This document shows positions 1 to 64,000 of a DNA stretch of 64,000 nt, piece by piece. The notes below the pieces were generated by a model, which saw only the letters and a list, made by a program, of their open reading frames with translations, was not told the origin of the DNA and ran no database searches. The translations under genes and the position numbers were made by a program. The stretch covers positions 848 through 64,847 of the forward strand of contig CAZOGU010000008.1 in NCBI GenBank assembly GCA_964579625.1, read 5' to 3'. Numbering within the stretch: the stretch's first letter is position 1; each line of letters opens with the position of its first letter. This stretch comes from an uncultured Pseudobdellovibrionaceae bacterium (lineage in GTDB: Bacteria > Bdellovibrionota > Bdellovibrionia > Bdellovibrionales > JAGQZY01).

Positions 1-410
1 CAACGAGCTACGCGCTGATTGAATTTCGTGATTCTTTTGAACTGCAAATCATGCATCATAACGGGACAGAGTTTATGCCCATTCATCAGGGACTGATTAC
101 TGGATATGATCTTGCTCTCCTCAAAGAAAAAGCAGATTTCTTTAAACTGATGGGCACGCGGCAGGTTGTTACTTTTAAAAAAGAAGAATGTACGAACAAA
201 AACGAAGAATGGTCTTGTGTTAAAAAAGAAGAAGTCACTCTAGGACAACTTAAAAGCAAAAGTCTTAGTTTTTCTATCACGGATAAAGTTACGCAAACTT
301 CTAAATACACTGCTGAACAAAAGATCGCCCAGATCTCAGTTGTCGTCGGCTACCATGGTTACTCTTCCCCCATGGAATACGACAAAAAGAATTGCGTTTT
401 CTATCCTTAG
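1..410 (+). CDS. hypothetical protein, 5' end cut by window edge
   Basis: The frame of listed ORF 51..410 stays open back to base 3 (TSYALIEFRDSFELQI-MHHN), so the CDS probably starts upstream of the window. No recognisable motif. Confidence 0.4.
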   Translation, partial: TSYALIEFRDSFELQIMHHNGTEFMPIHQGLITGYDLALLKEKADFFKLMGTRQVVTFKKEECTNKNEEWSCVKKEEVTLGQLKSKSLSFSITDKVTQTSKYTAEQKIAQISVVVGYHGYSSPMEYDKKNCVFYP

Positions 411-533
411 AGGAAGGTTTCTCAATATCGTCGATCTCTTAAACACCTTTGAACCCCTTTCTCAGATTGAATGGATGGGGAGGGTTTTAAGCAAAGTGTC
501 GACATCCTAGTCAGTCATTCCTGGACGAAGGTT

Positions 534-567
534 TGATAGTTTGACGGTTTATGCCGTTAAACTATCA
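534..567 (+). promoter_or_regulatory. 14-bp inverted repeat abutting the start codon of the SleB-like gene
   Basis: tgatagtttgacgg (534-547) pairs with ccgttaaactatca (554-567) with one G:T position and a 6-nt loop. The last base of the right arm is the A of the ATG at 567. Confidence 0.35.
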
Positions 568-1049
568 TGCGCTTAAAAATATCGAACATTACATATTGGG
601 CTTTCGCAATGTTGTTCTTAGAAGGTTGCTCCACACTCAAGGATTCGTCTCAAAAAAATACATCAACTCACAAACAGATGATGTGTCTTGCTGAGGCTAT
701 TCATGGTGAGGCCCGTGGGGAAACTGAAGAAGGAAAGATCTTTGTCGGACGGGTGATCATTACCCGAGTCAAAAAGGGCTATGGTAAAAACTATTGTGAT
801 GTTGTTTATTCTAAAAGACAGTTCGCTCCTAAAAAACGACCTAAGCAGGCTTCTATATTAGCCGCTCAAAAATCGCAAAAATTAGGTCCTAACGGAGTCA
901 CGCATTTTCATTCTTACAAAGTGCAACGGACGCCAGCTGCAATATTTTCAACGGCTCCCCATTGCGAATCCAAAGGGAAAGTGGGCGGCCATTGGGGCTT
1001 TACTTGCTTTGAACATGGCATGCGAAAAACCGCGAGCAGTGAAGACTGA
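567..1049 (+). CDS. SleB/CwlJ-like cell wall hydrolase (Hydrolase_2 family) lipoprotein
   Basis: CLAEAIHGEARGE..GKIFVGRVIITRV..YCDVVYSKRQF matches the SleB-type hydrolase core. Signal peptide with lipobox LEGC. Confidence 0.65.
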   Translation: MRLKISNITYWAFAMLFLEGCSTLKDSSQKNTSTHKQMMCLAEAIHGEARGETEEGKIFVGRVIITRVKKGYGKNYCDVVYSKRQFAPKKRPKQASILAAQKSQKLGPNGVTHFHSYKVQRTPAAIFSTAPHCESKGKVGGHWGFTCFEHGMRKTASSED

Positions 1050-1154
1050 TCAAACAATAATTGTCTATCTCTTTTAGCCAAATCGAATATTCCATTGCAA
1101 ACTCTTGGCATAGATGTTGAATACTGAGCCTTGCAACACTAACCAAGAGGTTAA

Positions 1155-1796
1155 ATGCATCTATTTTATAAATTAATTCAAACGGCTCTGTTTGTTTGTT
1201 TTTGCTCGAGCGCAGTTGCTGCAAATGTGATTATTGATGAAAAACCAGCTGCTCAACCTAACGCATTACAATTTTATGGCGAAACTGCGCCTATCGTTTC
1301 TGAAGAGCAGCTTCAATCTGACATAAACAGCATTAAACAAGCCCTTATAAATAAAAATAAGAACGCAACAATTTATATTCGCTATGCATTCGCTGAAGTA
1401 GCAAACTCGGATACTGACATCTATGTGAGTTTAGGAAATTGCTTCGAGAATAAGGATCGACAAGCTATTGTCAGCTACACAAAATGTTCAGAATCAATTA
1501 AATACAAATTTGTTGGCATTACAGTAGATCCAAAAGGATTTGGAGCTCTAAATAGTAGCTACCTCTACTATCGAGTCGTAACTCAAAGCGAAGTCAAAAT
1601 TTTAGCCGAGACCAAATCAAAAGATATGACGAAAGATTTTCTTGCTGCGGCCATGAAAGATAAAAAATTATTTGATACAGTTAAAACCAATCCTTATCCA
1701 AGTGTATTTTGTTCTTCACTTGAAAAGATGGGCTATAATCCATCTTTTAACGATGAAGAAAAAGCGATCATCAAACAGTGTTTAAAATTAAATTAA
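1155..1796 (+). CDS. hypothetical secreted protein
   Basis: N-terminal signal peptide (..FVCFCSSAVAA), AGAGG Shine-Dalgarno upstream, no recognised domain. Confidence 0.55.
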   Translation: MHLFYKLIQTALFVCFCSSAVAANVIIDEKPAAQPNALQFYGETAPIVSEEQLQSDINSIKQALINKNKNATIYIRYAFAEVANSDTDIYVSLGNCFENKDRQAIVSYTKCSESIKYKFVGITVDPKGFGALNSSYLYYRVVTQSEVKILAETKSKDMTKDFLAAAMKDKKLFDTVKTNPYPSVFCSSLEKMGYNPSFNDEEKAIIKQCLKLN

Positions 1797-1827
1797 ATTG
1801 TCAAATTGATATAATTAACTAGATCAG

Positions 1828-1856
1828 AAAGCCTCTTGATAAAGAGGCTTTTTATT
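1828..1856. terminator. bidirectional intrinsic terminator between convergent genes
   Basis: Stem gcctctt (1831-1837) / aagaggc (1842-1848) with loop gata. An A-run lies upstream and tttttattt downstream. It sits between the stops at 1796 (+) and 1870 (-). Confidence 0.7.
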
Positions 1857-1869
1857 TAAAAAATCACAT

Positions 1870-2376
1870 CTAGGCAGCAGCTCCGCAGCACTTTTTATAC
1901 TTCTTACCACTTCCACAAACACAAGGATCATTGCGACCAACTTTAGGCTCCTCACGCACGATCGGCGCCTGTGGCGCATGGTGGTGGTGATGCCCTTGTC
2001 CTTCTTCGTGAACATGAGAATCTCCATCCACAAAATACCACTTTTCACCAATTTTTCGAAACGTCGAGTACTCATGATGTTCGTAGACTTTGCCTTTTGA
2101 TTTGTACTTAGCAATAAATTCGACCTTGTTTGCTTTGGCTTCAACGATTTCAAGCCCCAGCCATTCAGACTGCGCCCAGGCTAAAACATCTTTTTCGATA
2201 AACGAAGATCTTTGCTCTGGCGCCAAAGTGTTTCGAATATAGCTGATCTCTTTTTTAACGTGCGCTGTGTAGCGCGAGCGCATCAGCTCCTCGGGGTTTT
2301 TAGCGAGCTGTTTTCCTTGTATTAAAGGCTCACAGCAGCTGCTGTAGTCCTTGCCGCTTCCGCAATCGCAATTCAT
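1870..2376 (-). CDS. ychJ: YchJ-family protein with N- and C-terminal SEC-C metal-binding motifs
   Basis: [13 protein letters not shown] at the N-terminus and [16 protein letters not shown] at the C-terminus. The ~160-aa size fits UPF0225/YchJ. Confidence 0.8.
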
Positions 2377-2663
2377 GTTGTATTTCCTTTCTGAAAATCA
2401 CTCCATTGTTGACGAGTGAGTAGAGTCACTGACTTCGAATTTGGATCAAAGGTAATTAAAAATTCTTTGCTTTCGATTTTTTTTTGAACTTGCGAAAACT
2501 TTTTCTCAAAATCCATTTCGTGGACTCCGTAGTCTGTACCTTCACGTAAAATAAAGTTTTCGATAATCCCTTTCAACGCCTCTGCACTCAAGTCATGAGG
2601 TTGAATCAGAACTGGAGGCTGAACCTGATCGGAGGAGGGCTGAGAGAACTCGTCTTTTTGCAT
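2373..2663 (-). CDS. yheU: YheU-family protein (UPF0270)
   Basis: [20 protein letters not shown] resembles the E. coli YheU core ([17 protein letters not shown]). Its stop overlaps the ychJ-like start by 4 nt. Confidence 0.65.
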
Positions 2664-2714
2664 AGGAGAAATGATCCCACAAAACGAACCCAGAGTGTAG
2701 CTGAAATCATTCGC

Positions 2715-3167
2715 TTAGGACGATGGCATCGAAAAAGAGGTTAAATCGTGCTTTCTTTTAAGAAGATCTGGCACTGGCCCCTCGCGAAAGGTTTGACGAG
2801 GCGTCCCTCCACCCAACTGAATGATCGAATTGAAAACCGAGATTTCTTCTTCGTATCCAAGGCCCATCACAAATATTTTTCCCTCGAGATCACAAAATTG
2901 AATAGGCCCTTCACGACGGATTCCGTAAAAATCAAAAAGACCTGTCGTGAGGAACGTCATCTGAATTCCATCCTCTGTGGTTTGTAGAAAAAAATAGGAC
3001 CCTTGTGTGCCATTTACAAAACCTTTTAAACCCAAAGGGGGAACAACGGCTTGCAATTGTTTAAGCTGGGGAGACTTGTCAAAATCCGCAAAGCGGGAGG
3101 CACACACCGGCGAAGCGGCTTGGGCTTCTAAAGCAAATATCAAACTCAACGTCCAACAACGAATCAT
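2715..3167 (-). CDS. hypothetical secreted protein
   Basis: Signal peptide MIRCWTLSLIFALEAQA, AGGAG directly upstream of the ATG, no recognised domain. Confidence 0.5.
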   Translation of the reverse strand: MIRCWTLSLIFALEAQAASPVCASRFADFDKSPQLKQLQAVVPPLGLKGFVNGTQGSYFFLQTTEDGIQMTFLTTGLFDFYGIRREGPIQFCDLEGKIFVMGLGYEEEISVFNSIIQLGGGTPRQTFREGPVPDLLKRKHDLTSFSMPSS

Positions 3168-3312
3168 CTCCTAATAGTTTAACATATTTCACCCAAAGGC
3201 TCGCTCTGATGTTTCATTTTGAGACAGGGCTCATTTTTGTCACTTCGAACTGTTGACTGTTCAAAAAGTGTCTAGTTTTGAGACTCAAGTGGAATATAGA
3301 GGCCATTGACAG

Positions 3313-3328
3313 TGGTCCCGGCCTTGCT
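3313..3328 (+). promoter_or_regulatory. candidate sigma54 (-24/-12) promoter upstream of Glt-like cluster 1
   Basis: TGGtcccggccTTGCT has the GG and GC dinucleotides at the canonical spacing of TGGCAC-N5-TTGCW. It lies 42 nt upstream of the ATG at 3370. Confidence 0.35.
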
Positions 3329-3369
3329 CTTTAGGACATCGGAGAAGTCTACAAAATATTGGAGGATAT

Positions 3370-4035
3370 ATGATTACTCAATTAGGAACATTTTTTATGG
3401 CAGGCGGATTTTGGATGTACCCCATCCTGGCCGTTCAAATCGTTAGCATGGCATTAATCTTCGAAAGATATTATGCCCTTTACCTTAAGCGTTCTTTAAA
3501 CGCACGCGACATCGTTGATCATATGGAAAAAGACATTAAATCAGCACAGTTTGATCATATTGTTTCAAAAACAAGCCGCTCAGGCAACGAAGCTTTAACA
3601 GCTCTCACAAAAGTAGGCGTTCAATCGACTCTCGATCATAGCGGACGCGAAGAATTACAACATAAAATGGACGAAATTCTGATCGAAGAATCAGGACGTG
3701 TGGATTCAAGACTTGGTTTTATATCAATGCTTGCCAATGTTGCAACTCTTCTTGGACTTCTTGGAACCATCGTCGGTCTTATTAAATCATTCTCAGGGAT
3801 TGCCAATGCGACTGCTGCTGAAAAAGCACGAATCCTTGCAGAAGGTGTGGGCGAGGCGATGAGTGCCACAGCTTACGGATTGATCGTTGCTGTTCCTGCT
3901 TTGATTGCTTTTGCGATCTTACAAAACAGAGCCAACACATTGGTTGAAGATCTTCATAAAGCCGCTTTAAGAATGTACATCTGGTTGGGCTTTAACATTG
4001 ATTCGGTTTCTTCAAAAAAACAACGCGCGAAGTAA
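3370..4035 (+). CDS. MotA/TolQ/ExbB-family proton channel (AglR-like), cluster 1
   Basis: SMLANVATLLGLLGTIVGLIKSF and GVGEAMSATAYGLIVAVPALIAF are classic TolQ/ExbB TM2-TM3 signatures. GGAGG Shine-Dalgarno upstream. Confidence 0.9.
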   Translation: MITQLGTFFMAGGFWMYPILAVQIVSMALIFERYYALYLKRSLNARDIVDHMEKDIKSAQFDHIVSKTSRSGNEALTALTKVGVQSTLDHSGREELQHKMDEILIEESGRVDSRLGFISMLANVATLLGLLGTIVGLIKSFSGIANATAAEKARILAEGVGEAMSATAYGLIVAVPALIAFAILQNRANTLVEDLHKAALRMYIWLGFNIDSVSSKKQRAK

Positions 4036-4075
4036 TTGACGTAACGTTATTTAATTATTTACCAGAGGACTGTTT

Positions 4076-4522
4076 ATGAGCTCGTTTAGAAAAGAAATTG
4101 AATTCGAACTGAACCTGATACCGTTTATTGATATGTTATCAGCTTGTTTAAGTTTTCTCCTTCTGACAGCCGTATGGTCTTACATCGGTTCGATTGACAC
4201 CCACCAGGCGATTGGCGCAGAAAGTACGAATGGCGCTAATAATCCTCCATCACTGGTGGTTCAGGTTGCAGGAGACCGCAGCTTCCAATTTGACCTTAAA
4301 GATGTAAAAACCAAAAATAAACAGTTCACAATTAAATCACGAAATGGCGAACCCAATTGGGAAAAGATCGATAACTTCCTTGTTTCTGTTCGCAAAAGTA
4401 TCCCTGATCTCAATACATCTGTGGTGATTTCAAAACCAGGTGTTTCTTATGGATTGACGATGAAAACCGTTGATTCTTTACGCAAAGCCGAAATTAAAAA
4501 CGTTGGAATCTCTCCAATCTAA
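4076..4522 (+). CDS. ExbD/TolR-family protein (AglQ/AglS-like), cluster 1 copy a
   Basis: Single N-terminal TM with a conserved Asp (NLIPFIDMLSACLSFLLLTAV) and a periplasmic ExbD-type domain. Confidence 0.85.
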   Translation: MSSFRKEIEFELNLIPFIDMLSACLSFLLLTAVWSYIGSIDTHQAIGAESTNGANNPPSLVVQVAGDRSFQFDLKDVKTKNKQFTIKSRNGEPNWEKIDNFLVSVRKSIPDLNTSVVISKPGVSYGLTMKTVDSLRKAEIKNVGISPI

Positions 4523-4534
4523 AAAGGAATAATT

Positions 4535-5020
4535 ATGAGAACAATGATCAACACCCATCATATTCCTCAGCCAACGACAAGAGGTCTGCTTTTAAGAAAA
4601 AATCAAAGCAAACTTCGTAAAAACATTCAAGCGACAATCACCCTCACTTCGTTGATTGACGCTTTTGTGATTATTGTTCTTTATCTCGTGGTTTGTAACT
4701 CTCCCAGCGAAAGCATGAACCTCGAAGATCAAATCGTTTTACCACAAGCCAAAATTTCCAATCAACTGGATGGGTCTCCGGTCATCACGTTTAAAAACAA
4801 TCAGTTTATGATTGACGGACAGATCGTAAGAGAAGCTGACCTAAGCAAACATTTGTCGCGCATTACAGGCAATCTAAAAAATAAAATTGCGAACAAAGAA
4901 CCCTCTATTATCTTACAAGCCGACGAAAAAGTGGATTTTCATAAACTCCAACCGTTCTTAACAGCCTCGGCCCATGCGGGCATTAAGAATGTTAAATTTG
5001 CAGTCTATCAACAGGAGTAA
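4535..5020 (+). CDS. ExbD/TolR-family protein (AglQ/AglS-like), cluster 1 copy b
   Basis: TM with a conserved Asp (ITLTSLIDAFVIIVLYLVV). C-terminal IILQADEKVDFHKLQPFL is typical of ExbD/TolR. Confidence 0.85.
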   Translation: MRTMINTHHIPQPTTRGLLLRKNQSKLRKNIQATITLTSLIDAFVIIVLYLVVCNSPSESMNLEDQIVLPQAKISNQLDGSPVITFKNNQFMIDGQIVREADLSKHLSRITGNLKNKIANKEPSIILQADEKVDFHKLQPFLTASAHAGIKNVKFAVYQQE

Positions 5021-5023
5021 TCG

Positions 5024-7999
5024 ATGCGTACGCAGATCCGTCTTCTCAGCATCATGGTTTCCATCGGTCTAATGACAGCCGTGTCGTTGGCTGATAAAAT
5101 GGATCTTAATACTCATACGGTCGTTATTGATCGTCTTCGTCAAATTATAAAAACTCTAGACCCCTCAGATGTTTCCAAAGTCCCTTCGACTCTCAGACTT
5201 GCTGATCTTCTTGCCGAACGATCACGTCTTAAAGCTCTTGCCGAGGTTGAACAAAACTGCACAAATTGCCTAAAAGCTAAAGAAGACCGCATCGAGGCTG
5301 TTCAGCATTATGAAGATGTCATCGCACAACTCAAAGACGATCAACGTGGACATGCGATGAGCCAAAAAGCTCATCTTCACTTAAGCTTAAATCAGATTTC
5401 ACAGGCCGAAAAGCTACAGCTTCAAATCACCAAAGAGGGACGCAAGCGTCACCGCGGAGAAATTCTTGGGCAAGCTCATGCCGCTCTCGGCGATATTTAC
5501 TTCCAGAAGTCCGAATTTAAAAAAGCCAAAGCCGAGTACGAAAAATCTCTCAATATCGAAGAAACACAGCAAAAAGGTCTTGTTCATTACCGCTTGGCTT
5601 GGTGTTTGTTTAACTTAGACAAAGTTTCGCAAGCAATTTCAAAACTTGAAATGGTTTTGCAAAATCCAAAATTAACTGAGTATAAAGGCGCCGAAGGAAT
5701 CAGCCAGGACGAATCGTTTAAAATCGATGTTTCAAAAGACCTTGCCTCTTTTTACGCTCGCACCACCATCACTCATAAAACTTTGAACAAAGTGATTAAC
5801 CTTAGCCCTGCAAGCCACCGCATGGAAAACATCCGTTATCTTGCGACCGAAGCCGATCGCCTCGGTAAAAAGAAGGAAGCCGCTTTGGCTTGGGTCTTTT
5901 ACCTTTCAAATACAGATCAAAAGAAAGACGCTCTCGAAGCTCAAGTACGTATTATGAAATTAAAGCGCGACACGGGCGATCTCAATGGCGCGCTTCAGTT
6001 ATTTGCACAGATCAAAGAAACATGGAAAAAGCAAGGCTGTGGAGATCGTTGTGATGAACTCCAAGGCGAAATCCGCCAGTGGATTATTAACTGGAACCGC
6101 GAAGAGAAAAAGATTCAATCCACCCAGCTGACTTTGGCTTATGGTACTTACAGCGAGCTTTTCCCTCAGGACGAAGAAATGCTTCTTCTTGGTGCAACCG
6201 CTGCCCAACAGAGAAAACAGTATAAAAATGCTTACGAGTTCTTTAGACAAGCTGCCACCGTCAGCCATTACAATTTGAACAAATCAAAAAACACAGACGA
6301 AGAAAAGAAGAAACGCACTGAGGTCTTAAACAACTCTCTGGTTGGCGAAATGGACATGGCCGAAACTCTTAAAAATTCAGAATTGCGCATGGCTGCTTAC
6401 CAACATTACCTCACCCTTAACGAAAACGGGGAGCGCGCCTACGAAGTTCGATACCAAATCGCAAAACTTCATTTCGAATTGAAAAACTTTGAAAAAGCGG
6501 CAAACGACTTCCGTTTGTTAGCCATCGATGAAAAAGACAAGTCTCATCAAAAAGAAAAAGTCGAAGCCGCTCATTTGGCTTTGAACTCTTTGATCCAAAT
6601 AAAAAAAGACGAAATCATCGAAGTGTGGAGTCTTGATTTTGCCAATCGTTTTAAAGCTGAGCGAAACGAATTCTATAAAATTCATCGCAAATCAGTTTTA
6701 AATACAGTCGCAGTTAAAATCAACCAGAAGAAGGCCACGGCATCGGATCTCACTAAACTGAAGTCTGTATCCATGGTCGATAGCACTCCGCAAGAGAAGA
6801 AAAACCTCTACAAGAACATGTATCTTTTGTCCTTACATCTTAAAAACTTTAAGGAAGCTCTTCATGCCAACTTAAACACTTTGGCTCTTAAAGATCTTTC
6901 TCAACAAGAACGCCAACAAGCTTTACAAGATCGTATTTGGCTCGCGGAAATGGAACTGGACTACAAAGAAGCTTATCAAGTCACGAAACAACTTGCTGGC
7001 TCCATGACTGCTGAAAAATCATTAAAATTGATTTGGTTAGCCGAAATGGCTCATCTAAAACAAGACTCTCATGAACAGGATTTCTTAAAGTTGAGTCGCA
7101 ATAAAAATCTTCGCGCCACGGTGATCGCTCGCCGTATTCTACGCCAAATGCTTCCACAAAAAGAACTTAAAAAACATCTCAATGAACTTTCACAGTCTCC
7201 GGATGTATTAGCTAAATTGGGTCTAGAGATTTATTCAAAAACCAATAATAAACAGATTTTAGAAGATATCTTTAAATTCACTTCTGTACGTAAGAGCCAA
7301 TACGCTGGACTTATTTCGAGACTCTTAAGTTATTCTTTAATTCAAAAAGATATTGCGCAAATTTCTTCGGCGCGATTAAAGCCACAAAGTCAGACAGCAC
7401 TTAAGAAATCACTTGAAGATCGCATTCAAAAACTGTCTCACTTTGAGACAGCTCTTAAAAACTCGGTCAAAAGTCGAGACCTGATCCTGCAAGCTATTTT
7501 CCTCAACGTGCTCAAGTATGAATATGCGCGTCTCCACAAAGACCTTATAAGCCTCCCATTACCTCGTGGCTTAAACAAAGAACAAACAGAGCAATACAAA
7601 GGGCTCTTAGCACAGCAGGCTCAACCTTACCTCGCCAAGTCTGATAAAATCGAAGAGAAACTTCAGGTTCTGTGGGGACAAGGGGAGTGGACTGATGCTT
7701 TAGCCAATAACTACAAAGCGGCTCGCGTCGAATACAAAGCAGCTCTTAAAGAAGACATCAATCATCTCATTCGTCATGCGCCACCTTCTAAAGCACGAGC
7801 TCTTCAACAAGCTCTCAATGACAAATTCAACTACCCAAGCTCTCTGTCCGTACAACAAGCACAAAGCAATGTACGTAAGAATCCGTTCGACGAGAGCCCC
7901 GTTTTAAAACTCAAAGATCTCGAGCAACAACGTGGGAATGACTTTACAGTCACTCATTTAGAGGCTCGCCTCAATCAAATGAAAGGGTTATTCCGATGA
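5024..7999 (+). CDS. large secreted TPR scaffold protein (GltD/AgmU-like), cluster 1
   Basis: 991 aa with a signal peptide and TPR-like helical repeats throughout. Collinear paralog of 56140..59091, sharing the CTNC/CTVC and C..D.C cysteine pairs. Confidence 0.7.
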   Translation: MRTQIRLLSIMVSIGLMTAVSLADKMDLNTHTVVIDRLRQIIKTLDPSDVSKVPSTLRLADLLAERSRLKALAEVEQNCTNCLKAKEDRIEAVQHYEDVIAQLKDDQRGHAMSQKAHLHLSLNQISQAEKLQLQITKEGRKRHRGEILGQAHAALGDIYFQKSEFKKAKAEYEKSLNIEETQQKGLVHYRLAWCLFNLDKVSQAISKLEMVLQNPKLTEYKGAEGISQDESFKIDVSKDLASFYARTTITHKTLNKVINLSPASHRMENIRYLATEADRLGKKKEAALAWVFYLSNTDQKKDALEAQVRIMKLKRDTGDLNGALQLFAQIKETWKKQGCGDRCDELQGEIRQWIINWNREEKKIQSTQLTLAYGTYSELFPQDEEMLLLGATAAQQRKQYKNAYEFFRQAATVSHYNLNKSKNTDEEKKKRTEVLNNSLVGEMDMAETLKNSELRMAAYQHYLTLNENGERAYEVRYQIAKLHFELKNFEKAANDFRLLAIDEKDKSHQKEKVEAAHLALNSLIQIKKDEIIEVWSLDFANRFKAERNEFYKIHRKSVLNTVAVKINQKKATASDLTKLKSVSMVDSTPQEKKNLYKNMYLLSLHLKNFKEALHANLNTLALKDLSQQERQQALQDRIWLAEMELDYKEAYQVTKQLAGSMTAEKSLKLIWLAEMAHLKQDSHEQDFLKLSRNKNLRATVIARRILRQMLPQKELKKHLNELSQSPDVLAKLGLEIYSKTNNKQILEDIFKFTSVRKSQYAGLISRLLSYSLIQKDIAQISSARLKPQSQTALKKSLEDRIQKLSHFETALKNSVKSRDLILQAIFLNVLKYEYARLHKDLISLPLPRGLNKEQTEQYKGLLAQQAQPYLAKSDKIEEKLQVLWGQGEWTDALANNYKAARVEYKAALKEDINHLIRHAPPSKARALQQALNDKFNYPSSLSVQQAQSNVRKNPFDESPVLKLKDLEQQRGNDFTVTHLEARLNQMKGLFR

Positions 8000-8301
8000 A
8001 CCGACTTTTTCTTCTTATCCAAATCCTCGTTTTAACTCTCGGACTCAATACTCTCGCGCAAGCCAAGAGTTCGAAGTCCAAAAAACAACAAAACCAACAG
8101 GTGACAAAAAAAGTCACCCAAAAGGCCCAAGACAGTCAACTGGGCACCAACTTCTCGTTCGAAGCGGCCTCAGTTCGCGGTAAATACCAAACGGCGGGTC
8201 AGGGAATTGCAATGGTAGAGGACGAAAAGGTTCTTGATGACCTTCTCGGCTTAAGACGATCGTTTAAAGATAGAGAAGCTCAAGAGAATTCAAGACGGTA
8301 A
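7996..8301 (+). CDS. small secreted protein (GltF-like position), cluster 1
   Basis: Signal peptide. The C-terminal motif GKY..(V)E.(E/D)KVLD.LL..R..FKDR is shared with 55842..56129. ATGA overlap with the upstream gene. Confidence 0.6.
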   Translation: MNRLFLLIQILVLTLGLNTLAQAKSSKSKKQQNQQVTKKVTQKAQDSQLGTNFSFEAASVRGKYQTAGQGIAMVEDEKVLDDLLGLRRSFKDREAQENSRR

Positions 8302-8327
8302 TGAGAAAGCTAATGTAGGGATCAATT

Positions 8328-9605
8328 ATGGGATGTTTTGTACTTCAAAATAAAAATAAGCAGACCGTGAGAACTTTCCTTTGGGAAAGCCCTTCTCTTA
8401 TCCTTATTCATCGCCAGGATAACGGTCGCGTCGAAGCCGTTCACTCAACCACAGAACTTGATAAAGACGAAGTTCCGTATGCATTACTTCTCACCACAAC
8501 TAAAAAAGAAGTTCAAGCCAAAGATATTTCTATCAGTGGTATCGGCTATTTAAGTTACAAAGAACAAATCAATCACTTTACTCCGACATATAATCTTCAA
8601 AAAGAAGAATCGAATCTTAAAAAAACCTTCCAATACTCAACCATCACACATGTCAGCATTATCGCGTTTTTCGTTTTATTAAGCTTTATTACAAATTACT
8701 TCTTTAAAGATGAAAAAATTGAGCCTGTTGTTGTAACAATCAATACCGAGCAGCAGCCCATTGAACAGTTTGTTGAACCTAAGAAAAAAGAAACTGTTAA
8801 AATGGCCGAAAAAATCATCAACAAACAACCAAAAATGATGGATGTTAAAAAATCCAACGTTACTAAAAAGATTCAACCTAAAAAAGTCACTGTTGTTAAA
8901 AATATTCCAATTCGTAAAGATGTTCCAGCCAATCGCAAAGGTCCCAATGTTCATCAGATGGGTGTTCTTGGTGCTCTCTCTTCGATGAAGAAAAGCAATG
9001 CTTCAAGTCTCGATTTAAATGGCGTGGGTGAAGGTGGTCGCGGTTCGGGCGGTCGTGGATACGGTGGCTTTGGAAATGGCGGCGGCGGACTTGGTGAAGG
9101 TCTTAAAGGCGGAGCCAGTGGTGCTCTTCCTGGAAAAGGTCTTTTGGCTTCAAGCCCAGGTGCAGGTTCGCAAGCAATGGGTGCTGGTGGTTATGGATCT
9201 TCTGGATCCGGTGGCGGACGACATGGTTTAGGTGGCGGGATTTCTTTCCGCGGTCAGTCGGGTGCTTTTATGGCGCCTCTCACAGAAGAAGCTTCGGTTG
9301 AAAGCGGTTTGGATCGCGATCAAATTGCGGCCGTCGTACAAAAAAACATGGGTCAAATTATTTACTGTTACGAAATGGGTCTTCAGGGTCGTCCAGAACT
9401 TCGCGGTCGTTTGACAGCGCATTGGATGATCAATAGTCAGGGACGCGTGAACACATCACAGATTGCCCACTCAAGCGTGGGTGATAGCAAAGTCGAAAGC
9501 TGTATTGCAGGTAAAATTAAAGGTTGGAAGTTTCCAAAACCAATCGGTGGAGTGAATGTGGATGTTGATTATCCATTTGAACTTCGTCGTGTGAGTCAAA
9601 GGTAG
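8328..9605 (+). CDS. bitopic Gly-rich protein with AgmX/PglI (TonB-C-like) C-terminal domain (GltG-like), cluster 1
   Basis: Cytoplasmic N-domain, one TM (ITHVSIIAFFVLLSFITNYFF), a K/P-rich then G-rich linker. C-terminal IAAVVQKNMGQIIYCYE..GRV..CIAGKIKGWKFPKPIGGVNVDVDYPFEL. Confidence 0.8.
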   Translation: MGCFVLQNKNKQTVRTFLWESPSLILIHRQDNGRVEAVHSTTELDKDEVPYALLLTTTKKEVQAKDISISGIGYLSYKEQINHFTPTYNLQKEESNLKKTFQYSTITHVSIIAFFVLLSFITNYFFKDEKIEPVVVTINTEQQPIEQFVEPKKKETVKMAEKIINKQPKMMDVKKSNVTKKIQPKKVTVVKNIPIRKDVPANRKGPNVHQMGVLGALSSMKKSNASSLDLNGVGEGGRGSGGRGYGGFGNGGGGLGEGLKGGASGALPGKGLLASSPGAGSQAMGAGGYGSSGSGGGRHGLGGGISFRGQSGAFMAPLTEEASVESGLDRDQIAAVVQKNMGQIIYCYEMGLQGRPELRGRLTAHWMINSQGRVNTSQIAHSSVGDSKVESCIAGKIKGWKFPKPIGGVNVDVDYPFELRRVSQR

Positions 9606-9614
9606 GGGTGTTGT

Positions 9615-10451
9615 ATGAAGTTATTTACAAATCTTTTCATTTTAACAAGTTTGTTGGCGGTGGCCTGCGGACCGACAAAGAATGATCCACTCCAAAAGTA
9701 CAAACACTTGAATCTTTCGAAGGATACTCCTTCAACAACACAAAAGGTTCAATTTAAATATCAAGATAAATATATCAAAGGTGACACCATCACAAAGTAC
9801 GTTGCTGTCCCAGTGACAACCGCCGTGAGCAATCAAGTTCTTGTCTATGTCAATAACTGCCCTCCAGAAATTATAAATGATGGGGAAACACCTGCTGACT
9901 GTGCAAAACGACTCACTGAATATGTGCCACAAATTTCTCTAGATGGACCGGTCTTTGAAGTGAAAGCCTATTCCGACGAACAAATGCTTCAAGAGGCTTC
10001 TGTGATTTTTAAAGAAGGCCAGGAAACAACTTATTATGTTGTTGGCAAAGTTCTTTATAAATCGATAGTAAACTTTGAATTAACCTTCGACAATCTTCCC
10101 GTTGGTTCAAAAGTTGAAGAGATCGAAACAACAGATGACGACAATATCGCTAAATATAAAATCACTTGGAAACCAGGACTCGATCTTATTAAAGGTGATA
10201 AAATTTCTGAGCAGTCTTCTCTTGCTACGACGCTCACAAACTTCGAATACAAAGATTCAGCTCAAAACAACTACTTAGTGGAAACAACTTTAGCTTACGT
10301 TTCAAAGAGTACTGAAGTGCCAATGCTTCTTTTATCTTCGGAAACCTCAGAGCTTACAACAGAAGACAGTGTAAGCGCTGAGGTTCAAAATTCAACCACA
10401 GATACAACAGTTCCAAAAACAACTTCATCAGATAGCGGGGGGCGCCGATGA
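9615..10451 (+). CDS. lipoprotein with Ig-like domain (GltK-like position), cluster 1
   Basis: Lipobox LAVAC. AKYKITWKPGLDL resembles LKFKWTPPVGF in the cluster 2 counterpart. Confidence 0.55.
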   Translation: MKLFTNLFILTSLLAVACGPTKNDPLQKYKHLNLSKDTPSTTQKVQFKYQDKYIKGDTITKYVAVPVTTAVSNQVLVYVNNCPPEIINDGETPADCAKRLTEYVPQISLDGPVFEVKAYSDEQMLQEASVIFKEGQETTYYVVGKVLYKSIVNFELTFDNLPVGSKVEEIETTDDDNIAKYKITWKPGLDLIKGDKISEQSSLATTLTNFEYKDSAQNNYLVETTLAYVSKSTEVPMLLLSSETSELTTEDSVSAEVQNSTTDTTVPKTTSSDSGGRR

Positions 10452-11209
10452 AAACTCTTTTAACTTTAACACTCACACTTCTTTTGGTTTCGCCAGCATT
10501 TGCGAAATCCAAAAAGACAAAAAGCACGCAACAAACTGCGAAAACGATTCAAGTCGATCAGCAATTGGATGGTCTTGGATCAAACGACGAGATCATAAAA
10601 AAAGCCCGCGCTTTACAACCCAATAACAGTATGCGCATCGTGCAAAAACGAGAAGTGGATCGCAATCTTCGCCCGGAGCTTGGACTTTCTTATGGATATG
10701 TGAGCGGCGGCGATACTTATCTCGAAACTCGCAACTGGGGAGCCAATCTTGATTTTCACATCACACCTCGCTGGTCTTTAGGACTTCGATACAATGATAA
10801 TAAAAACGCCCTCACTGATGAAGGTCAAAGAGTTTGGGATGCCGCTGCCGTAAAATTAGCCAATGGAGATGCCGATGTTGCAGCTCCCAATGTTGCTTTT
10901 CCAATCCGTTCTTACATGGCTATGATCAACTGGTATCCTATCTACGGTAAAGTGAGCTGGTTTGAGTCCGCAGTTAGTCAATTTGATTTTTACCTCACCG
11001 CTGGTGGTGGACAAGTGGAATGGCGTAACTTTTTCGAAGATGGCACATCTCCTATTTTTACCGGGGGAGCTGGCGTTGGCGTATGGATCAACTCTTGGCT
11101 TACAAGTCGACTTGAAGTTCGTTATCAAAACTACAAAGACCGCGTTGGCAATACCGACAGAACAATCGATGGCGTTGTGATGCAATTTGGAATTGGGATT
11201 ATGTTATGA
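10448..11209 (+). CDS. small outer-membrane beta-barrel protein (GltA/GltB/GltH-like), cluster 1
   Basis: Signal peptide and alternating beta-strand pattern. WYPIYGK and RLEVRYQNY motifs are shared with 52795..53481. Confidence 0.7.
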   Translation: MKTLLTLTLTLLLVSPAFAKSKKTKSTQQTAKTIQVDQQLDGLGSNDEIIKKARALQPNNSMRIVQKREVDRNLRPELGLSYGYVSGGDTYLETRNWGANLDFHITPRWSLGLRYNDNKNALTDEGQRVWDAAAVKLANGDADVAAPNVAFPIRSYMAMINWYPIYGKVSWFESAVSQFDFYLTAGGGQVEWRNFFEDGTSPIFTGGAGVGVWINSWLTSRLEVRYQNYKDRVGNTDRTIDGVVMQFGIGIML

Positions 11210-12033
11210 AAAAGGTTTTGTTAAGTCTTTTTTTGATCCTATTTGCTTCACTTTCTTGGGCTGCCCAAGGCGAACAGAAGATTTTATCCACGGCTCGAAA
11301 ACTTTTTGAACAAAAAAAGTTTAACGAAGCATTGAATGAATATCAAAAAATTCCTAACAAATCGGACCGTTATCTTATCGTCCTCGAAGAAAAAGCCTGG
11401 ACCTATATTCACTTAAACCAATATGATAAAGCACTAGCTGCATCACGCACGTTAACATCTCCCGCTTTAAGCGGACTTACAACAACAGAGCCCTTTCTCT
11501 TAAAAGCTCTTGTGCAACTTAAAATTTGCGACTACGTGGGTGTTTTTCAAACACTTAAAGACTTTAAAACGCAAAAGCGTGAGCAAATTGTCGCTATTCA
11601 AGAGATTGCAAAAACTCGTCAAAATTCTGTTTCTCGTCCCACTCTCGAAAAGTGGATGACAAACACCGAGGACTGGAAAAGTTTAGGCCCAGCGCTTGCG
11701 AAAATGCCACAACTTTTTTACCACGACAAAGGAATGCTTGCGGCTGCTAAAAACAAAAGCATCGCGCAAATGGAACGACGTCTTCAGGAACTTGCTGTTT
11801 TTGAAAACAATGAAAATCATCGCATTTTACAAAAGCTCAATCTGATCGAAGTGGAAGGCGTGCAACGAGTGCACATCGCTTCTCAGTTTAATCAAAAACA
11901 GGGTGAAACTTTAGAAAAATCAGACGACGACCTTGTGTTTAAAGATTCGAAAGATGATGTATGGCTTGACGAACTTGATAGCTATCAAGCAACGATTGAT
12001 CGCTGTCAAAAGAAGTCGGGGAGGACAATGTGA
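11206..12033 (+). CDS. secreted helical/TPR-like protein (GltC/GltE-like), cluster 1
   Basis: Signal peptide. LVQLKICDYVGVFQTLKDF and C-terminal VWLDELDSY..C are shared with the C-terminal half of 51188..52798. Confidence 0.6.
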   Translation: MKKVLLSLFLILFASLSWAAQGEQKILSTARKLFEQKKFNEALNEYQKIPNKSDRYLIVLEEKAWTYIHLNQYDKALAASRTLTSPALSGLTTTEPFLLKALVQLKICDYVGVFQTLKDFKTQKREQIVAIQEIAKTRQNSVSRPTLEKWMTNTEDWKSLGPALAKMPQLFYHDKGMLAAAKNKSIAQMERRLQELAVFENNENHRILQKLNLIEVEGVQRVHIASQFNQKQGETLEKSDDDLVFKDSKDDVWLDELDSYQATIDRCQKKSGRTM

Positions 12034-13463
12034 TGAGTGTGAAGAATGTTTCTCTTATTGTTTTAAGCGCCACTTTGCTCTTGGGTTGTAAACCCAAGAA
12101 TCCGAATCTCTACGGCCAGTACGAAGCGCCAAAACCGCTTCCAGAAAGCCCTATGCCCGAAGTTAAGAATACAGCTGGTCCAAAACCCACGCCTCAAGCA
12201 GCGCCTGAAGGCAAAAAGGTTCAGATCCCTGCTCCAATTCCTACGGCTCCAGAACCAGCTCGTTATACACAGGTGGATGATGAGATTTATAAACCCAAAG
12301 TTGATATTCTCTTCTTTATGGATCAGTCTGACAGCATGAAAGACGACCAAGCCAATTTGCAAAAAAACATTCGCAAATTTGCCGATAATTTTTCAAATAA
12401 AATTCAATTTCTTGATCTTCATATCGGCGTGGTCACTGCCTGGGACTCTATATCATATGCTGATTTAACTAATGATTGTACACTTGGGCAACTTCGCCCT
12501 CTCGGCGGACTCAAAAAACGTATTTCTGATATCAATAAACAAAAATACAAAGGACGATGTGAGCTTCAAGAAAACCAAGTTCCTTATATTACCAATGAAA
12601 CAGATCCTTCTCTTTGGGGTCCAACATTGAGTTTCGGTGTGGAAGCCTTTAAAAGAGAGACTTCAGGAAATGTGGCACTCAACTCGGGACCGCAACACGA
12701 AGAAATTTTTTCATCGGTCATTGCCGCTTTAAGTCCGTCAAATCAAACGATGAATAAAAACTTTCGTCGCTCTGAAGCTCATTTGGCCGTGGTCTTTTTT
12801 ACAGACACAGATGATTTTGATTACATTAACATCGATAAAGATGCGCTCAATCAAGATGCAACAACTAAAGCCTCTTTACAAAAAGAAGCCGCTAAGTTGA
12901 GCGTTAAAGATCGAGAAAATCTTGAAGTTCTTCCAAGTGAAATCGCCCAATTTCTTAAATCCCAAGAAAAAGAAAACGCCACCGTTTCTGTTTACGGAGC
13001 CCTCGGTCGTTACAACGACTGGATCAGCACGAATGGTCAAACACAAGGGGTTTATAAAAATGCTGACTTTTATATTCAGCAGCCCGGTCGCGGTCCGCGC
13101 AAAATAGTTGAATTCTTAGATCTCGTTAATGGAAAAGGTTTTGACTTACGCGACTCGAACTATGGGTCAAAACTAGCTGAAATCGGAAATGACATCGTAA
13201 AAAAGAGCTTAAGACGTGTCATTTCTCTTGATTACACACCTGAAATCGGAAATCCAAAACGTCCGATCATTGTCAAATACGGAGCCACACAAGAGATTCC
13301 GAAAGACGATAATGCGGGCTGGAGCTATCGCGTTGAAAAAGATCAAAATGGGAACAATGTTCACAAAATCATAATTAGCGAAAACTCAAATCTAACCCCA
13401 GAAACAGGCGCTAAATTCAGCGTCGAGTATACGCCAGTAAATGCGCAGACCAACGTCCAGTAG
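12033..13463 (+). CDS. VWA-domain (MIDAS) lipoprotein, CglB-like adhesin candidate, cluster 1
   Basis: Lipobox LLGC, Pro-rich linker, DILFFMDQSDSM (DxSxS MIDAS) and VVFFTDTDD strand. A GTG at 12030 is an alternative start. Confidence 0.7.
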   Translation: MSVKNVSLIVLSATLLLGCKPKNPNLYGQYEAPKPLPESPMPEVKNTAGPKPTPQAAPEGKKVQIPAPIPTAPEPARYTQVDDEIYKPKVDILFFMDQSDSMKDDQANLQKNIRKFADNFSNKIQFLDLHIGVVTAWDSISYADLTNDCTLGQLRPLGGLKKRISDINKQKYKGRCELQENQVPYITNETDPSLWGPTLSFGVEAFKRETSGNVALNSGPQHEEIFSSVIAALSPSNQTMNKNFRRSEAHLAVVFFTDTDDFDYINIDKDALNQDATTKASLQKEAAKLSVKDRENLEVLPSEIAQFLKSQEKENATVSVYGALGRYNDWISTNGQTQGVYKNADFYIQQPGRGPRKIVEFLDLVNGKGFDLRDSNYGSKLAEIGNDIVKKSLRRVISLDYTPEIGNPKRPIIVKYGATQEIPKDDNAGWSYRVEKDQNGNNVHKIIISENSNLTPETGAKFSVEYTPVNAQTNVQ

Positions 13464-13475
13464 TTGGTCTTTTCT
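13448..13475 (+). terminator. intrinsic terminator at the end of cluster 1
   Basis: gaccaac (13448-13454) / gttggtc (13463-13469), 8-nt loop containing most of the TAG stop, followed by ttttctc. Confidence 0.6.
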
Positions 13476-13507
13476 CAACAAAAAATATTTAGAAATCAGC
13501 CAAAAAA

Positions 13508-13533
13508 CCGATAGATAAATGAATATCTATCGG
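13508..13533 (+). promoter_or_regulatory. perfect 10-bp inverted repeat overlapping the cheX-like ribosome-binding region
   Basis: ccgatagata (13508-13517) / tatctatcgg (13524-13533), loop aatgaa. The right arm runs into the GGGAGAG Shine-Dalgarno of the ATG at 13543. Confidence 0.45.
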
Positions 13534-13542
13534 GAGAGTTTG

Positions 13543-14073
13543 ATGTCTGCGATTCGCAAATCCACCGTTATTATCAAAGAACAAAAACCTGTTACCAAAA
13601 AAAAGCTAGATGTTGCCTTTTTAAATCCCTTTATCAATGCCACAATCAATACAATGAAGGTTCAAGCGTCTGTCGACGTGACGAGCCTGCCTCTCGTCCT
13701 TAAAAATGATTTTAAACAGACTGTAGACATCATCGGTGTTATCAGCTTGGTGAGCAATATTTACGAAGGAAGTATTTCACTCTGTTTCCCAAAAGAAACA
13801 TTTGTAGCTATTTGTAATAATCTTTTTGGTGAATCTCATACAGAAATCAATAGCGAAATCGAAGACGCGGCGGGAGAACTCCTTAATATGATTTTTGGCG
13901 CCGCCAAGGGGCAGCTCAATACTCAATTTGATTATCAAATTTTAAAAGCCTTACCTGCAGTTATATCTGGACAAAGACTTAAGTTAAAACAATCCAAAGG
14001 ACCAACAATTGTTTTACCTTTCACATCCTCAGTTGGTTCATTTCACCTCGAAATCGAAGTGGTAGATAAGTAA
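13543..14073 (+). CDS. cheX: CheX-like CheY-P phosphatase
   Basis: Collinear with the Thermotoga CheX pattern: NPFINATINT.., IGVISLVSNIYEGSISLCF, EDAAGELLNMIFGAAKG, LPAVISGQRLKLK. Start moved from 13519 to the Shine-Dalgarno-preceded ATG at 13543. Confidence 0.8.
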   Translation: MSAIRKSTVIIKEQKPVTKKKLDVAFLNPFINATINTMKVQASVDVTSLPLVLKNDFKQTVDIIGVISLVSNIYEGSISLCFPKETFVAICNNLFGESHTEINSEIEDAAGELLNMIFGAAKGQLNTQFDYQILKALPAVISGQRLKLKQSKGPTIVLPFTSSVGSFHLEIEVVDK

Positions 14074-14080
14074 GGATTAT

Positions 14081-14485
14081 ATGTTTAACACGGCATCGCG
14101 AATTCTTGTTGTTGATGACATGCTGACGATCCGCAAGATTGCTAAAAAAATCTTGGGCGAATTGCATTTTAAACATATCTTTGAAGCGGCTGATGGCAAT
14201 GAAGCCTGGCAGGTGATTAATAGAGAAAAAAATCTAGATCTTATTCTTTCTGATTGGAATATGCCAAAGATGTCTGGACTCGAATTGCTTTCGAAAATCC
14301 GGTCAACTCCCGAGTACGCACATTTGCCTTTTATTATGCTCACCGCCGAGTCAGATATGCTGCAAGTGAAGCAGGCGATTTTGGCCGGAGTGGACGACTA
14401 TGTCTTAAAACCTTTCACGTCCGAAACACTCAAAGCACGCCTCGAAAACACTCATCAAAAAGTGTTAAGTAAAAAAGCTGCTTAA
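14081..14485 (+). CDS. CheY-like single-domain response regulator
   Basis: REC domain residues are present: VVDD, LILSDWNMPKMSG, MLTAES, VLKPF. Confidence 0.9.
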   Translation: MFNTASRILVVDDMLTIRKIAKKILGELHFKHIFEAADGNEAWQVINREKNLDLILSDWNMPKMSGLELLSKIRSTPEYAHLPFIMLTAESDMLQVKQAILAGVDDYVLKPFTSETLKARLENTHQKVLSKKAA

Positions 14486-14503
14486 TTTTAAATATTCTGT
14501 TTT

Positions 14504-14941
14504 CTAATTTTCAACTTCATCAAGTTCGACAGACTCAATCAATTCGCCTTGGTCGTCTTTGACTTTGGACGCAGGCTTGCGCGAAGACTCTTTACTCGCT
14601 ATGATTTTTGGCTTTTTAACCTCTTCATCGCCGTAAACTTTAAAGAGTTCTTCTTTGAGAAGCGCCATTTCAGAATCGATGGGCTTTTTCTCTTTAGCCC
14701 AACAACGCATTTTTTGCTTACGGATCCGAGAATCAAGTTCCGCCACTTCTTCTTTGAGAGGCGGGGAGAGCTTTAATGCAAGATCATAATTGATGTTTTG
14801 ATAGGAGATGAGGACTTGTTTGAGTTCTTCCACTCGGATTTCACTGTCAGCATGCAATCGCTCACAATTCAGGGCCGATTTCGAACTTGTCGAACAAGCA
14901 TTCAACACAAAGAGGGTAGAGAGAAGTAGGATTTTTTTCAT
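14504..14941 (-). CDS. hypothetical lipoprotein
   Basis: Signal peptide with lipobox LNAC and coiled-coil-like charged sequence. No recognised domain. Confidence 0.5.
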   Translation of the reverse strand: MKKILLLSTLFVLNACSTSSKSALNCERLHADSEIRVEELKQVLISYQNINYDLALKLSPPLKEEVAELDSRIRKQKMRCWAKEKKPIDSEMALLKEELFKVYGDEEVKKPKIIASKESSRKPASKVKDDQGELIESVELDEVEN

Positions 14942-14999
14942 AAGAAACTCTTCGGATTGATTTTTTAAAAAATAAGTCAGTTCTCAAATTAGGTCAAAA

Positions 15000-16178
15000 A
15001 TGACCATGAATATTGAGCCTTGCCTCAAAATAAAACATCGGGCACAATCTGCTAGAATGAAAAAAATAGGACGCGATCTCCTTTTTCAAACGGCCACCAA
15101 AGAACTCTACCGTGAATATCAGCGGCGAAACATCGAGCGCAAAATAGGGCTTGCCCCGTGCTTGATCCAAATCGTAGATAGCCGCTCGTTTTGGGGAAAA
15201 TGGAATCCGCAAGTTCGCACGATTTCTATCGCAGCTCCATTGATCGAAATTTACCCATGGCACGATGTGATTGGTGTTTTAAGACACGAAATGGCACACC
15301 AGTACGTGGATGAGCAGATGGATTCAAATCCTCAAAAAGAAATCCACGGTGATCTGTTTAAAAAGGCTTGCGACAAAGTAGGGGTTCCTTCGTTTTATGT
15401 TTCCGCCGCAGTTCATCTTCAGCAAAATACCTTGGATTGGCGACAGACGCAGGCTTCAAGCCAGGAAGAGACTCTGATTGAAAAGGTTCGTAAGCTTTTA
15501 AACCTGGCACAGTCCACAAACGAACACGAAGCGGCCTTAGCGATGAATCGCGTGCAAGAGATCTATGCTCGCTACAACTTGGAAAAATGGGAGAGCGGAA
15601 AGACGTCCCCTGAATTTTATCACCATTTTATTCGCCCTGGGCGAAAGCGACTTCATACCTTTGAGCAGAAGATGATGAGCATCTTGGTCAATCACTACTT
15701 TGTGGAAGTGATTGTCGGAAATGAGTTTGATTTGTCATCGCAAAGCGATCATCGCGTGGTTGAGTTGATCGGCACAAAAGAAAATGTTCTTATGGCTGAC
15801 TATGTTTACGAATATCTTGATCGAATTTGCCATGATCTTGCTGCCCATAAACGAAAGGATTCCAGCATTTCATTATCATCCAAGTCCATTAATGATTTTA
15901 AAATGGGTCTTCTTGTGGGTTTTGATGAAAAACTGAACTCTTTTAAAACAGCGCAAAAAAGTGGGGAGATCGACAAATCTCTTTTGCTCTTTAAAAAGAA
16001 TCCTTTTCTAAAGAGTTACATTTCGAAAATTCATCCACGCTTAGTGAGTGTGACCTCGAAATCCTCTTTACGAGATCGACAGTTTTTTGAAGAGGGGAGA
16101 GCCGAGGGGAGAAAACTCAATATTCAAAGACCCATGGAAAATAAAAAAAACCAAAAGAACATCTTCTTTTTAAAATGA
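15000..16178 (+). CDS. SprT-like zinc metalloprotease domain protein with DUF2786-like segment
   Basis: HEMAHQ zinc motif in an SprT-like context (WGKWNPQVRTISI..LRHEMAHQYVDE). LLNLAQSTNEHEAALAMNRVQEIYARYNL resembles DUF2786. The start codon is uncertain (15000, 15006 or 15057). Confidence 0.55.
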   Translation: MTMNIEPCLKIKHRAQSARMKKIGRDLLFQTATKELYREYQRRNIERKIGLAPCLIQIVDSRSFWGKWNPQVRTISIAAPLIEIYPWHDVIGVLRHEMAHQYVDEQMDSNPQKEIHGDLFKKACDKVGVPSFYVSAAVHLQQNTLDWRQTQASSQEETLIEKVRKLLNLAQSTNEHEAALAMNRVQEIYARYNLEKWESGKTSPEFYHHFIRPGRKRLHTFEQKMMSILVNHYFVEVIVGNEFDLSSQSDHRVVELIGTKENVLMADYVYEYLDRICHDLAAHKRKDSSISLSSKSINDFKMGLLVGFDEKLNSFKTAQKSGEIDKSLLLFKKNPFLKSYISKIHPRLVSVTSKSSLRDRQFFEEGRAEGRKLNIQRPMENKKNQKNIFFLK

Positions 16179-16203
16179 AACATAATTATAAATTACAAAA
16201 GAA

Positions 16204-16749
16204 TTAGCGAATAAATTCCACATAAACTTGCGGTTTATCGCCATCGAGCAAAAATCCATCCTCAATAAAACGAACTAGATTAAATCCAAAACGTGTTGCT
16301 TGTCGACCGACCCAAGTCTGAAGGGCCGCTTCTTCCTGAGAAAGTCCTTTCTGTATTGCGCGATGATAGGAATCAAAATTTGTTCCTTGGACCCAGCGAA
16401 CAATAATCACATCGATATTTTCGACACCAAAATATTCCATCATCTCTTTGTAGAGACGTTCTTCTTGAAGGCCGCTACGAACTTTGAGATCTTGATCAAC
16501 CAATAAAAAATCGAGCTCGAGAACGCGATTTTCCAGCTCACCTTCGAAGTAAAATTTGTTTTTGACATCAAAAAGTTTGAACTTTTTTTGATTGCGTTTT
16601 GATTCAACCAAAATCCCAGGAAGAATGCGAGTGTTCGATGTCCGCTTGGGAAAAACCATCTGGCAATGCATCTCCAAGGGACTGACTGCTTGAACGGGAG
16701 CCATGAAAATCAAAAAACTCAATAAAATAAGCATTCGGGGCTTATACAA
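16204..16749 (-). CDS. hypothetical secreted protein
   Basis: Signal peptide (..LIFMAPVQA). The listed start is a TTG, and an ATG 5 codons in is an alternative. No recognised domain. Confidence 0.45.
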   Translation of the reverse strand: MYKPRMLILLSFLIFMAPVQAVSPLEMHCQMVFPKRTSNTRILPGILVESKRNQKKFKLFDVKNKFYFEGELENRVLELDFLLVDQDLKVRSGLQEERLYKEMMEYFGVENIDVIIVRWVQGTNFDSYHRAIQKGLSQEEAALQTWVGRQATRFGFNLVRFIEDGFLLDGDKPQVYVEFIR

Positions 16750-16868
16750 GCATTAAAAACGATTTAAAAGCGTTTATATCGTCTTTTAAATATTTTATAG
16801 GGTGCCCCAAAACTGGAACCATTTCTTTTTTGTTATATTGTGCTACTACAGTGTAACAGGAGAAAATA

Positions 16869-17162
16869 ATGTCTGCTCAATCTGCCGATAAAAAACGTCT
16901 CAAATCCCTCATCGAAGTGCTTGTGATGTTGAAAGACCCCCAAGATCTTCGCGATTTTTTATACGACCTTTGCACTCCCGCAGAACTGGAGTCCTTATCC
17001 GATCGCTGGGAGGTTGCACAATGGGTCGACTCTAGCGAAAACTATCGCGACATTGCTGCTAAAACAAAAATCTCCACGACCACAATCACTCGTGTTGGCC
17101 GCACCCTCAAATATGGGGCGGGTGGTTACAAAAATGCAATTAACAGGATGAAATCGCTTTAA
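16869..17162 (+). CDS. TrpR-related YerC/YecD-family DNA-binding protein
   Basis: LCTPAELESLSDRWEVAQ..YRDIAAKTKISTTTITRVGRTLKYGAGGY matches the YerC/YecD helix-turn-helix core. Confidence 0.75.
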   Translation: MSAQSADKKRLKSLIEVLVMLKDPQDLRDFLYDLCTPAELESLSDRWEVAQWVDSSENYRDIAAKTKISTTTITRVGRTLKYGAGGYKNAINRMKSL

Positions 17163-17165
17163 CAA

Positions 17166-17732
17166 ATGCTTCGCAAGATAGCTCTTCTCCACTTACTACT
17201 TATTCCACAGATCACACGGGGAGAATCCCCAGTGTATCGCCAGCTTTTTATACTCCAAAGCTCGGAACCCGTAAAAACTGAGATCAGGGTCGAATACCAA
17301 GATCCAAAAGTTTTAAAATTATTCAGAAAGATCAATATGGTGTTCTTGGAAGATCCTCGGGGATATATAGAAAACACGCAAACTGTGGCAAAAATCACCG
17401 TACCGGAATCCCGCTGGGACGAAATTTTTGGCCAGGATTTTGAATCGGTGATCAACGAGCTTTCAAAAGTTAAGATTTACAAAATTGAAACCTACGAAGA
17501 TGGCACCCAGACACGAGTGTTTGATGCGCCTTTTTTAGTTTCGTATCGCAATGATGAATTAAAAACGTTTCCCAACGAATGGGTCACGACACAACGGTCA
17601 CAGACCTTTGAATTCGATCGACGCGTTTTAAGGATCATTGAAACCTACTTAGAACCCGCGCATGTCGCCTACATTTTAGAAGTTGGAGTGATAGAGCGAA
17701 GGGTTAAGAATAAAAAGGAAATTTATTATTAA
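17166..17732 (+). CDS. hypothetical protein
   Basis: ORF starting 3 nt after the TrpR-like gene with a hydrophobic N-terminus. No recognised domain. Confidence 0.45.
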   Translation: MLRKIALLHLLLIPQITRGESPVYRQLFILQSSEPVKTEIRVEYQDPKVLKLFRKINMVFLEDPRGYIENTQTVAKITVPESRWDEIFGQDFESVINELSKVKIYKIETYEDGTQTRVFDAPFLVSYRNDELKTFPNEWVTTQRSQTFEFDRRVLRIIETYLEPAHVAYILEVGVIERRVKNKKEIYY

Positions 17733-17786
17733 CCATAATAATAAATTTTCTTAGTAATTTCAGATAGATATGCGTTTCTTATAAGT

Positions 17787-17800
17787 TCTATTATGTTACA
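17787..17800 (+). repeat. left copy of 14-bp direct repeat tctattatgttaca
   Basis: Identical 14-mer at 18582-18595. On the minus strand it reads GTA ACA TAA TAG A, the same as the end of the kinase gene. Confidence 0.8.
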
Positions 17801-17812
17801 TGGCATGAGCTT

Positions 17813-17853
17813 TTGAAAATCTCTTTTCATAAAGTATATACCAATATATACTT
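17813..17853 (+). promoter_or_regulatory. sigma70-like promoter with overlapping palindromic operator for the NTase/BrnA-like operon
   Basis: TTGAAA (17813-17818), 16-nt spacer, TATATA (17835-17840). Perfect palindrome aagtatata-ccaa-tatatactt at 17832-17853, ending 5 nt before the ATG at 17859. Confidence 0.55.
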
Positions 17854-17858
17854 TAACT

Positions 17859-18320
17859 ATGTTTATCCATCAGCTTATAACAGCTCTCCAAAGCCATAAC
17901 GTTCAATTCGCTATTGTTGGTGGTTATGCTGTGGCCCTTCATGGGGCTGTTCGTGGAACCGTGGACATCGATATTGTCATAACCTTGAGTGAATCAGCTT
18001 TTATTAAAACTGAGTCGGCCCTACGCTCTCTGGGACTTCACTGCCGACTTCCTGTGACAGCACAAGAAATCTTTCAGTTTCGTAAAGAGTATATTGAAAA
18101 ACGAAACCTCATCGCCTGGACCTTTTCGAATCCTAAAAATCCAACCGAAATGGTTGATATCATCCTCACCCATGAACTTCATAAAAAAGAAATTGAGTTT
18201 AAAAATGTGGGTAAATTTCGTATTCCTGTCCTCAAAATTCCCGCCCTGATTCAGATGAAATCGCAATCAGGGCGCCCTCAAGACATTGAAGATATTAAAG
18301 CATTGGAGAAATTGGTATGA
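17859..18320 (+). CDS. minimal nucleotidyltransferase-fold protein (MNT/DUF2204-like), toxin-antitoxin-type
   Basis: VGGYAVALHGAVRGTVDIDI fits the G[GS]-x(9-13)-DxD NTase motif. C-terminal GRPQDIEDIKAL is typical of these small NTases. Confidence 0.6.
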   Translation: MFIHQLITALQSHNVQFAIVGGYAVALHGAVRGTVDIDIVITLSESAFIKTESALRSLGLHCRLPVTAQEIFQFRKEYIEKRNLIAWTFSNPKNPTEMVDIILTHELHKKEIEFKNVGKFRIPVLKIPALIQMKSQSGRPQDIEDIKALEKLV

Positions 18321-18568
18321 AGCCTGTTCAGTACTTTTCCGACGAATATCTTGAACACTGTAAAAAAATGACCCCTCTTCAGATTGTAGGTTTTTTAGAA
18401 AACTATCGAAATCTCTTAGAAAAAAAAGAGCCTAGTATTTTGATTAGTATTAAAATTCCAAAAACTGTTCTTGATGATTTTAAATTTCGTTGCAAGAAGA
18501 ACCAAGTTAAATATCAAACACAAATAAAACAACTTATGCGGGATTGGCTGAACTCAGGTAAAAAGTAA
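18317..18568 (+). CDS. BrnA/CopG-like small antitoxin-type protein
   Basis: ISIKIPKTVLDDFKFRCKKNQVKYQTQIKQLMRDWL resembles the BrnA antitoxin C-terminus (..GYQT.I...LR..). ATGA overlap with the NTase gene. Confidence 0.55.
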   Translation: MKPVQYFSDEYLEHCKKMTPLQIVGFLENYRNLLEKKEPSILISIKIPKTVLDDFKFRCKKNQVKYQTQIKQLMRDWLNSGKK

Positions 18569-18581
18569 ACTCATCTCATTC

Positions 18582-18595
18582 TCTATTATGTTACA
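18582..18595 (+). repeat. right copy of 14-bp direct repeat tctattatgttaca
   Basis: Overlaps the last two codons and the stop of the kinase gene (..IVT*). Confidence 0.8.
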
Positions 18596-21450
18596 ATGAG
18601 GTGGCGGGAAATGATTCCGATGAGTTGTCTTCGGTCGATGGGCTTGACGACATGGTCGCTGAATCCATGCTCAAGACATTTTATGCGGTCTTCTTTCATC
18701 GCATAGGCCGTTAACGCGACAACAGGTCGATTGTATCCGATTGATCTTAATTTTTTTACCGCTTCGAAGCCATCCATTTCTGGCATTTGGATATCCATGA
18801 GAACAATCGCATAATCGTGAGTCATGGCGGCTGTGACACCGTCTTTTCCATTTTCTTGGGTGTCGACATGTGCGCCTGTGATTTTTAAGTAATGCGATAC
18901 AATGGTTCTATTTTCGGGGCTATCGTCGACCAAAAGGACTTTTTTACCCTCAAAAATTCCCTTCCAATTTTCGTCTTTTTTGACATCACCCGAATGGAGT
19001 CGCCAATTTTGATTGATGACTTGCGGTGGGTTTCCAGGATCAATGGTTACAATAAAAGTACTACCTACGCCGAATTCGCTTTCGAGTAGCTCGATGTCGC
19101 CACCCAGCGCATTGGCGAGCTTCTTCGACAAGATCAGTCCTAAACCAGTGCCGCCGAATTTTCTGCTAATGCTCGAGTTAGCTTGAGTGAATGGTGTAAA
19201 AAGTTTTTTAATATGATCTGGCGAGAGACCTTGCCCCGTATCCTTGATGATAAAAGCAATCTTTCTTTGACCTCGCGAATCGGTATGCAACTCTACGCTG
19301 ACTTTCACTGATCCATGATCTGTAAATTTAATCGCATTGCCAATCAAATTGACTAAGATCTGTCGAAGCCGCAAGGAGTCTGTTGAAATAATTTGCGGAA
19401 TGGATTCATCGATATCAAACGTGCACGTTAGATTTTTTTCTTTCGCCATAGGAATAAACATGGACTGAACTTCTTCGACAATCTCTTTTAAAGGAACATT
19501 CTGCTTTTCGACCTCGATCTTCCCCGCCTCTACTTTTGAGAGATCGAGAATGTCGTTGATGAGATTGGATAGCATAATCCCGCTTCGCTGAATCACTTGA
19601 AGACTGTCTTCCTTTTTTTCTTTTCCTATTGTTGAATCCTGTAGAATTTCTGAAAAGCCCAATATGGCAGTCAGTGGCGTTCGAATCTCGTGACTCATAT
19701 TTGCCAAAAATGCACTCTTTGTTGCATTGGCCACTTCCGCCTCAGCCTTCGCATTTGTTAGCTCTGCTTCCACCTCTTTGTATTTTGTAACATCGTTTCC
19801 GACGACAATAAATCCAGTGACGCTTTCGTTCTCGGCATATTCGGGAATAAATTTAAATTCGTAGTTTCTATCAGAAAAACCAAACTCGAGTTTGATTTCG
19901 AGAGCTGCAACCTTACCTTTTAAAGCTGAAAGGACCGCAGGTTTCTGCTCAAGATATGTATCCTCGTCCACCAAGTCCTTTAAGGCTCGGCCAATCACTT
20001 GCTCCTTACTGATTTTAAAAAGTTTAACAAATGAATCGTTGGCAAAAAGGATCACTTCGTTTTTATCAAACTGTGCAATAGCCACCGGGACCGAATTGGC
20101 AACCAAATGGAGTTGCAATTCTCGACTATGAAGTTCTTGAGTGCGCGCGGCCACACGCGACTCCAGATCTTCGTTGAGTTTGAGTAATTTTTGCTCTGCT
20201 AATTTTCTGTCTGTAATATCATGGGTGATTTTTAAAAAACCAGTTGGCTTACCGGCGTTATCGTAAAGCGCTCGCATTACCACTTCGGCCCAGAAGGTCG
20301 TTCCATCTCGGCGCAGCCTCAAACCTTCCGTTGATGATTTTCCATAGAGTCTGGCCCGCTGGAGAGATTCTGAAGGCACTTTGTTTCGTCGATCTTCTGG
20401 GGTATAAAAAATGGAAAAGTGCTGACCAATGGCTTCTTCAGACGTGTATCCCTTGATCTTTTCTCCCCCTTTATTCCAACTCGTAATGAACCCATCAATA
20501 CTTAACGTAAAAATCGCATAATCCTCAACGGCTTCAATAATGATATGAAGAGTTTCATCTTTTTTGAGGTTCGAACTTTCCAATTTCTTTTGCTGATGTG
20601 TACTATCTCTTAAATCGATAATCATTTTATTGAGCGACACTGCCAATTGACCCAATTCATCTCGAGAATAGACTGGCGCCAATACAGAAAAGTTTCCTCT
20701 CCCCACTTCGGCCGTGGTGTTCATTAACTCATTTAAGTTTTTCGTCAGATTGCTACTAAACTGATATGTGAGAAAAATCCCCGTACTCTCGATCGTAAAG
20801 ACCACGAGAACGAGCACAGTGAGCAGCAACCACTCTAACCACCGAGAGCCTTCACTCAAAGCTGAGGAGAATGCATTTTCAACAACTGTAAGCTCCGCAT
20901 TGATCTTTGCAACTCGTTTTAAGATCTCACGAACTTCTGGAGCGCCTTTGCCTTTTGTACGAATCACTCGATCCATAAAATCGGCATTGATTCTTAATTC
21001 ATCCAGCAAACCATCCGCCTGAATCCAAGCTTTCACCGCGTCTTGAATATAACTGATTTTGTTAAATCGTATGAGCAAATTGATCATTCGATCAATATCG
21101 ACGGGATCATTTTTACCTTGAATAAAGCCTTTACGCACGATTTCGCGATCAAATTGCGGTTTTTCTAACTCGATTCGAGCAAGATGGTCGCCCTGTGTGA
21201 CGCTCAGAGAATCCATAAAATCCTGATACGATTTTTGATTCCCGTCGAGAGCATATTGATACAAACTGTGCACAGCGTCTTTTTGTGCCTTGGACCAGAG
21301 TCCCTCACCCACAACGAATGCGCGAACAGAAGACAGTGTGGTCATGGCAAAATGTAAAATAAGCAGTTCGGCAGCAATCAACATCGCCATCAAGCCGACA
21401 ACAGCATAGAGCTTCTTTGAAACTGCTAGGTTGGACCACATTTTTCTCAT
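18586..21450 (-). CDS. hybrid sensor histidine kinase (sensor domain-HAMP-PAS-PAS-HisKA-HATPase-REC)
   Basis: H-box FLANMSHEIRTPL, N/G boxes LVNLIGNAIKFT and DTGQGL..GGTGLGL. C-terminal receiver LLVDD..VLMDIQMPEMDG..VKP. Two PAS-like segments. Confidence 0.9.
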   Translation of the reverse strand: MRKMWSNLAVSKKLYAVVGLMAMLIAAELLILHFAMTTLSSVRAFVVGEGLWSKAQKDAVHSLYQYALDGNQKSYQDFMDSLSVTQGDHLARIELEKPQFDREIVRKGFIQGKNDPVDIDRMINLLIRFNKISYIQDAVKAWIQADGLLDELRINADFMDRVIRTKGKGAPEVREILKRVAKINAELTVVENAFSSALSEGSRWLEWLLLTVLVLVVFTIESTGIFLTYQFSSNLTKNLNELMNTTAEVGRGNFSVLAPVYSRDELGQLAVSLNKMIIDLRDSTHQQKKLESSNLKKDETLHIIIEAVEDYAIFTLSIDGFITSWNKGGEKIKGYTSEEAIGQHFSIFYTPEDRRNKVPSESLQRARLYGKSSTEGLRLRRDGTTFWAEVVMRALYDNAGKPTGFLKITHDITDRKLAEQKLLKLNEDLESRVAARTQELHSRELQLHLVANSVPVAIAQFDKNEVILFANDSFVKLFKISKEQVIGRALKDLVDEDTYLEQKPAVLSALKGKVAALEIKLEFGFSDRNYEFKFIPEYAENESVTGFIVVGNDVTKYKEVEAELTNAKAEAEVANATKSAFLANMSHEIRTPLTAILGFSEILQDSTIGKEKKEDSLQVIQRSGIMLSNLINDILDLSKVEAGKIEVEKQNVPLKEIVEEVQSMFIPMAKEKNLTCTFDIDESIPQIISTDSLRLRQILVNLIGNAIKFTDHGSVKVSVELHTDSRGQRKIAFIIKDTGQGLSPDHIKKLFTPFTQANSSISRKFGGTGLGLILSKKLANALGGDIELLESEFGVGSTFIVTIDPGNPPQVINQNWRLHSGDVKKDENWKGIFEGKKVLLVDDSPENRTIVSHYLKITGAHVDTQENGKDGVTAAMTHDYAIVLMDIQMPEMDGFEAVKKLRSIGYNRPVVALTAYAMKEDRIKCLEHGFSDHVVKPIDRRQLIGIISRHLIVT

Positions 21451-21682
21451 ATTTAATACTTTCTATTCATACACATAGTTTATCATGCGAACTAGTAATA
21501 TTATGTGATGAATTCTTAACATTTGCTCTTCTTAAAGAGATGATTCGGTGTCAACTTGAGACCGTATTTATCATTATCTTTTTAAGACATTTTGTAAAAA
21601 CGCGACCCCGACTTTGCTATGTAATTCATCAAAAACTTGTTATTTTTTTGCGGCTCTAAAATTCCTGTGCTCCAATGATCAA

Positions 21683-22543
21683 ATGCTGCTTCAGTTGTTG
21701 GTATTGACCTTCTTATCCCTCGCAGAACAAACAAAAACACCCACCCCTTATTTACTCTCAAATCCCAAAAATAAACAAAACCAAGCCTTTAAAAGTCATT
21801 CTCTGGGACACCTTCTTTCGAGCAATAATAACGTTTTGCCAGACAGAAAATGGAGTGCAGGCTCCATGTATCTCGGCTATGGCCTCTCGAACAACTGGAC
21901 AATCGCCACAAGTCCCTTTGTCACTTATTCCTTCAGCATGATAAATCTGACTACAAGAGCGGCGTATGATCTCGACAAAAAGCGACGCATTGGTTTTGAT
22001 CTGGGTTATTTTAAAACATATGGAAATTCAGAGAGCGAATTTGCAGGTGAGTGCGCAGCGCTGAACGGGGGAATCGCCAATGATGCTTGTGCCTATCAGC
22101 TCGAGCAGATCAAAGGATTTAAAACTTTTAAAATGGAAGCCTGGTCTTTTAAATTCACTTACAACAAACTCGTCCTCCCCCGCTATCGTTTTAACACCAC
22201 CGTCAGCTATTTTTATTATCTAGATTCACGAAGACCTTTTTCTCTGCGCATGGATCCGCAAAATAATGACAAGTACGCACTCAACCTCACAACACTTCAT
22301 GAATTTCGCCTTAAGCCAAACAAGTTTCTTCATGCAGAAGTCGGCTTATGGGGATTGAATTACGAATACCTTTATTACCACACCGGTCTGAGCTACAGCT
22401 ACCAACGTGGAAACTGGCTATGGAACGGTGGCCTCACTTCCACCTTCAGTCCCAGCTTCCCGCACGAAAGAGAACGCCGCTTCAACTACTACAAAAGCCG
22501 CCTCGCCATCCACCCAGAAGTCCAAATCCAATACTTTTTTTAA
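21683..22543 (+). CDS. putative outer-membrane beta-barrel protein
   Basis: Hydrophobic N-terminus (MLLQLLVLTFLSLAEQ), Tyr/Gly-rich alternating strands and a C-terminal ..IQYFF aromatic terminus. Start trimmed from the TTG at 21614. Confidence 0.5.
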   Translation: MLLQLLVLTFLSLAEQTKTPTPYLLSNPKNKQNQAFKSHSLGHLLSSNNNVLPDRKWSAGSMYLGYGLSNNWTIATSPFVTYSFSMINLTTRAAYDLDKKRRIGFDLGYFKTYGNSESEFAGECAALNGGIANDACAYQLEQIKGFKTFKMEAWSFKFTYNKLVLPRYRFNTTVSYFYYLDSRRPFSLRMDPQNNDKYALNLTTLHEFRLKPNKFLHAEVGLWGLNYEYLYYHTGLSYSYQRGNWLWNGGLTSTFSPSFPHERERRFNYYKSRLAIHPEVQIQYFF

Positions 22544-23814
22544 ACGGATTCTAAAATGGCCGCCACACCCATGCCGCCGGCTGTGCAAATGGAAATCAAT
22601 CCGCGCTTCTTCCCACCTGCTTGGGAAAGAATTTTGGCAAGGCTTGCTACAATTCGACCGCCCGTCGCCGCAAAGGGATGACCCAGCGCAAGGCTTCCAC
22701 CTTTGATGTTCATTTTGCTTCGATCGATGGAACCTAAGGCTTTGTCTTTACCTAGGTACTTTTTGGCGTAACTATCCGTTTCCCATGCTTTGAGGGTGCA
22801 GAGCACTTGTCCAGCGAAGGCTTCGTGGATTTCATAAAAATCAAAATCTTGCAGTTTGAGATTGTTTCGATCTAGGAGTTTCGAGACCGCCACCGTCGGT
22901 GCCATCAGTAATCCATCTCCGCCCACAAAATCGATCGCCGCCACTTGTGCATCCACAAAGCGAGCGAGGGGCTTGAGATTTTTTTTCTGAGCTTGTTCTT
23001 CACTTGCAAAAAGCACAACCGATGAGCCATCCGTGAGGGGTGTGCTATTTCCCGCAGTTAAAGTTCCACTTGAGGTTTTATCAAAGGCAGGCTTTAACGT
23101 TTTTAATTTTTCTATTTTTGTATCAGCTCGTAAAATCCCATCTCTTTTTAACCCACCCACATCGCAAATAAGATCTTCATAAAAGCCCTCGTCGTAGGCC
23201 TTGGCACCCCGCTGGTGACTGACAAAGGCCAACTCATCCTGATCCTCACGCGAAATTTTCCATTCTTTCACCATCAGCTCGCAATGCTCTCCCATAGAGA
23301 ACCCCGTTCGTTTTTCGGCCACCATGGGTGCCACAGGCGCTAAAAATTGGGGCCGAAAACTAGCAAGGATTCCCATTTTTTCGGTAAAACTTCGCGCGCT
23401 GTTTAAACGCAGGAACATTTTTTTGAGTCCCTCGGACGCCATCAGCGGCAGATCACTATTGGTGTCCACTCCGCCGGCGATGCCCCAGTCGATTTGCCCT
23501 GCTGAGATTTTAAGAGCAATCTGTAAAGCAGCCTCGAGGCCCGTTCCGCAAGCACGTTGAACAAAATAAGCGGGAGTGTACGGATGGAGTCCCGAAGAAA
23601 GCACTGCTTCGCGCGGCATCGGCCACTCTTTAGAACTGTTCATCACCGCACCGAGTGCCACATCTCCCAGCACTTGATTTTGCAATTGATACTTTTGCAC
23701 AAGCGCCATCAAACTCAGTTCTTGGAGTTTTTGCGTTGGTATTTCTTTGAAGTTCGTAAAAGATTTGACGAAAGGTGTGCGCACTCCACCGACGACGTAA
23801 ACTGGTTTTGCCAT
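22540..23814 (-). CDS. acetyl-CoA C-acyltransferase (thiolase, FadA/FadI-like)
   Basis: VGGVRTPFVKS, RACGTGLEAA (active-site Cys), GGSLALGHPFAATGGR, CTAGGMGVAAILE. Confidence 0.9.
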   Translation of the reverse strand: MAKPVYVVGGVRTPFVKSFTNFKEIPTQKLQELSLMALVQKYQLQNQVLGDVALGAVMNSSKEWPMPREAVLSSGLHPYTPAYFVQRACGTGLEAALQIALKISAGQIDWGIAGGVDTNSDLPLMASEGLKKMFLRLNSARSFTEKMGILASFRPQFLAPVAPMVAEKRTGFSMGEHCELMVKEWKISREDQDELAFVSHQRGAKAYDEGFYEDLICDVGGLKRDGILRADTKIEKLKTLKPAFDKTSSGTLTAGNSTPLTDGSSVVLFASEEQAQKKNLKPLARFVDAQVAAIDFVGGDGLLMAPTVAVSKLLDRNNLKLQDFDFYEIHEAFAGQVLCTLKAWETDSYAKKYLGKDKALGSIDRSKMNIKGGSLALGHPFAATGGRIVASLAKILSQAGGKKRGLISICTAGGMGVAAILESV

Positions 23815-23851
23815 TTTGAGCTCCTATTTTGAAAACAGCCTGAGATATCCT

Positions 23852-23908
23852 GTCATCTTGAGCAAAGCGAAAGATCTCGTCAAGATCCTTCCCTTCGGTC
23901 AGGATGAC
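23852..23908. repeat. imperfect 25-bp-arm palindrome of the GTCATCCTGAGCGAAG-type repeat family (copy C1)
   Basis: gtcatcttgagcaaagcgaaagatc - tcgtcaa - gatccttcccttcggtcaggatgac, in the divergent thiolase / carbonic anhydrase intergenic region. Confidence 0.75.
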
Positions 23909-24006
23909 GGAGCGTCTAGATAAAGGTCTAGCTCTCTGATGTTTAAACCTAGACCTTCCCTTCATTCCTGCTAACCTAGTGGGGAATCAAAAAGGAGAGT
24001 TTCATC

Positions 24007-24804
24007 ATGAAGTTACAACATATTTTCACATTAGCAACGATGGCTATTTTCGTAAACGCTTGCAGCTCTAAACCGGCGGTAGTCGAAGAGCCTGCTTCAC
24101 CACAACCTTCAGCATCCGCTGATCCAATTCCATCTCCTGCATTCGCATGGGGTTATGAGGGAGAAAAGGCTGCCGAAAATTGGGCCATGCTCAATCCCGG
24201 AAATGCTCTTTGCGCCACTGGCAAAAAACAATCCCCAATCAACCTCGCATGGAGAAAACCTTCCAAAAAAGCACCTCGCATGGATTTTAGCTACACAGCT
24301 GTTCCTGCTGTGGCCGACTTAACGTCTCCCGTGCCACATCTTAAAATCACTGGCGGCAATCAGCTTTTACTCAATGGCAAAGTTTTTAATTTAGAGCGCA
24401 TCGAGTTCCATTCTCCGAGTGAACACCAATTGAGCAAAAATGCGATGAGCATGGAGATTCAATTTATCCATAAAGCAGTCAGTGGCGAAACCATGGCGGC
24501 GCTTTCTATTTTTGCGATCGAAGGTCGTGAAAACAGCCTCCTCAACGACGTTTGGGCTCAGTTTATAAACCCCACTCCTGCGGGCATGACGTTTGACGCT
24601 AACCTCCTTATTCCTCCGCAAAAAACTCATTACAGCTACAAAGGATCGCTCACTTCGCCTCCTTGCACCGAAGGCGTGGATTGGATTGTTTTCAATACAC
24701 CGACTGAGCTTTCCAAAGAACAAATCTTGGCCTTCCGTTCTAAATTTGCAGCTAACAGTCGACCCACCCAACCTCTCAATGGTAGAAAGATTTCGAACCA
24801 TTAA
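24007..24804 (+). CDS. alpha-class carbonic anhydrase, lipoprotein
   Basis: QSPINL, EFHSPSEH, MEIQFIH (zinc His ligands), YKGSLTSPPCTEGVDW. Lipobox VNAC. Confidence 0.85.
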   Translation: MKLQHIFTLATMAIFVNACSSKPAVVEEPASPQPSASADPIPSPAFAWGYEGEKAAENWAMLNPGNALCATGKKQSPINLAWRKPSKKAPRMDFSYTAVPAVADLTSPVPHLKITGGNQLLLNGKVFNLERIEFHSPSEHQLSKNAMSMEIQFIHKAVSGETMAALSIFAIEGRENSLLNDVWAQFINPTPAGMTFDANLLIPPQKTHYSYKGSLTSPPCTEGVDWIVFNTPTELSKEQILAFRSKFAANSRPTQPLNGRKISNH

Positions 24805-24818
24805 TCTCTGAGGTGCCC

Positions 24819-25613
24819 ATGACTGTTTCGACGCTTTTTGAAAAAATGTGGGTGGATTACACCACCCTCAATCCCAGTGTTCTTAAGGTGTTTGATGTTT
24901 TTAAAAAGCGAAACGAAACAGTCATTAACGATCACGTTGCTTTTCGAACCTATAACGATCCACGCATTGGTTTAAAAGCTCTTTCACAATTTTTTGTCAA
25001 AAACGGCTATAGTAAAAAAGGTGAGTATCATTTTAAAGTGAAAAAGCTTTACGCCGAACACTTTGAACATGCTGATGCAAAAATGCCAAAAGTTTTTATC
25101 AGCGAACTCCTCACCGAACAAATGACCGAGCCCACGCAAAAAATCATTCGTTCGCTCATCGAACAAATGGATTTTTCCCTTGCTCAGAAAGACGACTTTT
25201 GCATCAGCGGCCGTCCGTGGAAGGTGACTTATACCGATTATCAATCTCTCCTTCAGGAGAGCGAATACGCCGCGTGGATGTCGGCCTTCGGCTTTCGGGT
25301 GAATCATTTTACTGTTTTAGTGAATGAGCTCAAATCTCTTCACAATCTCACCGAGGTCAATACCGCCCTTAAACAAGCCGGCTTTCGGCTGAATACCAGT
25401 GGCGGGGAAATTAAGGGGACTCAGGCCATTGGCCTTGAGCAGTCTTCGATTTTAGCAGAGGCAGTGAAAGTGCCCTTCGCCGATGGAACTTTTGAGATAC
25501 CCGCTTGTTATTATGAATTTGCTCATCGTTTCCCGGTGGGTGGGAAACTTTACAACGGTTTTGTTGAGCAGTCGGCTGATAAAATCTTTGAAAGCACGAA
25601 TGTGAGAAACTAA
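24819..25613 (+). CDS. DUF1338 / VOC-superfamily protein (HglS/YdcJ-like 2-oxoadipate dioxygenase family)
   Basis: NDHVAFRTY near the N-terminus and ~265-aa size fit DUF1338. Start set at the ATG 6 nt after GAGG rather than the GTG at 24813. Confidence 0.6.
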   Translation: MTVSTLFEKMWVDYTTLNPSVLKVFDVFKKRNETVINDHVAFRTYNDPRIGLKALSQFFVKNGYSKKGEYHFKVKKLYAEHFEHADAKMPKVFISELLTEQMTEPTQKIIRSLIEQMDFSLAQKDDFCISGRPWKVTYTDYQSLLQESEYAAWMSAFGFRVNHFTVLVNELKSLHNLTEVNTALKQAGFRLNTSGGEIKGTQAIGLEQSSILAEAVKVPFADGTFEIPACYYEFAHRFPVGGKLYNGFVEQSADKIFESTNVRN

Positions 25614-26596
25614 TGTTGTCACGCCCCCGTCGCAATCGCCAAACAGTTGCTGTGAGAAATCTTGTACGAGAAACTCTTCTCTCTCCTTTTGATTTTATTT
25701 ATCCAGTTTTTATTGTCGAAGGACAAAAACAAAAACAACCCATCTCTGCTCTTCCGGGACAGTTTCGTTATTCGATCGACGAGCTTTTAAAGGTTTGCGA
25801 AGAACTTGAAAAATTACAAATCCCAGGACTTGTGCTTTTTCCAAAAATTGAGGACTCACTCAAAAACGAATCCGCCAGCGAAGCGCTCAATCCAAAAGGT
25901 TTGGTGCCCAAAACAATTCGCGAGATCAAAAAGCATTTTCCTGATTTGGTCGTGTTTACGGATATTGCGCTTGATCCATTTTCAAGTGATGGTCACGATG
26001 GCATTTTGAAAAATGGAGAAATCCTCAATGACGAAACCGTACAAGTGCTTGCAAAAATGTCTTTGGTTCATGCCGAAGCGGGTGCTGATTTTGTAGCTCC
26101 TTCGGATATGATGGACGGACGAGTTAAAAATATTCGTTTTGCACTTGATCAAAAAGATTTTAAGAACGTAGGAATTCTTTCCTATACCGCCAAATACGCT
26201 TCGAGCTTTTACGGCCCCTTTCGCTCGGCTTTGGATTCGGCTCCTCGCTCGGGTGACAAAAAAACATATCAAATGGACCCAGCTAACACCCGTGAAGCCT
26301 TGCGAGAATTAAAGCTTGATATTGCCGAGGGCGCCGACATCGTGATGGTCAAACCCGCACTCCCGTACCTCGATATCATCCGATTATTTAAACAGCACAG
26401 CACACTCCCCATCGCCGCCTACAATGTCAGTGGCGAATATGCAATGGTTAAAGCCGCGGGAGAAAAGGGCTGGATCAACGAAAAGGCTGTTCGCGACGAA
26501 GCCCTGTTAAGTATTAAGCGCGCCGGTGCAGATATTATTTTTAGCTATTTTGCGATCGAATACGCCAGAGACTATTGGGCTGCGACAAAAAAATAA
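25613..26596 (+). CDS. hemB: porphobilinogen synthase (delta-aminolevulinate dehydratase)
   Basis: RPRRNR, DIALDPFSSDGHDG (Asp-rich, non-Cys metal site), VMVKPALPYLDI (Schiff-base Lys region), SGEYAM. Confidence 0.95.
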   Translation: MLSRPRRNRQTVAVRNLVRETLLSPFDFIYPVFIVEGQKQKQPISALPGQFRYSIDELLKVCEELEKLQIPGLVLFPKIEDSLKNESASEALNPKGLVPKTIREIKKHFPDLVVFTDIALDPFSSDGHDGILKNGEILNDETVQVLAKMSLVHAEAGADFVAPSDMMDGRVKNIRFALDQKDFKNVGILSYTAKYASSFYGPFRSALDSAPRSGDKKTYQMDPANTREALRELKLDIAEGADIVMVKPALPYLDIIRLFKQHSTLPIAAYNVSGEYAMVKAAGEKGWINEKAVRDEALLSIKRAGADIIFSYFAIEYARDYWAATKK

Positions 26597-26597
26597 A

Positions 26598-26981
26598 TTA
26601 TTTTGTTTTAGCACCGTTTCCAAATAAATTTTGGAAACGAAAAAACCATTCGTTGAGTTGATTTTTTAGACCTGATGGGCCTGCGACAAAAAGCATGTGC
26701 TCCTCGCGCTTACAGAAGCTTTTCTGGTCATCACAAACAAATAATTCAATCTTCTGCTGCCCAGAAACAGTCATCTCACACTCAGCTCGTTGCTCAGTGA
26801 TTTGCGATAAACGTCCCTGACCGCATTGATTGGGGCTCTTGAGATTGAACTGATGCCCGGCTACGGGCTCAAATAACACTGTTTGATTGAGCTGCACTTG
26901 CTGAAAAAAAGGCTTAATCAGAGTTTCCGGCCCCAGCTCACAAAATGAAAATACAGAAATAAAAAGTAAGTTTAAAATCAT
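26598..26981 (-). CDS. hypothetical Cys-containing secreted protein
   Basis: Hydrophobic N-terminus and five Cys. No recognised domain. Confidence 0.4.
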   Translation of the reverse strand: MILNLLFISVFSFCELGPETLIKPFFQQVQLNQTVLFEPVAGHQFNLKSPNQCGQGRLSQITEQRAECEMTVSGQQKIELFVCDDQKSFCKREEHMLFVAGPSGLKNQLNEWFFRFQNLFGNGAKTK

Positions 26982-26985
26982 GTCT

Positions 26986-27657
26986 TTAGTTAAATAGCAC
27001 GACTTCGTAGCTGGCGATAGCCTTTTCGTCCTTAATCTGTCGGATCAAGAGTCGCATTCCTTTTTTCATTTTACCAGGGCGACGTGTGGCGAAGGAAAAA
27101 CCTGTCTCACTACAGGGCGTGCTGTCCTCTTCGAGACTCACACCTCGAGCGTCGTCAAAGACTTCGAGTTCCACAGTGCTCCCCTCGGAGCATTGCCCGT
27201 GCGCCAGGAGATCCGAAAATGTGCCATCCATGTTTTTCATCGATGTCATCCCCTGATGCACTTCGAGCTTTGCTTGATAGTCTTTGTAACTGACCACCAC
27301 TAACACCTGAGTGAGGGTTTTATCTTTTTTCTCTTCATGAAAAAATCGAGCGCGCAAAACATAGTTTGATTTTTTTGCTCGACGCTCCTTCATCTCCTCT
27401 TTGGGAAAGGAATGCATGTACTCAAAACTTTGAGTTTCTCCGCACGGAAATGTTTTTGTAAGCTCGCCGATTTGCAATGTGGTGGTTTTTGCACCCTCGA
27501 CGCACTTGACGTTCATTGGGATCTGAATCATCGTACCATCCACTTGCACGTCACCCACGTCCACAATGATTTTTAACTCATCTGAATCTACTTTTTTTGA
27601 AGTCGAACAGTTTACAACAAGACTACAAATACAAAAAAGAGCAAAATATTTTTTCAT
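26986..27657 (-). CDS. hypothetical lipoprotein
   Basis: Start trimmed to MKKYFALFCICSLVVNCS (lipobox VNC). No recognised domain. Confidence 0.5.
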   Translation of the reverse strand: MKKYFALFCICSLVVNCSTSKKVDSDELKIIVDVGDVQVDGTMIQIPMNVKCVEGAKTTTLQIGELTKTFPCGETQSFEYMHSFPKEEMKERRAKKSNYVLRARFFHEEKKDKTLTQVLVVVSYKDYQAKLEVHQGMTSMKNMDGTFSDLLAHGQCSEGSTVELEVFDDARGVSLEEDSTPCSETGFSFATRRPGKMKKGMRLLIRQIKDEKAIASYEVVLFN

Positions 27658-27728
27658 AGAATTCAGATTAGCACCGCAGATCCTTGGCGTGTAGGTGGCA
27701 ACGTCAAACATCGACTATCGTCCAGAGT

Positions 27729-27753
27729 GTAGCTCCGCTTCGCTCGGGATGAC
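27729..27753. repeat. GTCATCCTGAGCGAAG-type repeat, single half-copy (C2)
   Basis: The minus strand reads gtcatcccgagcgaagcggagctac, in the apt / lipoprotein intergenic region. Confidence 0.6.
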
Positions 27754-27774
27754 GGCATGACTACTGACGGTGGG

Positions 27775-28296
27775 CTATTTAATCAACAGGCTCTGAACGG
27801 GGGCTTTGAGTTTATTTCGGCCCTTTAAAAAATCGATTTCGATAAAAAAGCAAAACCCAAAAATTTTGGCGTTTAGTTTTTCGCAGAGCTGATACGTTGC
27901 TGCGGCCGTGCCGCCGGTGGCTAAAACATCGTCGACAATCAGTACAGACTCTCCGCTGGAAATACTTTGTGGTAAAATTTCAAGCTGATCTGTTCCATAC
28001 TCCAAGGCGTAACTCACCGACAGTGTGGGCCCAGGCAGTTTTCCTTTTTTTCGAACCATCACAAAACCGCAATCCATTTGCTGAGCCATCGCCGCGCCTA
28101 AAACAAATCCACGGGATTCCATGGCAATGATTTTATCAATCTTCTGGTCCTGGTAGGGTTTGCAAAGGTGGGAGATGAGACTTTTAAAAATGCCCTTTTC
28201 GGCCAGCACAGGACTCATGTCCAAAAATTGAATTCCTGGCTTTGGAAAGTCAGCCACCTTACGAAGTTTTTGATCGATCATTTCTACAGAATGCAT
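27775..28296 (-). CDS. apt: adenine phosphoribosyltransferase
   Basis: VLIVDDVLATGGTAAA PRPP-binding loop, ~173-aa size and overall Apt pattern. Confidence 0.92.
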   Translation of the reverse strand: MHSVEMIDQKLRKVADFPKPGIQFLDMSPVLAEKGIFKSLISHLCKPYQDQKIDKIIAMESRGFVLGAAMAQQMDCGFVMVRKKGKLPGPTLSVSYALEYGTDQLEILPQSISSGESVLIVDDVLATGGTAAATYQLCEKLNAKIFGFCFFIEIDFLKGRNKLKAPVQSLLIK

Positions 28297-28297
28297 C

Positions 28298-29302
28298 TTA
28301 GCCTTTCATGGATCTTTTGGCGATCTGGCGCGCTTTTTCACGAATTTGATTAAAATCATCACTCGTAATCATTCCTTGCTTGGGATTGGCTTGTGCCAAC
28401 TCTCGCATTTGCTGCACGCGCTCTTTGCTCGGTGGATGAGTGCTCATGGCATCGGCCAAACTAGCCATCACTGGGTTGGCTCCCGATTTTCCTTTTTCTT
28501 CCATCTTTAAAAGTTTTTCGTAAAACAAACCCACATGCACAGGATCATATCCCGCACGAACCGAAGTGCGAAAACCAATACGATCGGCTTCCATTTCGTC
28601 TTCTCGGGAGTTGGCCATAAAGCGATACTTTTGAATCAACAAAGCGCCACCGGCTCCAGCTCCTGCACCTACGAGCGCCGCATTTTGAAGGCATTTTTTA
28701 TCTTTCGGTTTGCAAAGCATTTTTCCGGCTCCGTAACCAAGCACGCCCCCAAGCAAACCACCGCCCACGGCATACCATGTATTGTTGGTTCTTTGCGTTT
28801 CATAAATTCGCTCGGCTGTGTGGCGGGCTTGTATATGGCCTATTTCGTGACCGATAACTCCCGCGAGTTCTGCCTCACTGTCGGCCATTGCTATTAATGG
28901 CGCCGTTACAAACACCGTTCCTGCCGGTAAGGCAAAGGCATTCACCATCCCCACATCCACGACCGTAAAGTTATAGGCGTAAGGATTTCCTTCCAACTGG
29001 CTTGAGGTCGAAATTTTTCGCCCCAATTGTGAAACATAAGATTGCATCTGAGAATCTTGCAACTTTGGATAATCTTTTTTCATCTCCGGAAGAACTTGCA
29101 AAGTCATCTTTCGTTCTTCTTCGACTGTTAAGGCTGCGGCCTGCCCTGCATTGCTACCCTCGCGAAATCGTGATTTTTCGGTTGTTGCACAACTGGCCAT
29201 CAATAACGGAATCAAAGCGAGAAAAACTCTTCGACCCGACGGCGTTTCCGTCAATTGTTTGAGAATCTCTTCAAAATCAGATAAATGAGTTTTGTTTTTC
29301 AT
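28298..29302 (-). CDS. M48-family zinc metalloprotease lipoprotein (BepA/YfgC-like)
   Basis: HEIGHIQARH (HExxH) and downstream EMEADRIG. N-terminal SGRRVFLAL..LMASC suggests a Tat-type lipoprotein signal. Confidence 0.8.
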   Translation of the reverse strand: MKNKTHLSDFEEILKQLTETPSGRRVFLALIPLLMASCATTEKSRFREGSNAGQAAALTVEEERKMTLQVLPEMKKDYPKLQDSQMQSYVSQLGRKISTSSQLEGNPYAYNFTVVDVGMVNAFALPAGTVFVTAPLIAMADSEAELAGVIGHEIGHIQARHTAERIYETQRTNNTWYAVGGGLLGGVLGYGAGKMLCKPKDKKCLQNAALVGAGAGAGGALLIQKYRFMANSREDEMEADRIGFRTSVRAGYDPVHVGLFYEKLLKMEEKGKSGANPVMASLADAMSTHPPSKERVQQMRELAQANPKQGMITSDDFNQIREKARQIAKRSMKG

Positions 29303-29304
29303 GA

Positions 29305-30531
29305 CTAAGAATCCGTGGCGTGCAAAGAAAAATCGTAATCATTAAAAATTTCGATGGTGCCAGTAATTTCTGTTGTGATTTCGCCATCGGTGTTTTCCAA
29401 AAACTCGGGCCAAAGCTGCGCCTTGGCTTGTGTGCGCTGAGCAATCTCTCTTTCGATCTCTAAGGCGAGCACAAAGTTACTTGCCAGAAGACCAATAAAA
29501 TTTCTCTCAGACAGGACCAAAAAAGTGCAATCCGTTTCAGTGACAACCGAGGCTGTTCGCGTTTGTTTTTGCAAAACACCCACTTCGCCAAAATAACTGC
29601 CCACGGTCAGGCGGGCTTCGGGCATTTTATCTTTAACGATTTGCACGGCACCCGAAAGGATAAAATAAAAGTTTTTTCCTTTTTCACCTTGCTGCAAAAT
29701 CGTTTTATGCGCCTCTGCTTTTTCTACTTTGCAGGAACCCAGTAACATTTGAATCACATCTCCTGGAAAACTGCGAAAAATAGGATGGGTCTTCATCAAT
29801 TGACTAAAAACCAAGCGGACGCGGATGTTTTTATTGAGATCCGAACCGTCAAGAGGCTCAATGATTTTTTTAAGATTCACAATCAGAATCTGACAATCGC
29901 CCATGGCGACAACATCAGCTGTTCTTTTTTTATTATTGACGGCGGCGCTTTCTCCAAAAACACTCAGTGCCGGTAAAGTCGCAATCAACTCGCCCTTTTC
30001 GAAATCCGAATAAACACCCACAGAGCCACCGAGGACCACGTATGAGTCTTCTCCGATGGAGTCTCTCTTAATAATGACATCGCCTGCTTTGTAGCTTTTT
30101 TGTGATGAAGCCACAACAATCGAGTGGATAAGTGCCGGTGGAAGATTCGAAAACAAACTCACTTTGCGAAGATGCATGTTGAGCTCTTCGGCACTGAGGG
30201 GTTTTAAAAAAACAGGGGCTTTGGTGCTTTCTTTTTTGTAATGAATGGCATCGCTGATTTCTTCGGAGTTTTTAAAAACCCCCTGCGCCGCCCAACTGTC
30301 GATCTGCAAGTAGAGATCGGTAAAGCTAAAGTCTTTATAGCGGTCGTAAATAAACATGCAGATTTCTTTGATGGAATATGAGCCTTTACTTAATTCCAAA
30401 AATTGTTGATGAATTGGTTTTAAATGAAGTTCCTTCATCATTTTATTATCAAAGGTGTACACGTTATGAACACCTTCTTTTTTAAATTTTCCTGGCAATA
30501 CTGACGGTTGTAAATTTTCGAGTCTACCCAT
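29305..30531 (-). CDS. protein with two cyclic-nucleotide-binding (CAP_ED) domains
   Basis: Two FGE..A......RTA.VVA phosphate-binding cassettes (FGESAAVNNKKRTADVVA and FGEVGVLQKQTRTASVVT). The N-terminal ~120 aa are unassigned. Confidence 0.75.
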   Translation of the reverse strand: MGRLENLQPSVLPGKFKKEGVHNVYTFDNKMMKELHLKPIHQQFLELSKGSYSIKEICMFIYDRYKDFSFTDLYLQIDSWAAQGVFKNSEEISDAIHYKKESTKAPVFLKPLSAEELNMHLRKVSLFSNLPPALIHSIVVASSQKSYKAGDVIIKRDSIGEDSYVVLGGSVGVYSDFEKGELIATLPALSVFGESAAVNNKKRTADVVAMGDCQILIVNLKKIIEPLDGSDLNKNIRVRLVFSQLMKTHPIFRSFPGDVIQMLLGSCKVEKAEAHKTILQQGEKGKNFYFILSGAVQIVKDKMPEARLTVGSYFGEVGVLQKQTRTASVVTETDCTFLVLSERNFIGLLASNFVLALEIEREIAQRTQAKAQLWPEFLENTDGEITTEITGTIEIFNDYDFSLHATDS

Positions 30532-30550
30532 AACTCTTATTGTTCATGAA

Positions 30551-30934
30551 TCACTTCGTGCTGTCCAATACTTTATAGCCCATCTTGACCGCCTTTTTGA
30601 CGTCTTTACGGTAGATGGAATAGACATTCATCATCCCTGTAGGGGCTCCGCAGCTCTGAATACGCATGAGGCCGTCATGGCGCTTCTCGGTCTTGATAAT
30701 TCGGATATCAACTAACTCTTTGCCCATTTGCTCGATTGTCATTCCCACATTGTAGCCGCACTGCAGACTCTGATCCGATTTGCCAATCAAAATGATTTCA
30801 TTGGCCAGTTCCTGTTCAGAAATGGTTTTAATTTCGTCGTTTGTCAGCACGGGAGTTCCATCTCTTTTACACTGGCCTGTGGTGCAGGCTGATATCCAGA
30901 TAAAACAACAGAGAAGTGCCAATAATTTTCGCAT
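30551..30934 (-). CDS. hypothetical lipoprotein
   Basis: Lipobox ISAC. No recognised domain. Confidence 0.5.
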   Translation of the reverse strand: MRKLLALLCCFIWISACTTGQCKRDGTPVLTNDEIKTISEQELANEIILIGKSDQSLQCGYNVGMTIEQMGKELVDIRIIKTEKRHDGLMRIQSCGAPTGMMNVYSIYRKDVKKAVKMGYKVLDSTK

Positions 30935-30937
30935 TTT

Positions 30938-32083
30938 TTAGAAAAATCCTTTTTTGCGCGGCCTTTGAACTTGAACATTCAGCTTATAAATATTGGCCTG
31001 ATTGGAAATAATAAAAACGTCCCCGGAATTGGCCAAAACAGAGGGCGCAATCGAAATCCCACGCCCTGGATAAAAGGTGTCCACCCATTGTCCTGTTTCC
31101 TGATCCATCAAAACCAATGGCCCTTCGGAAAGACCAAAAAGAAGCCAGTTTTTGTAAGGCACCCCGCCGCTTGCGATGCCCCATTTTTTATCAATATCAA
31201 AACGTTTTTTAATTTTTCCGGATTTGAGATCAATCTTTAATATCCCATGCTCAAGCGAGTAAAAAACAGTCTCCCCGACAACCGCGGTGGAGTGAGAAGA
31301 TCCTCCCTCGTCCAAGCGCCAGAGAATATTCCCCGAGGCTTTGTCTAAACAAAAGAGGGCTTCACTCACGTTCGATACTAGCAAACAAAAATCGGAGACT
31401 GTTGGGTTTGCATCCACATCATTAAATTTTTTGCTATCACCCAGTTGCTTTTCCCACGCCACGGCTCCGTCCACTGCGGTGTAGGCAACAAAGTAGCCAT
31501 CGCTGTAACCGACAGCAACCTTGCCGTCAAAAAACGTCGGCTGCGTGGTTCCGCGCACGGTGACTGTGTCTTTGGGTGTGCGCGACTTCACCCAGATCAC
31601 GCGACCTGTTTCTTTTTCTAAACAGTAAAGAGTTCCGTTGATTGCCATGTGGTAAATAAAGTTTCCTTGAATCAAGGGCGCCGAAACAGACTCGGCTCCC
31701 ATCGGAAAACTCCATACAACACGACCTGTTTCGCCATTGATATGGTAAAACTGACCGTTATTGGCGCCAAAATAGACGCCCATTTTGTCATCGATCGATA
31801 CAGCTTCGGTGCCGTTTCTGACAGCAAAATTCCATTTTTCATGCCCCAACTTCGGATCAAAAGCCTTGATGCCGTCCACCGAATTCCCAGTGATCACAAG
31901 ATCTTTTTTAACAAGTGGGCTTATCACCGCAGGATGACGATAGCCAATGTAAGCATCGTCAACGGTCGTGCGTGACCAGGAGCGGGTCAGCTCGGCGGGC
32001 TTCCAGCGCGATAATTTATTATTTTTGGCCGTCGAACAACCCAATAAACCTAAGAATAAGACGACACCAAAAATTTTAACCAT
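30938..32083 (-). CDS. bamB: PQQ-like beta-propeller lipoprotein, BamB-like
   Basis: Lipobox LLGC and repeated G.V.W blades (GRVVWSF, GRVIWVK, GAVAWEK, GNILWRL). Sits downstream of a YfgM-like gene, as in the E. coli yfgM-bamB pair. Confidence 0.7.
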   Translation of the reverse strand: MVKIFGVVLFLGLLGCSTAKNNKLSRWKPAELTRSWSRTTVDDAYIGYRHPAVISPLVKKDLVITGNSVDGIKAFDPKLGHEKWNFAVRNGTEAVSIDDKMGVYFGANNGQFYHINGETGRVVWSFPMGAESVSAPLIQGNFIYHMAINGTLYCLEKETGRVIWVKSRTPKDTVTVRGTTQPTFFDGKVAVGYSDGYFVAYTAVDGAVAWEKQLGDSKKFNDVDANPTVSDFCLLVSNVSEALFCLDKASGNILWRLDEGGSSHSTAVVGETVFYSLEHGILKIDLKSGKIKKRFDIDKKWGIASGGVPYKNWLLFGLSEGPLVLMDQETGQWVDTFYPGRGISIAPSVLANSGDVFIISNQANIYKLNVQVQRPRKKGFF

Positions 32084-32849
32084 TCGCAGGACTTGGCGTC
32101 GCTCCGGTCGCCATGGATTTTGATTTTAAATATTTAAGATGGAGAAGAAATTTTTTGGCTGTGCGTCCTGCAAAAGACGTGGGCTCTTTGTCCACCACTT
32201 CTTGATACAGCTTTTCGGCCTTATCGAGTTGGGTTTGCTTTTCGTAGCAGATCCCCGCTTTTAAACGTAAATTGCCGGCAAGGTAGCTATGGTTTTTTTC
32301 GGCAATTACTTTTTCCCAAGCCTGAGCCGCTTCGAGACATTTGTTTACTTTCGCGTAAATGTTGCCAAGCTCCGTTTGGCCAACGCCAAAAAGAAATAAA
32401 TCGGAAGGAAGACCTTTAAGAGACGTATTCAGAGCATCGATGGCCATATCGGTTTTGTTATACTCTTGGGTGAGTTCAGCCACAAGCAAAGCAGCTTCAA
32501 CGGCAGGTTGTGTCCCCTGATTGGCTTTGATATAGGCCTGCAACTTTTCAACCACGGCTGAGTATGATTTCTCGAGCACTTCTGGGCTTTGTTTTGGCTT
32601 TTCTTTAGCAGCCTCTGGCTTCGCTGCTTTTTTGGGATCTTCTTTTGGCTCTAGCTCGGCGGCAATTTTTTCGACGTCTTTACGAATTACAAAAAGCTCA
32701 TCTTGAGCTTTACTGATTTTTTTAAAGTCCTGACCTTTTTTGTAATTTAAAACAAAGCTCACGACAATCGCCACAACAGCGAGACCCACGAGCGGCCAAA
32801 AGATTTTTTGAATCCAATAAACTAATTTTTCGGTCAATGTATCACTCAC
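32076..32849 (-). CDS. YfgM-like membrane-anchored TPR protein
   Basis: N-terminal TM (IFWPLVGLAVVAIVVSFVL) and C-terminal TPR-like repeats. Position is immediately upstream of the bamB-like gene. Confidence 0.5.
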   Translation of the reverse strand: MSDTLTEKLVYWIQKIFWPLVGLAVVAIVVSFVLNYKKGQDFKKISKAQDELFVIRKDVEKIAAELEPKEDPKKAAKPEAAKEKPKQSPEVLEKSYSAVVEKLQAYIKANQGTQPAVEAALLVAELTQEYNKTDMAIDALNTSLKGLPSDLFLFGVGQTELGNIYAKVNKCLEAAQAWEKVIAEKNHSYLAGNLRLKAGICYEKQTQLDKAEKLYQEVVDKEPTSFAGRTAKKFLLHLKYLKSKSMATGATPSPANG

Positions 32850-32858
32850 TGTGGCTCC

Positions 32859-33971
32859 TTAGCGCTGATAAACTTCTTTAAGAGTTGTAAACGGTCGGTA
32901 TGATTTTCCTTGGTGCTTGGTTTTAAGACGACCAATTTTTTCAACGCGCGCTTTCGCATGGCGAATGGCTGCTTCGTTGGTGGGAATGTTTTCTTTTTTA
33001 GCCATTTCGAAGATCTCGAGCATATTGTCGTAAATGCGCGTTGTTTTTTCGAGAGCGCGATCCACTGAGTAGCCTTCGAGTTCCACAAACACATTCATCA
33101 GTCCGCCGGCATTGGCCACAAAATCTGGAGCGTAGAGAATCCCCATCTCCTTGAGAGCCGTTCCATGTCTTTGTTCTAAGAGTTGGTTGTTGGCTCCGCC
33201 AGAGACAACTTTGCAGCGCAGCTGTTCAAGAGATTGATCGTTGATCACAGCTCCCAATGCACATGGCGCAAAAACTTCACATTCCACTTTAACAATATCA
33301 TCAGGCGCTGTGGTCTTGGCGCCAAACTGTTCAGCAATTTTTTTCGTTTTGGCTTCGTCGATGTCTGTGATCGTTAACTCAGCTCCTTCGTCTTTAAGAT
33401 ATTTTACTAAGTGCGATCCCACATTGCCCAATCCTTGCACAGCAATACGAACTCCGCGAAGCACATCTGTGCCTAATTTTTCTTTGCAGCTGGCTTTGAT
33501 AGCCATCAACACACCATGCGCTGTATAGGGAGATGGATCACCTGATCCACCAAGACTTTTTGGAATGCCTGTAACCCACGGTGTTTCCATGTAAATATAT
33601 TCGATGTCTTTCACTGTCGTGCCGACATCTTCGGCTGTGATGTAACGGCCGTTCAGAGAATTGACAAATTGACCAAAGGCTCTAAAAAGCGCTTCCGTCT
33701 TGTCTGTTTTAGGATTGCCGATAATGACAGCTTTTCCACCGCCCAAGTTAAGACCTGCGGCCGATGCTTTGTACGTCATTCCTTCTGAAAGTCTTAAGAC
33801 ATCGATCAAAGCTTCTTGCTCGCTTTTGTATGTCCACATGCGAGTTCCGCCAAGGGCTGGGCCAAGTGCGGTGTTGTGAATAGCAATGATCGCCTTTAAC
33901 CCAACTTCGGGGTCGTGACAAAAAACAACTTGCTCATGATTTCCGTGTTTGCCAATTGACTCAAATACCAT
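32859..33971 (-). CDS. Glu/Leu/Phe/Val dehydrogenase family enzyme, leucine dehydrogenase-like
   Basis: GPALGGTRMW, GLNLGGGKAVI (catalytic Lys region), Rossmann GLGNVG. The ~365-aa size fits Leu dehydrogenase. Confidence 0.85.
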   Translation of the reverse strand: MVFESIGKHGNHEQVVFCHDPEVGLKAIIAIHNTALGPALGGTRMWTYKSEQEALIDVLRLSEGMTYKASAAGLNLGGGKAVIIGNPKTDKTEALFRAFGQFVNSLNGRYITAEDVGTTVKDIEYIYMETPWVTGIPKSLGGSGDPSPYTAHGVLMAIKASCKEKLGTDVLRGVRIAVQGLGNVGSHLVKYLKDEGAELTITDIDEAKTKKIAEQFGAKTTAPDDIVKVECEVFAPCALGAVINDQSLEQLRCKVVSGGANNQLLEQRHGTALKEMGILYAPDFVANAGGLMNVFVELEGYSVDRALEKTTRIYDNMLEIFEMAKKENIPTNEAAIRHAKARVEKIGRLKTKHQGKSYRPFTTLKEVYQR

Positions 33972-34152
33972 AATGCACCTCGTTTATATTCAGCAAATGC
34001 AAGACCCCCAACGGATGATGCTTTTTTCGATTCGATCGAGAATAATAAAAATGTGGCTAGGTTTGCAAGGGAATAGTGGAAACGCAAAATGACCAGGCAG
34101 CCTCTTAGACCAGAGGCGTTAGGTCACTCAGAAATAATAATTTAATCTTATG

Positions 34153-34174
34153 ACTCTGACTCATGAGTCAGAGT
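34153..34174. terminator. perfect 22-nt palindrome downstream of the helicase gene
   Basis: actctgactcatgagtcagagt is its own reverse complement. The T-run lies on the + side only, so terminator function for the minus-strand helicase gene is uncertain. Confidence 0.35.
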
Positions 34175-34189
34175 TTTTAGGAATGATTC

Positions 34190-35809
34190 TTAACGGCGAA
34201 ATTTAGCTTTTCGACCGGCTCCGGCTCCGCCGCCACTGCTGCGACCGCCGCCTTCATTGCGATCGTCTCGACGACGACGTGGAGGACCTTCACCGCCACC
34301 CTCGTCACGATCTCTTCCACGAGGTGCTTCATCACGTCGTCCGTAACCGCCACCGCCACCCGCTTCTCGACGCGGACGACCACCACCGAATCCTCCACCA
34401 CCGCTGCGCCCGCGTGGGCGGAATCTTTCGCGATCGCGGAAAGCTTCCTTCTGTGGCTCTTGAATCGATTGATGACGGAAAAAATCAGGAACATGAATGC
34501 TTGCAAAAATAGTCATCAGCGTCTCGTGATCGAGAGCTTTTAACCACTCCGGCACTTCGAGCTTTTCGGAATAGGCTTTAAGGCGCTCAGCCAAACGCTC
34601 ATTGGCAATCATTTTTTCGATACGCGAATACATGTTGTCCATCAAACTTTGCTGAATTTCGTCGATCGATGGTGGAACCATCTTACTGATTTCACGACGC
34701 GTGATTTTTTCGATTTTTTTAAGAAGAGTCATTTGCGAAGGATTCACAAAACTGAGTGCAATTCCTTTTTGTCCATTACGACCTGTGCGACCGATGCGAT
34801 GAATATAGGTTTCTACATCCCACGGCAAAGACCAATTGATCACATGCGTGAGATCTTTCACGTCGATTCCTCGAGCGGCGACGTCAGTGGCGGTGACAAT
34901 TTGCAAACTGCGCGAACGGAATTGTTCTAAAATGCGCTCACGTTCGTTTTGTGATTTTTCCCCGTGCATCGCTTCGGTGCGGAAACCCATTTTGTTGAGA
35001 TACTCGGCGAGATCACCCGATTCTCCTCGCGTTTGGCAAAAAATCAGGCCGTAAAAATTATTATGTTGCAATAAAATCCGCTTAAGAACTTCGAGCTTAT
35101 CTTTGCTGTTTACAAAGATGTAAGATTGCTCGATGTCTTCGGTCACTTGTTTGCCAGTGGTTTTTTTAACAACGATTGGATTTTTAAGATAACGATCGGT
35201 GATTCGCTGAACGTCTTGGCTCATTGTCGCCGAGAATAACCAAATGCGCTGTTCGTTTTCGTCACGCAGTGCCTGCATGGCTTTCAAAATTGTATTCAAA
35301 GCATCTTGAAAACCAAGGGATAACATTTCGTCCGCTTCGTCGAGTACTAAATACTTAATTTTGTCGAGATTTAAAAGGCCCTGATCCATCAGATCGATCA
35401 AGCGTCCTGGAGTGGCAATCACAATCTGTGCTCCACCTTTGAGCGCACGGATTTGTGTTTGGTAACTTGATCCACCGTAAATTAAGGCCGTCTTAATTTT
35501 ACGATATTTTCCCATCTGTTCGATCTGTCCTGCGACTTGCTGTGCAAGCTCTCTCGTCGGGCATAAAACCAAAGCCTGTGGGTGCTTAAGACCGTCTTCA
35601 ATTTTTTCGATCAGCGGAATGGCGAAGGCGCCCGTTTTTCCGGTTCCTGTTGAGGCCATGCCAATAAAATCTCGTGTTTCATTGAGCAGCTCGGGGATCG
35701 CTGATTTTTGAATATCCGTGGGCTCTTTAAAACCCATCGTTAAAAGATGATTTACAAAAGGAGAGGGGACACCCAATCCTAAAAAAGACGAATCGACAAC
35801 AGACTCCAC
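34190..35809 (-). CDS. DEAD-box ATP-dependent RNA helicase (DeaD/CsdA-like) with RGG-rich C-terminal tail
   Basis: Motifs AxTGTGKT (ASTGTGKTGAF), PTRELA, DEAD, SAT, HRIGRTGR. The last ~90 aa are Arg/Gly/Asp-rich low complexity. Confidence 0.92.
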   Translation of the reverse strand: MESVVDSSFLGLGVPSPFVNHLLTMGFKEPTDIQKSAIPELLNETRDFIGMASTGTGKTGAFAIPLIEKIEDGLKHPQALVLCPTRELAQQVAGQIEQMGKYRKIKTALIYGGSSYQTQIRALKGGAQIVIATPGRLIDLMDQGLLNLDKIKYLVLDEADEMLSLGFQDALNTILKAMQALRDENEQRIWLFSATMSQDVQRITDRYLKNPIVVKKTTGKQVTEDIEQSYIFVNSKDKLEVLKRILLQHNNFYGLIFCQTRGESGDLAEYLNKMGFRTEAMHGEKSQNERERILEQFRSRSLQIVTATDVAARGIDVKDLTHVINWSLPWDVETYIHRIGRTGRNGQKGIALSFVNPSQMTLLKKIEKITRREISKMVPPSIDEIQQSLMDNMYSRIEKMIANERLAERLKAYSEKLEVPEWLKALDHETLMTIFASIHVPDFFRHQSIQEPQKEAFRDRERFRPRGRSGGGGFGGGRPRREAGGGGGYGRRDEAPRGRDRDEGGGEGPPRRRRDDRNEGGGRSSGGGAGAGRKAKFRR

Positions 35810-35944
35810 AGAAACTCACTTTCGTGCGTCCTCTGTGTTTGGTGAGCTGAGAACGCTTTAGAAAGGACCTTATAGCATGAAAATTTGTAAAAAAGAGGAC
35901 AGTTTTAAGAAATTGTAAAAGCGACACAGGTGTCCAAGTTTTAT

Positions 35945-35963
35945 TGAAAAGGCCTGGAAGGCC
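35945..35963 (-). terminator. short GC hairpin plus U-run after the small secreted protein gene
   Basis: The minus strand reads ggccttccaggcc followed by ttttcaat, about 30 nt after the stop at 35991. Confidence 0.4.
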
Positions 35964-35990
35964 ACGGAAGCAAACGCCTCCAGATGGCCT

Positions 35991-36305
35991 CTATTGCTTG
36001 AGAGAGTCGTCGCTGAGGTCTACGGACACAGGGCCGCCTTCGTACACCTCGCCAGGATTGTGCTGTATGGAATTGATGGCTCGTCCTCCGGAAGACGTCG
36101 TTTCTGGTTCCTTAAGGGCCGCGCGCTTCTCGGCGTGCTCATCATCGGAACTTTTAACGGCCTTCGCAAGATCGGCAAACGTTTCGTCTTGGTCCTTGGT
36201 GATTTCCATGGGCTGTGGTTGTAACGAGAAGTTTTGAAAGGCCAAGGCCAAAAGTGTTAGTGCTAAAAAAGAACTGATTAAATAAATGATTTTACGCATC
36301 TTCAC
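35991..36305 (-). CDS. small secreted hypothetical protein
   Basis: Signal peptide (MKMRKIIYLISSFLALTLLALA) and an acidic mature part. Confidence 0.45.
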   Translation of the reverse strand: MKMRKIIYLISSFLALTLLALAFQNFSLQPQPMEITKDQDETFADLAKAVKSSDDEHAEKRAALKEPETTSSGGRAINSIQHNPGEVYEGGPVSVDLSDDSLKQ

Positions 36306-36406
36306 CCCCGAAGATATATTTATAATAGTAACCGAGTGTGGCGAACTGACGCAAATAAATGATCAAATGATCTCAAGATGAGACACCCCTCTCCGCAGAG
36401 GTCTTT

Positions 36407-36700
36407 TTAATGACTCTGTTTTTGCTGTGACTTTTTGTAAAGCTCATTCATCTTGGGATTCAGCATTAAAAAATCCTCAAAGGACACATGGGCCTTGACC
36501 ATGCCTCTCCCCACCAAAACTCCTTCAACATTGGGTTCTACAGAATTTCTTGGCACAATCACATTTGCTTTGTTTTCAGTTTGAATGGTGGCATCGTTCG
36601 CGTTGAAGGACATCAACTTTCCGTAGAATGTCAGTTGTCCCGGTTCTGCAGAAATTTGCAGTGTACTAAAACTTATTATAAAAAAAAGAACATTCTTCAT
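36407..36700 (-). CDS. small secreted hypothetical protein
   Basis: Signal peptide MKNVLFFIISFSTLQISA. Confidence 0.45.
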   Translation of the reverse strand: MKNVLFFIISFSTLQISAEPGQLTFYGKLMSFNANDATIQTENKANVIVPRNSVEPNVEGVLVGRGMVKAHVSFEDFLMLNPKMNELYKKSQQKQSH

Positions 36701-36711
36701 CGTTGAGTCTC

Positions 36712-37215
36712 CTATTTTGATACATTCACTTTTTCGAAATTAGCAGGGTGAATCGCTGGGTTGGAGGGACTGACGATAAACTGAGTTTCATTTTTGCGAT
36801 CCACTGTTAACTTCTTATGTCCCATTGAGCTTCTCAAACAGTCCATGGCGTCACCATTTGCGCCACACTTCACACGTCCACTCGTTAGTTTTTCGCCAAT
36901 GCACGTTACATCTTCAAAATAAATGATGGGCCAGTATGTCCCAGGAAAACTCGAATCAATCGCCTTGATTGCGCTTTTATCAGCTCGACATTGGAGCGTA
37001 CCACTACAAATCACAGCCGCACCACCCACATTTGTTTTATTGGCGTAGACCTGATCTATTCCTGACTTGCCAACCCCGTCGACCCAATAACAAGTTGATG
37101 ATATACCCTTTAAAAAATTAATTTGTTTTTCAGCATCAGTAAGTTCAGCGGCATTTATATCCGCAAAAGTAGAAAATAAAATAAGTAGAGTTATGTGTTT
37201 TAAAGATAAATTCAT
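36712..37215 (-). CDS. secreted Cys-rich hypothetical protein
   Basis: Start set at MNLSLKHITLLILFSTF (GGGGG 9 nt upstream). Eight Cys in the mature part. Confidence 0.45.
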   Translation of the reverse strand: MNLSLKHITLLILFSTFADINAAELTDAEKQINFLKGISSTCYWVDGVGKSGIDQVYANKTNVGGAAVICSGTLQCRADKSAIKAIDSSFPGTYWPIIYFEDVTCIGEKLTSGRVKCGANGDAMDCLRSSMGHKKLTVDRKNETQFIVSPSNPAIHPANFEKVNVSK

Positions 37216-37358
37216 GGCTAGCCCCCACATCTAAAATTAGATACTTATTTTAGTGTAAATGAGATTATTTTTCTTTGCATAAAACATTCATCTATTTACT
37301 AGAAATAGACTTTTAGCGTGTACCAAACTGAGTCCATTTTTGTCTATTCCAAGCGGTC

Positions 37359-38303
37359 TTAGTAAAACTCAACCAAATCATTTTCTTTAAAACCGGAACC
37401 GGAGTGAACTTGCGTCACTGCGCCGTCTTCGCCAAAGTAGCTGATCACTTCGACTGTGCCCTTCATGCGCCCACGAATGCTGCCAATCGATCGACTGTTT
37501 TCGGGATCAAAAACTTCCTCTTGATGTTCCACAATGCGCAACAGATCGCCAATCTGTAGGCCCGAAACACGACCGGCATTGAGGTAAACTCTTTCCCCTT
37601 TGATAAGGGCGACGCGGCCTTCCCACGAGAATCTTTTAAGAGTGGCAAATAAGCCAGGAATGGTTTTTTCAAAGGCTGTTTCGACGACAAATCGCACAGC
37701 GGAAGGATCGTCCTTCATATCGCGATCTAAATAAGATCGTTGAGCGATGCGAGTGCTTTTTTCGCTGAGATCGGAGTCCTGTGTCTCAGTGGACATCACC
37801 TGTCCACTGCGCACGGAAATGATCTTGAGTTCTACGACGGCTTTGATGTCTGCTCTGACGCGACGGAAGATCCCCACCGAATCTCCTTTTTTCCCAGTGC
37901 GAAGATCCTTAACTGTGCCCACCAGAATGGCGTGCACTCCAGAGTTTTTAATTTTTTTGATAATCTCGGGCATCTTATAAGAAGCACCGCTTTTATAGTC
38001 CTCAATATTCTGAAGTCCGATGGATTGCCAATCTGTGATAACAGCTCCATCTGCTTTTTCGATGAGTGACAAAAAGTACGAACGCGATTCTTGTGCCACC
38101 TCATCGTTGGGATACGAGCTGATATTTAAAAAGGGAAGGATGACAATGCGTCGGCGCATTTCGCCATCGAGGGTTCGCGCTGAAAACATAGTGTCTGAAT
38201 TTCGTTTGATGGTGGGCTCCGAGCGGTCTTTCACGTGGATCACGGAGCAGCCAGAAACAAAAAGGAGAAGACTAAAAAAAAGAATCATTGATTTAGAGGA
38301 CAC
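37359..38303 (-). CDS. hypothetical lipoprotein
   Basis: Lipobox VSGC. RIVILPFLN and HAILVGTV strands are reminiscent of CsgG/LpoB-type lipoprotein folds, but this is not diagnostic. Confidence 0.45.
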   Translation of the reverse strand: MSSKSMILFFSLLLFVSGCSVIHVKDRSEPTIKRNSDTMFSARTLDGEMRRRIVILPFLNISSYPNDEVAQESRSYFLSLIEKADGAVITDWQSIGLQNIEDYKSGASYKMPEIIKKIKNSGVHAILVGTVKDLRTGKKGDSVGIFRRVRADIKAVVELKIISVRSGQVMSTETQDSDLSEKSTRIAQRSYLDRDMKDDPSAVRFVVETAFEKTIPGLFATLKRFSWEGRVALIKGERVYLNAGRVSGLQIGDLLRIVEHQEEVFDPENSRSIGSIRGRMKGTVEVISYFGEDGAVTQVHSGSGFKENDLVEFY

Positions 38304-39204
38304 TTGTTCTCGCTTTCACATCAAACACGACTTGCTTTGAGTCGGTGCTGATCACTTGGGTTCGGAACGCTTTCCACTCTGTATGACTTAAAGCCTGGGC
38401 CAAAGTCTCACTGTCTACGCCTTCAATCAGCAGAACAACTTGTTCGCGCTCTAAGGAGAGAGTCTGAAATCCTTTGATCGTACTGATCATCTTTTGCAAA
38501 CGCTGCTTAAAGGCCTCGAGCTGCTGATTGGTGAGCGCTCCTGTCAAAACCAGATTGGCACTCTCTGTTTTTTTTATTGATGGCTGATAGGCCTCGATTT
38601 TTTCATTGAGATCAGAAAAAGCCGTTAATATAAACTCCTGCGAATGCTTAACCGTCGAGTTGAGCATTTGATCATACTGATAGCGGGGAATATCTGTGAT
38701 TTTAAGAGACTCCCCTATTTTTTCACCGTTCTTCACGCGCAAGATCTCGAGATGCTGAGTCATGCGAACTCCGGAGGCCAAGATCGGACTGGCCGTCACT
38801 TTGACATCGCCACTCACCACTAAACCAGCTTTTCTAAATTTTGCATATTCGATCTTGAGCGGATCTGTGAGCACACTGACGTGCCAGCGCGAGTCTTTGT
38901 CTTTCACCAACTCGTCCGAGGTAAAATACTGCCAGCGCGAGAGAGGATTGTTATTGAGCGCTGTGTAGAAAAGATCTGACAGTTTGTTCATGTCGCCTAA
39001 GGAATCATTCTCGGCCCACCAGTTGTAAACTTCGCCCTCTTCGAGGGTGCTATAGAATGTGATTAACGGAAGAATGGTGGCGCGATTTTTTGTGTCTGCG
39101 GCTAAGGCAGGAACACCAATGCTGTTGAGGAAGAGAAGCTTAAAGCCGCACTTCAATAAATTTCGTCGATCCGACTTCGTTTTGGATGGATTCAAAAAAA
39201 TCAT
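38293..39204 (-). CDS. hypothetical protein with Tat-type signal peptide
   Basis: SDRRNLLKCGFKLLFLNSIGVPALAA fits the S/T-R-R-x-F-L-K twin-arginine pattern. Its first 65 nt overlap the 3' end of dnaE. Confidence 0.5.
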   Translation of the reverse strand: MIFLNPSKTKSDRRNLLKCGFKLLFLNSIGVPALAADTKNRATILPLITFYSTLEEGEVYNWWAENDSLGDMNKLSDLFYTALNNNPLSRWQYFTSDELVKDKDSRWHVSVLTDPLKIEYAKFRKAGLVVSGDVKVTASPILASGVRMTQHLEILRVKNGEKIGESLKITDIPRYQYDQMLNSTVKHSQEFILTAFSDLNEKIEAYQPSIKKTESANLVLTGALTNQQLEAFKQRLQKMISTIKGFQTLSLEREQVVLLIEGVDSETLAQALSHTEWKAFRTQVISTDSKQVVFDVKARTSVL

Positions 39205-42200
39205 GGCTGAGTGTGACTCCCTTAGGCTCTATGATATCTAATAACACTCGCTTTTCTAAGTCGGGAAGATCAATTTCGAACGAAAGTCGAGTCTCGCCTG
39301 GGAAAGCCTTCAGTTTTTCTTGAAGTTTATCCATTTTTGCCATGAATTCTCCATTGATTTTAAGAATCGCACGTGGGGCACGCTGGAGAATGACATTGAG
39401 AAGCTCCACTTTTTCGAGAATGATTTTTTGCGACTCCCCGTCTTTCTCCAAGACACCCGTCAGAAGTAGAGGCTGATCTTGTTTAAGAAGAAGTTCCGCT
39501 TTGGCATAAATATCTGGAAAGGCAATCACCTCGACCACCGCTCCCAAATCTTCGAGCTGTAAAAAGGCCATTCGTGTGCCTTTTTTTGTGATGATCTCGC
39601 GACGATCCGTCACCAAGCCCACCAGCGACACTTTCTTTTTGTGAGAAAAGTTTTTAAGATCCTGAATCACACCATCGGTCCACGCGCGCGACACCGCTTC
39701 GTAGCCATTGAGGGGATGATCGCTGAGATAAAATCCCAAGACGTCTTTTTCAAATCCCAACTGCGCCATGCGATGCCAAGGAGTGACCTCGGGAAGTTCG
39801 ATCTGTTCGGGCTTGCCTTCATCCATCATTGCAAAGAGGGATTCTTGACCCACTTCGAGATCCCGTCGTTTGGTTTCGACCATGTCCAAGATTTTTTCGT
39901 GCTCCTGAAACATTTGTGTTCGGTGATATCCAAAACCGTCCAATGCTCCGGCTTTGATTAAACACTCCACCACTTTTTTGTTCACGCGACGAAGATCCAC
40001 AGTTTCGAAAAACTCCTGAAGACTTGAGAACTTTTTTTCGGGAAGGGATTCGCGGGCCTCGAGAATGGCCAATACAGCCGCTTCCCCCACGCCCTTAATC
40101 GCCCCAAGGCTGTAGTACATCACATCGCCTTTGACGTTGAATTTGTAATCCGAAAAACTCACATGCGGTGGTTGGATTTCGATGCCACGACGGCGGCAAA
40201 TTTTTATGTACTTTACAATTTTATCGGTGTCCGACATTTCCGTGCTGAGAAGGGCTGCAAAAAATTCGACAGGATAATAGTACTTTAACCACGCTGTTTG
40301 CGCGGCGATCACACAATAGGCCGCCGAGTGGGATTTGTTAAATCCGTAGTTTGCAAACTCGGCCATCAATTCGAAAAGTTCTTCCGACTTTCTTTGATCA
40401 AAACCGTTTTTTATAGCTCCAGAAACAAAACGATCTTTTTGTTGAGCCATTTCTTCGGCAATCTTTTTACCCATCGCTCGGCGAAGCAAATCGGCTTCAC
40501 CCAAAGAATAGGATGCGATTTTTGAAGCAATCAACTGCACTTGCTCTTGATAAATAATAATCCCGTAGGTTTCCTTGAGAATCTCTTCCAGTTGCGGAAA
40601 CAAATAGGTCACCTTGGCTTCACCGTGTTTGCGCTTGGTGTAGTCCGGGATCATATCCATCGGACCTGGGCGATAAAGGGCATTGATCGCCATAATGTCT
40701 TCAAAACAGGTCGGTTTGATTTTTTTCAGTGCATCGGTGATGCCATCGCCTTCAAACTGGAACACCCCTGCAGAATCCCCGCTCGACATGAGTTCGTAGA
40801 TATGGGAATCACTGAGCGGAATTTCCTGCGGCGTAATCTGTTTGTCCCGATTTTTAAGAATCAGGCGAAGCGTGTCTTGAATATGCGTGAGAGTTTTTAA
40901 ACCCAAAAAATCGAATTTGATAAGGCCGATTTTTTCGGCGTGCTTCATATCGTACTGTAGGACGTTTTCGCCCTCGGCGCCCCGATAGAGTGGCGCATGA
41001 TCGACCAGACGGCCATCAGCAATCACCACACCCGCAGCGTGAATTCCTGCGTGCCGAACAAGCCCCTCGATTCTCTGTGCGAGATCCATCAACGTGTTGA
41101 TCTGCGGATTGGCTTCCATGGCTTCACCAAGACGCGGCTCAAGCTTAAGCGCCTCTTCGATGGTGAGTCCCAATTTTTCGGGCATGAGCTTCGAAATCAC
41201 GTCGACGTCGGCGTAAGTCATACCGAGCACGCGTCCCACATCGCGAATTGCGGCTCGCGCCTGGAGACGTCCATAGGTGATGATTTGCGAAACGCTTTCG
41301 AAACCGTATTTTTCCGTCACATAGCGAATCACATCGCCGCGGCGCTCTTGGCAAAAATCCACGTCAAAATCCGGCATGCTCACACGCTCGGGATTGAGAA
41401 AACGCTCAAAGATTAAACTGTATCTCACCGGATCGAGATCGGTGATCTTGAGCGTGTAAGCAACAAGAGAGCCGGCTCCCGAGCCCCGCCCAGGGCCTAC
41501 GGGAATGTCGTTTTGCTTGGCCCAGTTGATAAAATCCTGAACGATCAAAAAATATCCCAAAAAGCCCATGCTTTCGATGACGTTGATTTCGAACTTGAGG
41601 CGCTCGAAGTATTGTGGCTTTTTGGATTCCTCAACCGCTTCTCCCCGTTTTTCTGCTTCGAGGAAACGATCTTCAAGACCTTTTAAGGTCAAGCGCTCCA
41701 TCTCTTCTTTCAGGGTTTCTCCCTCAGCAGTTGGAAACGATGGCAAGTGATAGATGGCTTTTCCAGAAGCGTCTTTGAGTTTAAAATCCACTTTGCAACG
41801 GTCCGCAATTTCGAGAGTGGCATCGCAGGCTTCGGGAATGTCTTTAAACAGATCACGCATTTGTTCTGATGATTTTAAATAAAATTCTTCGCTCCCTAAA
41901 CGAAAACGCGATGGATCGTTGAGAGTTTTGTTACTCCCGATGCAGATCAAAACCTCCTGCGGGAGTTGATCCTCTTTATTGAGATAGTGAACATCGTTGG
42001 TCGCCACACAGCGAATGCCGTGATCTTTTCCGGCTTGCAATAAAAACGGATTGAGTTTTTCCCAATCGGGAACACATGTGCGATTGAGTTCTAAATAAAA
42101 ACGATCGCCAAAAATATTTTTTAGCTCTTTGATTTTATCAATGGCCACATCCTCGCCCACTTTTAAAAAAGCTTGAGCCACATCGCCATAAATACCACCG

Positions 42201-42601
42201 CTGAGAGCAATGATGTCTTCGTTGTAGTCTTTTAAAGCTTCGTAATCAATGCGAGGTTTGTAATAAAAACCTTCTTGGTAACCAAGACTGCTTAAGCGAC
42301 AAAGATTTTGGTAGCCTTTATACGTTTGCGCAAGAAGAACCAACCGTGTGGAGTTGGGCTTGCCCTCTCCCTTGGTTTTACGAGAGTGCGGCGCCAAATA
42401 AGCGTCCATTCCAATAAGTGGTTTAACACCGGCGTCTTTACAGGCGAAAAAAAATTCGATCGCGCCAAAGAGGTTTCCGTTATCCGTCATGGCAACGGCA
42501 GGCATTGCAAAACTCTTCGCTCGCTCCGCTATTTTTTTAGGAAGACACGTCGCTTCGAGAAGAGAGTACTGAGAATGCACATGCAGGTGAACAAAAGACA
42601 T
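39140..42601 (-). CDS. dnaE: DNA polymerase III alpha subunit
   Basis: PHP domain start MSFVHLHVHSQYS, polymerase core GPGRGSGAGS, PDFDVDF, OB-fold tail. Start trimmed to the conserved MSFVHLH. Confidence 0.97.
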   Translation of the reverse strand: MSFVHLHVHSQYSLLEATCLPKKIAERAKSFAMPAVAMTDNGNLFGAIEFFFACKDAGVKPLIGMDAYLAPHSRKTKGEGKPNSTRLVLLAQTYKGYQNLCRLSSLGYQEGFYYKPRIDYEALKDYNEDIIALSGGIYGDVAQAFLKVGEDVAIDKIKELKNIFGDRFYLELNRTCVPDWEKLNPFLLQAGKDHGIRCVATNDVHYLNKEDQLPQEVLICIGSNKTLNDPSRFRLGSEEFYLKSSEQMRDLFKDIPEACDATLEIADRCKVDFKLKDASGKAIYHLPSFPTAEGETLKEEMERLTLKGLEDRFLEAEKRGEAVEESKKPQYFERLKFEINVIESMGFLGYFLIVQDFINWAKQNDIPVGPGRGSGAGSLVAYTLKITDLDPVRYSLIFERFLNPERVSMPDFDVDFCQERRGDVIRYVTEKYGFESVSQIITYGRLQARAAIRDVGRVLGMTYADVDVISKLMPEKLGLTIEEALKLEPRLGEAMEANPQINTLMDLAQRIEGLVRHAGIHAAGVVIADGRLVDHAPLYRGAEGENVLQYDMKHAEKIGLIKFDFLGLKTLTHIQDTLRLILKNRDKQITPQEIPLSDSHIYELMSSGDSAGVFQFEGDGITDALKKIKPTCFEDIMAINALYRPGPMDMIPDYTKRKHGEAKVTYLFPQLEEILKETYGIIIYQEQVQLIASKIASYSLGEADLLRRAMGKKIAEEMAQQKDRFVSGAIKNGFDQRKSEELFELMAEFANYGFNKSHSAAYCVIAAQTAWLKYYYPVEFFAALLSTEMSDTDKIVKYIKICRRRGIEIQPPHVSFSDYKFNVKGDVMYYSLGAIKGVGEAAVLAILEARESLPEKKFSSLQEFFETVDLRRVNKKVVECLIKAGALDGFGYHRTQMFQEHEKILDMVETKRRDLEVGQESLFAMMDEGKPEQIELPEVTPWHRMAQLGFEKDVLGFYLSDHPLNGYEAVSRAWTDGVIQDLKNFSHKKKVSLVGLVTDRREIITKKGTRMAFLQLEDLGAVVEVIAFPDIYAKAELLLKQDQPLLLTGVLEKDGESQKIILEKVELLNVILQRAPRAILKINGEFMAKMDKLQEKLKAFPGETRLSFEIDLPDLEKRVLLDIIEPKGVTLSHDFFESIQNEVGSTKFIEVRL

Positions 42602-42602
42602 T

Positions 42603-44129
42603 CTACTCCCACTCAATCGTGCCCGGTGGCTTGCTCGTCACATCGTAGACAACGCGATTCACCTGACGAACTTCGTTGGTGATGCGGTTTGAAACTTTTT
42701 GCAAAAAGGGAGCATCAAAACTAAACCAGTTGGCCGTCATTCCATCATGCGAAGTCACCGCTCGCAGAGCTAAGACCTGACTGTAGGTGCGAGCGTCGCC
42801 TTGCACACCCACCGTGTAGATCGGGAGCAGCACACAGAAGGCTTGCCAAATTTTATCGTACAAACCGGCTTTGCGAAGCTCATCAATGTAAATGGCATCG
42901 CACTCTTTGAGCACGCTCAGAGATTGCGGATTGACCTCGCCGATAATTCGTATCGCAAGACCTGGACCCGGGAATGGATGTCGGCCCAAACTGTCCTCAG
43001 GAATTCCCATCTGTCGACCAATGGCACGCACTTCGTCTTTAAAAAGTTCGCGCACGGGTTCTACAAGTTTTAATTTCATCTTTTCGGGCAACCCCCCCAC
43101 GTTGTGGTGGGATTTGATGGTGACGTTTTCACCTCTTAAAGAAATACTTTCAATCACATCTGGGTACAAAGTTCCTTGTGCTAAAAAATCTGCCGATAGC
43201 TTGAGATTCTTGATACTTTTATCAAAAACTTCAATAAAAACCCGACCAATGGTCTTGCGTTTTTCTTCAGGATCCACTTTACCTTTCAGTTCTTTAAGAA
43301 AGGTTTCTTCCTCGTCCACACCGTGAACATTGAGACCCATTTTTTTATATCTCTGCATCACTTCTTCGAATTCGTTTTTTCGCAGCAAACCGTTGTTTAC
43401 AAACACACAATGAACGCGATCTGCACCCAGTGCTTTTGTACACAACGTCGCAACCACTGTCGAATCCACTCCGCCACTCAATGCGCACAAAACATTTCCT
43501 GTTCCCACTTGCTGTTGGATTTGTGTTTTAAGCTGTTCGACGATATTGCCAGGATTCCACGATGGCGTGGCTTTACACATATCAAAAACAAAATAATGCA
43601 AAAAATCTTCGCCGTGCTCCGTGTGTGTCACCTCGGGGTGAAACTGAAACGCCAAGGCATTAGGGCCCTTCATCGCAGCAGGATGATGATTGTCGGACGT
43701 GGCGATAATTTTAAAACCAGGCGGCGCCTTTTTGACCACATCGCCGTGACTCATCCACACCGAATGAGTTTGCGGGATTTTTTGATTGAGGCTTTCGCTC
43801 CAACTAATGGGTTTGTGTCCGTATTCTTGCACCTTCGCCGTTTCGACGTCGCCGCCCATGCTCTTCGCCATGAGCTGCATTCCGTAACAAATTCCAAGCA
43901 CCGGGGCGATCGCTGGCAGTTGCTCAACATTACGCAAAGGAGCTTTGGAGTCGTTCACCGACTGCGGACCACCACTGAGAATAATCCCCTTGGGATTTTT
44001 ACTTTGAATGGTTTTAAGATCGACATCGTAGGGAAGAATTTCGGAAAACACCTGAAACTCACGCAATCGACGCGCAATCAATTGTGTCACCTGAGAACCA
44101 AAATCTAAAATGATAAATCCGTTTTGCAT
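42603..44129 (-). CDS. guaA: GMP synthase (glutamine-hydrolysing)
   Basis: GATase domain GICYGMQ, P-loop SGGVDSTV, C-terminal ..PPGTIEWE. Confidence 0.97.
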   Translation of the reverse strand: MQNGFIILDFGSQVTQLIARRLREFQVFSEILPYDVDLKTIQSKNPKGIILSGGPQSVNDSKAPLRNVEQLPAIAPVLGICYGMQLMAKSMGGDVETAKVQEYGHKPISWSESLNQKIPQTHSVWMSHGDVVKKAPPGFKIIATSDNHHPAAMKGPNALAFQFHPEVTHTEHGEDFLHYFVFDMCKATPSWNPGNIVEQLKTQIQQQVGTGNVLCALSGGVDSTVVATLCTKALGADRVHCVFVNNGLLRKNEFEEVMQRYKKMGLNVHGVDEEETFLKELKGKVDPEEKRKTIGRVFIEVFDKSIKNLKLSADFLAQGTLYPDVIESISLRGENVTIKSHHNVGGLPEKMKLKLVEPVRELFKDEVRAIGRQMGIPEDSLGRHPFPGPGLAIRIIGEVNPQSLSVLKECDAIYIDELRKAGLYDKIWQAFCVLLPIYTVGVQGDARTYSQVLALRAVTSHDGMTANWFSFDAPFLQKVSNRITNEVRQVNRVVYDVTSKPPGTIEWE

Positions 44130-44177
44130 GCACTATCCCTTGACAAATATTATGTTTCATTCTTTCCGACCGACGGA

Positions 44178-44213
44178 GCCCCATTTTCACTTCGCTCAGG
44201 ATGACGTTGGGGC
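44178..44213. repeat. GTCATCCTGAGCGAAG-type repeat (C3) inside a gcccca/tggggc hairpin, guaB-guaA intergenic
   Basis: The minus strand reads ccccaacgtcatcctgagcgaagtgaaaatgggg. Confidence 0.6.
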
Positions 44214-44216
44214 CTG

Positions 44217-45677
44217 CTATTCCAGTCTGTAGTTCGGCGCTTCTTTGGTGATCGCCACATCGTGCACATGAGATTCGCGATAACCTTGCACGCTGATTTT
44301 TACAAACTGCGCGCGATCTTGCAGAGCGGGAATATCTTTTGCACCCACATAGCCCATGCCCGATCTTAAACCACCAATCAATTGATGAACAATAGCTCCT
44401 GCAGACCCGCGATAAGGCACACGGCCTTCGATTCCTTCTGGAACCAATTTGTCATTTTCGTCGACGTCGGACTGAAAGTAACGATCGCGTGAGCCCATCT
44501 TCATGGCTCCCATACTGCCCATTCCACGATACGACTTATAACTGCGACCTTGATACAAAATCGATTCGCCAGGGCTCTCATCCGCGCCAGCAAGTAAATT
44601 ACCGATCATCACCGTGTTCGCACCAAGCCCGATGGCTTTTGCGATATCACCAGAATATTTAATTCCACCATCGGCAATAATTGTTTTTCCCAATTTTTTT
44701 GCGGCCTGCGCACAAATTTGCACAGCACTCGCTTGTGGCATACCTACACCGGCAACAACTCTCGTTGTGCAAATACTACCAGGCCCCACACCCACTTTAA
44801 CGACATCCACTTTGCGTTTTAATAATTCTTCTGTGGCTTCGGCAGTGACCACGTTTCCGGCAATCAGAATCACATCCGGAAATGTTTGTGCGACCCATTC
44901 GACCATGCCTAAAACATTTTTAGAATGTCCATGAGCTGTATCCACAGCAATCACATCCACACCTTGCGCGACCAAGGCTTCCACGCGTTCACGTGAAGAG
45001 GCATCAATTCCCACGGCCGCTCCGGCAAGGAGTCGTCCTTTGGAATCTTTTGATGCCAGTGGAAAAGCTTTGGCTTTTTCGATATCTTTGATGGTGATCA
45101 ATCCGGAAAGTTCACCCTTGTCGTTGACCACTAAAAGTTTTTCGATGCGATGTTTTTGCAAAAGACCTTTGGCCTCATTCAATGTCACACCTTGTTTGGC
45201 CGTCACTAAGTTTTCTTTGGTCATCAGATTAGAAATGGGTTGTTCGACATTGGTTTCAAAACGCAAATCGCGGTTGGTTAAAATGCCGACAAGTTTTTTA
45301 TTCTGCGTAATAGGAACTCCACTGATGGAATACTTCTTCATCAGCTCAAGCGCTTCCTTCACAAGAACATCCGGCCCTAGCGTGATGGGTTCGGTGATCA
45401 TACCGCTTTCGTATTTTTTCACTTTTTCGACTTCAAAAGCTTGCTCGGAGATTGTCATGTTTTTATGAATAATTCCCAGTCCTCCCATTTGCGCAAGAAC
45501 GCGTGCCATTTTATTTTCAGTCACAGTGTCCATCGCCGCTGAGATCACGGGTACATTGAGGTAAACGTTTTTACCAAAAAAGGTTTTTGTCGAAACCTCG
45601 CTCGGAACCACTTCGGAAAACTGGGGGATCAACAAAAGATCGTCGTAGGTTAAGGCCATGTCCTCTATCATCTTCAT
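44217..45677 (-). CDS. guaB: IMP dehydrogenase
   Basis: LTYDDLLLIP, tandem CBS region, GPGSICTTR (catalytic Cys), GGIKYSGD, GSMGAM. Confidence 0.97.
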   Translation of the reverse strand: MKMIEDMALTYDDLLLIPQFSEVVPSEVSTKTFFGKNVYLNVPVISAAMDTVTENKMARVLAQMGGLGIIHKNMTISEQAFEVEKVKKYESGMITEPITLGPDVLVKEALELMKKYSISGVPITQNKKLVGILTNRDLRFETNVEQPISNLMTKENLVTAKQGVTLNEAKGLLQKHRIEKLLVVNDKGELSGLITIKDIEKAKAFPLASKDSKGRLLAGAAVGIDASSRERVEALVAQGVDVIAVDTAHGHSKNVLGMVEWVAQTFPDVILIAGNVVTAEATEELLKRKVDVVKVGVGPGSICTTRVVAGVGMPQASAVQICAQAAKKLGKTIIADGGIKYSGDIAKAIGLGANTVMIGNLLAGADESPGESILYQGRSYKSYRGMGSMGAMKMGSRDRYFQSDVDENDKLVPEGIEGRVPYRGSAGAIVHQLIGGLRSGMGYVGAKDIPALQDRAQFVKISVQGYRESHVHDVAITKEAPNYRLE

Positions 45678-46222
45678 ACTTTGATCTCCTTTGCTATGAT
45701 CTCACCTTGAGGATTTTTGTACCACGAGCTGTACAATTTATAATTTTCTGCAGATTGTTTTAAAAATGCGAGCTCTTTGTCGTTGAGTAAGCGAATCGCT
45801 TTTGCAGGACGACCTAAATAAAGCCAGCCTTCTTGAGTCACTGTATTTTCGGTGAGAAGAGCTCCAGCACCGATCATGGATCGCGGCGCCACCTTGCACA
45901 TGTCCATCACAATGGCACCCATGCCGATAAAACTTTCGTCACCGAGTTCGCAGCCATGAAGAATGGCCGTGTGCCCCACGGTCACGCGATCACCAACAGT
46001 GGTGCCGCATTTTTGAAATGTACCATGAATGACAGTGCCGTCTTGAATGTTTGAATCTTTGCCAATTTTGATAGGCATCACATCACCACGAAGAACCGTG
46101 TTGTACCAAATCGAACTTCCCGAACCGATCTCTACATCACCAATGAGTTGTGCTGTGCTCGCGAGAAAACTTTGTGGTGAAATTTGAAGTTTTTTGCCTT
46201 CGAGAGTGATAAGGTGTGCCAT
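45674..46222 (-). CDS. gamma-carbonic anhydrase / hexapeptide-repeat family protein (PaaY/YrdA-like)
   Basis: Left-handed beta-helix hexapeptide repeats and the His pattern VIHG..GHTAILHGC. Confidence 0.8.
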   Translation of the reverse strand: MAHLITLEGKKLQISPQSFLASTAQLIGDVEIGSGSSIWYNTVLRGDVMPIKIGKDSNIQDGTVIHGTFQKCGTTVGDRVTVGHTAILHGCELGDESFIGMGAIVMDMCKVAPRSMIGAGALLTENTVTQEGWLYLGRPAKAIRLLNDKELAFLKQSAENYKLYSSWYKNPQGEIIAKEIKV

Positions 46223-46223
46223 G

Positions 46224-46766
46224 TCACATTAAATACCTTTGACGGCCTTCTGTCCACTTCTGATTTACTAAAAAAATTTCATTATTTTGATCGGCAACCT
46301 GACATTCTTGGATGTAGCTTTTCGTCGCAAAAAAAGGCAATTCCGCCTCTAAAGAGAGGCCTAAAACCTTATCCAGCGTTTGATCAAAAAAGAGCTCACG
46401 CCCTTCTTTTTTGTAATAGAGCTTTACGTGATGCTTTCCCAATGAATGTTTAATAAATACGCACCGTTGCAATTGAATGTCCCACTGTTTAAAGAACTCC
46501 TGATTGACGGTGGTCAAAGATTTTTTCCACAGCGATTTAAGATTGGGCACCCCTAAGAGGTCCGCACTTTGAATGGGAAATCGAAGTGGTAAAAAAAACT
46601 TTTCGCTATCGTCCTCGAGGATAAAAACAAAGTGGTCGCCCTCAAAAACAATCCCTTTGGGCGAAAGCTCAAGCCACTCAAAATCACAATAACCCATATC
46701 TGTTTGTTCGCTCGGAAGAGCTGTCGTTTTGTTTTTGATCTTACGTTGTCGAGTGATTTTAGCCAT
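46224..46766 (-). CDS. hypothetical protein, possibly bifunctional-nuclease (BFN/DUF151)-like
   Basis: Weak collinearity with BFN domains (FVFILEDDSEKFFLPLRFPIQSADLL ... VFIKHSLGKHHVKLYY ... LGLSLEAELPFFA). Sits immediately downstream of miaB. Confidence 0.35.
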   Translation of the reverse strand: MAKITRQRKIKNKTTALPSEQTDMGYCDFEWLELSPKGIVFEGDHFVFILEDDSEKFFLPLRFPIQSADLLGVPNLKSLWKKSLTTVNQEFFKQWDIQLQRCVFIKHSLGKHHVKLYYKKEGRELFFDQTLDKVLGLSLEAELPFFATKSYIQECQVADQNNEIFLVNQKWTEGRQRYLM

Positions 46767-48075
46767 GAACGCGCTCCCCTTCGAGCATCGAGGGCCGTGC
46801 CTTTGTCACTTTTAAAAAGCCCAGCTCTCCCACTTTCAGATCGGGAGCTAAAAACTTGGCCGGGCGATTGTTGGAAGTGCGACCAAAGACGATCCCATCT
46901 TTGGTTTCTTCGACAAGCACTTCGTAGGTTTTTCCCAAGCTCTCCTGCGCAAGCTCTGCGGAGATCGGTCTTTGCAGAGCAAACAACCGCTCGAGGCGCT
47001 CGGATTTTTCTTCTTCAGAAAGTTGCTCTTCCCAGCGCGCCGCTTTTGTAAACGGACGCGGGCTGTATTTAAAAGCGTAAATATTATCGTAGCGAACATC
47101 TTTTATCAGCGACAATGTCTCCTGAAATTGCTCTTCGGTTTCACCTGGGAATCCCACAATGATGTCTGTAGAGAGTGTGACATCGGGAATGGCTTTTCGA
47201 ATCATTTCGACTTTTTGTAAATAATCTTCGCGCGTGTAGCCGCGATTCATTCGCTGGAGAACTTGCGAGTTTCCGGACTGCACGGGAAGATGAATGTAAT
47301 CACAAATCTTTTGACGATAGGCCTGGCTTAAATCGACGAGCTCTTGATTAAAATCTTTTGGGTGTGAGGTTGTGTAGCGAATGCGCAAAACATCTGTTTC
47401 TTGCGCGATGGTTTTCATCAATTCACCAAAGTGGGCTCCGCACTCGGACTTGTAGGAGTTGACGTTTTGCCCAAGCAAAGTGACCTCGCGAACCCCTCGC
47501 AGAGTGAGAGCTTGAATGTCTTTAATCAACTCTTTCATCGGACGACTGCGCTCGCGGCCGCGCGTGTACGGCACCACACAGAAGGTGCAAAAATTATCGC
47601 AACCTTTGGTGATGTTCACAAAGGTGGATATTCCTGGATTGCGAATCAGAGTTTCGATTTGATAAGGTTTGGTGTATTCGAAGCGGGCATTGACCAATTT
47701 TTCTTTGGTTCCGCGAGCTTTTTCGGCAAGCTCTGGAAGCTGGTCGATGTTGTCTGTTCCAAAAACAAAATCAATCAGAGGATTGTCATCAATCAGATTT
47801 TTCTTTTCCTGCTGGGCCACACAACCGCCCACTCCAATGCGTAAGAAAGGGTTGTCCTTTTTAAGCTGACGGTAGCGTCCCACTTCGGAGGAAACTTTAT
47901 GAACTGGCTTTTCGCGCACACTGCATGAGTTGATTAAAATCAAATCCGCCATTTCGGGCGAACTCACCGGCGTGTAGTTAGACATTTCTAACAAAGAGTA
48001 CATGCGCTCACTGTCGTTGACGTTCATCTGACAGCCGTAGGTCGAAATATAAACGCCCTTGTTATTCTCGCTCAT
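46759..48075 (-). CDS. miaB: tRNA-2-methylthio-N6-dimethylallyladenosine synthase
   Basis: N-terminal YGCQMN cluster, radical-SAM CDNFCTFCVVP, C-terminal TRAM domain. Confidence 0.95.
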   Translation of the reverse strand: MSENNKGVYISTYGCQMNVNDSERMYSLLEMSNYTPVSSPEMADLILINSCSVREKPVHKVSSEVGRYRQLKKDNPFLRIGVGGCVAQQEKKNLIDDNPLIDFVFGTDNIDQLPELAEKARGTKEKLVNARFEYTKPYQIETLIRNPGISTFVNITKGCDNFCTFCVVPYTRGRERSRPMKELIKDIQALTLRGVREVTLLGQNVNSYKSECGAHFGELMKTIAQETDVLRIRYTTSHPKDFNQELVDLSQAYRQKICDYIHLPVQSGNSQVLQRMNRGYTREDYLQKVEMIRKAIPDVTLSTDIIVGFPGETEEQFQETLSLIKDVRYDNIYAFKYSPRPFTKAARWEEQLSEEEKSERLERLFALQRPISAELAQESLGKTYEVLVEETKDGIVFGRTSNNRPAKFLAPDLKVGELGFLKVTKARPSMLEGERVHG

Positions 48076-48228
48076 AAACTCGCTTTCAATAGCTTAATCT
48101 GTTAAAAATTCAGCACCTTACGAAACATAATTAATGCGTGACAAAATGTGCCAAATAATTTATCAGTTATAGCAATTCGAAAATCGAAGTCAATCTGCTC
48201 TGTAAGGAGCCCTCTGATTTGGAGATTT

Positions 48229-48747
48229 ATGGAGCCCCGCTTAAAAACCTCGACGCAATGGACCTCTTTTCCCGAAGAACTCATCCAACAGATCATCGAA
48301 GCCGCCGAAGACCACTTTTCGGACTACGAAAAAGGCGATCGCTCGTTTATTGCCGAAGGCCGCATTTACCCTAGTGAAATCGTTTTAAGAATGGGCCTTA
48401 CTGCCCCTAAAGGCCAACTCCGTCAGGATAACTTTGAAGCCTCCATGGAATACGACGTATTAAAGGTGAAAGCCTTGGACGAAATTCACTTTTTGGTCGA
48501 TTTTTTAGCAGAAACTTGGGCCACCTTTTTTGAGGATGCCCCCGAGGATCAAGATCTCTCCCGCCTTTGGCTTGAACATACGTTTGAAAAGAAACCTATT
48601 TATCTTAGATACAATACAGAGAACACCGACCTTGAAAAGTTAGCCAATGAGCTCTTAAAAACAGATGAGAAGCAATTGGTCTACGGAGAGCCTTCCTACG
48701 AAGCAGAAACAACGGCCCCTGAGGCAAAAATGGACGACCTCCACTAG
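48229..48747 (+). CDS. hypothetical acidic protein
   Basis: Start set at the ATG preceded by GGAGA (listed ORF starts at 48148). The stop codon TAG lies inside the left arm of the 48744-48910 palindrome. Confidence 0.45.
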   Translation: MEPRLKTSTQWTSFPEELIQQIIEAAEDHFSDYEKGDRSFIAEGRIYPSEIVLRMGLTAPKGQLRQDNFEASMEYDVLKVKALDEIHFLVDFLAETWATFFEDAPEDQDLSRLWLEHTFEKKPIYLRYNTENTDLEKLANELLKTDEKQLVYGEPSYEAETTAPEAKMDDLH

Positions 48748-48910
48748 AGCCCATCTCATAAATAGTCGCGATTTAAAGCAAAGCCTTTTTTGATAACTCT
48801 TTGTCGTTCGTCGTCTCGTTAGCGCCTCTGGCTAGCGCTTCCTCCTCACTTCGCGATTTATCAAAAAAATCATTGCTTTAAATCGCGACTATTTATGAGA
48901 TGGGCTCTAG
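48744..48910. repeat. 167-bp palindromic element E1 (38-bp perfect arms, extended imperfectly)
   Basis: 48744-48781 is the exact reverse complement of 48873-48910. The inner extension pairs ttttttgataa (48786-48796) with its complement (48857-48867). The core is GC-richer. Confidence 0.9.
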
Positions 48911-48997
48911 CTATAACCCGCAGGTTTTTACTGAATTGACGCTTCCTTACCGCAAACAGACTCGCCTCCTCCCTCTGTCTACGGTATCCTTCTCTTT

Positions 48998-49510
48998 ATG
49001 CGAATTCTCTTTTTGAATCTGTTTTTTGTGTCTTTGTCTCTTTTTGCCTGGGAGCGTCCGATGAAACCAAAACCCTCTCGCGAAGAACTTAAAAAAATTC
49101 TCACACCGATCCAGTTTGACGTCACTCAAAACGAAGGCACCGAACGAGCCTTTAAAAACGAATATTGGGACAATAAACAAGACGGAATTTATGTCGATAT
49201 CGTTACTGGAGAACCTCTTTTTAGTTCCTTGGACAAATTTGATTCGGGAACTGGGTGGCCCAGTTTTACAAAACCACTGGTCAAAGAAAACATTGTGACC
49301 AAGGAAGACCGCAGTCTTTTTTCCACTCGGACTGAGGTTCGCAGCAAATTTGCCGACTCACATCTTGGACATGTTTTTGACGACGGCCCTAAACCAACGG
49401 GCCTGCGCTACTGTATGAACTCCGCCGCGATGAAGTTCATTCCCAAAGAAAAAATGAAGGAATTGGGCTATGAAGAGTTTATAAAAATCTTTGAGACTCA
49501 AAAGAAGTGA
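48998..49510 (+). CDS. msrB: peptide-methionine (R)-S-oxide reductase, exported
   Basis: SelR domain GTGWPSF, RYCMNS catalytic Cys, preceded by a signal peptide [17 protein letters not shown]. Confidence 0.9.
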
Positions 49511-50103
49511 TCCAAGGAAATATCATGCGACTCTTATTCTTTGTCTTTTTATTTTTAAGTGGATTCTCGGTTCAAGCTCAATCTACAAAAACGGTTGTGC
49601 TTGCTGGGGGTTGTTTTTGGTGTATGCAACCTCCTTATGATAAATTGAAATCACAAGGAGTCGTTTCGACACGAGTTGGATATTCTGGTGGCTTAAAAGC
49701 CAATCCTACCTACGAAGAAGTCTCTTCGGGCACCTCTGGACATATTGAAGCCATTGAGGTGGCTTATGATCCGGCGAAAATCACTTTGGCTCAGCTGCTT
49801 GAAGTCTTTTGGAAAAATATTGACCCGCTTGATAGCAAAGGACAATTTTGTGACAAGGGAGAGCAGTACCTGAGCGCTTTCTTTTATCAGAACGACGACG
49901 AAAAAATAGCTTTTGAAAAGAGCCGTACTGAGATTCAAAAGAAATTAAAAAAAGATGTGGTTACAAAATTATTAGCCTTTAAGAATTTTTACCCAGCTGA
50001 AGACTATCATCAGTCTTATTATACAAAAAATCCTGTACGCTATAAGTTTTACCGCTACAACTGCAGAAGAGACAAACGACTCAATGAGATTTGGAAACCA
50101 TAG
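49507..50103 (+). CDS. msrA: peptide-methionine (S)-S-oxide reductase, exported
   Basis: GGCFWC active site preceded by a signal peptide (..FLSGFSVQA). YHQSYY motif. Overlaps the msrB stop by 4 nt. Confidence 0.9.
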
Positions 50104-50133
50104 ATCCTTCCTCCTGACCGAAGGGAAGGATCT
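50102..50133. terminator. perfect 10-bp hairpin between convergent msrA and VWA genes, member of the repeat family (C4)
   Basis: agatccttcc (50102-50111) / ggaaggatct (50124-50133). 50112-50135 is identical to the reverse complement of 23881-23904. Confidence 0.65.
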
Positions 50134-50139
50134 TGGCGG

Positions 50140-51165
50140 CTACTTGACTTTCTTAGGTGTTTCTACTGGGGCGACTTCGAAATCCACTTGCGGGAATGTA
50201 TTCGGTGGATAGAGATCCCATTCGATATTTGGCCCGAAGACAATGGCAATTTTTTCGGGATGATACGCCCAACCCTTCAATTTGTCTTGCGGCAATTCCA
50301 CGCCATCCATAGTGACTTTGATGGTTTTGGGAACAGGCTTTTTGCTGAGATACATAATTTGAGATTTCGCGGCAATGCTTTCTCCGGCCTCAGCGAGATT
50401 TTCACCAAAATCATCGCAGAGGGAAAATGTTTTTGCATTTGTCAGTTTAAAAAAATCATTTAAACCATCATAATCTTCAAGCTCCGAAGTTTCACCTGAG
50501 CAAACTCCAATCTCACTTTCAGGAATATGAGCGGCCGCAACATAAATCTTTTCGGCGCTCCCTTTGATCGTGAGCAAAAAGTCGTACAAGCTTTGTGCAT
50601 CTTGCTGGATAGATTGATCTTCCGTGTCCGTGATAAAAATCAGCGCTAAATTTGCCTCGGGCCGATAAAAACCAGCGTTGTGACCTGTGAGTAAAGGATC
50701 ACTGAGTGCTAAATAGATAGGATCGAAAAATTTTTCGGTGTAGTCGCCGCTCGTGCCAACCAACATATTCCTGGCTAGCGCATTGATCCCATTGGGTGTA
50801 TTTCGATCTACATAAAGTGGTGCTCCTACAAGTTTGCCACAGCATTTTGGAGTGGGATAGTAACCTCCGGTAGTACTCGTGACGACGCCCACATGATAGT
50901 CGAGATACGTCGTTCGAACAATGGCATCAGCAAATTTAGAAATATTGTTTGCCAAGTTTTGTTGATGTTCACTCATACTGCCAGAATCATCAATCACAAA
51001 CAAAATATCTAGCTTCGGCTGAAAAGTGTCCTTACCGACTGGCGCCACCTCGGTTTTTGAATCTGTCTCAAGCTCTACTTTGGGAATGAGCTTGGGATTC
51101 TTTTCGGTGCAACTTGCAAAGAAACAAAATCCACTGAGAAAAATAATTTTAAAAATTGTATTCAT
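50140..51165 (-). CDS. VWA-domain (MIDAS) lipoprotein, CglB-like adhesin candidate, cluster 2
   Basis: Lipobox FASC, DILFVIDDSGSM (DxSxS), LIFITDTED strand. Paralog of 12033..13463. Confidence 0.7.
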   Translation of the reverse strand: MNTIFKIIFLSGFCFFASCTEKNPKLIPKVELETDSKTEVAPVGKDTFQPKLDILFVIDDSGSMSEHQQNLANNISKFADAIVRTTYLDYHVGVVTSTTGGYYPTPKCCGKLVGAPLYVDRNTPNGINALARNMLVGTSGDYTEKFFDPIYLALSDPLLTGHNAGFYRPEANLALIFITDTEDQSIQQDAQSLYDFLLTIKGSAEKIYVAAAHIPESEIGVCSGETSELEDYDGLNDFFKLTNAKTFSLCDDFGENLAEAGESIAAKSQIMYLSKKPVPKTIKVTMDGVELPQDKLKGWAYHPEKIAIVFGPNIEWDLYPPNTFPQVDFEVAPVETPKKVK

Positions 51166-51187
51166 TGGGACCCCTTTAAAAGGCTCA

Positions 51188-52798
51188 TTATTTCTGAATC
51201 GCCTGACAACCTTTAACTACATCCACTTTGTACTTGCCAATTTCATCAAACCAAACTTGACCGTCTTCTACTGGAAAAGAAATTTGATCTTTGGCTGTTG
51301 CCACAGTGGTGCCCTTTTTTTCGAGAACCTGACTGTCTTTTGTTGCCTTGGCAATTTTTTGAGCTGACAACGCCTGCTGCATGACTTCGGCTTCAACAAT
51401 GTGCATTTTTTGAAGCAGTCGATGGATATCAGCGACTTCCTCTGTGGCCAGCGCTTTCATTCGCGCGAGAGAGGCATTGCGGGCCTCGTTCACCTGAGCA
51501 TCAATCGATTTTTTAAAAATATCCAAATCACCCTGCAATCCAACTTTTGATGTGGAATTTGCCAAACTGCGCCCGTAGATACCCATCGCGATGTCGGCTT
51601 CTTTTTCTAACTCGCGCTCAAGCACGATGTGATTGTATAAGGCTTCGTCGCGCGTGACCAAGCGAGGAAGTCGCGCCGCCATGGCACCTAGCTCTGTCGT
51701 CTTAAGACGTTGCTTCTTCATCTTTGCAATAAATTCTTTTGCCACAGGAGTCGCCGGATTTTGTGACAAGGCTAACATCTCTGCTGTTTTGGGCTTAAAA
51801 CGCTCGCGAAAGGTCGATAGCGTTTTTAAAACTCCAGGATAATCACAAACTTTAAGCTGTCCCAAAGATCGTAAAAAAACTGTTTCTGCACCAACAATAT
51901 CACGCAATTCCGGGATCAGAAGGCTCTGAGTTGCAGCCATAGTGTTTTGTGGCTCACCTTTACGCAAGTAAGACCAACCCATCTCCTCTTGCGCCTCCAA
52001 CCAAAACTCGGACTTGGTTGGAATTTTTTTGTAGTACTTCACAGCGGCGTCCATATAGCCATTTTCGAAAAGCATTCGCGCGGCTGTCATGTTCATTAGA
52101 TCCATTCCAACGGGGTTGGATGGTGTCGACATTAAACTGTTTAAAAGTTTTGCCGCTGTGGTGGAATCGCCACTTAAAGCCATTGCGATCACGAGTTGCC
52201 ACTGAATCGCGGCACGATCGGTTGTTCCAGGTGCAGAAATTTTAATTATGTTTTTTAACTCTTCGATGTCTTTTGCCGTAAAAACTTTTTTAGACTTCAC
52301 TTGTACTTCGACTGACGGGCTAAAGACTTTCGTCCATTCTGGCTTCCACGAAATTCGTGCGATTTTCCAGACCGGGTGATTGTCGGCAAGCATTTCACGC
52401 AGAGGCTGCATTAAAACAGGAGATAGTTTCGCCGGATTGACCTGGGCAAAAAGTGTTTCCACTCCGTAGACAGTCATATTATTTTTTAGAAACAAATACA
52501 CCAAAAGACCTTGCCCATTGGCTGTCTTTGCCGTTTCACTTTTTCCAAACGCCTCAAAGTATTGCAAAAGTGCTTTTTCAAACTCACCACTTTGCATCAG
52601 TGCAAATAGAATATTTTGTTCCGCTGTCGTTCTCGGAAAAAGAGCCTTAAAGGGAGATGTCTCCTCGCCGCTGTCTTGCTTTTTTTGTTTTTCCGTTTTG
52701 GTTTGATCCGAAGCTCCACCTAAAATAGAGAGGACGTCATCTTCTGCAAAAGCAATGTCGGAAAAAATGAAAACACTTAAAAAAATCAATTTCTTCAT
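51188..52798 (-). CDS. secreted TPR/helical protein (GltC/GltE-like), cluster 2
   Basis: Signal peptide. The C-terminal half is collinear with 11206..12033 (LGQLKVCDYPGVLKTL, VWFDEIGKY..C). Carries an extra ~260-aa N-terminal region. Confidence 0.6.
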   Translation of the reverse strand: MKKLIFLSVFIFSDIAFAEDDVLSILGGASDQTKTEKQKKQDSGEETSPFKALFPRTTAEQNILFALMQSGEFEKALLQYFEAFGKSETAKTANGQGLLVYLFLKNNMTVYGVETLFAQVNPAKLSPVLMQPLREMLADNHPVWKIARISWKPEWTKVFSPSVEVQVKSKKVFTAKDIEELKNIIKISAPGTTDRAAIQWQLVIAMALSGDSTTAAKLLNSLMSTPSNPVGMDLMNMTAARMLFENGYMDAAVKYYKKIPTKSEFWLEAQEEMGWSYLRKGEPQNTMAATQSLLIPELRDIVGAETVFLRSLGQLKVCDYPGVLKTLSTFRERFKPKTAEMLALSQNPATPVAKEFIAKMKKQRLKTTELGAMAARLPRLVTRDEALYNHIVLERELEKEADIAMGIYGRSLANSTSKVGLQGDLDIFKKSIDAQVNEARNASLARMKALATEEVADIHRLLQKMHIVEAEVMQQALSAQKIAKATKDSQVLEKKGTTVATAKDQISFPVEDGQVWFDEIGKYKVDVVKGCQAIQK

Positions 52799-53481
52799 AG
52801 AATGTATCCTATTTGAAGACTCGCCACTGTATTATCGAGATCGACAGTTTCATCGTAGCGTTTGGCTTCGTAAGTTTGGTAACGGACCTCGAAACGAGTT
52901 GAAAAATGCTGACTCCACCACAGACCCACACCGCCACCTGCTGACCAGGTTGGTACTCCGCCGCTGCGTAAATTCATCGTGCCATACCCACCTGATAAAT
53001 AAAGATCAAAATGAGTGATCCCCATGTTGAGCGTGTTCATTTTTCCGTAAATGGGATAAATGTTGATGAATCCCATCGAAGAATTACGAGGGTAATCAAT
53101 GTCTGGAATGATCCCCTGATTGTTGGCGTCGTAATCATTGATAAGATACTCCCCTTCTTTATTGAGAGAATTGGAATACTTGCTGTATCGACCGCCAATG
53201 CTAATCCAAGGAACGATATGATAATTGAGGGTTAAACCGTACGAAGACGTATCGATGTAAGCATCCCCACCGGTCACCATGGCGAATTCCGGCGCAATCT
53301 CAAGACGATTTCTTCTTTTTACAATTCGATCTTGAACGACAGAGACATTGAGATCTGGATGAAGTGCTTTTGCTGTATCAAAAAGATCTTTATTTTCTCC
53401 AAGACCATCAAAGTCTTTTAAAACGTCAGCTCCAGCGAGATTTGTTAACAGCAATAGAGAAATCAATATTGTTTTTTTCAT
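52795..53481 (-). CDS. small outer-membrane beta-barrel protein (GltA/GltB/GltH-like), cluster 2
   Basis: Start trimmed to MKKTILISLLLLTNLAGA. IYPIYGK and RFEVRYQTY motifs are shared with 10448..11209. Confidence 0.7.
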   Translation of the reverse strand: MKKTILISLLLLTNLAGADVLKDFDGLGENKDLFDTAKALHPDLNVSVVQDRIVKRRNRLEIAPEFAMVTGGDAYIDTSSYGLTLNYHIVPWISIGGRYSKYSNSLNKEGEYLINDYDANNQGIIPDIDYPRNSSMGFINIYPIYGKMNTLNMGITHFDLYLSGGYGTMNLRSGGVPTWSAGGGVGLWWSQHFSTRFEVRYQTYEAKRYDETVDLDNTVASLQIGYIL

Positions 53482-53488
53482 AAAAACC

Positions 53489-54706
53489 TCACTGTACCAA
53501 GTTAATTGTTTTAGTAAACGATGCTGGTTTTGTTTCCGAATCCACCGGCGACTTGTTTGTGGATTCGACAGAGAACCTCTCTGCGCGTGGAAGTTCGCCA
53601 GCAGGTACATTCCAAACGATTGTACACAAAGAGGACGTTGCTGATTTACCAGAGGTCCCTGCGATACTTTGACAAGAGCACTGTGGCGCTCCAACTAAAG
53701 ATGCACACGGAGTGGTAAAATCACTCTTTACAATTCCTTCGCCCTTGGGATCGAGAACGGTAAAACTAAAACGATTTTCGAGACCAATTTTAAATTCGAT
53801 GGTTTCTGACCACGATGTCACAGGTGCAGAGACTGATGTTCTCACTGCGAGCTGTTGTCCTTTTGGATTCGATTCTATCCCGTTTGCAGAAATGGCATAA
53901 ATGTCAAAATAGCCAGTTGTTTGATCCGCAGTGAGTTCGAGTCCGTTTAAGTTGATTTCGACGCGAAAGTCCCACAACCCCTGGCTCTCATCCTTAAGGG
54001 TTGGTTTTTGTGCCTTCACAAATGGAGCCAAATTTAAGTTCCCCATATTTTTAGACAAAAACTGCAAAGTGGGACGAAGCCCATCGGCGTCTTTGGCATC
54101 GATGTCTTTCACGCGTACATCAAAAAAACTGGACACATCTTTTTCTTTAATCCATGCCGGAACTTTTGAAACCGAAACGATTTCTGGAATAGAAAACTTT
54201 TCGTTATAAATGTGCAAAGGGATGCTTTTTGTATAAACGTACTTCTCTGTGTTGTTTGTTGTGTACACTTCGATATCGAGCGGATAAACCATCTTATCTT
54301 GGATGACAAAACCCACTGGCGGAGTCCATTTAAATTTGAGGGTCGCCACTTGTTGACTCTTTGTATCCCCAGACACATTTGTAACAACAGCATCTTTAAA
54401 ATCACCGACGTTAGCGATCGCGATTTCGTAAGTGGACTCTTCCTCTAAGAAGTTTCGCGAGCTGATTGTAATTTCCTGCTCCACACCCTCGCGAAATGCA
54501 TAAAAATCCGAGCTATCGATGGTTAAAACATCTTGCCCCAGTGGCTTGGGTTTTTGGGGTTGAGGTTTTTTGGGTGATTCACCTTTTTTAACAGCATCGG
54601 ATTGGTCTGCCAACGGATCATCTTTTCCAAAAGGATTGGAATTACAACCATTGACCATCGCAATCACTGCGAAAAGAATTAAATATTTAGAAACACCTTG
54701 AATCAT
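53489..54706 (-). CDS. lipoprotein with two Ig-like segments (GltK-like position), cluster 2
   Basis: Lipobox VNGC. LKFKWTPPVGF and CTIVWNVPAGE repeat the F/V-W-x-P motif seen once in 9615..10451. Confidence 0.55.
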   Translation of the reverse strand: MIQGVSKYLILFAVIAMVNGCNSNPFGKDDPLADQSDAVKKGESPKKPQPQKPKPLGQDVLTIDSSDFYAFREGVEQEITISSRNFLEEESTYEIAIANVGDFKDAVVTNVSGDTKSQQVATLKFKWTPPVGFVIQDKMVYPLDIEVYTTNNTEKYVYTKSIPLHIYNEKFSIPEIVSVSKVPAWIKEKDVSSFFDVRVKDIDAKDADGLRPTLQFLSKNMGNLNLAPFVKAQKPTLKDESQGLWDFRVEINLNGLELTADQTTGYFDIYAISANGIESNPKGQQLAVRTSVSAPVTSWSETIEFKIGLENRFSFTVLDPKGEGIVKSDFTTPCASLVGAPQCSCQSIAGTSGKSATSSLCTIVWNVPAGELPRAERFSVESTNKSPVDSETKPASFTKTINLVQ

Positions 54707-54707
54707 T

Positions 54708-55823
54708 TTAGACTCCTGTTCGTTTAAATGAGAACGGATACGATACCTTCACTTCCACTCCACCATCTGGGAGAGGAAACTTCCAACTGCGTAAACGTAA
54801 TAAAATACAATCTTCGATTTGTTTGGAATTGAGTGTGGTGTTTTCCACATCGGCGATTTTCACTTGGCCGTTGGCTCCAATCACAAACTTCACACCCACT
54901 CGCCCGGCCAAGGCGGGATCCATCTGTAAACCTTGCTCGTAACAAAAACGAATTTGTCCCATGTTTCGGCGAATCACTTCGGACACCATATCCAAATCCA
55001 AACCGCCATCAATGAGCGCTTCTTTCCCAAGAGGAATCGGCATATTTCCGGCCGAACCGATCATGCTCAGCTTACCGTAACCCGCTTGGCCGCCGCCTTT
55101 GCCTTTGGTTCCGTAACCACCGCCACCGGCCATGTTTGCGCCAGCTCCGAGAGGCGCTGCCACAAGCCCTTTGCCGTAGATCGATGTTTGAACTCCACCG
55201 CTTCCAGCCGTGCCACCCAAACCAGGTCCAGCAGTTGTGTTCACCGCATTGAGATTTAAGCCGCCTTTTTGTGGACTTTTATTCAAGCTTCCAAGAACCG
55301 CGAGCGCCCCAAGCCTTTTTATTCCATTAAATTTTTTGGGTGTATCGGCCTTAACTGTGGCTTGATCTTTTTTAACCACCTGCTGTTTGTTCATTTCTTT
55401 GGGCGGAATTCTTTTTACAATCTGCACGACCTGCTGCTTGAGCTCTGCCTTTAAATCATCCGATGGCGGAGAGAGTTTTAATACAGCTAAAAATCCTCCG
55501 TTTAAAAGAAATACGACGAGTGCAATAAGATAAATCAGACGTTGATTGTCTTTTTCGACAAGTGGAGTTTGTACCACCTGTTCCACATGATCAACCAGCG
55601 ATATCACATTGCCATTATCGAGTTGCAGAGGCTTTGATTGCACAGTCGCAGGGTCGACCACCGCCAACTTACGGTAGTGAATTTTATGATGATCGAGTAA
55701 TTTGAGATCGGAATGAAGCTCCACGCGGCGATTGTCTTCGCGACAAATCACATGAGCTAATTGGCCATCCCAATGAAAAACTCTGGACACTTTGTCGTGA
55801 TTTTTAAGAACGAGTTTTTTCAC
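54708..55823 (-). CDS. bitopic Gly-rich protein with AgmX/PglI (TonB-C-like) C-terminal domain (GltG-like), cluster 2
   Basis: N-domain collinear with 8328..9605, one TM, G-rich linker. C-terminal VSEVIRRNMGQIRFCYE..GQV..CILLRLRSWKFPLPDGGVEVKVSYPFSF. Confidence 0.8.
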   Translation of the reverse strand: MKKLVLKNHDKVSRVFHWDGQLAHVICREDNRRVELHSDLKLLDHHKIHYRKLAVVDPATVQSKPLQLDNGNVISLVDHVEQVVQTPLVEKDNQRLIYLIALVVFLLNGGFLAVLKLSPPSDDLKAELKQQVVQIVKRIPPKEMNKQQVVKKDQATVKADTPKKFNGIKRLGALAVLGSLNKSPQKGGLNLNAVNTTAGPGLGGTAGSGGVQTSIYGKGLVAAPLGAGANMAGGGGYGTKGKGGGQAGYGKLSMIGSAGNMPIPLGKEALIDGGLDLDMVSEVIRRNMGQIRFCYEQGLQMDPALAGRVGVKFVIGANGQVKIADVENTTLNSKQIEDCILLRLRSWKFPLPDGGVEVKVSYPFSFKRTGV

Positions 55824-55841
55824 AATATCTCCCCTTATGCC

Positions 55842-56129
55842 TTAGTAGCGTGCCGCCGATTGCTGAATTCGATCTTTAAAATCTTTACGAACCTGTAATA
55901 AACCATCGAGGACTTTATCTTGTTCGACGGTTGTGACAGCCTCGTCTGTAAAATGATATTTTCCTTGGACCAGAAGTTCGTCAAAACTCATGTCTGTAGA
56001 TTTTCTGTCGTCCGATTTTTTTGCATCTGAATTTTTTGTAGCAGCCGCTTCATTCTTTTTTTGAGACGTGTCTGAAGACGCGTCTGGCGCCGAAAATCCC
56101 ATAAAACTCAACAATAACATCCACATCAT
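55842..56129 (-). CDS. small secreted protein (GltF-like position), cluster 2
   Basis: QGKYHFTDEAVTTVEQDKVLDGLLQVRKDFKDR parallels RGKYQTAGQGIAMVEDEKVLDDLLGLRRSFKDR in 7996..8301. Confidence 0.6.
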   Translation of the reverse strand: MMWMLLLSFMGFSAPDASSDTSQKKNEAAATKNSDAKKSDDRKSTDMSFDELLVQGKYHFTDEAVTTVEQDKVLDGLLQVRKDFKDRIQQSAARY

Positions 56130-56139
56130 ACTGTTCCCC

Positions 56140-59091
56140 TTATTTTAGAGCTTTTTCTGCCTTCATATTTTCGAGACGACCTTGTAAATAAGCCACCATC
56201 GAACTGCGTCCCAGTTGTTTTTCGTAAGCCAATAATTGTTCCAGTCGTGTTTTATCAAATGGTGATTCGCGCACCGACTGTCTCAATTTTTCAACATCGG
56301 CAATGGCTGGCGTCTTATTGTCCGTTGCCGCAACACTTCTGACTGTGAGCAGACCCTGAAGATCCGCAGGAATCGATGCCTTTACAACATCCATCTCTTT
56401 TGCAAATACCGTGCGCATCGGCTCAACTTGTGCTTGAACTCCTTCACTGAACTTACTGAAGGCTTCTTTGTTTTTATAAATTTCTGAAAGTTTTGCTTGA
56501 ATGTCGTTGGCTTTGGTTTGATGTGGAGCTGCTTGCTCCGACAAAAGTCCAAGATACTGTTGCTCTTCCTCTGCACTTAAACCTTGTGGCACAGGAAGAG
56601 AGAGAACTTCATTATAAAAACGTTGATGTTCCTGAGCGAGAAGATTCAATAACACAATTTGCGCCGCCCACTCTTGTTGATCCACAGCACGGGCTGCGAG
56701 CTTTTCGGTTTCTTCGATCAAGGCCACACGACTTTTTAAACTTTGAGCTAATTTTTTCTGTTGGCTTGAATCAATCGTGGATTGAGAAAATTTTTGCTTT
56801 TGCACCAACGCTTTTGCAATCAGCTCAGCTCGCACAGCGGCTTTGCCATAAGGCGTGACCACAAACTGAGTCGATGTTGTGATCGGCGTGAGAAGCTGTG
56901 TTTTTCCAGTTTTAGCATAAATTTCGTAAAGCACTTCGGTATAGAACTCAGGCTTTTTAATGAGAACGGTCTTAAAGGTTTCGAAATCTTTCTCTGGAGT
57001 CTTCGATGTTTTCACAATCTGAGCCACCACGGCTGTGGATTTTTCTGCATCTTTCGATTCTTTGACGAACTGTCGATAGTACGGCGACGAATCTTTTTGT
57101 GCCAAATCTGCAAGCAGGGCCATCTTTAAGTAACGTGTCGAGGGATCTGCCTCTTTAGTGGTGATTTTTTCGGTGGTGGCAAGTGCGCTCGCGAAGTCAA
57201 ATTGCAGTTCTGCAAGCCATGCTTTGCGGGAGAGCGCAAATTGCACATCGTCCTGACTAAGCCCGGGTTGACGCAACAACTGATCAGCGGCATCTCGGGC
57301 CGCAGATAGTTTTTGGAGCTTTTCGGCCAGGATCAGTTTGTTTTTAAGGAACGTATTTTTTTCTTCTTGCGAAGCGCCGGTCATATCAAATCGGTTGAGC
57401 GTCACCCAAGCCTTTTCCGAATCACCCGCTGACGCCAACTGTGAAGACTGCGTGAGAACAGACTTTCTCGCGACTCCTAAATATGATGCGGCCTGAGTTG
57501 GATGGGCGGCAGATAATTCTTTGGACCACGTTTCTAGACGTACATCATCTTTCATAAGAACAAGAGAATCCAAAGCTAAATCTGCGGCTTTGGCGCGAAT
57601 GTCCATCGGTGCGGATTTTTCGAGAGCCAGCGCTTTCATTTGTTCCGCCGATGTTTTGTAATCTCCCGCTTCATAGACAATATGGGCACGTTGATAGCGA
57701 ACATCCATCTCTTTTTTGCGCTCAACACTTAAATCGAGATAGGCTTGAGTGGTTTGGTTGATCAAACCAGGATTTTTTAAAAGTTCGGCGTTTTCGATCG
57801 CTGCTAGCAGTGAAGTTTCTAGCCATCCTTTTCGTGCGGCATCTATCTTAGAATCTTTTTTAATCTCCAAAGAAAGGGCTTGAGCCACGGTCAAATGTTC
57901 TTTGACCGCTAGCTCATGATCTTTCAATTGTGAAGCCACTTGCGCTTGCCATAAGCGCATATCGACTTCACCTGGAAAGACAGCAAGATATCTTTGATAG
58001 GACTCGAGTAATTCTGGGGACGGGCTTTTTTTCTCGAGTTGATTCCAATCTAGGACAAACTGTTTTAAGCGAGTTTTGAGCTGCTTGCAGGTGTCATCGA
58101 CACAGCTGCCAAGACTGCTCCATAGCGCAAGAGCTGTTTCGTAATCCTTAACAGCTTCTGTGCGGTTTTTGTGTTGCGACTGAAGCTGCGCCAAATGAAC
58201 ATGGCCTTCCATACGTGCTTTGGGTTCTTTTTGTCTTTGGATCGAATATCTCCACGCTGCGATGGCCGGTGCCACCTGCCCGAGGCGTTCGTATTCGGAG
58301 GCCAGGTAAGAGAGGTGTGCGAGTTTTGCGTTATCAGGACTCAGTTCATAAAGTTCATCGAGTTCTGAAGAATTAAAAGCTCGACGAGCCATAAAAGTTG
58401 CAAGATCGCGCGAGACTTCTTCTTGAAATTGTTTATCCACAGAAACAATTCCAGATTGGCTGCGCGACAAGAGTTCTGGTGATTTTAAAACTTTTTTGAG
58501 CTCGCTAATTCCTTGCTCAATATTTCCTTGGTTAAAATAGCACCACCCGGCGCGATAGCTGGCGAGACCTTTTTGCGAAGGATGAGAGGACATGACTTTT
58601 GTGTAATATTGCAAGGCGAGTCGGTAATCTCGTTTTTTAAAATAAATTTCGGCCAAAGAGAGCTCGGCTTCTGAAGAAATTTTTTCGTTTTTCTCTTTAA
58701 TAAGCTCCTGGTACATCGCAATAGCTTTCGCTTCGTTGCCAAGAAGTTCGTGCAAGTGCCCGACTTGAGTATTTACGCGGGCTTTTTGATCATGATCTAA
58801 AGTAGGTAGGACATCGTTATAGATTCGAATGGCTTTTTCGCGATCCTTATTCCCAGCTTTGCAAACAGTGCAGCCCTCATTCAGTTCCTTCATGGAAAGA
58901 CGACGACCACGCTCGGCATGAAGATCGGCCAAACGAAGGAGAATCGACTGGCGTGAGGAATCGTTGGGTGCAAGATTGAGGCTCACTTGTGTGAGCTTTT
59001 CGATCAGCTTCTCTTGAGCCGCTTGATCTATATCTTGAGCGATTCCACCAACAGCTAACAACGAAATAAGAATAAAAACAATTTTACGCAT
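56140..59091 (-). CDS. large secreted TPR scaffold protein (GltD/AgmU-like), cluster 2
   Basis: 983 aa with a signal peptide. Collinear with 5024..7999 (LRLADL.AER.R, GCTVCKAGNKDREKA, YRAGWCYFN, VSRDLATFMAR). Confidence 0.7.
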   Translation of the reverse strand: MRKIVFILISLLAVGGIAQDIDQAAQEKLIEKLTQVSLNLAPNDSSRQSILLRLADLHAERGRRLSMKELNEGCTVCKAGNKDREKAIRIYNDVLPTLDHDQKARVNTQVGHLHELLGNEAKAIAMYQELIKEKNEKISSEAELSLAEIYFKKRDYRLALQYYTKVMSSHPSQKGLASYRAGWCYFNQGNIEQGISELKKVLKSPELLSRSQSGIVSVDKQFQEEVSRDLATFMARRAFNSSELDELYELSPDNAKLAHLSYLASEYERLGQVAPAIAAWRYSIQRQKEPKARMEGHVHLAQLQSQHKNRTEAVKDYETALALWSSLGSCVDDTCKQLKTRLKQFVLDWNQLEKKSPSPELLESYQRYLAVFPGEVDMRLWQAQVASQLKDHELAVKEHLTVAQALSLEIKKDSKIDAARKGWLETSLLAAIENAELLKNPGLINQTTQAYLDLSVERKKEMDVRYQRAHIVYEAGDYKTSAEQMKALALEKSAPMDIRAKAADLALDSLVLMKDDVRLETWSKELSAAHPTQAASYLGVARKSVLTQSSQLASAGDSEKAWVTLNRFDMTGASQEEKNTFLKNKLILAEKLQKLSAARDAADQLLRQPGLSQDDVQFALSRKAWLAELQFDFASALATTEKITTKEADPSTRYLKMALLADLAQKDSSPYYRQFVKESKDAEKSTAVVAQIVKTSKTPEKDFETFKTVLIKKPEFYTEVLYEIYAKTGKTQLLTPITTSTQFVVTPYGKAAVRAELIAKALVQKQKFSQSTIDSSQQKKLAQSLKSRVALIEETEKLAARAVDQQEWAAQIVLLNLLAQEHQRFYNEVLSLPVPQGLSAEEEQQYLGLLSEQAAPHQTKANDIQAKLSEIYKNKEAFSKFSEGVQAQVEPMRTVFAKEMDVVKASIPADLQGLLTVRSVAATDNKTPAIADVEKLRQSVRESPFDKTRLEQLLAYEKQLGRSSMVAYLQGRLENMKAEKALK

Positions 59092-59098
59092 AAACCCC

Positions 59099-59593
59099 TT
59101 ACTTCATCAAAATCGCAAATTTAATATCACTAAAACCCGCATTCCCCGTCGCAAGAATAATTGAGTTCATCTGGGCAAACTGCACGCGACGATCCGCCTG
59201 CAAAGTGACGATGCCTGGAAACTCTTCGTTGGGATGAGTTTCTTTGTATTGAGCGCGAAGCTCGAGAAGAGCCGCAACGAGATCTGTTTCCTTGATTTCT
59301 TTGTCTTCCAAAAAGAGTTTTTCCCCGTCAATTTTTATAACCGGGTTTCTCTCGATGACATCACCCAATGCCGCTTTTGGAAGCTCCATATCTTTTCCAA
59401 GAGTCAGAAGCTCACCGGTGGATGAAAAGCTCATCAATAAAAAAATGACGAGAATCGAAAATGCATCAATCAAGGCCGTCAAGAGAAGATCCGAAAAGAT
59501 ATTTCTTTTTTGTCGAGCGTGTTTTGGATTGAGGATCGAAACCGCTGAGAGTGTATGAAAAACAGAAGCTTTGACCGTCGATGTTGTCATCAT
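59099..59593 (-). CDS. ExbD/TolR-family protein, cluster 2 copy b
   Basis: LLLTALIDAFSILVIFLLM has the TM Asp. VTLQADRRVQFAQMNSII is an ExbD-type C-terminus. Ortholog-like to 4535..5020. Confidence 0.85.
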   Translation of the reverse strand: MMTTSTVKASVFHTLSAVSILNPKHARQKRNIFSDLLLTALIDAFSILVIFLLMSFSSTGELLTLGKDMELPKAALGDVIERNPVIKIDGEKLFLEDKEIKETDLVAALLELRAQYKETHPNEEFPGIVTLQADRRVQFAQMNSIILATGNAGFSDIKFAILMK

Positions 59594-60045
59594 AGTGGTG
59601 AAACTCCTAGGTCAATAAGACCCTGTTTTTTAAATTGATCCATCAGTGCTATCATTTCTTCGTAAACAGATTGCGCCTGAGGTTGAATCAAAGCTGTGCG
59701 CAATTCGGGCTCGAAGGTTTTTAATTCGTTCACAGCCCCTTCGAGATTTTGCAGATTGGCTTTTCCATCCACTCCCTTTACGACAAATTTACGAAGTTTT
59801 ACTGGAACCTTTTCGGTATCTTGAATATGCAGAGACAACTCTCCAGCCGCTCCCATATTGACCCAGAGCGTGGGCTTTTTAGGAGTTTCGCTGGCTGGCT
59901 GTCCGCCAACGGCTTGTTTAACATCCAATGTTCCAACCTGAACCCACACTGCCGTCAAAAGAAGAAAGCAAATGCAGGCCGATAGCAAATCAATAAATGG
60001 AATCAAATTGATTTCAAAATCCAAATGTTTTTTTCCGTGCTTCAT
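59590..60045 (-). CDS. ExbD/TolR-family protein, cluster 2 copy a
   Basis: DFEINLIPFIDLLSACICFLLLTAVW is nearly identical to the TM segment of 4076..4522. Confidence 0.85.
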   Translation of the reverse strand: MKHGKKHLDFEINLIPFIDLLSACICFLLLTAVWVQVGTLDVKQAVGGQPASETPKKPTLWVNMGAAGELSLHIQDTEKVPVKLRKFVVKGVDGKANLQNLEGAVNELKTFEPELRTALIQPQAQSVYEEMIALMDQFKKQGLIDLGVSPL

Positions 60046-60069
60046 CGAAGCTCCCCCCTAAAAAAGAAC

Positions 60070-60753
60070 TTATTCTGCGGCAGGATTATTTTTGTAGCGC
60101 AATCCTTTAACGGTCATAGGATCATAAGAGAAACTCAAAAGATTAAACGCTTTTAGCGCGCCTTGTGTGAGCTCTTCCATCAACGTGTTTGTGCGATTGA
60201 CTAAAACCGCATAAGCCACAAGTGCCGGGATCGCTGTGATCAGTCCGTAGGCCGTTGCATTCATCGCTTCAGAAATACCGGCAGAAAGTAGCGCCGCTTT
60301 TTCAGAAGGATTGGCGTAAGAAACCGCTGCGAATGATTTAATCATCCCAGTGATGGTTCCAAGGAGACCTGTTAAAGTTGCCACGTTACCAAGCATTGAT
60401 AAAAAGGACGTGCGCTTATCAAGAGCCGCATTTTCTGCGATCAAAACTTCGTCCATGCGACCTTGAATTTCTTCTTTGCCACCTAAATTTTTAGCAGCCG
60501 TCGCCCCAGCATAAATAGCCGTCGCCAGCGTGCTTTCCTTCATCCCTTGCGTTTTAGCAATCACCACATCAAGATCCCCACGACGAATCGTGTCTTCCAT
60601 TTGGGCAACAAATTCGACGTTGTTGGTTTTACGTGTCATAAATAAAAAATAAACTCTTTCGATGATAATCGCGATCGAGATCAATTGAATGATCATAATC
60701 GGATACATAAAGAATCCACCCTGTTCAAAGGCCATTGCAATTTTCGCTAACAT
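60070..60753 (-). CDS. MotA/TolQ/ExbB-family proton channel (AglR-like), cluster 2
   Basis: Start trimmed to MLAKIAMAFEQGGFFMYPI, preceded by GAGGGGGA. SMLGNVATLTGLLGTITGMIKSF and ISEAMNATAYGLITAIPALVAY. Confidence 0.9.
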   Translation of the reverse strand: MLAKIAMAFEQGGFFMYPIMIIQLISIAIIIERVYFLFMTRKTNNVEFVAQMEDTIRRGDLDVVIAKTQGMKESTLATAIYAGATAAKNLGGKEEIQGRMDEVLIAENAALDKRTSFLSMLGNVATLTGLLGTITGMIKSFAAVSYANPSEKAALLSAGISEAMNATAYGLITAIPALVAYAVLVNRTNTLMEELTQGALKAFNLLSFSYDPMTVKGLRYKNNPAAE

Positions 60754-60794
60754 AGGTTCCCCCTCAATAGATTGATGAACTGCTGACAAAATCA

Positions 60795-60825
60795 AAACAC
60801 AATCACCACGGACTTCAAACACAAT
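60795..60825 (-). promoter_or_regulatory. direct repeat AAACACAAT x2 (22-nt pitch) upstream of cluster 2
   Basis: aaacacaat at 60795-60803 and 60817-60825, within the longer tcaaa(a)cacaat(t)cac, 42-72 nt upstream of the start at 60753. Confidence 0.3.
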
Positions 60826-61000
60826 TCACAAAACTTTAATGAAGAACTTGAATTTTATTTATCGCAGCAAATTAACTTACAGAAAGTGAAATCGATATGA
60901 TCAGCAAAAACTCAGACCAAGCTTCGCGATGAACTTAATTTAAGCAAAAACAACTTATTCTTAAATAAACTTAAAAACGCAAATACACATGCGACAGAAC

Positions 61001-61160
61001 CGTTTTTCTCAAATTCAAAATTGCATTTTTCTAAAAGGTCTTTTTTAGGACCTCCGTTGAGCGTGACGCGATCGGCGAAGCAGACAACGGCAGAGCCAAG
61101 GACGAGCGTGTCCTAAAAAAGACCTTTTAGAAAAATGCAATTTTGAATTTGAGAAAAACG
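61001..61160. repeat. 160-bp palindromic element E2 (51-bp perfect arms)
   Basis: 61001-61050 is the exact reverse complement of 61111-61160, checked base by base, and 61051:61110 also pair. AT-rich arms enclose a 58-nt GC-rich core. Confidence 0.92.
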
Positions 61161-61165
61161 TGTCG

Positions 61166-61882
61166 TTAGTATTCGTCGTCGACGCGTTCGGTATCACCAC
61201 TGCTGATTCCGCGAACCTCTTCCATAAAGTTTTCATCTTCGAAGTCGTCCACATTGGTGCTTGCTTCGTCGATATCCAACTCCTGGATGGCACTTAAGAA
61301 ATCAGGCTCAGAACTTAAATCTTTACGAATCAGTTCCAAAAATTTAAGCGGGTACCGAGAGGTGAGTTCCTCGATGTATTGCTCGAGCTTTCCCTCGGAA
61401 AGAATTTTTTTGCGGTTTTGGATTTTTTTCCAGAAAAATAAATAATGATAACGGCAATAGTTTTCGACCACAGCCGGCTGATCGCAGTCCTTCACGCGGC
61501 AAAGAATGCGGCCTTCGGCATCCGTTAAAATGATGTCTTTAATGACTTTGGCCTCAACTTTAACTTCCACGACCTCTTCAACGACCACAGAACCTTTGGC
61601 TTGAAGAGTTTTTGGGGCTTTTGCTGGTGCAGATTGTTTTTTAGCAGTCTTTGCATCCATCGCTTTAACGGCGACAGGCTTAGCCGCGGCTTTGACTTTC
61701 GCGATTTTTTTAGGCGCTTCGGGCTTTTTCTTTGCAACCTTCGCTGGTTTTGCTGCTGCTTTTTTAGCCGGTTTTGCGGCTTTTGCAGGCTTAGAAGCCT
61801 TTTTAACAGGCTTCTTGGCCTTGGCGGCCGCAGGTTTTGCTTTTTTTACAACTTTGGAAGGTTTTTTTGCTTTTTTTGCCAT
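61166..61882 (-). CDS. histone H1-like Lys/Ala/Pro-rich protein with Cys/His-containing middle domain and acidic tail
   Basis: The first ~100 aa are AKKPxKKA-type repeats, followed by CRVKDCDQPAVVENYCRYH. The C-terminus is DIDEASTNVDDFEDENFMEE..DDEY. Confidence 0.6.
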   Translation of the reverse strand: MAKKAKKPSKVVKKAKPAAAKAKKPVKKASKPAKAAKPAKKAAAKPAKVAKKKPEAPKKIAKVKAAAKPVAVKAMDAKTAKKQSAPAKAPKTLQAKGSVVVEEVVEVKVEAKVIKDIILTDAEGRILCRVKDCDQPAVVENYCRYHYLFFWKKIQNRKKILSEGKLEQYIEELTSRYPLKFLELIRKDLSSEPDFLSAIQELDIDEASTNVDDFEDENFMEEVRGISSGDTERVDDEY

Positions 61883-62016
61883 GGCAGTAAGCTTTGATGC
61901 AACTCACAGGGAGAGTCAATAGGCCCCAGCGATAATTATACTGTGCATCGACCTCTTTACTTCCCCCGAAATTCTGTGTTCAATCGCGCTGTTTAAATAT
62001 CAATGAGGAGGATTTT

Positions 62017-63192
62017 ATGTCCACAGTTTATATTGTCAGTGCTGCGCGTACACCGGTTGGTAGTTTTCAGGGCACGTTGAGTACTCTTCCCGCCCCCAAA
62101 CTTGGTTCCATCGCTATTAAAAAAGCTCTCGAAAACGCGGGCCTCAAACCCGATGACGTCAATGAAGTGGTTTTTGGCGAAGTTCTCACCGCAGGTGTTG
62201 GACAAGCTCCCGCTCGGCAAGCCGCCCTCGGCGCTGGAATTCCCACTTCGGTTCCGTGCATGACTATCAATAAAGTTTGTGGCTCGGGTCTTAAAGCCGC
62301 CATGCTGGGTGCCGACTCCATCGCGCTTGGAAGAAGTGAAATTGTTGTGGCTGGCGGACAAGAAAATATGTCTCTCGCCCCTCACCTTTTAGAAAACTCG
62401 CGCGCCGGTTATCGCATGGGACATATCTCTGCGACGGATTCGATGATCAAAGATGGCTTGTGGGATCCGTATAATAACTTCCACATGGGCGAAGCGGCCG
62501 AGCTTTGTGTCCGCGAACACCGCTTTACCCGCGAAGAACAAGATCAGTTTGCGAAAGAGAGTTATGAATTGGCAATCCAAGCACAGAAGAATGGCTGGTT
62601 TACAGGCGAGATTGCGCCGGTCGAAATCCCTGCGAAGGACAAAGCGATTCTAGTTTCGCAAGATGAAGAACCCGGCAAAGTGAAATTTGATAAAATTCCC
62701 ACACTTCGCCCCGCCTTTCAAAAAGACGGAACCATCACTGCGGCCAATGCTTCAAAAATCAATGATGGCGCTTCGTGTGTAGTTCTTGCGAGCGAAAAAG
62801 CAGTGCTAGCTAAAAATTTAAAACCCCTTGCAAAAATTTTAACGCATTCCACTTATGCCCATGATCCAAAATGGTTCACCACGGCGCCGATCACAGCGAT
62901 CAAAAAAGCTTGCGAGCAAGCCAAACTTACGGTGGATCAGATTGATCTTTTTGAAATCAATGAAGCCTTTGCGGTTGTGACACTAGCGGCGATGAAGGAT
63001 TTAAAAATTCCACGCAGCAAAGTGAATGTGCACGGCGGTGCGATTGCCATCGGGCATCCCATCGGCGGAAGTGGCGCACGTCTACTCACAACACTCGTGC
63101 ATGCACTTAAAACGCAGAATAAAAAATACGGTCTTGTCACTTTATGTATCGGTGGTGGCGAAGCCGTAGCGATGATTGTGGAGCGTGTATGA
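62017..63192 (+). CDS. acetyl-CoA C-acetyltransferase (thiolase II)
   Basis: [22 protein letters not shown] (Cys), [39 protein letters not shown] Shine-Dalgarno upstream. Confidence 0.95.
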
Positions 63193-63884
63193 TCAATAAA
63201 GTGGTCGCTGATTGCGACACAGCTTTAAAAGACGTCACTGACAATATGACTTTGTTGGTAGGCGGCTTTGGTCTTTGTGGACTGCCAGAAAATTTGATCG
63301 CCGCCTTAAAACGCACTGGTAAAAAAGGACTCACTTGTGTTTCCAACAATGCCGGTGTGGACGGATTTGGCTTAGGGATGCTTTTGGAATCGCGCCAAAT
63401 TAAAAAAATGGTGTCGAGCTACGTTGGAGAAAACAAAGAATTTGAACGCCAATTTTTAAGTGGCGAGCTCGAAGTGGAACTCAATCCGCAGGGCACACTC
63501 GCAGAGCGTTTGCGTGCTGGTGGTGCTGGGATCCCCGCTTTTTATACCCCCACAGGGGTGGGCACCGTCGTCGCTGACGGAAAAGATGTGCGCGAGTTTG
63601 ATGGCAGAAAATATGTTTTAGAAAAAGCCATTCGCGGCGACTTTGCACTGGTGAAAGCGTGGAAAGCTGATCCGTTTGGCAATTTGATTTATCGCAAAAC
63701 GGCGCAAAACTTTAATCCGATGATGGCCTCGGCAGGAAAAATCACCATCGCGGAAGTTGAAGAAATCGTTCCCTACGGAGCTCTTGATCCCGATCATGTC
63801 CACACTCCGGGAATTTACGTGCAAAAAGTAGTTTTAGGAAAAAATTATGAAAAACGCATCGAACAAAGAACAGTGAGACAATAA
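63189..63884 (+). CDS. scoA: 3-oxoacid CoA-transferase subunit A
   Basis: [57 protein letters not shown]. Start trimmed to MINKV (ATGA overlap with the thiolase stop). Confidence 0.92.
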
Positions 63885-64000
63885 TGCCTTACACAAGAGA
63901 ACAAATTGCTCAGCGAATTGCGAAAGAAATCAAAGACGGCTTCGTCGTGAACCTCGGCATCGGTATTCCGACTCTTGTTGCGAACTATATTCCTGCGGGA
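63884..64000 (+). CDS. scoB: 3-oxoacid CoA-transferase subunit B, 3' end cut by window edge
   Basis: Not in the ORF track. The ATG overlaps the sco[41 protein letters not shown] is a typical subunit B N-terminus. Confidence 0.85.

Follow-up and report, generated by a model that had tools for sequence, protein, structure and literature searches.

A ten-gene cluster encoding a probable proton-driven Agl-Glt-type gliding machine in an uncultured Bdellovibrionales lineage

Bdellovibrio bacteriovorus is a proven glider that carries four Agl/Glt-like gene clusters (PMC3169522). One of them, Bd0411-0421 of strain HD100, was described as a gliding cluster in publications of 2010-2011. Luciano et al. 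2011 (Table S3; PMC3169522) assigned Bd0413/14/16/17 to GltC/B/G/D and Bd0418/19/20 to AglS/Q/R, and described the compact Bdellovibrio layout, which has its own stator and is without GltH/I/J/K. In B. bacteriovorus, biofilm predation was lowered by a transposon insertion with the annotation aglR (Bd1481; PMC2277423), an insertion in aglS (Bd0838) abolished prey attachment (PMC6561027), and gliding-cluster proteins reach their maxima at particular stages of predation (PMC12546842). According to a 2026 review, the machinery for gliding in Bdellovibrio "remains unidentified" (PMC13104615). Here, we report a cluster of the same type (copy 1) and its paralog (copy 2), both found in a 64,000-nt stretch of DNA (the window). 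The source is an uncultured Bdellovibrionales lineage whose nearest relatives are MAGs.

The ten co-directional open reading frames of copy 1 lie exactly where the initial annotation had placed them (Table 1). Four genes start with 4-nt start/stop overlaps (7996, 10448, 11206, and 12030), the remaining intergenic gaps are 3 to 40 nt, and the first ATG is preceded by a GGAGGA ribosome-binding site. The gene order (TolQ, TolR, TolR, GltD-like TPR, GltF-like, GltG-like, Ig-like lipoprotein, barrel, GltC-like, VWA lipoprotein) is best explained as a single operon that encodes a trans-envelope machine of the Agl-Glt type.

Table 1. Positions of the two gene clusters and of flanking elements in the window
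Feature	Coordinates	Strand	Evidence
Ten-gene unit, copy 1	3370-13463	+	ORFs
TolQ/ExbB-type proton channel, AglR-like, 221 aa, three TM segments	3370..4035	+	PF01618
TolR/ExbD-type stator plug 1, AglQ-like, 148 aa, TM Asp19	4076..4522	+	PF02472
TolR/ExbD-type stator plug 2, AglS-like, 161 aa, TM Asp42	4535..5020	+	PF02472
Periplasmic TPR/helical scaffold, GltD (AgmU)-like, 991 aa, signal peptide, two Cys pairs	5024..7999	+	hhalign
Small secreted protein, GltF/CglF-like, 101 aa	7996..8301	+	CglF profile matches
GltG-like bitopic transducer, 425 aa	8328..9605	+	NF033768, NF033760
Ig-like lipoprotein, 278 aa, lipobox VAC|G	9615..10451	+	AF2 and Foldseek
Outer-membrane beta-barrel, GltA/GltB family, 253 aa, YPIYGK motif	10448..11209	+	TIGR04565
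Periplasmic TPR/helical protein, GltC-like, 275 aa	11206..12033	+	NF033756
VWA/MIDAS lipoprotein, adhesin candidate	12030..13463	+	AF2 fold, lipobox, MIDAS motif
Ten-gene unit, copy 2 (paralogous)	50140..60822	-	Family matches as in copy 1
Predicted sigma-54-type -24/-12 promoter element, TGGTCCCGGCCTTGC (GG-N10-GC)	3313..3327	+	Motif and conservation
Gene pair directly downstream (CheX-like phosphatase, single-domain response regulator)	13519..14485	+	Pfam

Pfam profile searches bore out the reading of the first three products as one TolQ/ExbB-type channel (PF01618, 93.8 bits; cut-off, 22.9) and two ExbD/TolR proteins (PF02472, 48.4 and 46.8 bits; cut-off, 25.4). TM2 and TM3 of the channel align with solved ExbB/TolQ, with the G-T and E..AT motifs conserved. 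Both TolR-type proteins keep the transmembrane Asp: D19 of plug 1 (motif PFIDML) is matched to E. coli TolR Asp23 in alignments with solved TolQR structures, and D42 of plug 2 (motif SLIDAF), which has a longer cytoplasmic N-tail, is read from the LIDAF motif alone because this protein gave zero matches to PDB sequences. The evidence supports reading the set as Agl/Glt-like, with a stator of 1 TolQ : 2 TolR encoded in the cluster, a ratio that we infer for the subunits themselves.

Curated models, a GltD profile match, a confident structure model (that of the VWA lipoprotein), and the gene order of the published B. bacteriovorus cluster agree with the Agl/Glt-like reading of the initial annotation. 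The scaffold family profile matched a GltD-position protein, P0089 (hhalign; probability, 99.4%; E, 8.9e-22; 765 aligned columns), which sits in a myxobacterial-type cluster where its neighbors pass the GltC, GltE, CglF, and GltG equivalog cut-offs. The copy-1 scaffold is 32% identical across 99% of its length to Bd0417, which carries the name "Adventurous gliding motility protein U." Both Cys pairs described for it are conserved (CTNC, C79/C82, in 31 of 33 family members; C339/C343, with variable spacing), but the pattern C..D.C given for the second pair fits copy 2, and copy 1 reads CGDRC. The small secreted protein is assigned as GltF-like by profile comparison: its copy-2 paralog (34% identity) matches NF033764 gliding_CglF (E, 2.4e-5), and the family profile (79 sequences) aligns with the C-terminal 54 residues of bona fide CglF (hhalign; probability, 91%; E, 1e-6). 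The transducer comprises a conserved cytoplasmic N-domain of ~95 aa with invariant residues, a single TM segment, a Gly-rich linker, and the AgmX/PglI TonB-C-like domain that had been proposed for it (NF033768, 101.9 bits; cut-off, 40). Its match to NF033760 GltG (E, 1e-35; 123.5 bits) is below the cut-off of 650; in hhalign against bona fide GltG only the Gly-rich and C-terminal parts aligned, and no FHA domain did.

Among the outer-membrane parts, the proposed YPIYGK-type barrel was borne out by TIGR04565 OMP_myx_plus (105.9 bits; cut-off, 60) and by the motif in both copies; it is the cluster's sole barrel. The GltC-like protein corresponds to the C-terminal half of GltC (NF033756 gliding_GltC; E, 2.1e-9; model positions 326 to 539 of 622; below the cut-off), and its copy-2 paralog matches the same model at E 1.6e-20. 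The Ig-like lipoprotein yielded no family match in Pfam and curated model searches; its AF2 model (pLDDT 60 overall) has a disordered linker of ~75 residues and then a beta-sandwich core (pLDDT 75 to 88) that matches Ig-like domains in Foldseek (E, about 2e-4), so the proposed Ig-like character is moderately supported by the modeled fold. It occupies the place of GltK in the Myxococcus xanthus G2 cluster, a relation of position only. The VWA lipoprotein has a confident AF2 model (pLDDT 87.6; pTM 0.81), whose best Foldseek matches are headpieces of integrin beta and PitA, a pilus VWA adhesin (E, about 1e-8). The MIDAS motif is intact, and D-x-S-x-S at residues 98 to 102, together with an invariant Glu and an invariant Asp, is retained throughout the family. 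Its earlier identification thus stands on fold, but is weak by sequence (Pfam), with weak matches to NF052240 (Bd0875-type MIDAS adhesin) and to the CglD VWA region; membership of the CglB family was not detectable. The gene is last in nearly all complete loci, and we regard its product as a conserved, fast-evolving member and candidate CglB-like adhesin. Deletion of a related MIDAS lipoprotein, Bd1483, caused no invasion defect (PMC11003981). The two lipoproteins evolve fastest among the ten proteins, foremost the Ig-like one (28 to 38% identity versus about 80% for the motor and GltG), which fits the surface exposure that we would expect of both.

Of the 80 Bdellovibrionota loci retrieved with a GltG pattern, essentially all complete ones share the ten-gene order, which argues that the unit is more than chance. 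The order is identical in Bd0411-0421 (locus L088), where Bd0419, Bd0418, Bd0414, and Bd0413 are the orthologs of plug 1, plug 2, the barrel, and the GltC-like protein, and copy 1 falls with that locus in one deep clade (clade A) of the TPR protein tree. The paralogous copy noted at the outset (60822-50140, minus strand) has the same order and family matches. Its proteins are 25 to 44% identical to their copy-1 counterparts, except the Ig-like lipoprotein, for which no significant match between copies was found. Copy 2 lies in a separate deep clade and resembles Bd2368-2377 by gene sizes only. The copy-1 order D-F-G, then lipoprotein-barrel-C, mirrors the M. xanthus clusters G1 (gltD-E-F-G) and G2 (gltK-B-A-C). 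Gliding in M. xanthus depends on GltE, GltH, GltI, and GltJ, on a second barrel, and on FHA domains in GltG, all missing here: none of the four proteins was found in the cluster or the window, and each ten-gene unit has one barrel. The suggested absence of GltE/I/J-like giants therefore holds, although GltE (about 450 aa) is no giant.

The predicted sigma-54-type element precedes the first ATG by 57 nt and lies within a leader of ~140 nt conserved among orthologous loci. In 15/16 copy-1-clade loci, B. bacteriovorus included, TGG-N8-TTGC (background, 0.087 per kb per strand) precedes the likely TolQ start by no more than about 90 nt, most often by 45 to 65 nt; it occurs at the matching position in 0 copy-2-clade loci. 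The downstream pair (Pfam CheX, E 8e-18; Response_reg, E 2e-28) is syntenic only in close copy-1 orthologs (L001, L005, L011, and L012), and neither B. bacteriovorus nor the other clade-A loci have it there; it is possibly a lineage-specific accessory of uncertain membership.

We give a probability of roughly 0.6 to a proton-driven Agl-Glt-type gliding machine running from stator to surface adhesin, with contacts proposed by analogy with M. xanthus (PMC11761067). A TolQ-like pentameric channel would hold a heterodimer of the two different TolR-like proteins, each with a proton-binding Asp, and would use proton-motive force to drive movement within the inner membrane. This movement would pass to the GltG-like protein, whose Gly-rich linker could span the periplasm and whose TonB-C-like domain may dock onto the GltD-like scaffold. 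The GltF-like and GltC-like proteins would bridge the scaffold to the single barrel, which, with the Ig-like lipoprotein, may display the VWA/MIDAS lipoprotein on the cell surface. Against the gliding reading count the GltG and GltC scores under the full-length equivalog cut-offs, the missing M. xanthus gliding parts, the undetected CglB membership of the VWA protein, the purely positional GltK relation, the Bd1483 deletion result, and the statement of the 2026 review.

Placement among Tol-Pal or TonB-dependent uptake systems had been named as what would overturn this reading; the rival here is a Tol-Pal or TonB-ExbBD system serving envelope integrity or energized uptake. The top NCBIfam names of the first three proteins are indeed TolQ, TolR, and ExbD, the GltG C-domain has a faint TonB_C match, and there are weak YbgF/CpoB-like matches to TPR proteins; yet all Tol and Exb equivalogs score far under their cut-offs (TolQ, 83 versus 221; TolR, 28 versus 127), the cluster is without TolA, TolB, Pal, or a TonB-dependent transporter, the barrel is of the small myxobacterial type, and the transducer ends in an AgmX/PglI domain instead of a TonB C-domain. 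Such a placement is highly improbable, effectively refuted by composition; equivalog cut-offs are also missed widely. It is improbable, too, that the cluster is an ancestral Agl/Glt core complex with a nonmotility envelope function, such as surface polymer transport or arrangement, as the Nfs spore-coat system of M. xanthus exemplifies, or a role like that of the gammaproteobacterial core complex. That aglRQS and gltC, D, E, and G also occur in nongliding bacteria and that paralogous M. xanthus clusters serve nonmotility roles (Luciano 2011, PMC3169522) would suit it, as would the missing M. xanthus gliding parts. However, the GltF-like protein and the GltA/B-type barrel, both present, belong to a gene group restricted to Myxococcales and Bdellovibrionales, the cluster has an adhesin-type VWA lipoprotein, the gliding Bdellovibrio carries such clusters, and no polysaccharide synthesis or export genes were found adjoining either copy.

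Possible, if rather unlikely, is the same machine with another job: the copy-1 type as a predation-stage device, switched on by a sigma-54 activator and giving traction or repositioning in prey entry and early bdelloplast establishment, and the copy-2 type serving general gliding and exit. The deep clade shared with Bd0411-0421 and the promoter element confined to the copy-1 clade favor this division, and Bd0411-0421 alone of the four clusters is up-regulated 30 min into predation (PMC2797640), its proteins peaking at 45 to 60 min and those of Bd2368-2377 at exit (PMC12546842). It presupposes, though, a predatory source organism; the expression timing comes from a single species and does not equal function, the depth of clade A makes orthology of role uncertain, and the copy-2 link is the gene-size resemblance.

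For the gliding machine, the novelty of a compact, stator-carrying layout is lower than had been implied, as Luciano et al. 2011 already described it and the unit is that of Bd0411-0421. The present analysis adds the absence of GltE, GltI, and GltJ together with a GltG lacking FHA domains, the GltF-like assignment, the placing of the Ig-like lipoprotein at the GltK position, the terminal VWA lipoprotein as a conserved, fast-evolving CglB-like adhesin candidate, and the predicted promoter shared by the copy-1 clade. Copy 1 extends the known Bdellovibrio-type gliding cluster to an uncultured relative, in which the motor, moving against an anchored adhesin, would generate traction for gliding over abiotic or prey surfaces.

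The initial annotation had described copy 1, the Agl/Glt-like cluster at 3370-13463 (+), as ten co-directional, tightly coupled genes with start/stop overlaps. The ORF map returned all ten at these coordinates, with a 4-nt overlap at four junctions and gaps of 3-40 nt at the remaining ones. The first ATG is preceded by a GGAGGA ribosome-binding site. For the last gene, the database gene call starts at ATG 12033 and an exact-sequence look-up with the GTG start gave no match; ATG 12033 may be the true start. The GC content of copy 1 (~41%) is not conspicuous within the window, and the neighborhood of the clusters consists of chromosomal housekeeping genes (DnaE, GuaA, GuaB, HemB, thiolase, and BamB). 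Copy 2, the paralogous cluster, has ten genes in the order of copy 1; proteins of the two copies are 25-44% identical, and no similarity between their lipoproteins at position seven was detectable pairwise. Scans of 3000-15200 gave 24 sigma-70 promoters (19.4 expected from shuffling) and 17 terminators (13.6 expected), neither above expectation, and these counts therefore offer no evidence on operon boundaries. Rfam returned nothing at the gathering threshold for the whole window and nothing at E<=1, including any riboswitch, for the copy 1 leader; a tRNA scan found none.

The interval between the two clusters includes genes for a hybrid histidine kinase (HAMP-PAS-PAS, with receiver domain), a eukaryotic-type carbonic anhydrase, and a protein carrying two cyclic-nucleotide-binding domains. 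A perfect 51-nt inverted repeat (58-nt spacer) between the copy 2 TolQ gene and the upstream ORF is the only one in the window and was found in none of 89 related loci; a small mobile element, a regulatory hairpin, and an assembly artifact are all conceivable. Rfam "miRNA" matches in the copy 2 leader were produced by this long perfect hairpin and were rejected.

Features of the two clusters and of the sequence around them
Feature	Position	Strand	Remark
Leader 5' of first gene	3168-3369		
Predicted sigma-54-type -24/-12 element	3313-3327	+	TGGTCCCGGCCTTGC; GG-N10-GC spacing
Protein 1, TolQ/AglR-like	3370-4035	+	
Protein 2, TolR-like	4076-4522	+	
Protein 3, TolR-like	4535-5020	+	
Protein 4, GltD-like TPR scaffold	5024-7999	+	
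Scaffold C79/C82	5258-5269		
Scaffold C339/C343	6038-6052		
Protein 5, GltF-like	7996-8301	+	
Protein 6, GltG-like	8328-9605	+	
GltG-like N-domain	8328-8620		residues 1-95
Protein 7, lipoprotein	9615-10451	+	
Protein 8, barrel	10448-11209	+	
Protein 9, GltC-like	11206-12033	+	
Protein 10, VWA lipoprotein	12030-13463	+	
Inverted repeat	13508-13533		10-bp stem, CCGATAGATA...TATCTATCGG
CheX-like phosphatase, single-domain response regulator, SprT-like/DUF2786 protein	13519-16178	+	directly 3' of copy 1
Hybrid histidine kinase	18586-21450	-	
Carbonic anhydrase	24007-24804	+	
Cyclic-nucleotide-binding protein	29305-30531	-	
Copy 2	60822-50140	-	
GG-N11-GC	60903-60919		
51-nt inverted repeat	61001-61160		

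In a search for relatives, a GltG pattern run against one genome per species gave 80 loci, nearly all labeled Bdellovibrionota (three carried other or mislabeled MAG names); the closest were uncultured Bdellovibrionales MAGs (GltG identity, 83%). ORFs were classified with HMMs built from six clusters and applied to 88 loci and the window. Essentially every complete locus has ten genes in one direction, in the order TolQ-TolR-TolR-GltD-small protein-GltG-lipoprotein-barrel-GltC-VWA, with VWA last. Some copy 2-clade loci (L074, L077, L087, and L004) end in two tandem VWA lipoprotein genes, not one. The B. bacteriovorus locus around Bd0417 (L088, in strain CP020946) has the identical layout and equals the published Bd0411-0421. 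By this synteny comparison, the compact stator-bearing cluster proposed in the initial annotation is real, but its layout is not new: it is that of the standard published Bdellovibrio gliding cluster, and copy 1 is an ordinary representative of a system already known.

Copy 1 resembles Bd0411-0421 in gene order, in deep scaffold clade, in its upstream sigma-54-type element, and in protein sizes (221/148/161/991/101/425/278/253/275/477 aa against 248/149/165/987/93/408/357/246/358/423 aa). Identity is, however, only 27-51% (nine members, near full length); for the lipoprotein, which the family HMM detects, pairwise similarity is local only (32% over 63 aa). The B. bacteriovorus cluster adjoins two flagellin genes and is without CheX/response-regulator neighbors. 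The CheX/response regulator/SprT-like trio follows the cluster in the close orthologs L001, L005, L011, and L012 and not in more distant clade-A loci; since the synteny is restricted to close orthologs, CheX and the response regulator were left out of the core cluster. An inverted repeat spans the ATG of the CheX-like ORF, and the database call for this gene starts further downstream than that ATG.

The TPR scaffold tree has two deep clades: copy 1 falls with Bd0411-0421, and copy 2 with several Bdellovibrio sp. genomes. Since some MAGs have a locus from either clade, the duplication is an old one. Four "tonB-like/adventurous gliding" operons have been listed in HD100 (Bd0412-0420, Bd0828-0838, Bd1473-1483, and Bd2368-2377; Lambert et al. 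2010, PMC2797640). The published sizes for Bd2368-2377 (GltC/B/G/D and AglS/Q/R, 531/235/376/996/175/151/244 aa) match those of copy 2 in the same order (536/~230/371/983/164/151/250 aa) and those of the copy 2 clade, and size pattern and clade together suggest a relative of copy 2, not copy 1. Table S3 of Luciano et al. 2011 (PMC3169522) assigned Bd0413/0414/0416/0417/0418/0419/0420 to GltC/GltB/GltG/GltD/AglS/AglQ/AglR, listed GltE only as Bd0833 and GltF only as Bd1477 and Bd3600, and gave no assignment to the small protein, lipoprotein, or VWA protein of the ten-gene unit.

The stator proteins bear out the claim of a TolQ-type channel with two TolR-type proteins that keep the transmembrane Asp. 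Protein 1, whose ortholog Bd0420 was named AglR (Luciano 2011, PMC3169522), matched the MotA/TolQ/ExbB channel family PF01618 at 93.8 bits (cut-off, 22.9), and its TM2/TM3 aligns with solved ExbB/TolQ, with G-T and E..AT motifs kept. Proteins 2 and 3 matched PF02472 (ExbD/TolR) at 48.4 and 46.8 bits (cut-off, 25.4); Asp19 of protein 2 aligned to Asp23 of E. coli TolR, and Asp42 of protein 3 was assigned from the motif alone.

Profile-HMM search likewise upheld the AgmX/PglI TonB-C-like end reported for the Gly-rich bitopic protein 6 (NF033768, 101.9 bits; cut-off, 40). The GltG equivalog NF033760 was matched at E 1e-35 and 123.5 bits, under its cut-off of 650, and hhalign aligned the family with bona fide GltG at 99.7% probability over the C-terminal 161 columns (Gly-rich stretch and C-terminal domain). 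Pfam found no FHA domain, and the N-terminus, left uncovered by the profile comparison, could not be aligned with the FHA region; protein 6 thus lacks the FHA domains of myxobacterial GltG. In their place stands a conserved cytoplasmic N-domain (~95 aa) with invariant Arg/Asp/Glu positions in both clades and no family match. A reduced FHA was rejected for this domain, given the failed alignment; the domain may serve cytoplasmic regulators as a docking site.

The 991-aa TPR protein had no named NCBIfam match. P0089, a 1167-aa bona fide GltD-position protein from a myxobacterial-type G2+G1 cluster whose neighbors score above the curated equivalog cut-offs for GltC, GltE, CglF (GltF), and GltG, had no GltD match in NCBIfam either; the library therefore probably holds no GltD model, and hhalign was used instead. 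The 33-sequence family profile retrieved P0089 (E 3e-29; hhalign probability, 99.4% over 765 columns) and B. bacteriovorus Bd0417, labeled "Adventurous gliding motility protein U" (AgmU/GltD), which together make the scaffold GltD-like. Its two Cys pairs, which had been said to recur in the paralog, are kept in both Bdellovibrionota clades (C79/C82 in 31/33 family sequences; the second pair with variable spacing), and both are missing from P0089. The pairs probably form periplasmic disulfides or bind a metal. The small secreted protein is GltF-like by profile homology under the curated threshold: the copy 2 paralog matched NF033764 (CglF) at E 2.4e-5 and 24 bits (cut-off, 90), and the 79-sequence family profile matched bona fide CglF at 91% probability.

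At the outer membrane, protein 8 matched the OMP_myx_plus barrel TIGR04565 (105.9 bits; cut-off, 60); each cluster has this single barrel, neither an A/B pair nor GltH. Protein 9 and its copy 2 paralog matched GltC (NF033756) at E 2.1e-9 (36.7 bits) and E 1.6e-20 (73.4 bits), under the cut-off of 450 and over the C-terminal half of the model only; Bd0413 has been assigned to GltC (Luciano 2011, PMC3169522). The 278-aa lipoprotein, encoded at the GltK position just ahead of the barrel gene, combines a disordered linker with a beta-sandwich core; the core matches Ig-like domains weakly, so that the label "Ig-like" of the initial annotation is plausible, not firm. In eight loci (L029, L080, L036, L038, L062, L070, L078, and L086), the lipoprotein HMM matched no ORF in the GltG-barrel interval, and the gene there may be absent or too diverged for detection.

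The terminal VWA lipoprotein of the initial annotation gained a confident AF2 model (pLDDT, 87.6) whose best Foldseek matches were integrin beta headpieces and the PitA pilus adhesin. In its family, the MIDAS D-x-S-x-S, one Glu, and one Asp are invariant or nearly so, and most members have a lipobox. Matches to the CglD VWA region and to the Bd0875-type model NF052240 were weak (the latter 21 bits against a 700-bit cut-off, with only the MIDAS strand region aligned), the Pfam Integrin_beta match in copy 1 was weak (E 0.018), and the family profile found only generic MIDAS-strand matches among PDB sequences. An integrin-beta ADMIDAS-like "DxSxSMKDD" in the copy 1 protein was dropped as chance, "KDD" not being conserved in the family. 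We regard the protein as a putative adhesin and a CglB analog rather than a demonstrated ortholog; a search of the searchable literature found no paper linking the terminal VWA protein to a CglB-like role. Identity between close orthologs is 28-38% for the 278-aa lipoprotein and 43-62% for the VWA lipoprotein, against ~45-94% for the other members, and this fastest evolution of the two lipoproteins fits surface exposure. Bd0875 and Bd1483 (PMC11003981), described as lipoproteins whose MIDAS domain sits within a small beta domain and not discussed there as gliding adhesins, share lipidation with the VWA protein and are linked to it by its weak match to NF052240; Bd1483 also adjoins a gliding cluster. 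In that cluster Bd1483 lies upstream of aglR, whereas the VWA gene in the window is terminal in its operon.

The likeness to M. xanthus Agl-Glt covers a TolQ-like channel paired with two distinct TolR-like proteins, a transducer of GltG type with the AgmX/PglI domain, a GltD homolog, GltF-, GltC-, and GltA/B-like proteins, and a VWA/MIDAS lipoprotein as putative adhesin; the order D-F-G followed by lipoprotein-barrel-C mirrors gltD-E-F-G (G1) and gltK-B-A-C (G2). The differences are one operon here against separate M1, G1, G2, and cglB loci there, one barrel against three, a GltG without both FHA domains but with another N-domain and a Gly-rich linker, two scaffold Cys pairs not found in myxobacterial-type GltD, and an integrin-beta-like adhesin candidate whose VWA domain sits within a beta domain, whereas in CglB a Cys-rich VWA domain follows an N-terminal jellyroll. 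GltE, GltH, GltI, and GltJ are missing here. The proposed lack of GltE/I/J-like proteins held in model and Pfam searches of the cluster and the 64-kb window: no cluster protein matched NF033758 for GltE (a TPR lipoprotein of ~450 aa), which gave 296.8 bits on the GltE of locus L089; Pfam found no further TPR protein among the other larger window ORFs; and no GltI or GltJ protein of the cytoplasmic/inner-membrane platform occurs in the window, the GltJ model NF033761 matching only the C-terminal domain common to GltG and GltJ.

Composition and scores also decide against a Tol-Pal or TonB uptake system. Both have in common with the cluster a stator of the 5:2-type TolQ/ExbB-TolR/ExbD family and a transducer of TonB-like logic, but copy 1 has two distinct TolR paralogs and lacks TolA, TolB, Pal, and any TonB-dependent transporter. 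Searches of the cluster gave neither a TolB nor a Pal domain, TonB_Cterm reached 13.8 against a cut-off of 27.1, and plug and 22-strand barrel proteins are missing. The equivalog cut-offs were missed widely for TolQ (83 against 221 bits), TolR (27.8 against 127), ExbB (57.8 against 206), and ExbD, so the stator proteins are family members and not Tol/Exb orthologs. Tol-Pal and TonB uptake are thereby excluded and the Agl/Glt-like interpretation, which is supported, is kept; a non-motility role resembling that of the ancestral core complex or Nfs finds little support.

A narrower role of the copy 1 clade in prey entry is a serious variant of the Agl/Glt-like reading, favored by expression timing in B. 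bacteriovorus and by the sigma-54-type promoter. During predation, proteins of Bd0411-0421 reach their maximum at 45-60 min and those of Bd2368-2377 at exit (PMC12546842). The copy 1 leader is conserved among orthologs, and TGG-N8-TTGC (background, 0.087 per kb per strand) lies within about 90 nt 5' of the likely TolQ start, mostly at 45-65 nt, in 15/16 copy 1-clade loci, in B. bacteriovorus as TGGCACCCCCCTTGC. It occurs at the TolQ-upstream position in none of ~40 copy 2-clade loci; copy 2 itself has only an off-by-one GG-N11-GC. Sigma-54 control of the copy 1-clade clusters is a prediction from these motifs; a literature search found no paper tying sigma-54 to them. Functional hints come solely from B. 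bacteriovorus and include phenotypes of its other gliding loci: Bd1481 and Bd1483 insertions lower biofilm predation (PMC2277423), and prey attachment is lost on insertion in Bd0838 (PMC6561027).

The M. xanthus model (PMC11761067) suggests, by analogy, how the Agl/Glt-like machine most likely works. A TolQ-like pentamer with a TolR1/TolR2 heterodimer would turn proton flow into movement, the GltG-like protein would pass movement over the periplasm to the GltD-like scaffold, the GltF-like and GltC-like proteins would link scaffold to barrel, and the barrel, together with the GltK-position lipoprotein, would display the VWA/MIDAS lipoprotein outside as an adhesin; we infer all protein contacts, the lipoprotein topology, and the motility output. 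A more novel reading takes the operon as a complete, self-sufficient minimal focal-adhesion machine, in which the barrel, Ig-like lipoprotein, and integrin-beta-like VWA lipoprotein would stand for GltA/B/H/K-CglB and the undescribed GltG N-domain for the GltI/GltJ/FHA platform, with the copy 1 clade sigma-54-controlled for prey entry and the copy 2 clade serving general gliding and exit. We hold this joint reading tentatively, at a probability of roughly 0.3; if true, the machine would be the smallest gliding apparatus yet defined, one tractable for reconstitution.

A 2026 review still calls the Bdellovibrio gliding machinery unidentified (PMC13104615). The comparison sharpens the candidate list for Bdellovibrio-type gliding: the ten-gene unit is fixed across the order, an ancient duplication split it into two clades found side by side in single genomes, and the unit, in summary, always ends in a fast-evolving VWA/MIDAS lipoprotein. 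The conserved sigma-54-type element could account, testably, for the differing expression timing of the paralogous clusters. These points give direct experimental targets in the tractable B. bacteriovorus.

Follow-up and report, generated by a model that had tools for sequence, protein, structure and literature searches.

Gene content and layout of cluster 2

Positions 50140-60753 of the window (the whole 64,000-nucleotide stretch of DNA that we analysed) contain ten ORFs on the minus strand, hereafter cluster 2, and their order matches that of cluster 1 on the plus strand. Each cluster encodes a TolQ-like channel, two TolR-like proteins, a TPR protein of about 985 aa, a small GltF-like protein, GltG, an Ig-like lipoprotein, an outer-membrane barrel, GltC and a VWA/MIDAS lipoprotein, and both are predicted envelope motors of the Agl-Glt type, carried by an uncultured Bdellovibrionales bacterium. 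Cluster 2 is one operon, tightly packed with intergenic gaps of -4 to 24 nt. Within it we found no GltE, GltH, GltI, GltJ or GltK, one barrel instead of two, and no TolA, TolB, Pal or TonB-dependent receptor genes.

Table 1. Features of the window, with BLASTP results for each cluster-2 protein against its cluster-1 partner
Feature	Position	Strand	Evidence or content	BLASTP against cluster-1 partner
AglR-like TolQ/ExbB/MotA-family proton channel, 227 aa	60070..60753	-	Pfam PF01618, E 2e-25	pair 1: 44% identity, E 7e-64
TolR/ExbD-like stator subunit no. 1 (AglQ position), 151 aa	59590..60045	-	Pfam PF02472, E 3e-16	pair 2: 33% identity
TolR/ExbD-like stator subunit no. 2 (AglS position), 164 aa	59099..59593	-	Pfam PF02472, E 1e-11	pair 3: 30% identity
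GltD-position large secreted TPR protein, 983 aa	56140..59091	-	TPR Pfam matches, signal peptide	pair 4: 28% over 993 columns (full length), E 6e-123
GltF-like small secreted protein, 95 aa	55842..56129	-	NCBIfam gliding_CglF, E 2.4e-5, under curated cut-off	pair 5: 34% identity
GltG-like TonB-type protein with AgmX/PglI C-terminal domain, 371 aa	54708..55823	-	NF033768, NF033760	pair 6: 29% identity
Lipoprotein with three tandem Ig-like domains, 405 aa	53489..54706	-	lipobox VNGC	pair 7: not significant, E 0.65
GltA/GltB-type outer-membrane beta-barrel, 228 aa	52795..53481	-	TIGR04565 OMP_myx_plus	pair 8: 34% identity
GltC-like secreted TPR protein, long form, 536 aa	51188..52798	-	NF033756 GltC	pair 9: 25%; residues 27-268 (cluster 1) vs 237-532 (cluster 2)
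VWA/MIDAS outer-membrane lipoprotein, candidate substratum adhesin (CglB/Bd1483-like), 341 aa	50140..51165	-	lipobox FASC	pair 10: 27% identity
Cluster 1, ten-gene paralogous partner	3370..13463	+	identical ten positions, identical order	
CheX and CheY-like genes, appended to cluster 1 only	13519..14485	+	Pfam CheX E 8e-18, Response_reg E 2e-28	
Intervening 36.7-kb block	13464..50139	.	dnaE, guaA, guaB, MiaB/RimO-like radical-SAM enzyme, DEAD-box helicase, msrB/msrA	

The AglR-like frame begins with an ATG at 60753, and the open frame extends back to a GTG at 60822. The protein is 89-93% identical to its orthologs in loci L001-L004 and 64% identical to that in L005, a locus from a strain labelled B. 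bacteriovorus. The conserved Asp of the AglQ-position subunit sits in the transmembrane segment NLIPFIDLLSAC, and the Asp of LIDAF is conserved in the AglS-position subunit. The first ExbD transmembrane segment had been described as nearly identical between the two copies; this was seen, with the Asp conserved too. The large TPR protein gave no direct match to the NCBIfam/curated GltD model and is homologous to HD100 Bd0417 (E 5e-103), which Luciano et al. list as a homolog of MXAN_4870/GltD (PMC3169522).

GltG matched NF033768, the AgmX/PglI tail, at 104 bits (cut-off 40) and the GltG model NF033760 at E 1e-41, together with a weak TonB_C match. The barrel scored 83 bits with TIGR04565 OMP_myx_plus (cut-off 60), and the true start of this position-8 ORF is 53481 (MKKTIL..., 228 aa), not the TTG at 53694. 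The GltC model NF033756 (E 1.6e-20) covers residues 233-532 of the 536-aa protein, whose C-terminal half aligns with the 275-aa protein of cluster 1; the long form is kept in L002-L005, L009 and L011. The VWA lipoprotein carries DDSGS (DxSxS) at residue 59 and matches the CglD and Bdellovibrio MIDAS adhesin models weakly, and its gene is duplicated in tandem in L002-L004. The GltF, GltC and VWA matches all lie far under the NCBIfam equivalog cut-offs. For the Ig-like lipoprotein, an AF2 model (pLDDT 84.5) predicted three beta-sandwiches, and Foldseek searches with this model returned Ig and cadherin arrays. This lipoprotein is 45-49% identical to its orthologs, compared with 74-93% for the adjoining genes in the same relatives, and is the fastest-evolving component of cluster 2.

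The results showed no frameshifts or internal stops in cluster 2; it keeps the DxSxS motif and the Asp residues of the stator, and its GC content resembles that of the surrounding DNA. Compared with the L003 copy, all ten genes gave pN values of 0.05-0.36 and pS values of 0.64-0.86, amino-acid-changing differences being far fewer than silent ones. These findings bear out the view of the earlier note that the second copy is not decaying and that two complete machines are present, each with a private stator; the protein sizes it gave for both copies were also correct. No sequencing runs containing the cluster-2 locus were found.

Relationship between the two clusters

BLASTP showed that nine of the ten positional pairs are homologous, with 25-44% identity. 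The TolQ-like pair, put by eye at roughly 45-50% in the earlier note, gave 44%. For pair 7, hhalign gave a probability of 83%, and wider alignments raised it to 95.4% (E 1.9e-8, 75 columns). In the test set, no other ORF ranked as high with the HMM of either position-7 family as the position-7 proteins of the opposite family did, and both HMMs matched the position-7 protein of HD100 Bd0411-0421 (6.5e-9 and 5.7e-12). The claim that all ten positions have a collinear partner stands by BLASTP for nine pairs; pair 7, as judged from these profiles, is related at the profile level only, via one shared domain. Clusters 1 and 2 are true paralogs. At the DNA level, the longest word identical in both is 13 nt, and the only real blastn match is 67% identity over 236 nt, in aglR.

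Nine gene trees, unrooted and computed both with the HD100 Bd0411 cluster and without it, all gave the same grouping: cluster 1 with L006 and L007, HD100 Bd0411-0421, L009, and cluster 2 with L001-L005 and L011. Bootstrap values were 92-100 on the cluster-1 side and 96-100 on the cluster-2 side; the one exception is the barrel tree, with 57-71 for the placement of L007 in the cluster-1 group. A tree of the large TPR protein with 205 tips placed the copies from clusters 1 and 2 on either side of its midpoint root, the cluster-2 copy lying within a 115-tip clade that contains B. bacteriovorus and Bdellovibrio sp. proteins. The cluster-2 lineage includes the B. bacteriovorus-labelled strain, and every cluster-2 protein is closer to its counterpart there (35-64%) than to its own cluster-1 partner. 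As read from these trees, the split between the two clusters is ancient. An old duplication without gene conversion, leaving only short identical DNA patches, had been proposed, and the 13-nt word and the two lineages in the trees agree with it. The suggested phylogeny of each pair, for block versus piecemeal origin, gave nine concordant trees and block inheritance. Block duplication of whole clusters would predate the radiation of the sampled Bdellovibrio-like lineages, each type since being inherited as a unit. The types may have originated by duplication within an ancestor or by ancient whole-cluster transfer between Bdellovibrionota lineages; the unrooted trees fit both.

The size differences of copy 2 had been taken as lineage-specific expansions, and this part of the earlier account was not upheld. 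The L005 proteins measure 236/151/165/994/86/377/384/241/531/345 aa, and the published lengths for HD100 Bd2369-2377 are 531/235/376/996/175/151/244 (Luciano et al. Table S3, PMC3169522). Since the cluster-2 sizes recur in L005 and match the HD100 lengths, they are not expansions specific to the source genome; they are a conserved signature of the paralog type. The short GltC is confined to the cluster-1 lineage (275 aa in cluster 1, 276 aa in L007). Among the other cluster types, GltC measures 355-713 aa, and the NCBIfam equivalog model for GltC, based on the protein of Myxococcus, has 622 positions; the 275-aa form is a derived-looking state. For the VWA lipoproteins, the sizes of 341 versus 477 aa were right, but the Pro-rich linker missing from copy 2 accounts for only about 40-60 of the 136 aa, the remainder being insertions within the VWA region.

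The flanks of the two clusters also differ. As noted earlier, no CheX/CheY genes are appended to copy 2, and it has no correctly spaced sigma54 site: a sigma54-like TGGTCC-N5-TTGC with correct spacing lies upstream of cluster 1 only, and cluster 2 has GG-N11-GC. The regions on either side of cluster 2 keep their synteny in three related MAGs. The inverted orientation of the clusters around a housekeeping block with dnaE was confirmed, but the arms share no usable DNA identity; with identity of at most 13 nt, they have no recombination potential.

Proposed mechanism and alternative readings

Cluster 2 is very probably an operon for an Agl-Glt-type, envelope-spanning, PMF-driven surface machine of an uncultured Bdellovibrionales predator, and an ancient paralog of cluster 1. 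By homology to the Myxococcus and Bdellovibrio systems, the TolQ-like channel and the two TolR-like subunits would turn proton flow into movement at the inner membrane. GltG, the GltD- and GltC-position TPR proteins and the GltF-like protein would transmit the force through the periplasm to an outer-membrane platform, made of one GltA/B-type barrel and the three-Ig-domain lipoprotein, and this platform would display the VWA/MIDAS lipoprotein adhesin to the substratum. Most likely each cluster works at its own stage or on its own surface and is under its own regulation; specificity would probably come from the fast-evolving parts at the surface, namely the Ig-like lipoprotein and the MIDAS adhesin. 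Specialisation by life-cycle stage, one of the examples suggested earlier, is just what has been put forward for B. bacteriovorus HD100 with its four complete clusters (PMC2797640, PMC12546842, PMC13689555).

We consider it unlikely that cluster 2 is instead a Tol/TonB-like, PMF-energised conveyor with a non-motility task, such as surface polymer or protein movement or assistance in prey entry or exit, comparable to the Myxococcus Agl-Nfs paralog. The core complex is present in non-gliders, and Myxococcus paralogs cannot replace the motility function (Luciano et al., PMC3169522); Lambert et al. (2010, PMC2797640) wrote of tonB-like/agl operons with possibly different functions, and a 2026 review holds that some Bdellovibrio "gliding" operons, HD100 included, might be transporters, not motors (PMC13689555). 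The lack of GltE, H, I, J and K in cluster 2 also suits a conveyor. However, cluster 2 has the added components that Luciano et al. associate with motility (the GltF-like protein and the GltA/B-type barrel) and an adhesin-like MIDAS lipoprotein, and the proteins of the HD100 cluster it resembles, Bd2368-2377, rise at prey exit, a gliding-using step (PMC12546842).

That the clusters are redundant back-ups with no specialisation is quite improbable. The ten positions and the predicted topology are common to both clusters, and both are intact, but their identity is just 25-44%, the two types are kept separately through deep lineages, upstream signals and appended regulators differ, the surface modules are the most different parts, and HD100 clusters are expressed at different stages (PMC12546842, PMC2797640). 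The inverted placement around the housekeeping block might point to recent horizontal transfer or recent inverted duplication of one copy, the pair being able to invert the 36.7-kb block. This is already contradicted, with next to no probability left, by the 13-nt limit on common DNA words, the GC content, the synteny of cluster 2 and both its flanks in three related MAGs, and orthologs extending to Bdellovibrio.

Comparison with known systems

The cluster-2 stator belongs to the same TolQ/ExbB and TolR/ExbD superfamily as those of Tol-Pal and TonB-ExbBD, but its TolQ and ExbB equivalog scores are far under cut-off (77 vs 221 bits). Cluster 2 resembles Myxococcus xanthus Agl-Glt (AglRQS, GltA-K, CglB) in its TolQ/TolR-type motor, the AgmX/PglI tail of GltG, the GltA/B-type barrel, the GltC- and GltF-like proteins and a VWA-type outer-membrane lipoprotein adhesin. 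Unlike that system, cluster 2 is a single operon with one barrel, without GltE, H, I, J and K and with an additional Ig-like lipoprotein; its GltG is half as long and without the FHA domain that Table S3 of PMC3169522 gives for the myxobacterial homologs of GltG, and all matches are far under equivalog cut-offs. M. xanthus Agl-Nfs is described as a paralogous Glt-like set that uses the same kind of motor for a non-motility task, spore-coat transport (PMC3858216); cluster 2 has no sporulation context, and the likeness is one of description.

Within Bdellovibrio, HD100 Bd0411-0421 (L012), induced early inside prey, has the same ten positions as clusters 1 and 2. On protein similarity, cluster 1 is nearest to this type: its TPR protein is 33% identical, against 26% for cluster 2, and GltG scores 224 versus 153 bits. 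The HD100 cluster lies outside the cluster-1 and cluster-2 clades in the gene trees, its position-7 protein bridges both Ig-like lipoprotein families, no CheX/CheY follows it, and its GltC has 355 aa.

HD100 Bd2368-Bd2377 and cluster 2 both have ten genes in identical order. Their protein lengths are nearly equal (GltC 531 vs 536, barrel 235 vs 228, GltG 376 vs 371, large TPR protein 996 vs 983, ExbD 151 vs 151), and the last HD100 gene is annotated as adhesion-related. L005, whose cluster has Bd2368-2377-like sizes, groups with cluster 2 in 9/9 gene trees; identity between the two is only 35-64%, and the Ig-like lipoprotein was detected by HMM only (E 1e-36). The genes flanking cluster 2 differ from those of HD100 Bd2368-2377, and the L005 flanks do not match HD100 either. 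We infer that cluster 2 belongs to the Bd2368-2377 type, an orthology drawn from the length pattern and the divergent B. bacteriovorus-labelled strain, not from HD100 sequences. In B. bacteriovorus, descriptions of four homologous and differently regulated agl/glt operons go back to 2010-2011, and cluster 2 therefore belongs to a known kind. The pair is an instance of this already described gene-family expansion, which the earlier note had not recognised, and cluster 2 is real and intact, yet ordinary for the predatory Bdellovibrio group.

Gene content and predicted identity of the second cluster

The ten ORFs of cluster 2 follow the same order as those of cluster 1 (table below). The gaps between them are -4 to 24 nt, so cluster 2 reads as one operon. 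Consensus scans within it showed no excess of promoter- or terminator-like sites over shuffled sequence. The ATG at 60753, already assumed in the earlier note, was the most likely start of the first gene; the most likely start of the eighth was 53481 (MKKTILISLLLL...), and an upstream TTG overlaps gene 7. Upstream of cluster 1, TGGTCCCGGCCTTGC is a sigma54-type -24/-12 element with correct spacing, about 45 nt before the start codon. As the earlier note had claimed, such a site precedes cluster 1 only (the nearest look-alike at cluster 2 is GG-N11-GC), and CheX and CheY follow cluster 1 only. The HD100 cluster Bd0411-0421 differs from cluster 1 in having no CheX/CheY pair. A long perfect AT-rich inverted repeat with a GC-rich core was observed between a Lys/Ala/Pro-rich gene and cluster 2.

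Coordinates and protein lengths of the two clusters, with BLASTP results for the positional partners and with neighbouring or related features (window coordinates unless a locus is named; AZI86, B. bacteriovorus-labelled strain (locus L005); L002-L004, the three closest MAGs; L006 and L007, cluster-1-side relatives)
Feature	Coordinates	Cluster 1 (aa)	Cluster 2 (aa)	AZI86 (aa)	Identity	E value
Cluster 1, ten ORFs	3370-13463 (+)
Cluster 2, ten consecutive ORFs	50140-60822 (-)
1, AglR/TolQ	60070-60753 (cluster 2)	221	227 (250)	236	44%	7e-64
2, ExbD (AglQ)		148	151	151	33%	1e-31
3, ExbD (AglS)		161	164	165	30%	1e-21
4, large TPR (GltD position)	5024-7999 (cluster 1); 56140-59091 (cluster 2)	991	983	994	28%	6e-123
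5, GltF-like		101	95	86	34%	4e-15
6, GltG		425	371	377	29%	9e-41
7, Ig-like lipoprotein	9615-10451 (cluster 1)	278	405	384		0.65 (not significant)
8, barrel		253	228 (299)	241	34%	4e-43
9, GltC		275	536	531	25%	4e-29
10, VWA/MIDAS		477	341	345	27%	2e-20
sigma54-type element	3313-3327
msrB-msrA pair	48998-50103
AT-rich inverted repeat	61001-61160
Lys/Ala/Pro-rich gene	61166-61882
msrB-msrA pair	L002:6939-7978
VWA/MIDAS tandem copies	L002:17900-20071; L003:17946-20148; L004:17920-20103
GltG followed by barrel	L006:5597-7687
Glt set (GCA_044229295.1)	L007:9014-17908

We assigned both clusters to families by Pfam and NCBIfam. The first cluster-2 gene encodes a TolQ/ExbB/MotA-family channel (AglR; PF01618, E 2e-25), and both TolR/ExbD-like subunits (AglQ and AglS) matched PF02472, with the transmembrane Asp within IPFIDLL and LIDAF. 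The large TPR protein showed TPR matches and a signal peptide; it is homologous to HD100 Bd0417 (E 5e-103), listed as a GltD homolog in the literature (PMC3169522), and matched none of the curated NCBIfam GltD models, even at E 10. The GltG-like protein scored 104 bits against a cut-off of 40 with NF033768 (AgmX/PglI C-terminal domain), reached E 1e-41 with NF033760, below the equivalog cut-off, and gave a weaker secondary match to the GltJ model via a common C-terminal tail. The barrel scored 83 bits against a cut-off of 60 with TIGR04565 (OMP_myx_plus), and each cluster has one GltA/GltB-type copy, not two. The GltC-like (E 1.6e-20; 73 bits, cut-off 450) and GltF-like (CglF/GltF model, E 2.4e-5; 24 bits, cut-off 90) proteins are, as judged by these scores, homologs and not equivalogs. 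No cluster gene was best matched by the models for GltE, GltH, GltI, GltJ or GltK; GltH, I, J and K are absent from Bdellovibrio according to Luciano et al. 2011, whose Table S3 gives GltE, within HD100, only in Bd0828-0838 (PMC3169522). The terminal lipoprotein carries a lipobox and the DxSxS start of a MIDAS; its scores with the VWA, CglD and Bdellovibrio MIDAS-adhesin models were weak and below cut-off, and no sequence relative of it was found in PDB. The stator Asp residues, signal peptides and lipoboxes are all in place.

A Tol-Pal or TonB identity was considered and rejected, since the scores fell far short (TolQ 77 bits, cut-off 221; TolR 31 bits, cut-off 127) and the genes alongside are of Glt type, not those for TolA, TolB and Pal. 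The cluster-2 TPR protein has its nearest relatives (74-76% identity) in four MAGs labelled Bdellovibrionales, and in a B. bacteriovorus-labelled strain the homologous genes carry NCBI annotations for gliding motility proteins. By sequence, cluster 2 is an Agl-Glt-type gliding cluster of Bdellovibrio-like predators, gliding itself being predicted. No public sequencing runs with the cluster-2 TPR gene were found. In the protein collection, the TPR and lipoprotein queries of cluster 1 gave no 100% self-match and both cluster-2 queries did, a difference that is probably due to indexing or gene calling and of no biological significance.

Homology, age and inheritance of the two clusters

We compared every cluster-1 protein with all cluster-2 proteins by BLASTP. 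Nine positions gave a single significant match each, always the positional partner. At position 7 this search was unproductive, as was a sequence self-comparison of the 405-aa lipoprotein, which found no internal repeat, so profile methods were needed. Two position-7 families, of 7 and 21 members, were collected. The hhalign comparison gave 83% probability over 71 columns, and 95.4% (E 1.9e-8, 75 columns) with position-7 proteins of more distant clusters added. Each family HMM scored the position-7 proteins of the other family above all other ORFs of the tested loci, and both matched the position-7 protein of HD100 Bd0411-0421 (6.5e-9 and 5.7e-12), which is thus an intermediate joining the two families. 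Homology of the positional partners was therefore confirmed at all ten positions, at position 7 via profiles and this intermediate sequence.

AlphaFold models showed one Ig-like sandwich in the 278-aa cluster-1 lipoprotein (pLDDT 61 overall, about 80 in the folded part) and three tandem sandwiches in the 405-aa protein (pLDDT 84.5); Foldseek with both models returned generic Ig and cadherin arrays only. The pair has only its first Ig-like domain in common, and the W-x-P segment that had been seen twice in the longer protein belongs to its domains 1 and 3.

At the DNA level, the only match between the clusters was 67% over 236 nt in aglR, and the longest common word was 13 nt. These results rule out recent duplication and gene conversion, as expected from the old duplication proposed in the earlier note. 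The clusters had also been described as inverted arms, a view that was not supported. The 36.7-kb interval between them carries dnaE, guaA, guaB, msrB/msrA and genes for a DEAD-box helicase and a MiaB/RimO-like enzyme. Both cluster-2 flanks are syntenic in the three closest MAGs, with some 4 kb of the inner block included, and no inversion breakpoint was found at cluster 2 in these MAGs. With syntenic flanks and a 13-nt longest word, the clusters were rejected as an inversion substrate, and as they share no DNA identity, their inverted placement carries no mechanistic significance. In the window, the msrB-msrA pair is downstream of cluster 2; a complete pair lies upstream of the cluster in L001 and L002, and an msrB copy is also found downstream of it in L002-L004. 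The site is otherwise syntenic, and this is a minor local rearrangement.

Every cluster-2 protein was closer to its counterpart in strain AZI86 (35-64%), and every cluster-1 protein closer to that in L006 (44-68%), than to its partner in the window. The L007 proteins (37-54%) were also closer to cluster 1 than the cluster-2 partners are, except a truncated VWA fragment. Maximum-likelihood trees, all unrooted, were built from all fetched loci for the nine alignable positions. All nine recovered a group of cluster 1, L006 and L007 and a group of cluster 2, L001-L005 and L011. Bootstrap values were 96-100 on the cluster-2 side and 92-100 on the cluster-1 side, except in the barrel tree, where L007 joined at 57-71. 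The third-type locus L009 and HD100 Bd0411-0421 branched between the two groups. Bd0411-0421 was the HD100 cluster nearer to cluster 1 and lay outside the cluster-1 clade. A tree of the large TPR protein with 205 tips separated the window copies at its midpoint root and placed cluster 2 within a 115-tip clade that includes Bdellovibrio proteins. A metagenome scan with an alignment returned one locus, of cluster-2 type, and a scan with a single cluster-1 TPR protein found nothing, so the only cluster-1 relatives found were L006 and L007.

Duplication of the whole cluster, followed by inheritance of each cluster as a block, fits the congruence of the nine gene trees; piecemeal assembly does not. 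Since the trees are unrooted, an ancient transfer of the whole cluster between lineages is a possible alternative. Under whole-cluster duplication, at least two engine types would already have been separate before these lineages diverged, each inherited as a whole block. Decay of one copy was ruled out, in agreement with the earlier note: all frames are intact, and for all ten cluster-2 genes against L003 pN (0.05-0.36) was far below pS (0.64-0.86), the two values being given because dS is saturated against the nearest relatives, as is pS here.

L007 was observed to carry a cluster-1-like Glt set with a 276-aa GltC, preceded by a LysR-type regulator and without stator genes, so it may borrow a stator encoded elsewhere.

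Variation of the surface lipoproteins

The two surface lipoproteins, at positions 7 and 10, were the fastest-evolving cluster-2 components. Position 7 was 45-49% and position 10 56-62% identical to orthologs; the neighbouring genes of position 7 were 74-93% identical. In L002-L004 the VWA/MIDAS gene is tandemly duplicated, the copies being 56-62% identical to the single window gene, and according to the tree this duplication is younger than their divergence from the window's lineage. The position of the second copy is taken by msrA in the window. In L006, at 56-68% identity the closest cluster-1 relative, GltG is directly followed by the barrel and the Ig-like lipoprotein gene is missing, so this protein is dispensable or encoded elsewhere in some lineages.

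Because the Ig-like lipoprotein and the candidate MIDAS adhesin change at several times the rate of the motor core and vary between relatives in domain or gene number, they are natural candidates for differences between engines. A tentative reading, which we consider rather unlikely, is that in Bdellovibrio-like predators each gliding engine combines a conserved motor core with a rapidly diversifying, cluster-private surface cassette that tunes it to a surface. This cassette would consist of the Ig-like lipoprotein (one to three domains; absent from L006) and the MIDAS adhesin. If so, the cassette, not the motor, would tune the engine to the prey outer membrane, bdelloplast interior, exit pore or abiotic substratum, and the Ig-like lipoprotein would be a Bdellovibrionales-specific machine component not yet studied.

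Comparison with the Bdellovibrio gliding clusters

In HD100, the lengths listed for Bd2369-2377 are 531 (GltC), 235, 376, 996, 175, 151 and 244 aa, a pattern unique among the HD100 clusters (Luciano et al. Table S3, PMC3169522). The gene order and length pattern of cluster 2 agree with this Bd2368-2377 type, judged against these lengths and those of AZI86, and cluster 2 groups with a Bdellovibrio member of the type, namely strain AZI86, not HD100. A link from AZI86 to HD100 via the flanking pyruvate phosphate dikinase was not obtained, as the HD100 gene, Bd1150, adjoins no listed cluster. The sizes read in the earlier note as lineage-specific expansions of copy 2 are thus not specific to this genome, since they recur in AZI86 and match the HD100 lengths. 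The Pro-rich linker accounts for only part of the VWA length difference; insertions within the VWA region contribute about 90 residues.

The short GltC was found in cluster 1 (275 aa) and L007 (276 aa). GltC is longer elsewhere: Bd0413 has 355 aa, L009 has 510 aa, members of the cluster-2 type have 531-579 aa and Bd1474 has 713 aa. The equivalog model for GltC in NCBIfam, which is based on the Myxococcus protein, spans 622 positions. Loss of the N-terminal part in the cluster-1 lineage would be the more economical reading.

The central reading, that these are old paralogs forming two intact machines with probable specialisation, is sound, with function predicted from sequence, and is already established for the model species. 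Luciano et al. 2011 described four expanded core complexes and multiple duplications in Bdellovibrio (PMC3169522). The 2025 proteome showed an early bdelloplast peak for Bd0411-0421 proteins and upregulation of Bd2368-2377 proteins at exit (PMC12546842), and a 2026 review hypothesised a separate stage for each engine (PMC13689555). Deletion of Bd1483, a MIDAS lipoprotein of the terminal-gene kind, had no effect on prey invasion in HD100; judged by its number, it is the last gene of Bd1473-1483, an operon listed by Lambert et al. (PMC2797640). Cluster 2 leaves the current understanding of the system unchanged, and its usefulness for specialists is modest. With it, the repertoire of several gliding engines, until now characterised in B. 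bacteriovorus alone, is extended to an uncultured lineage of Bdellovibrionales.
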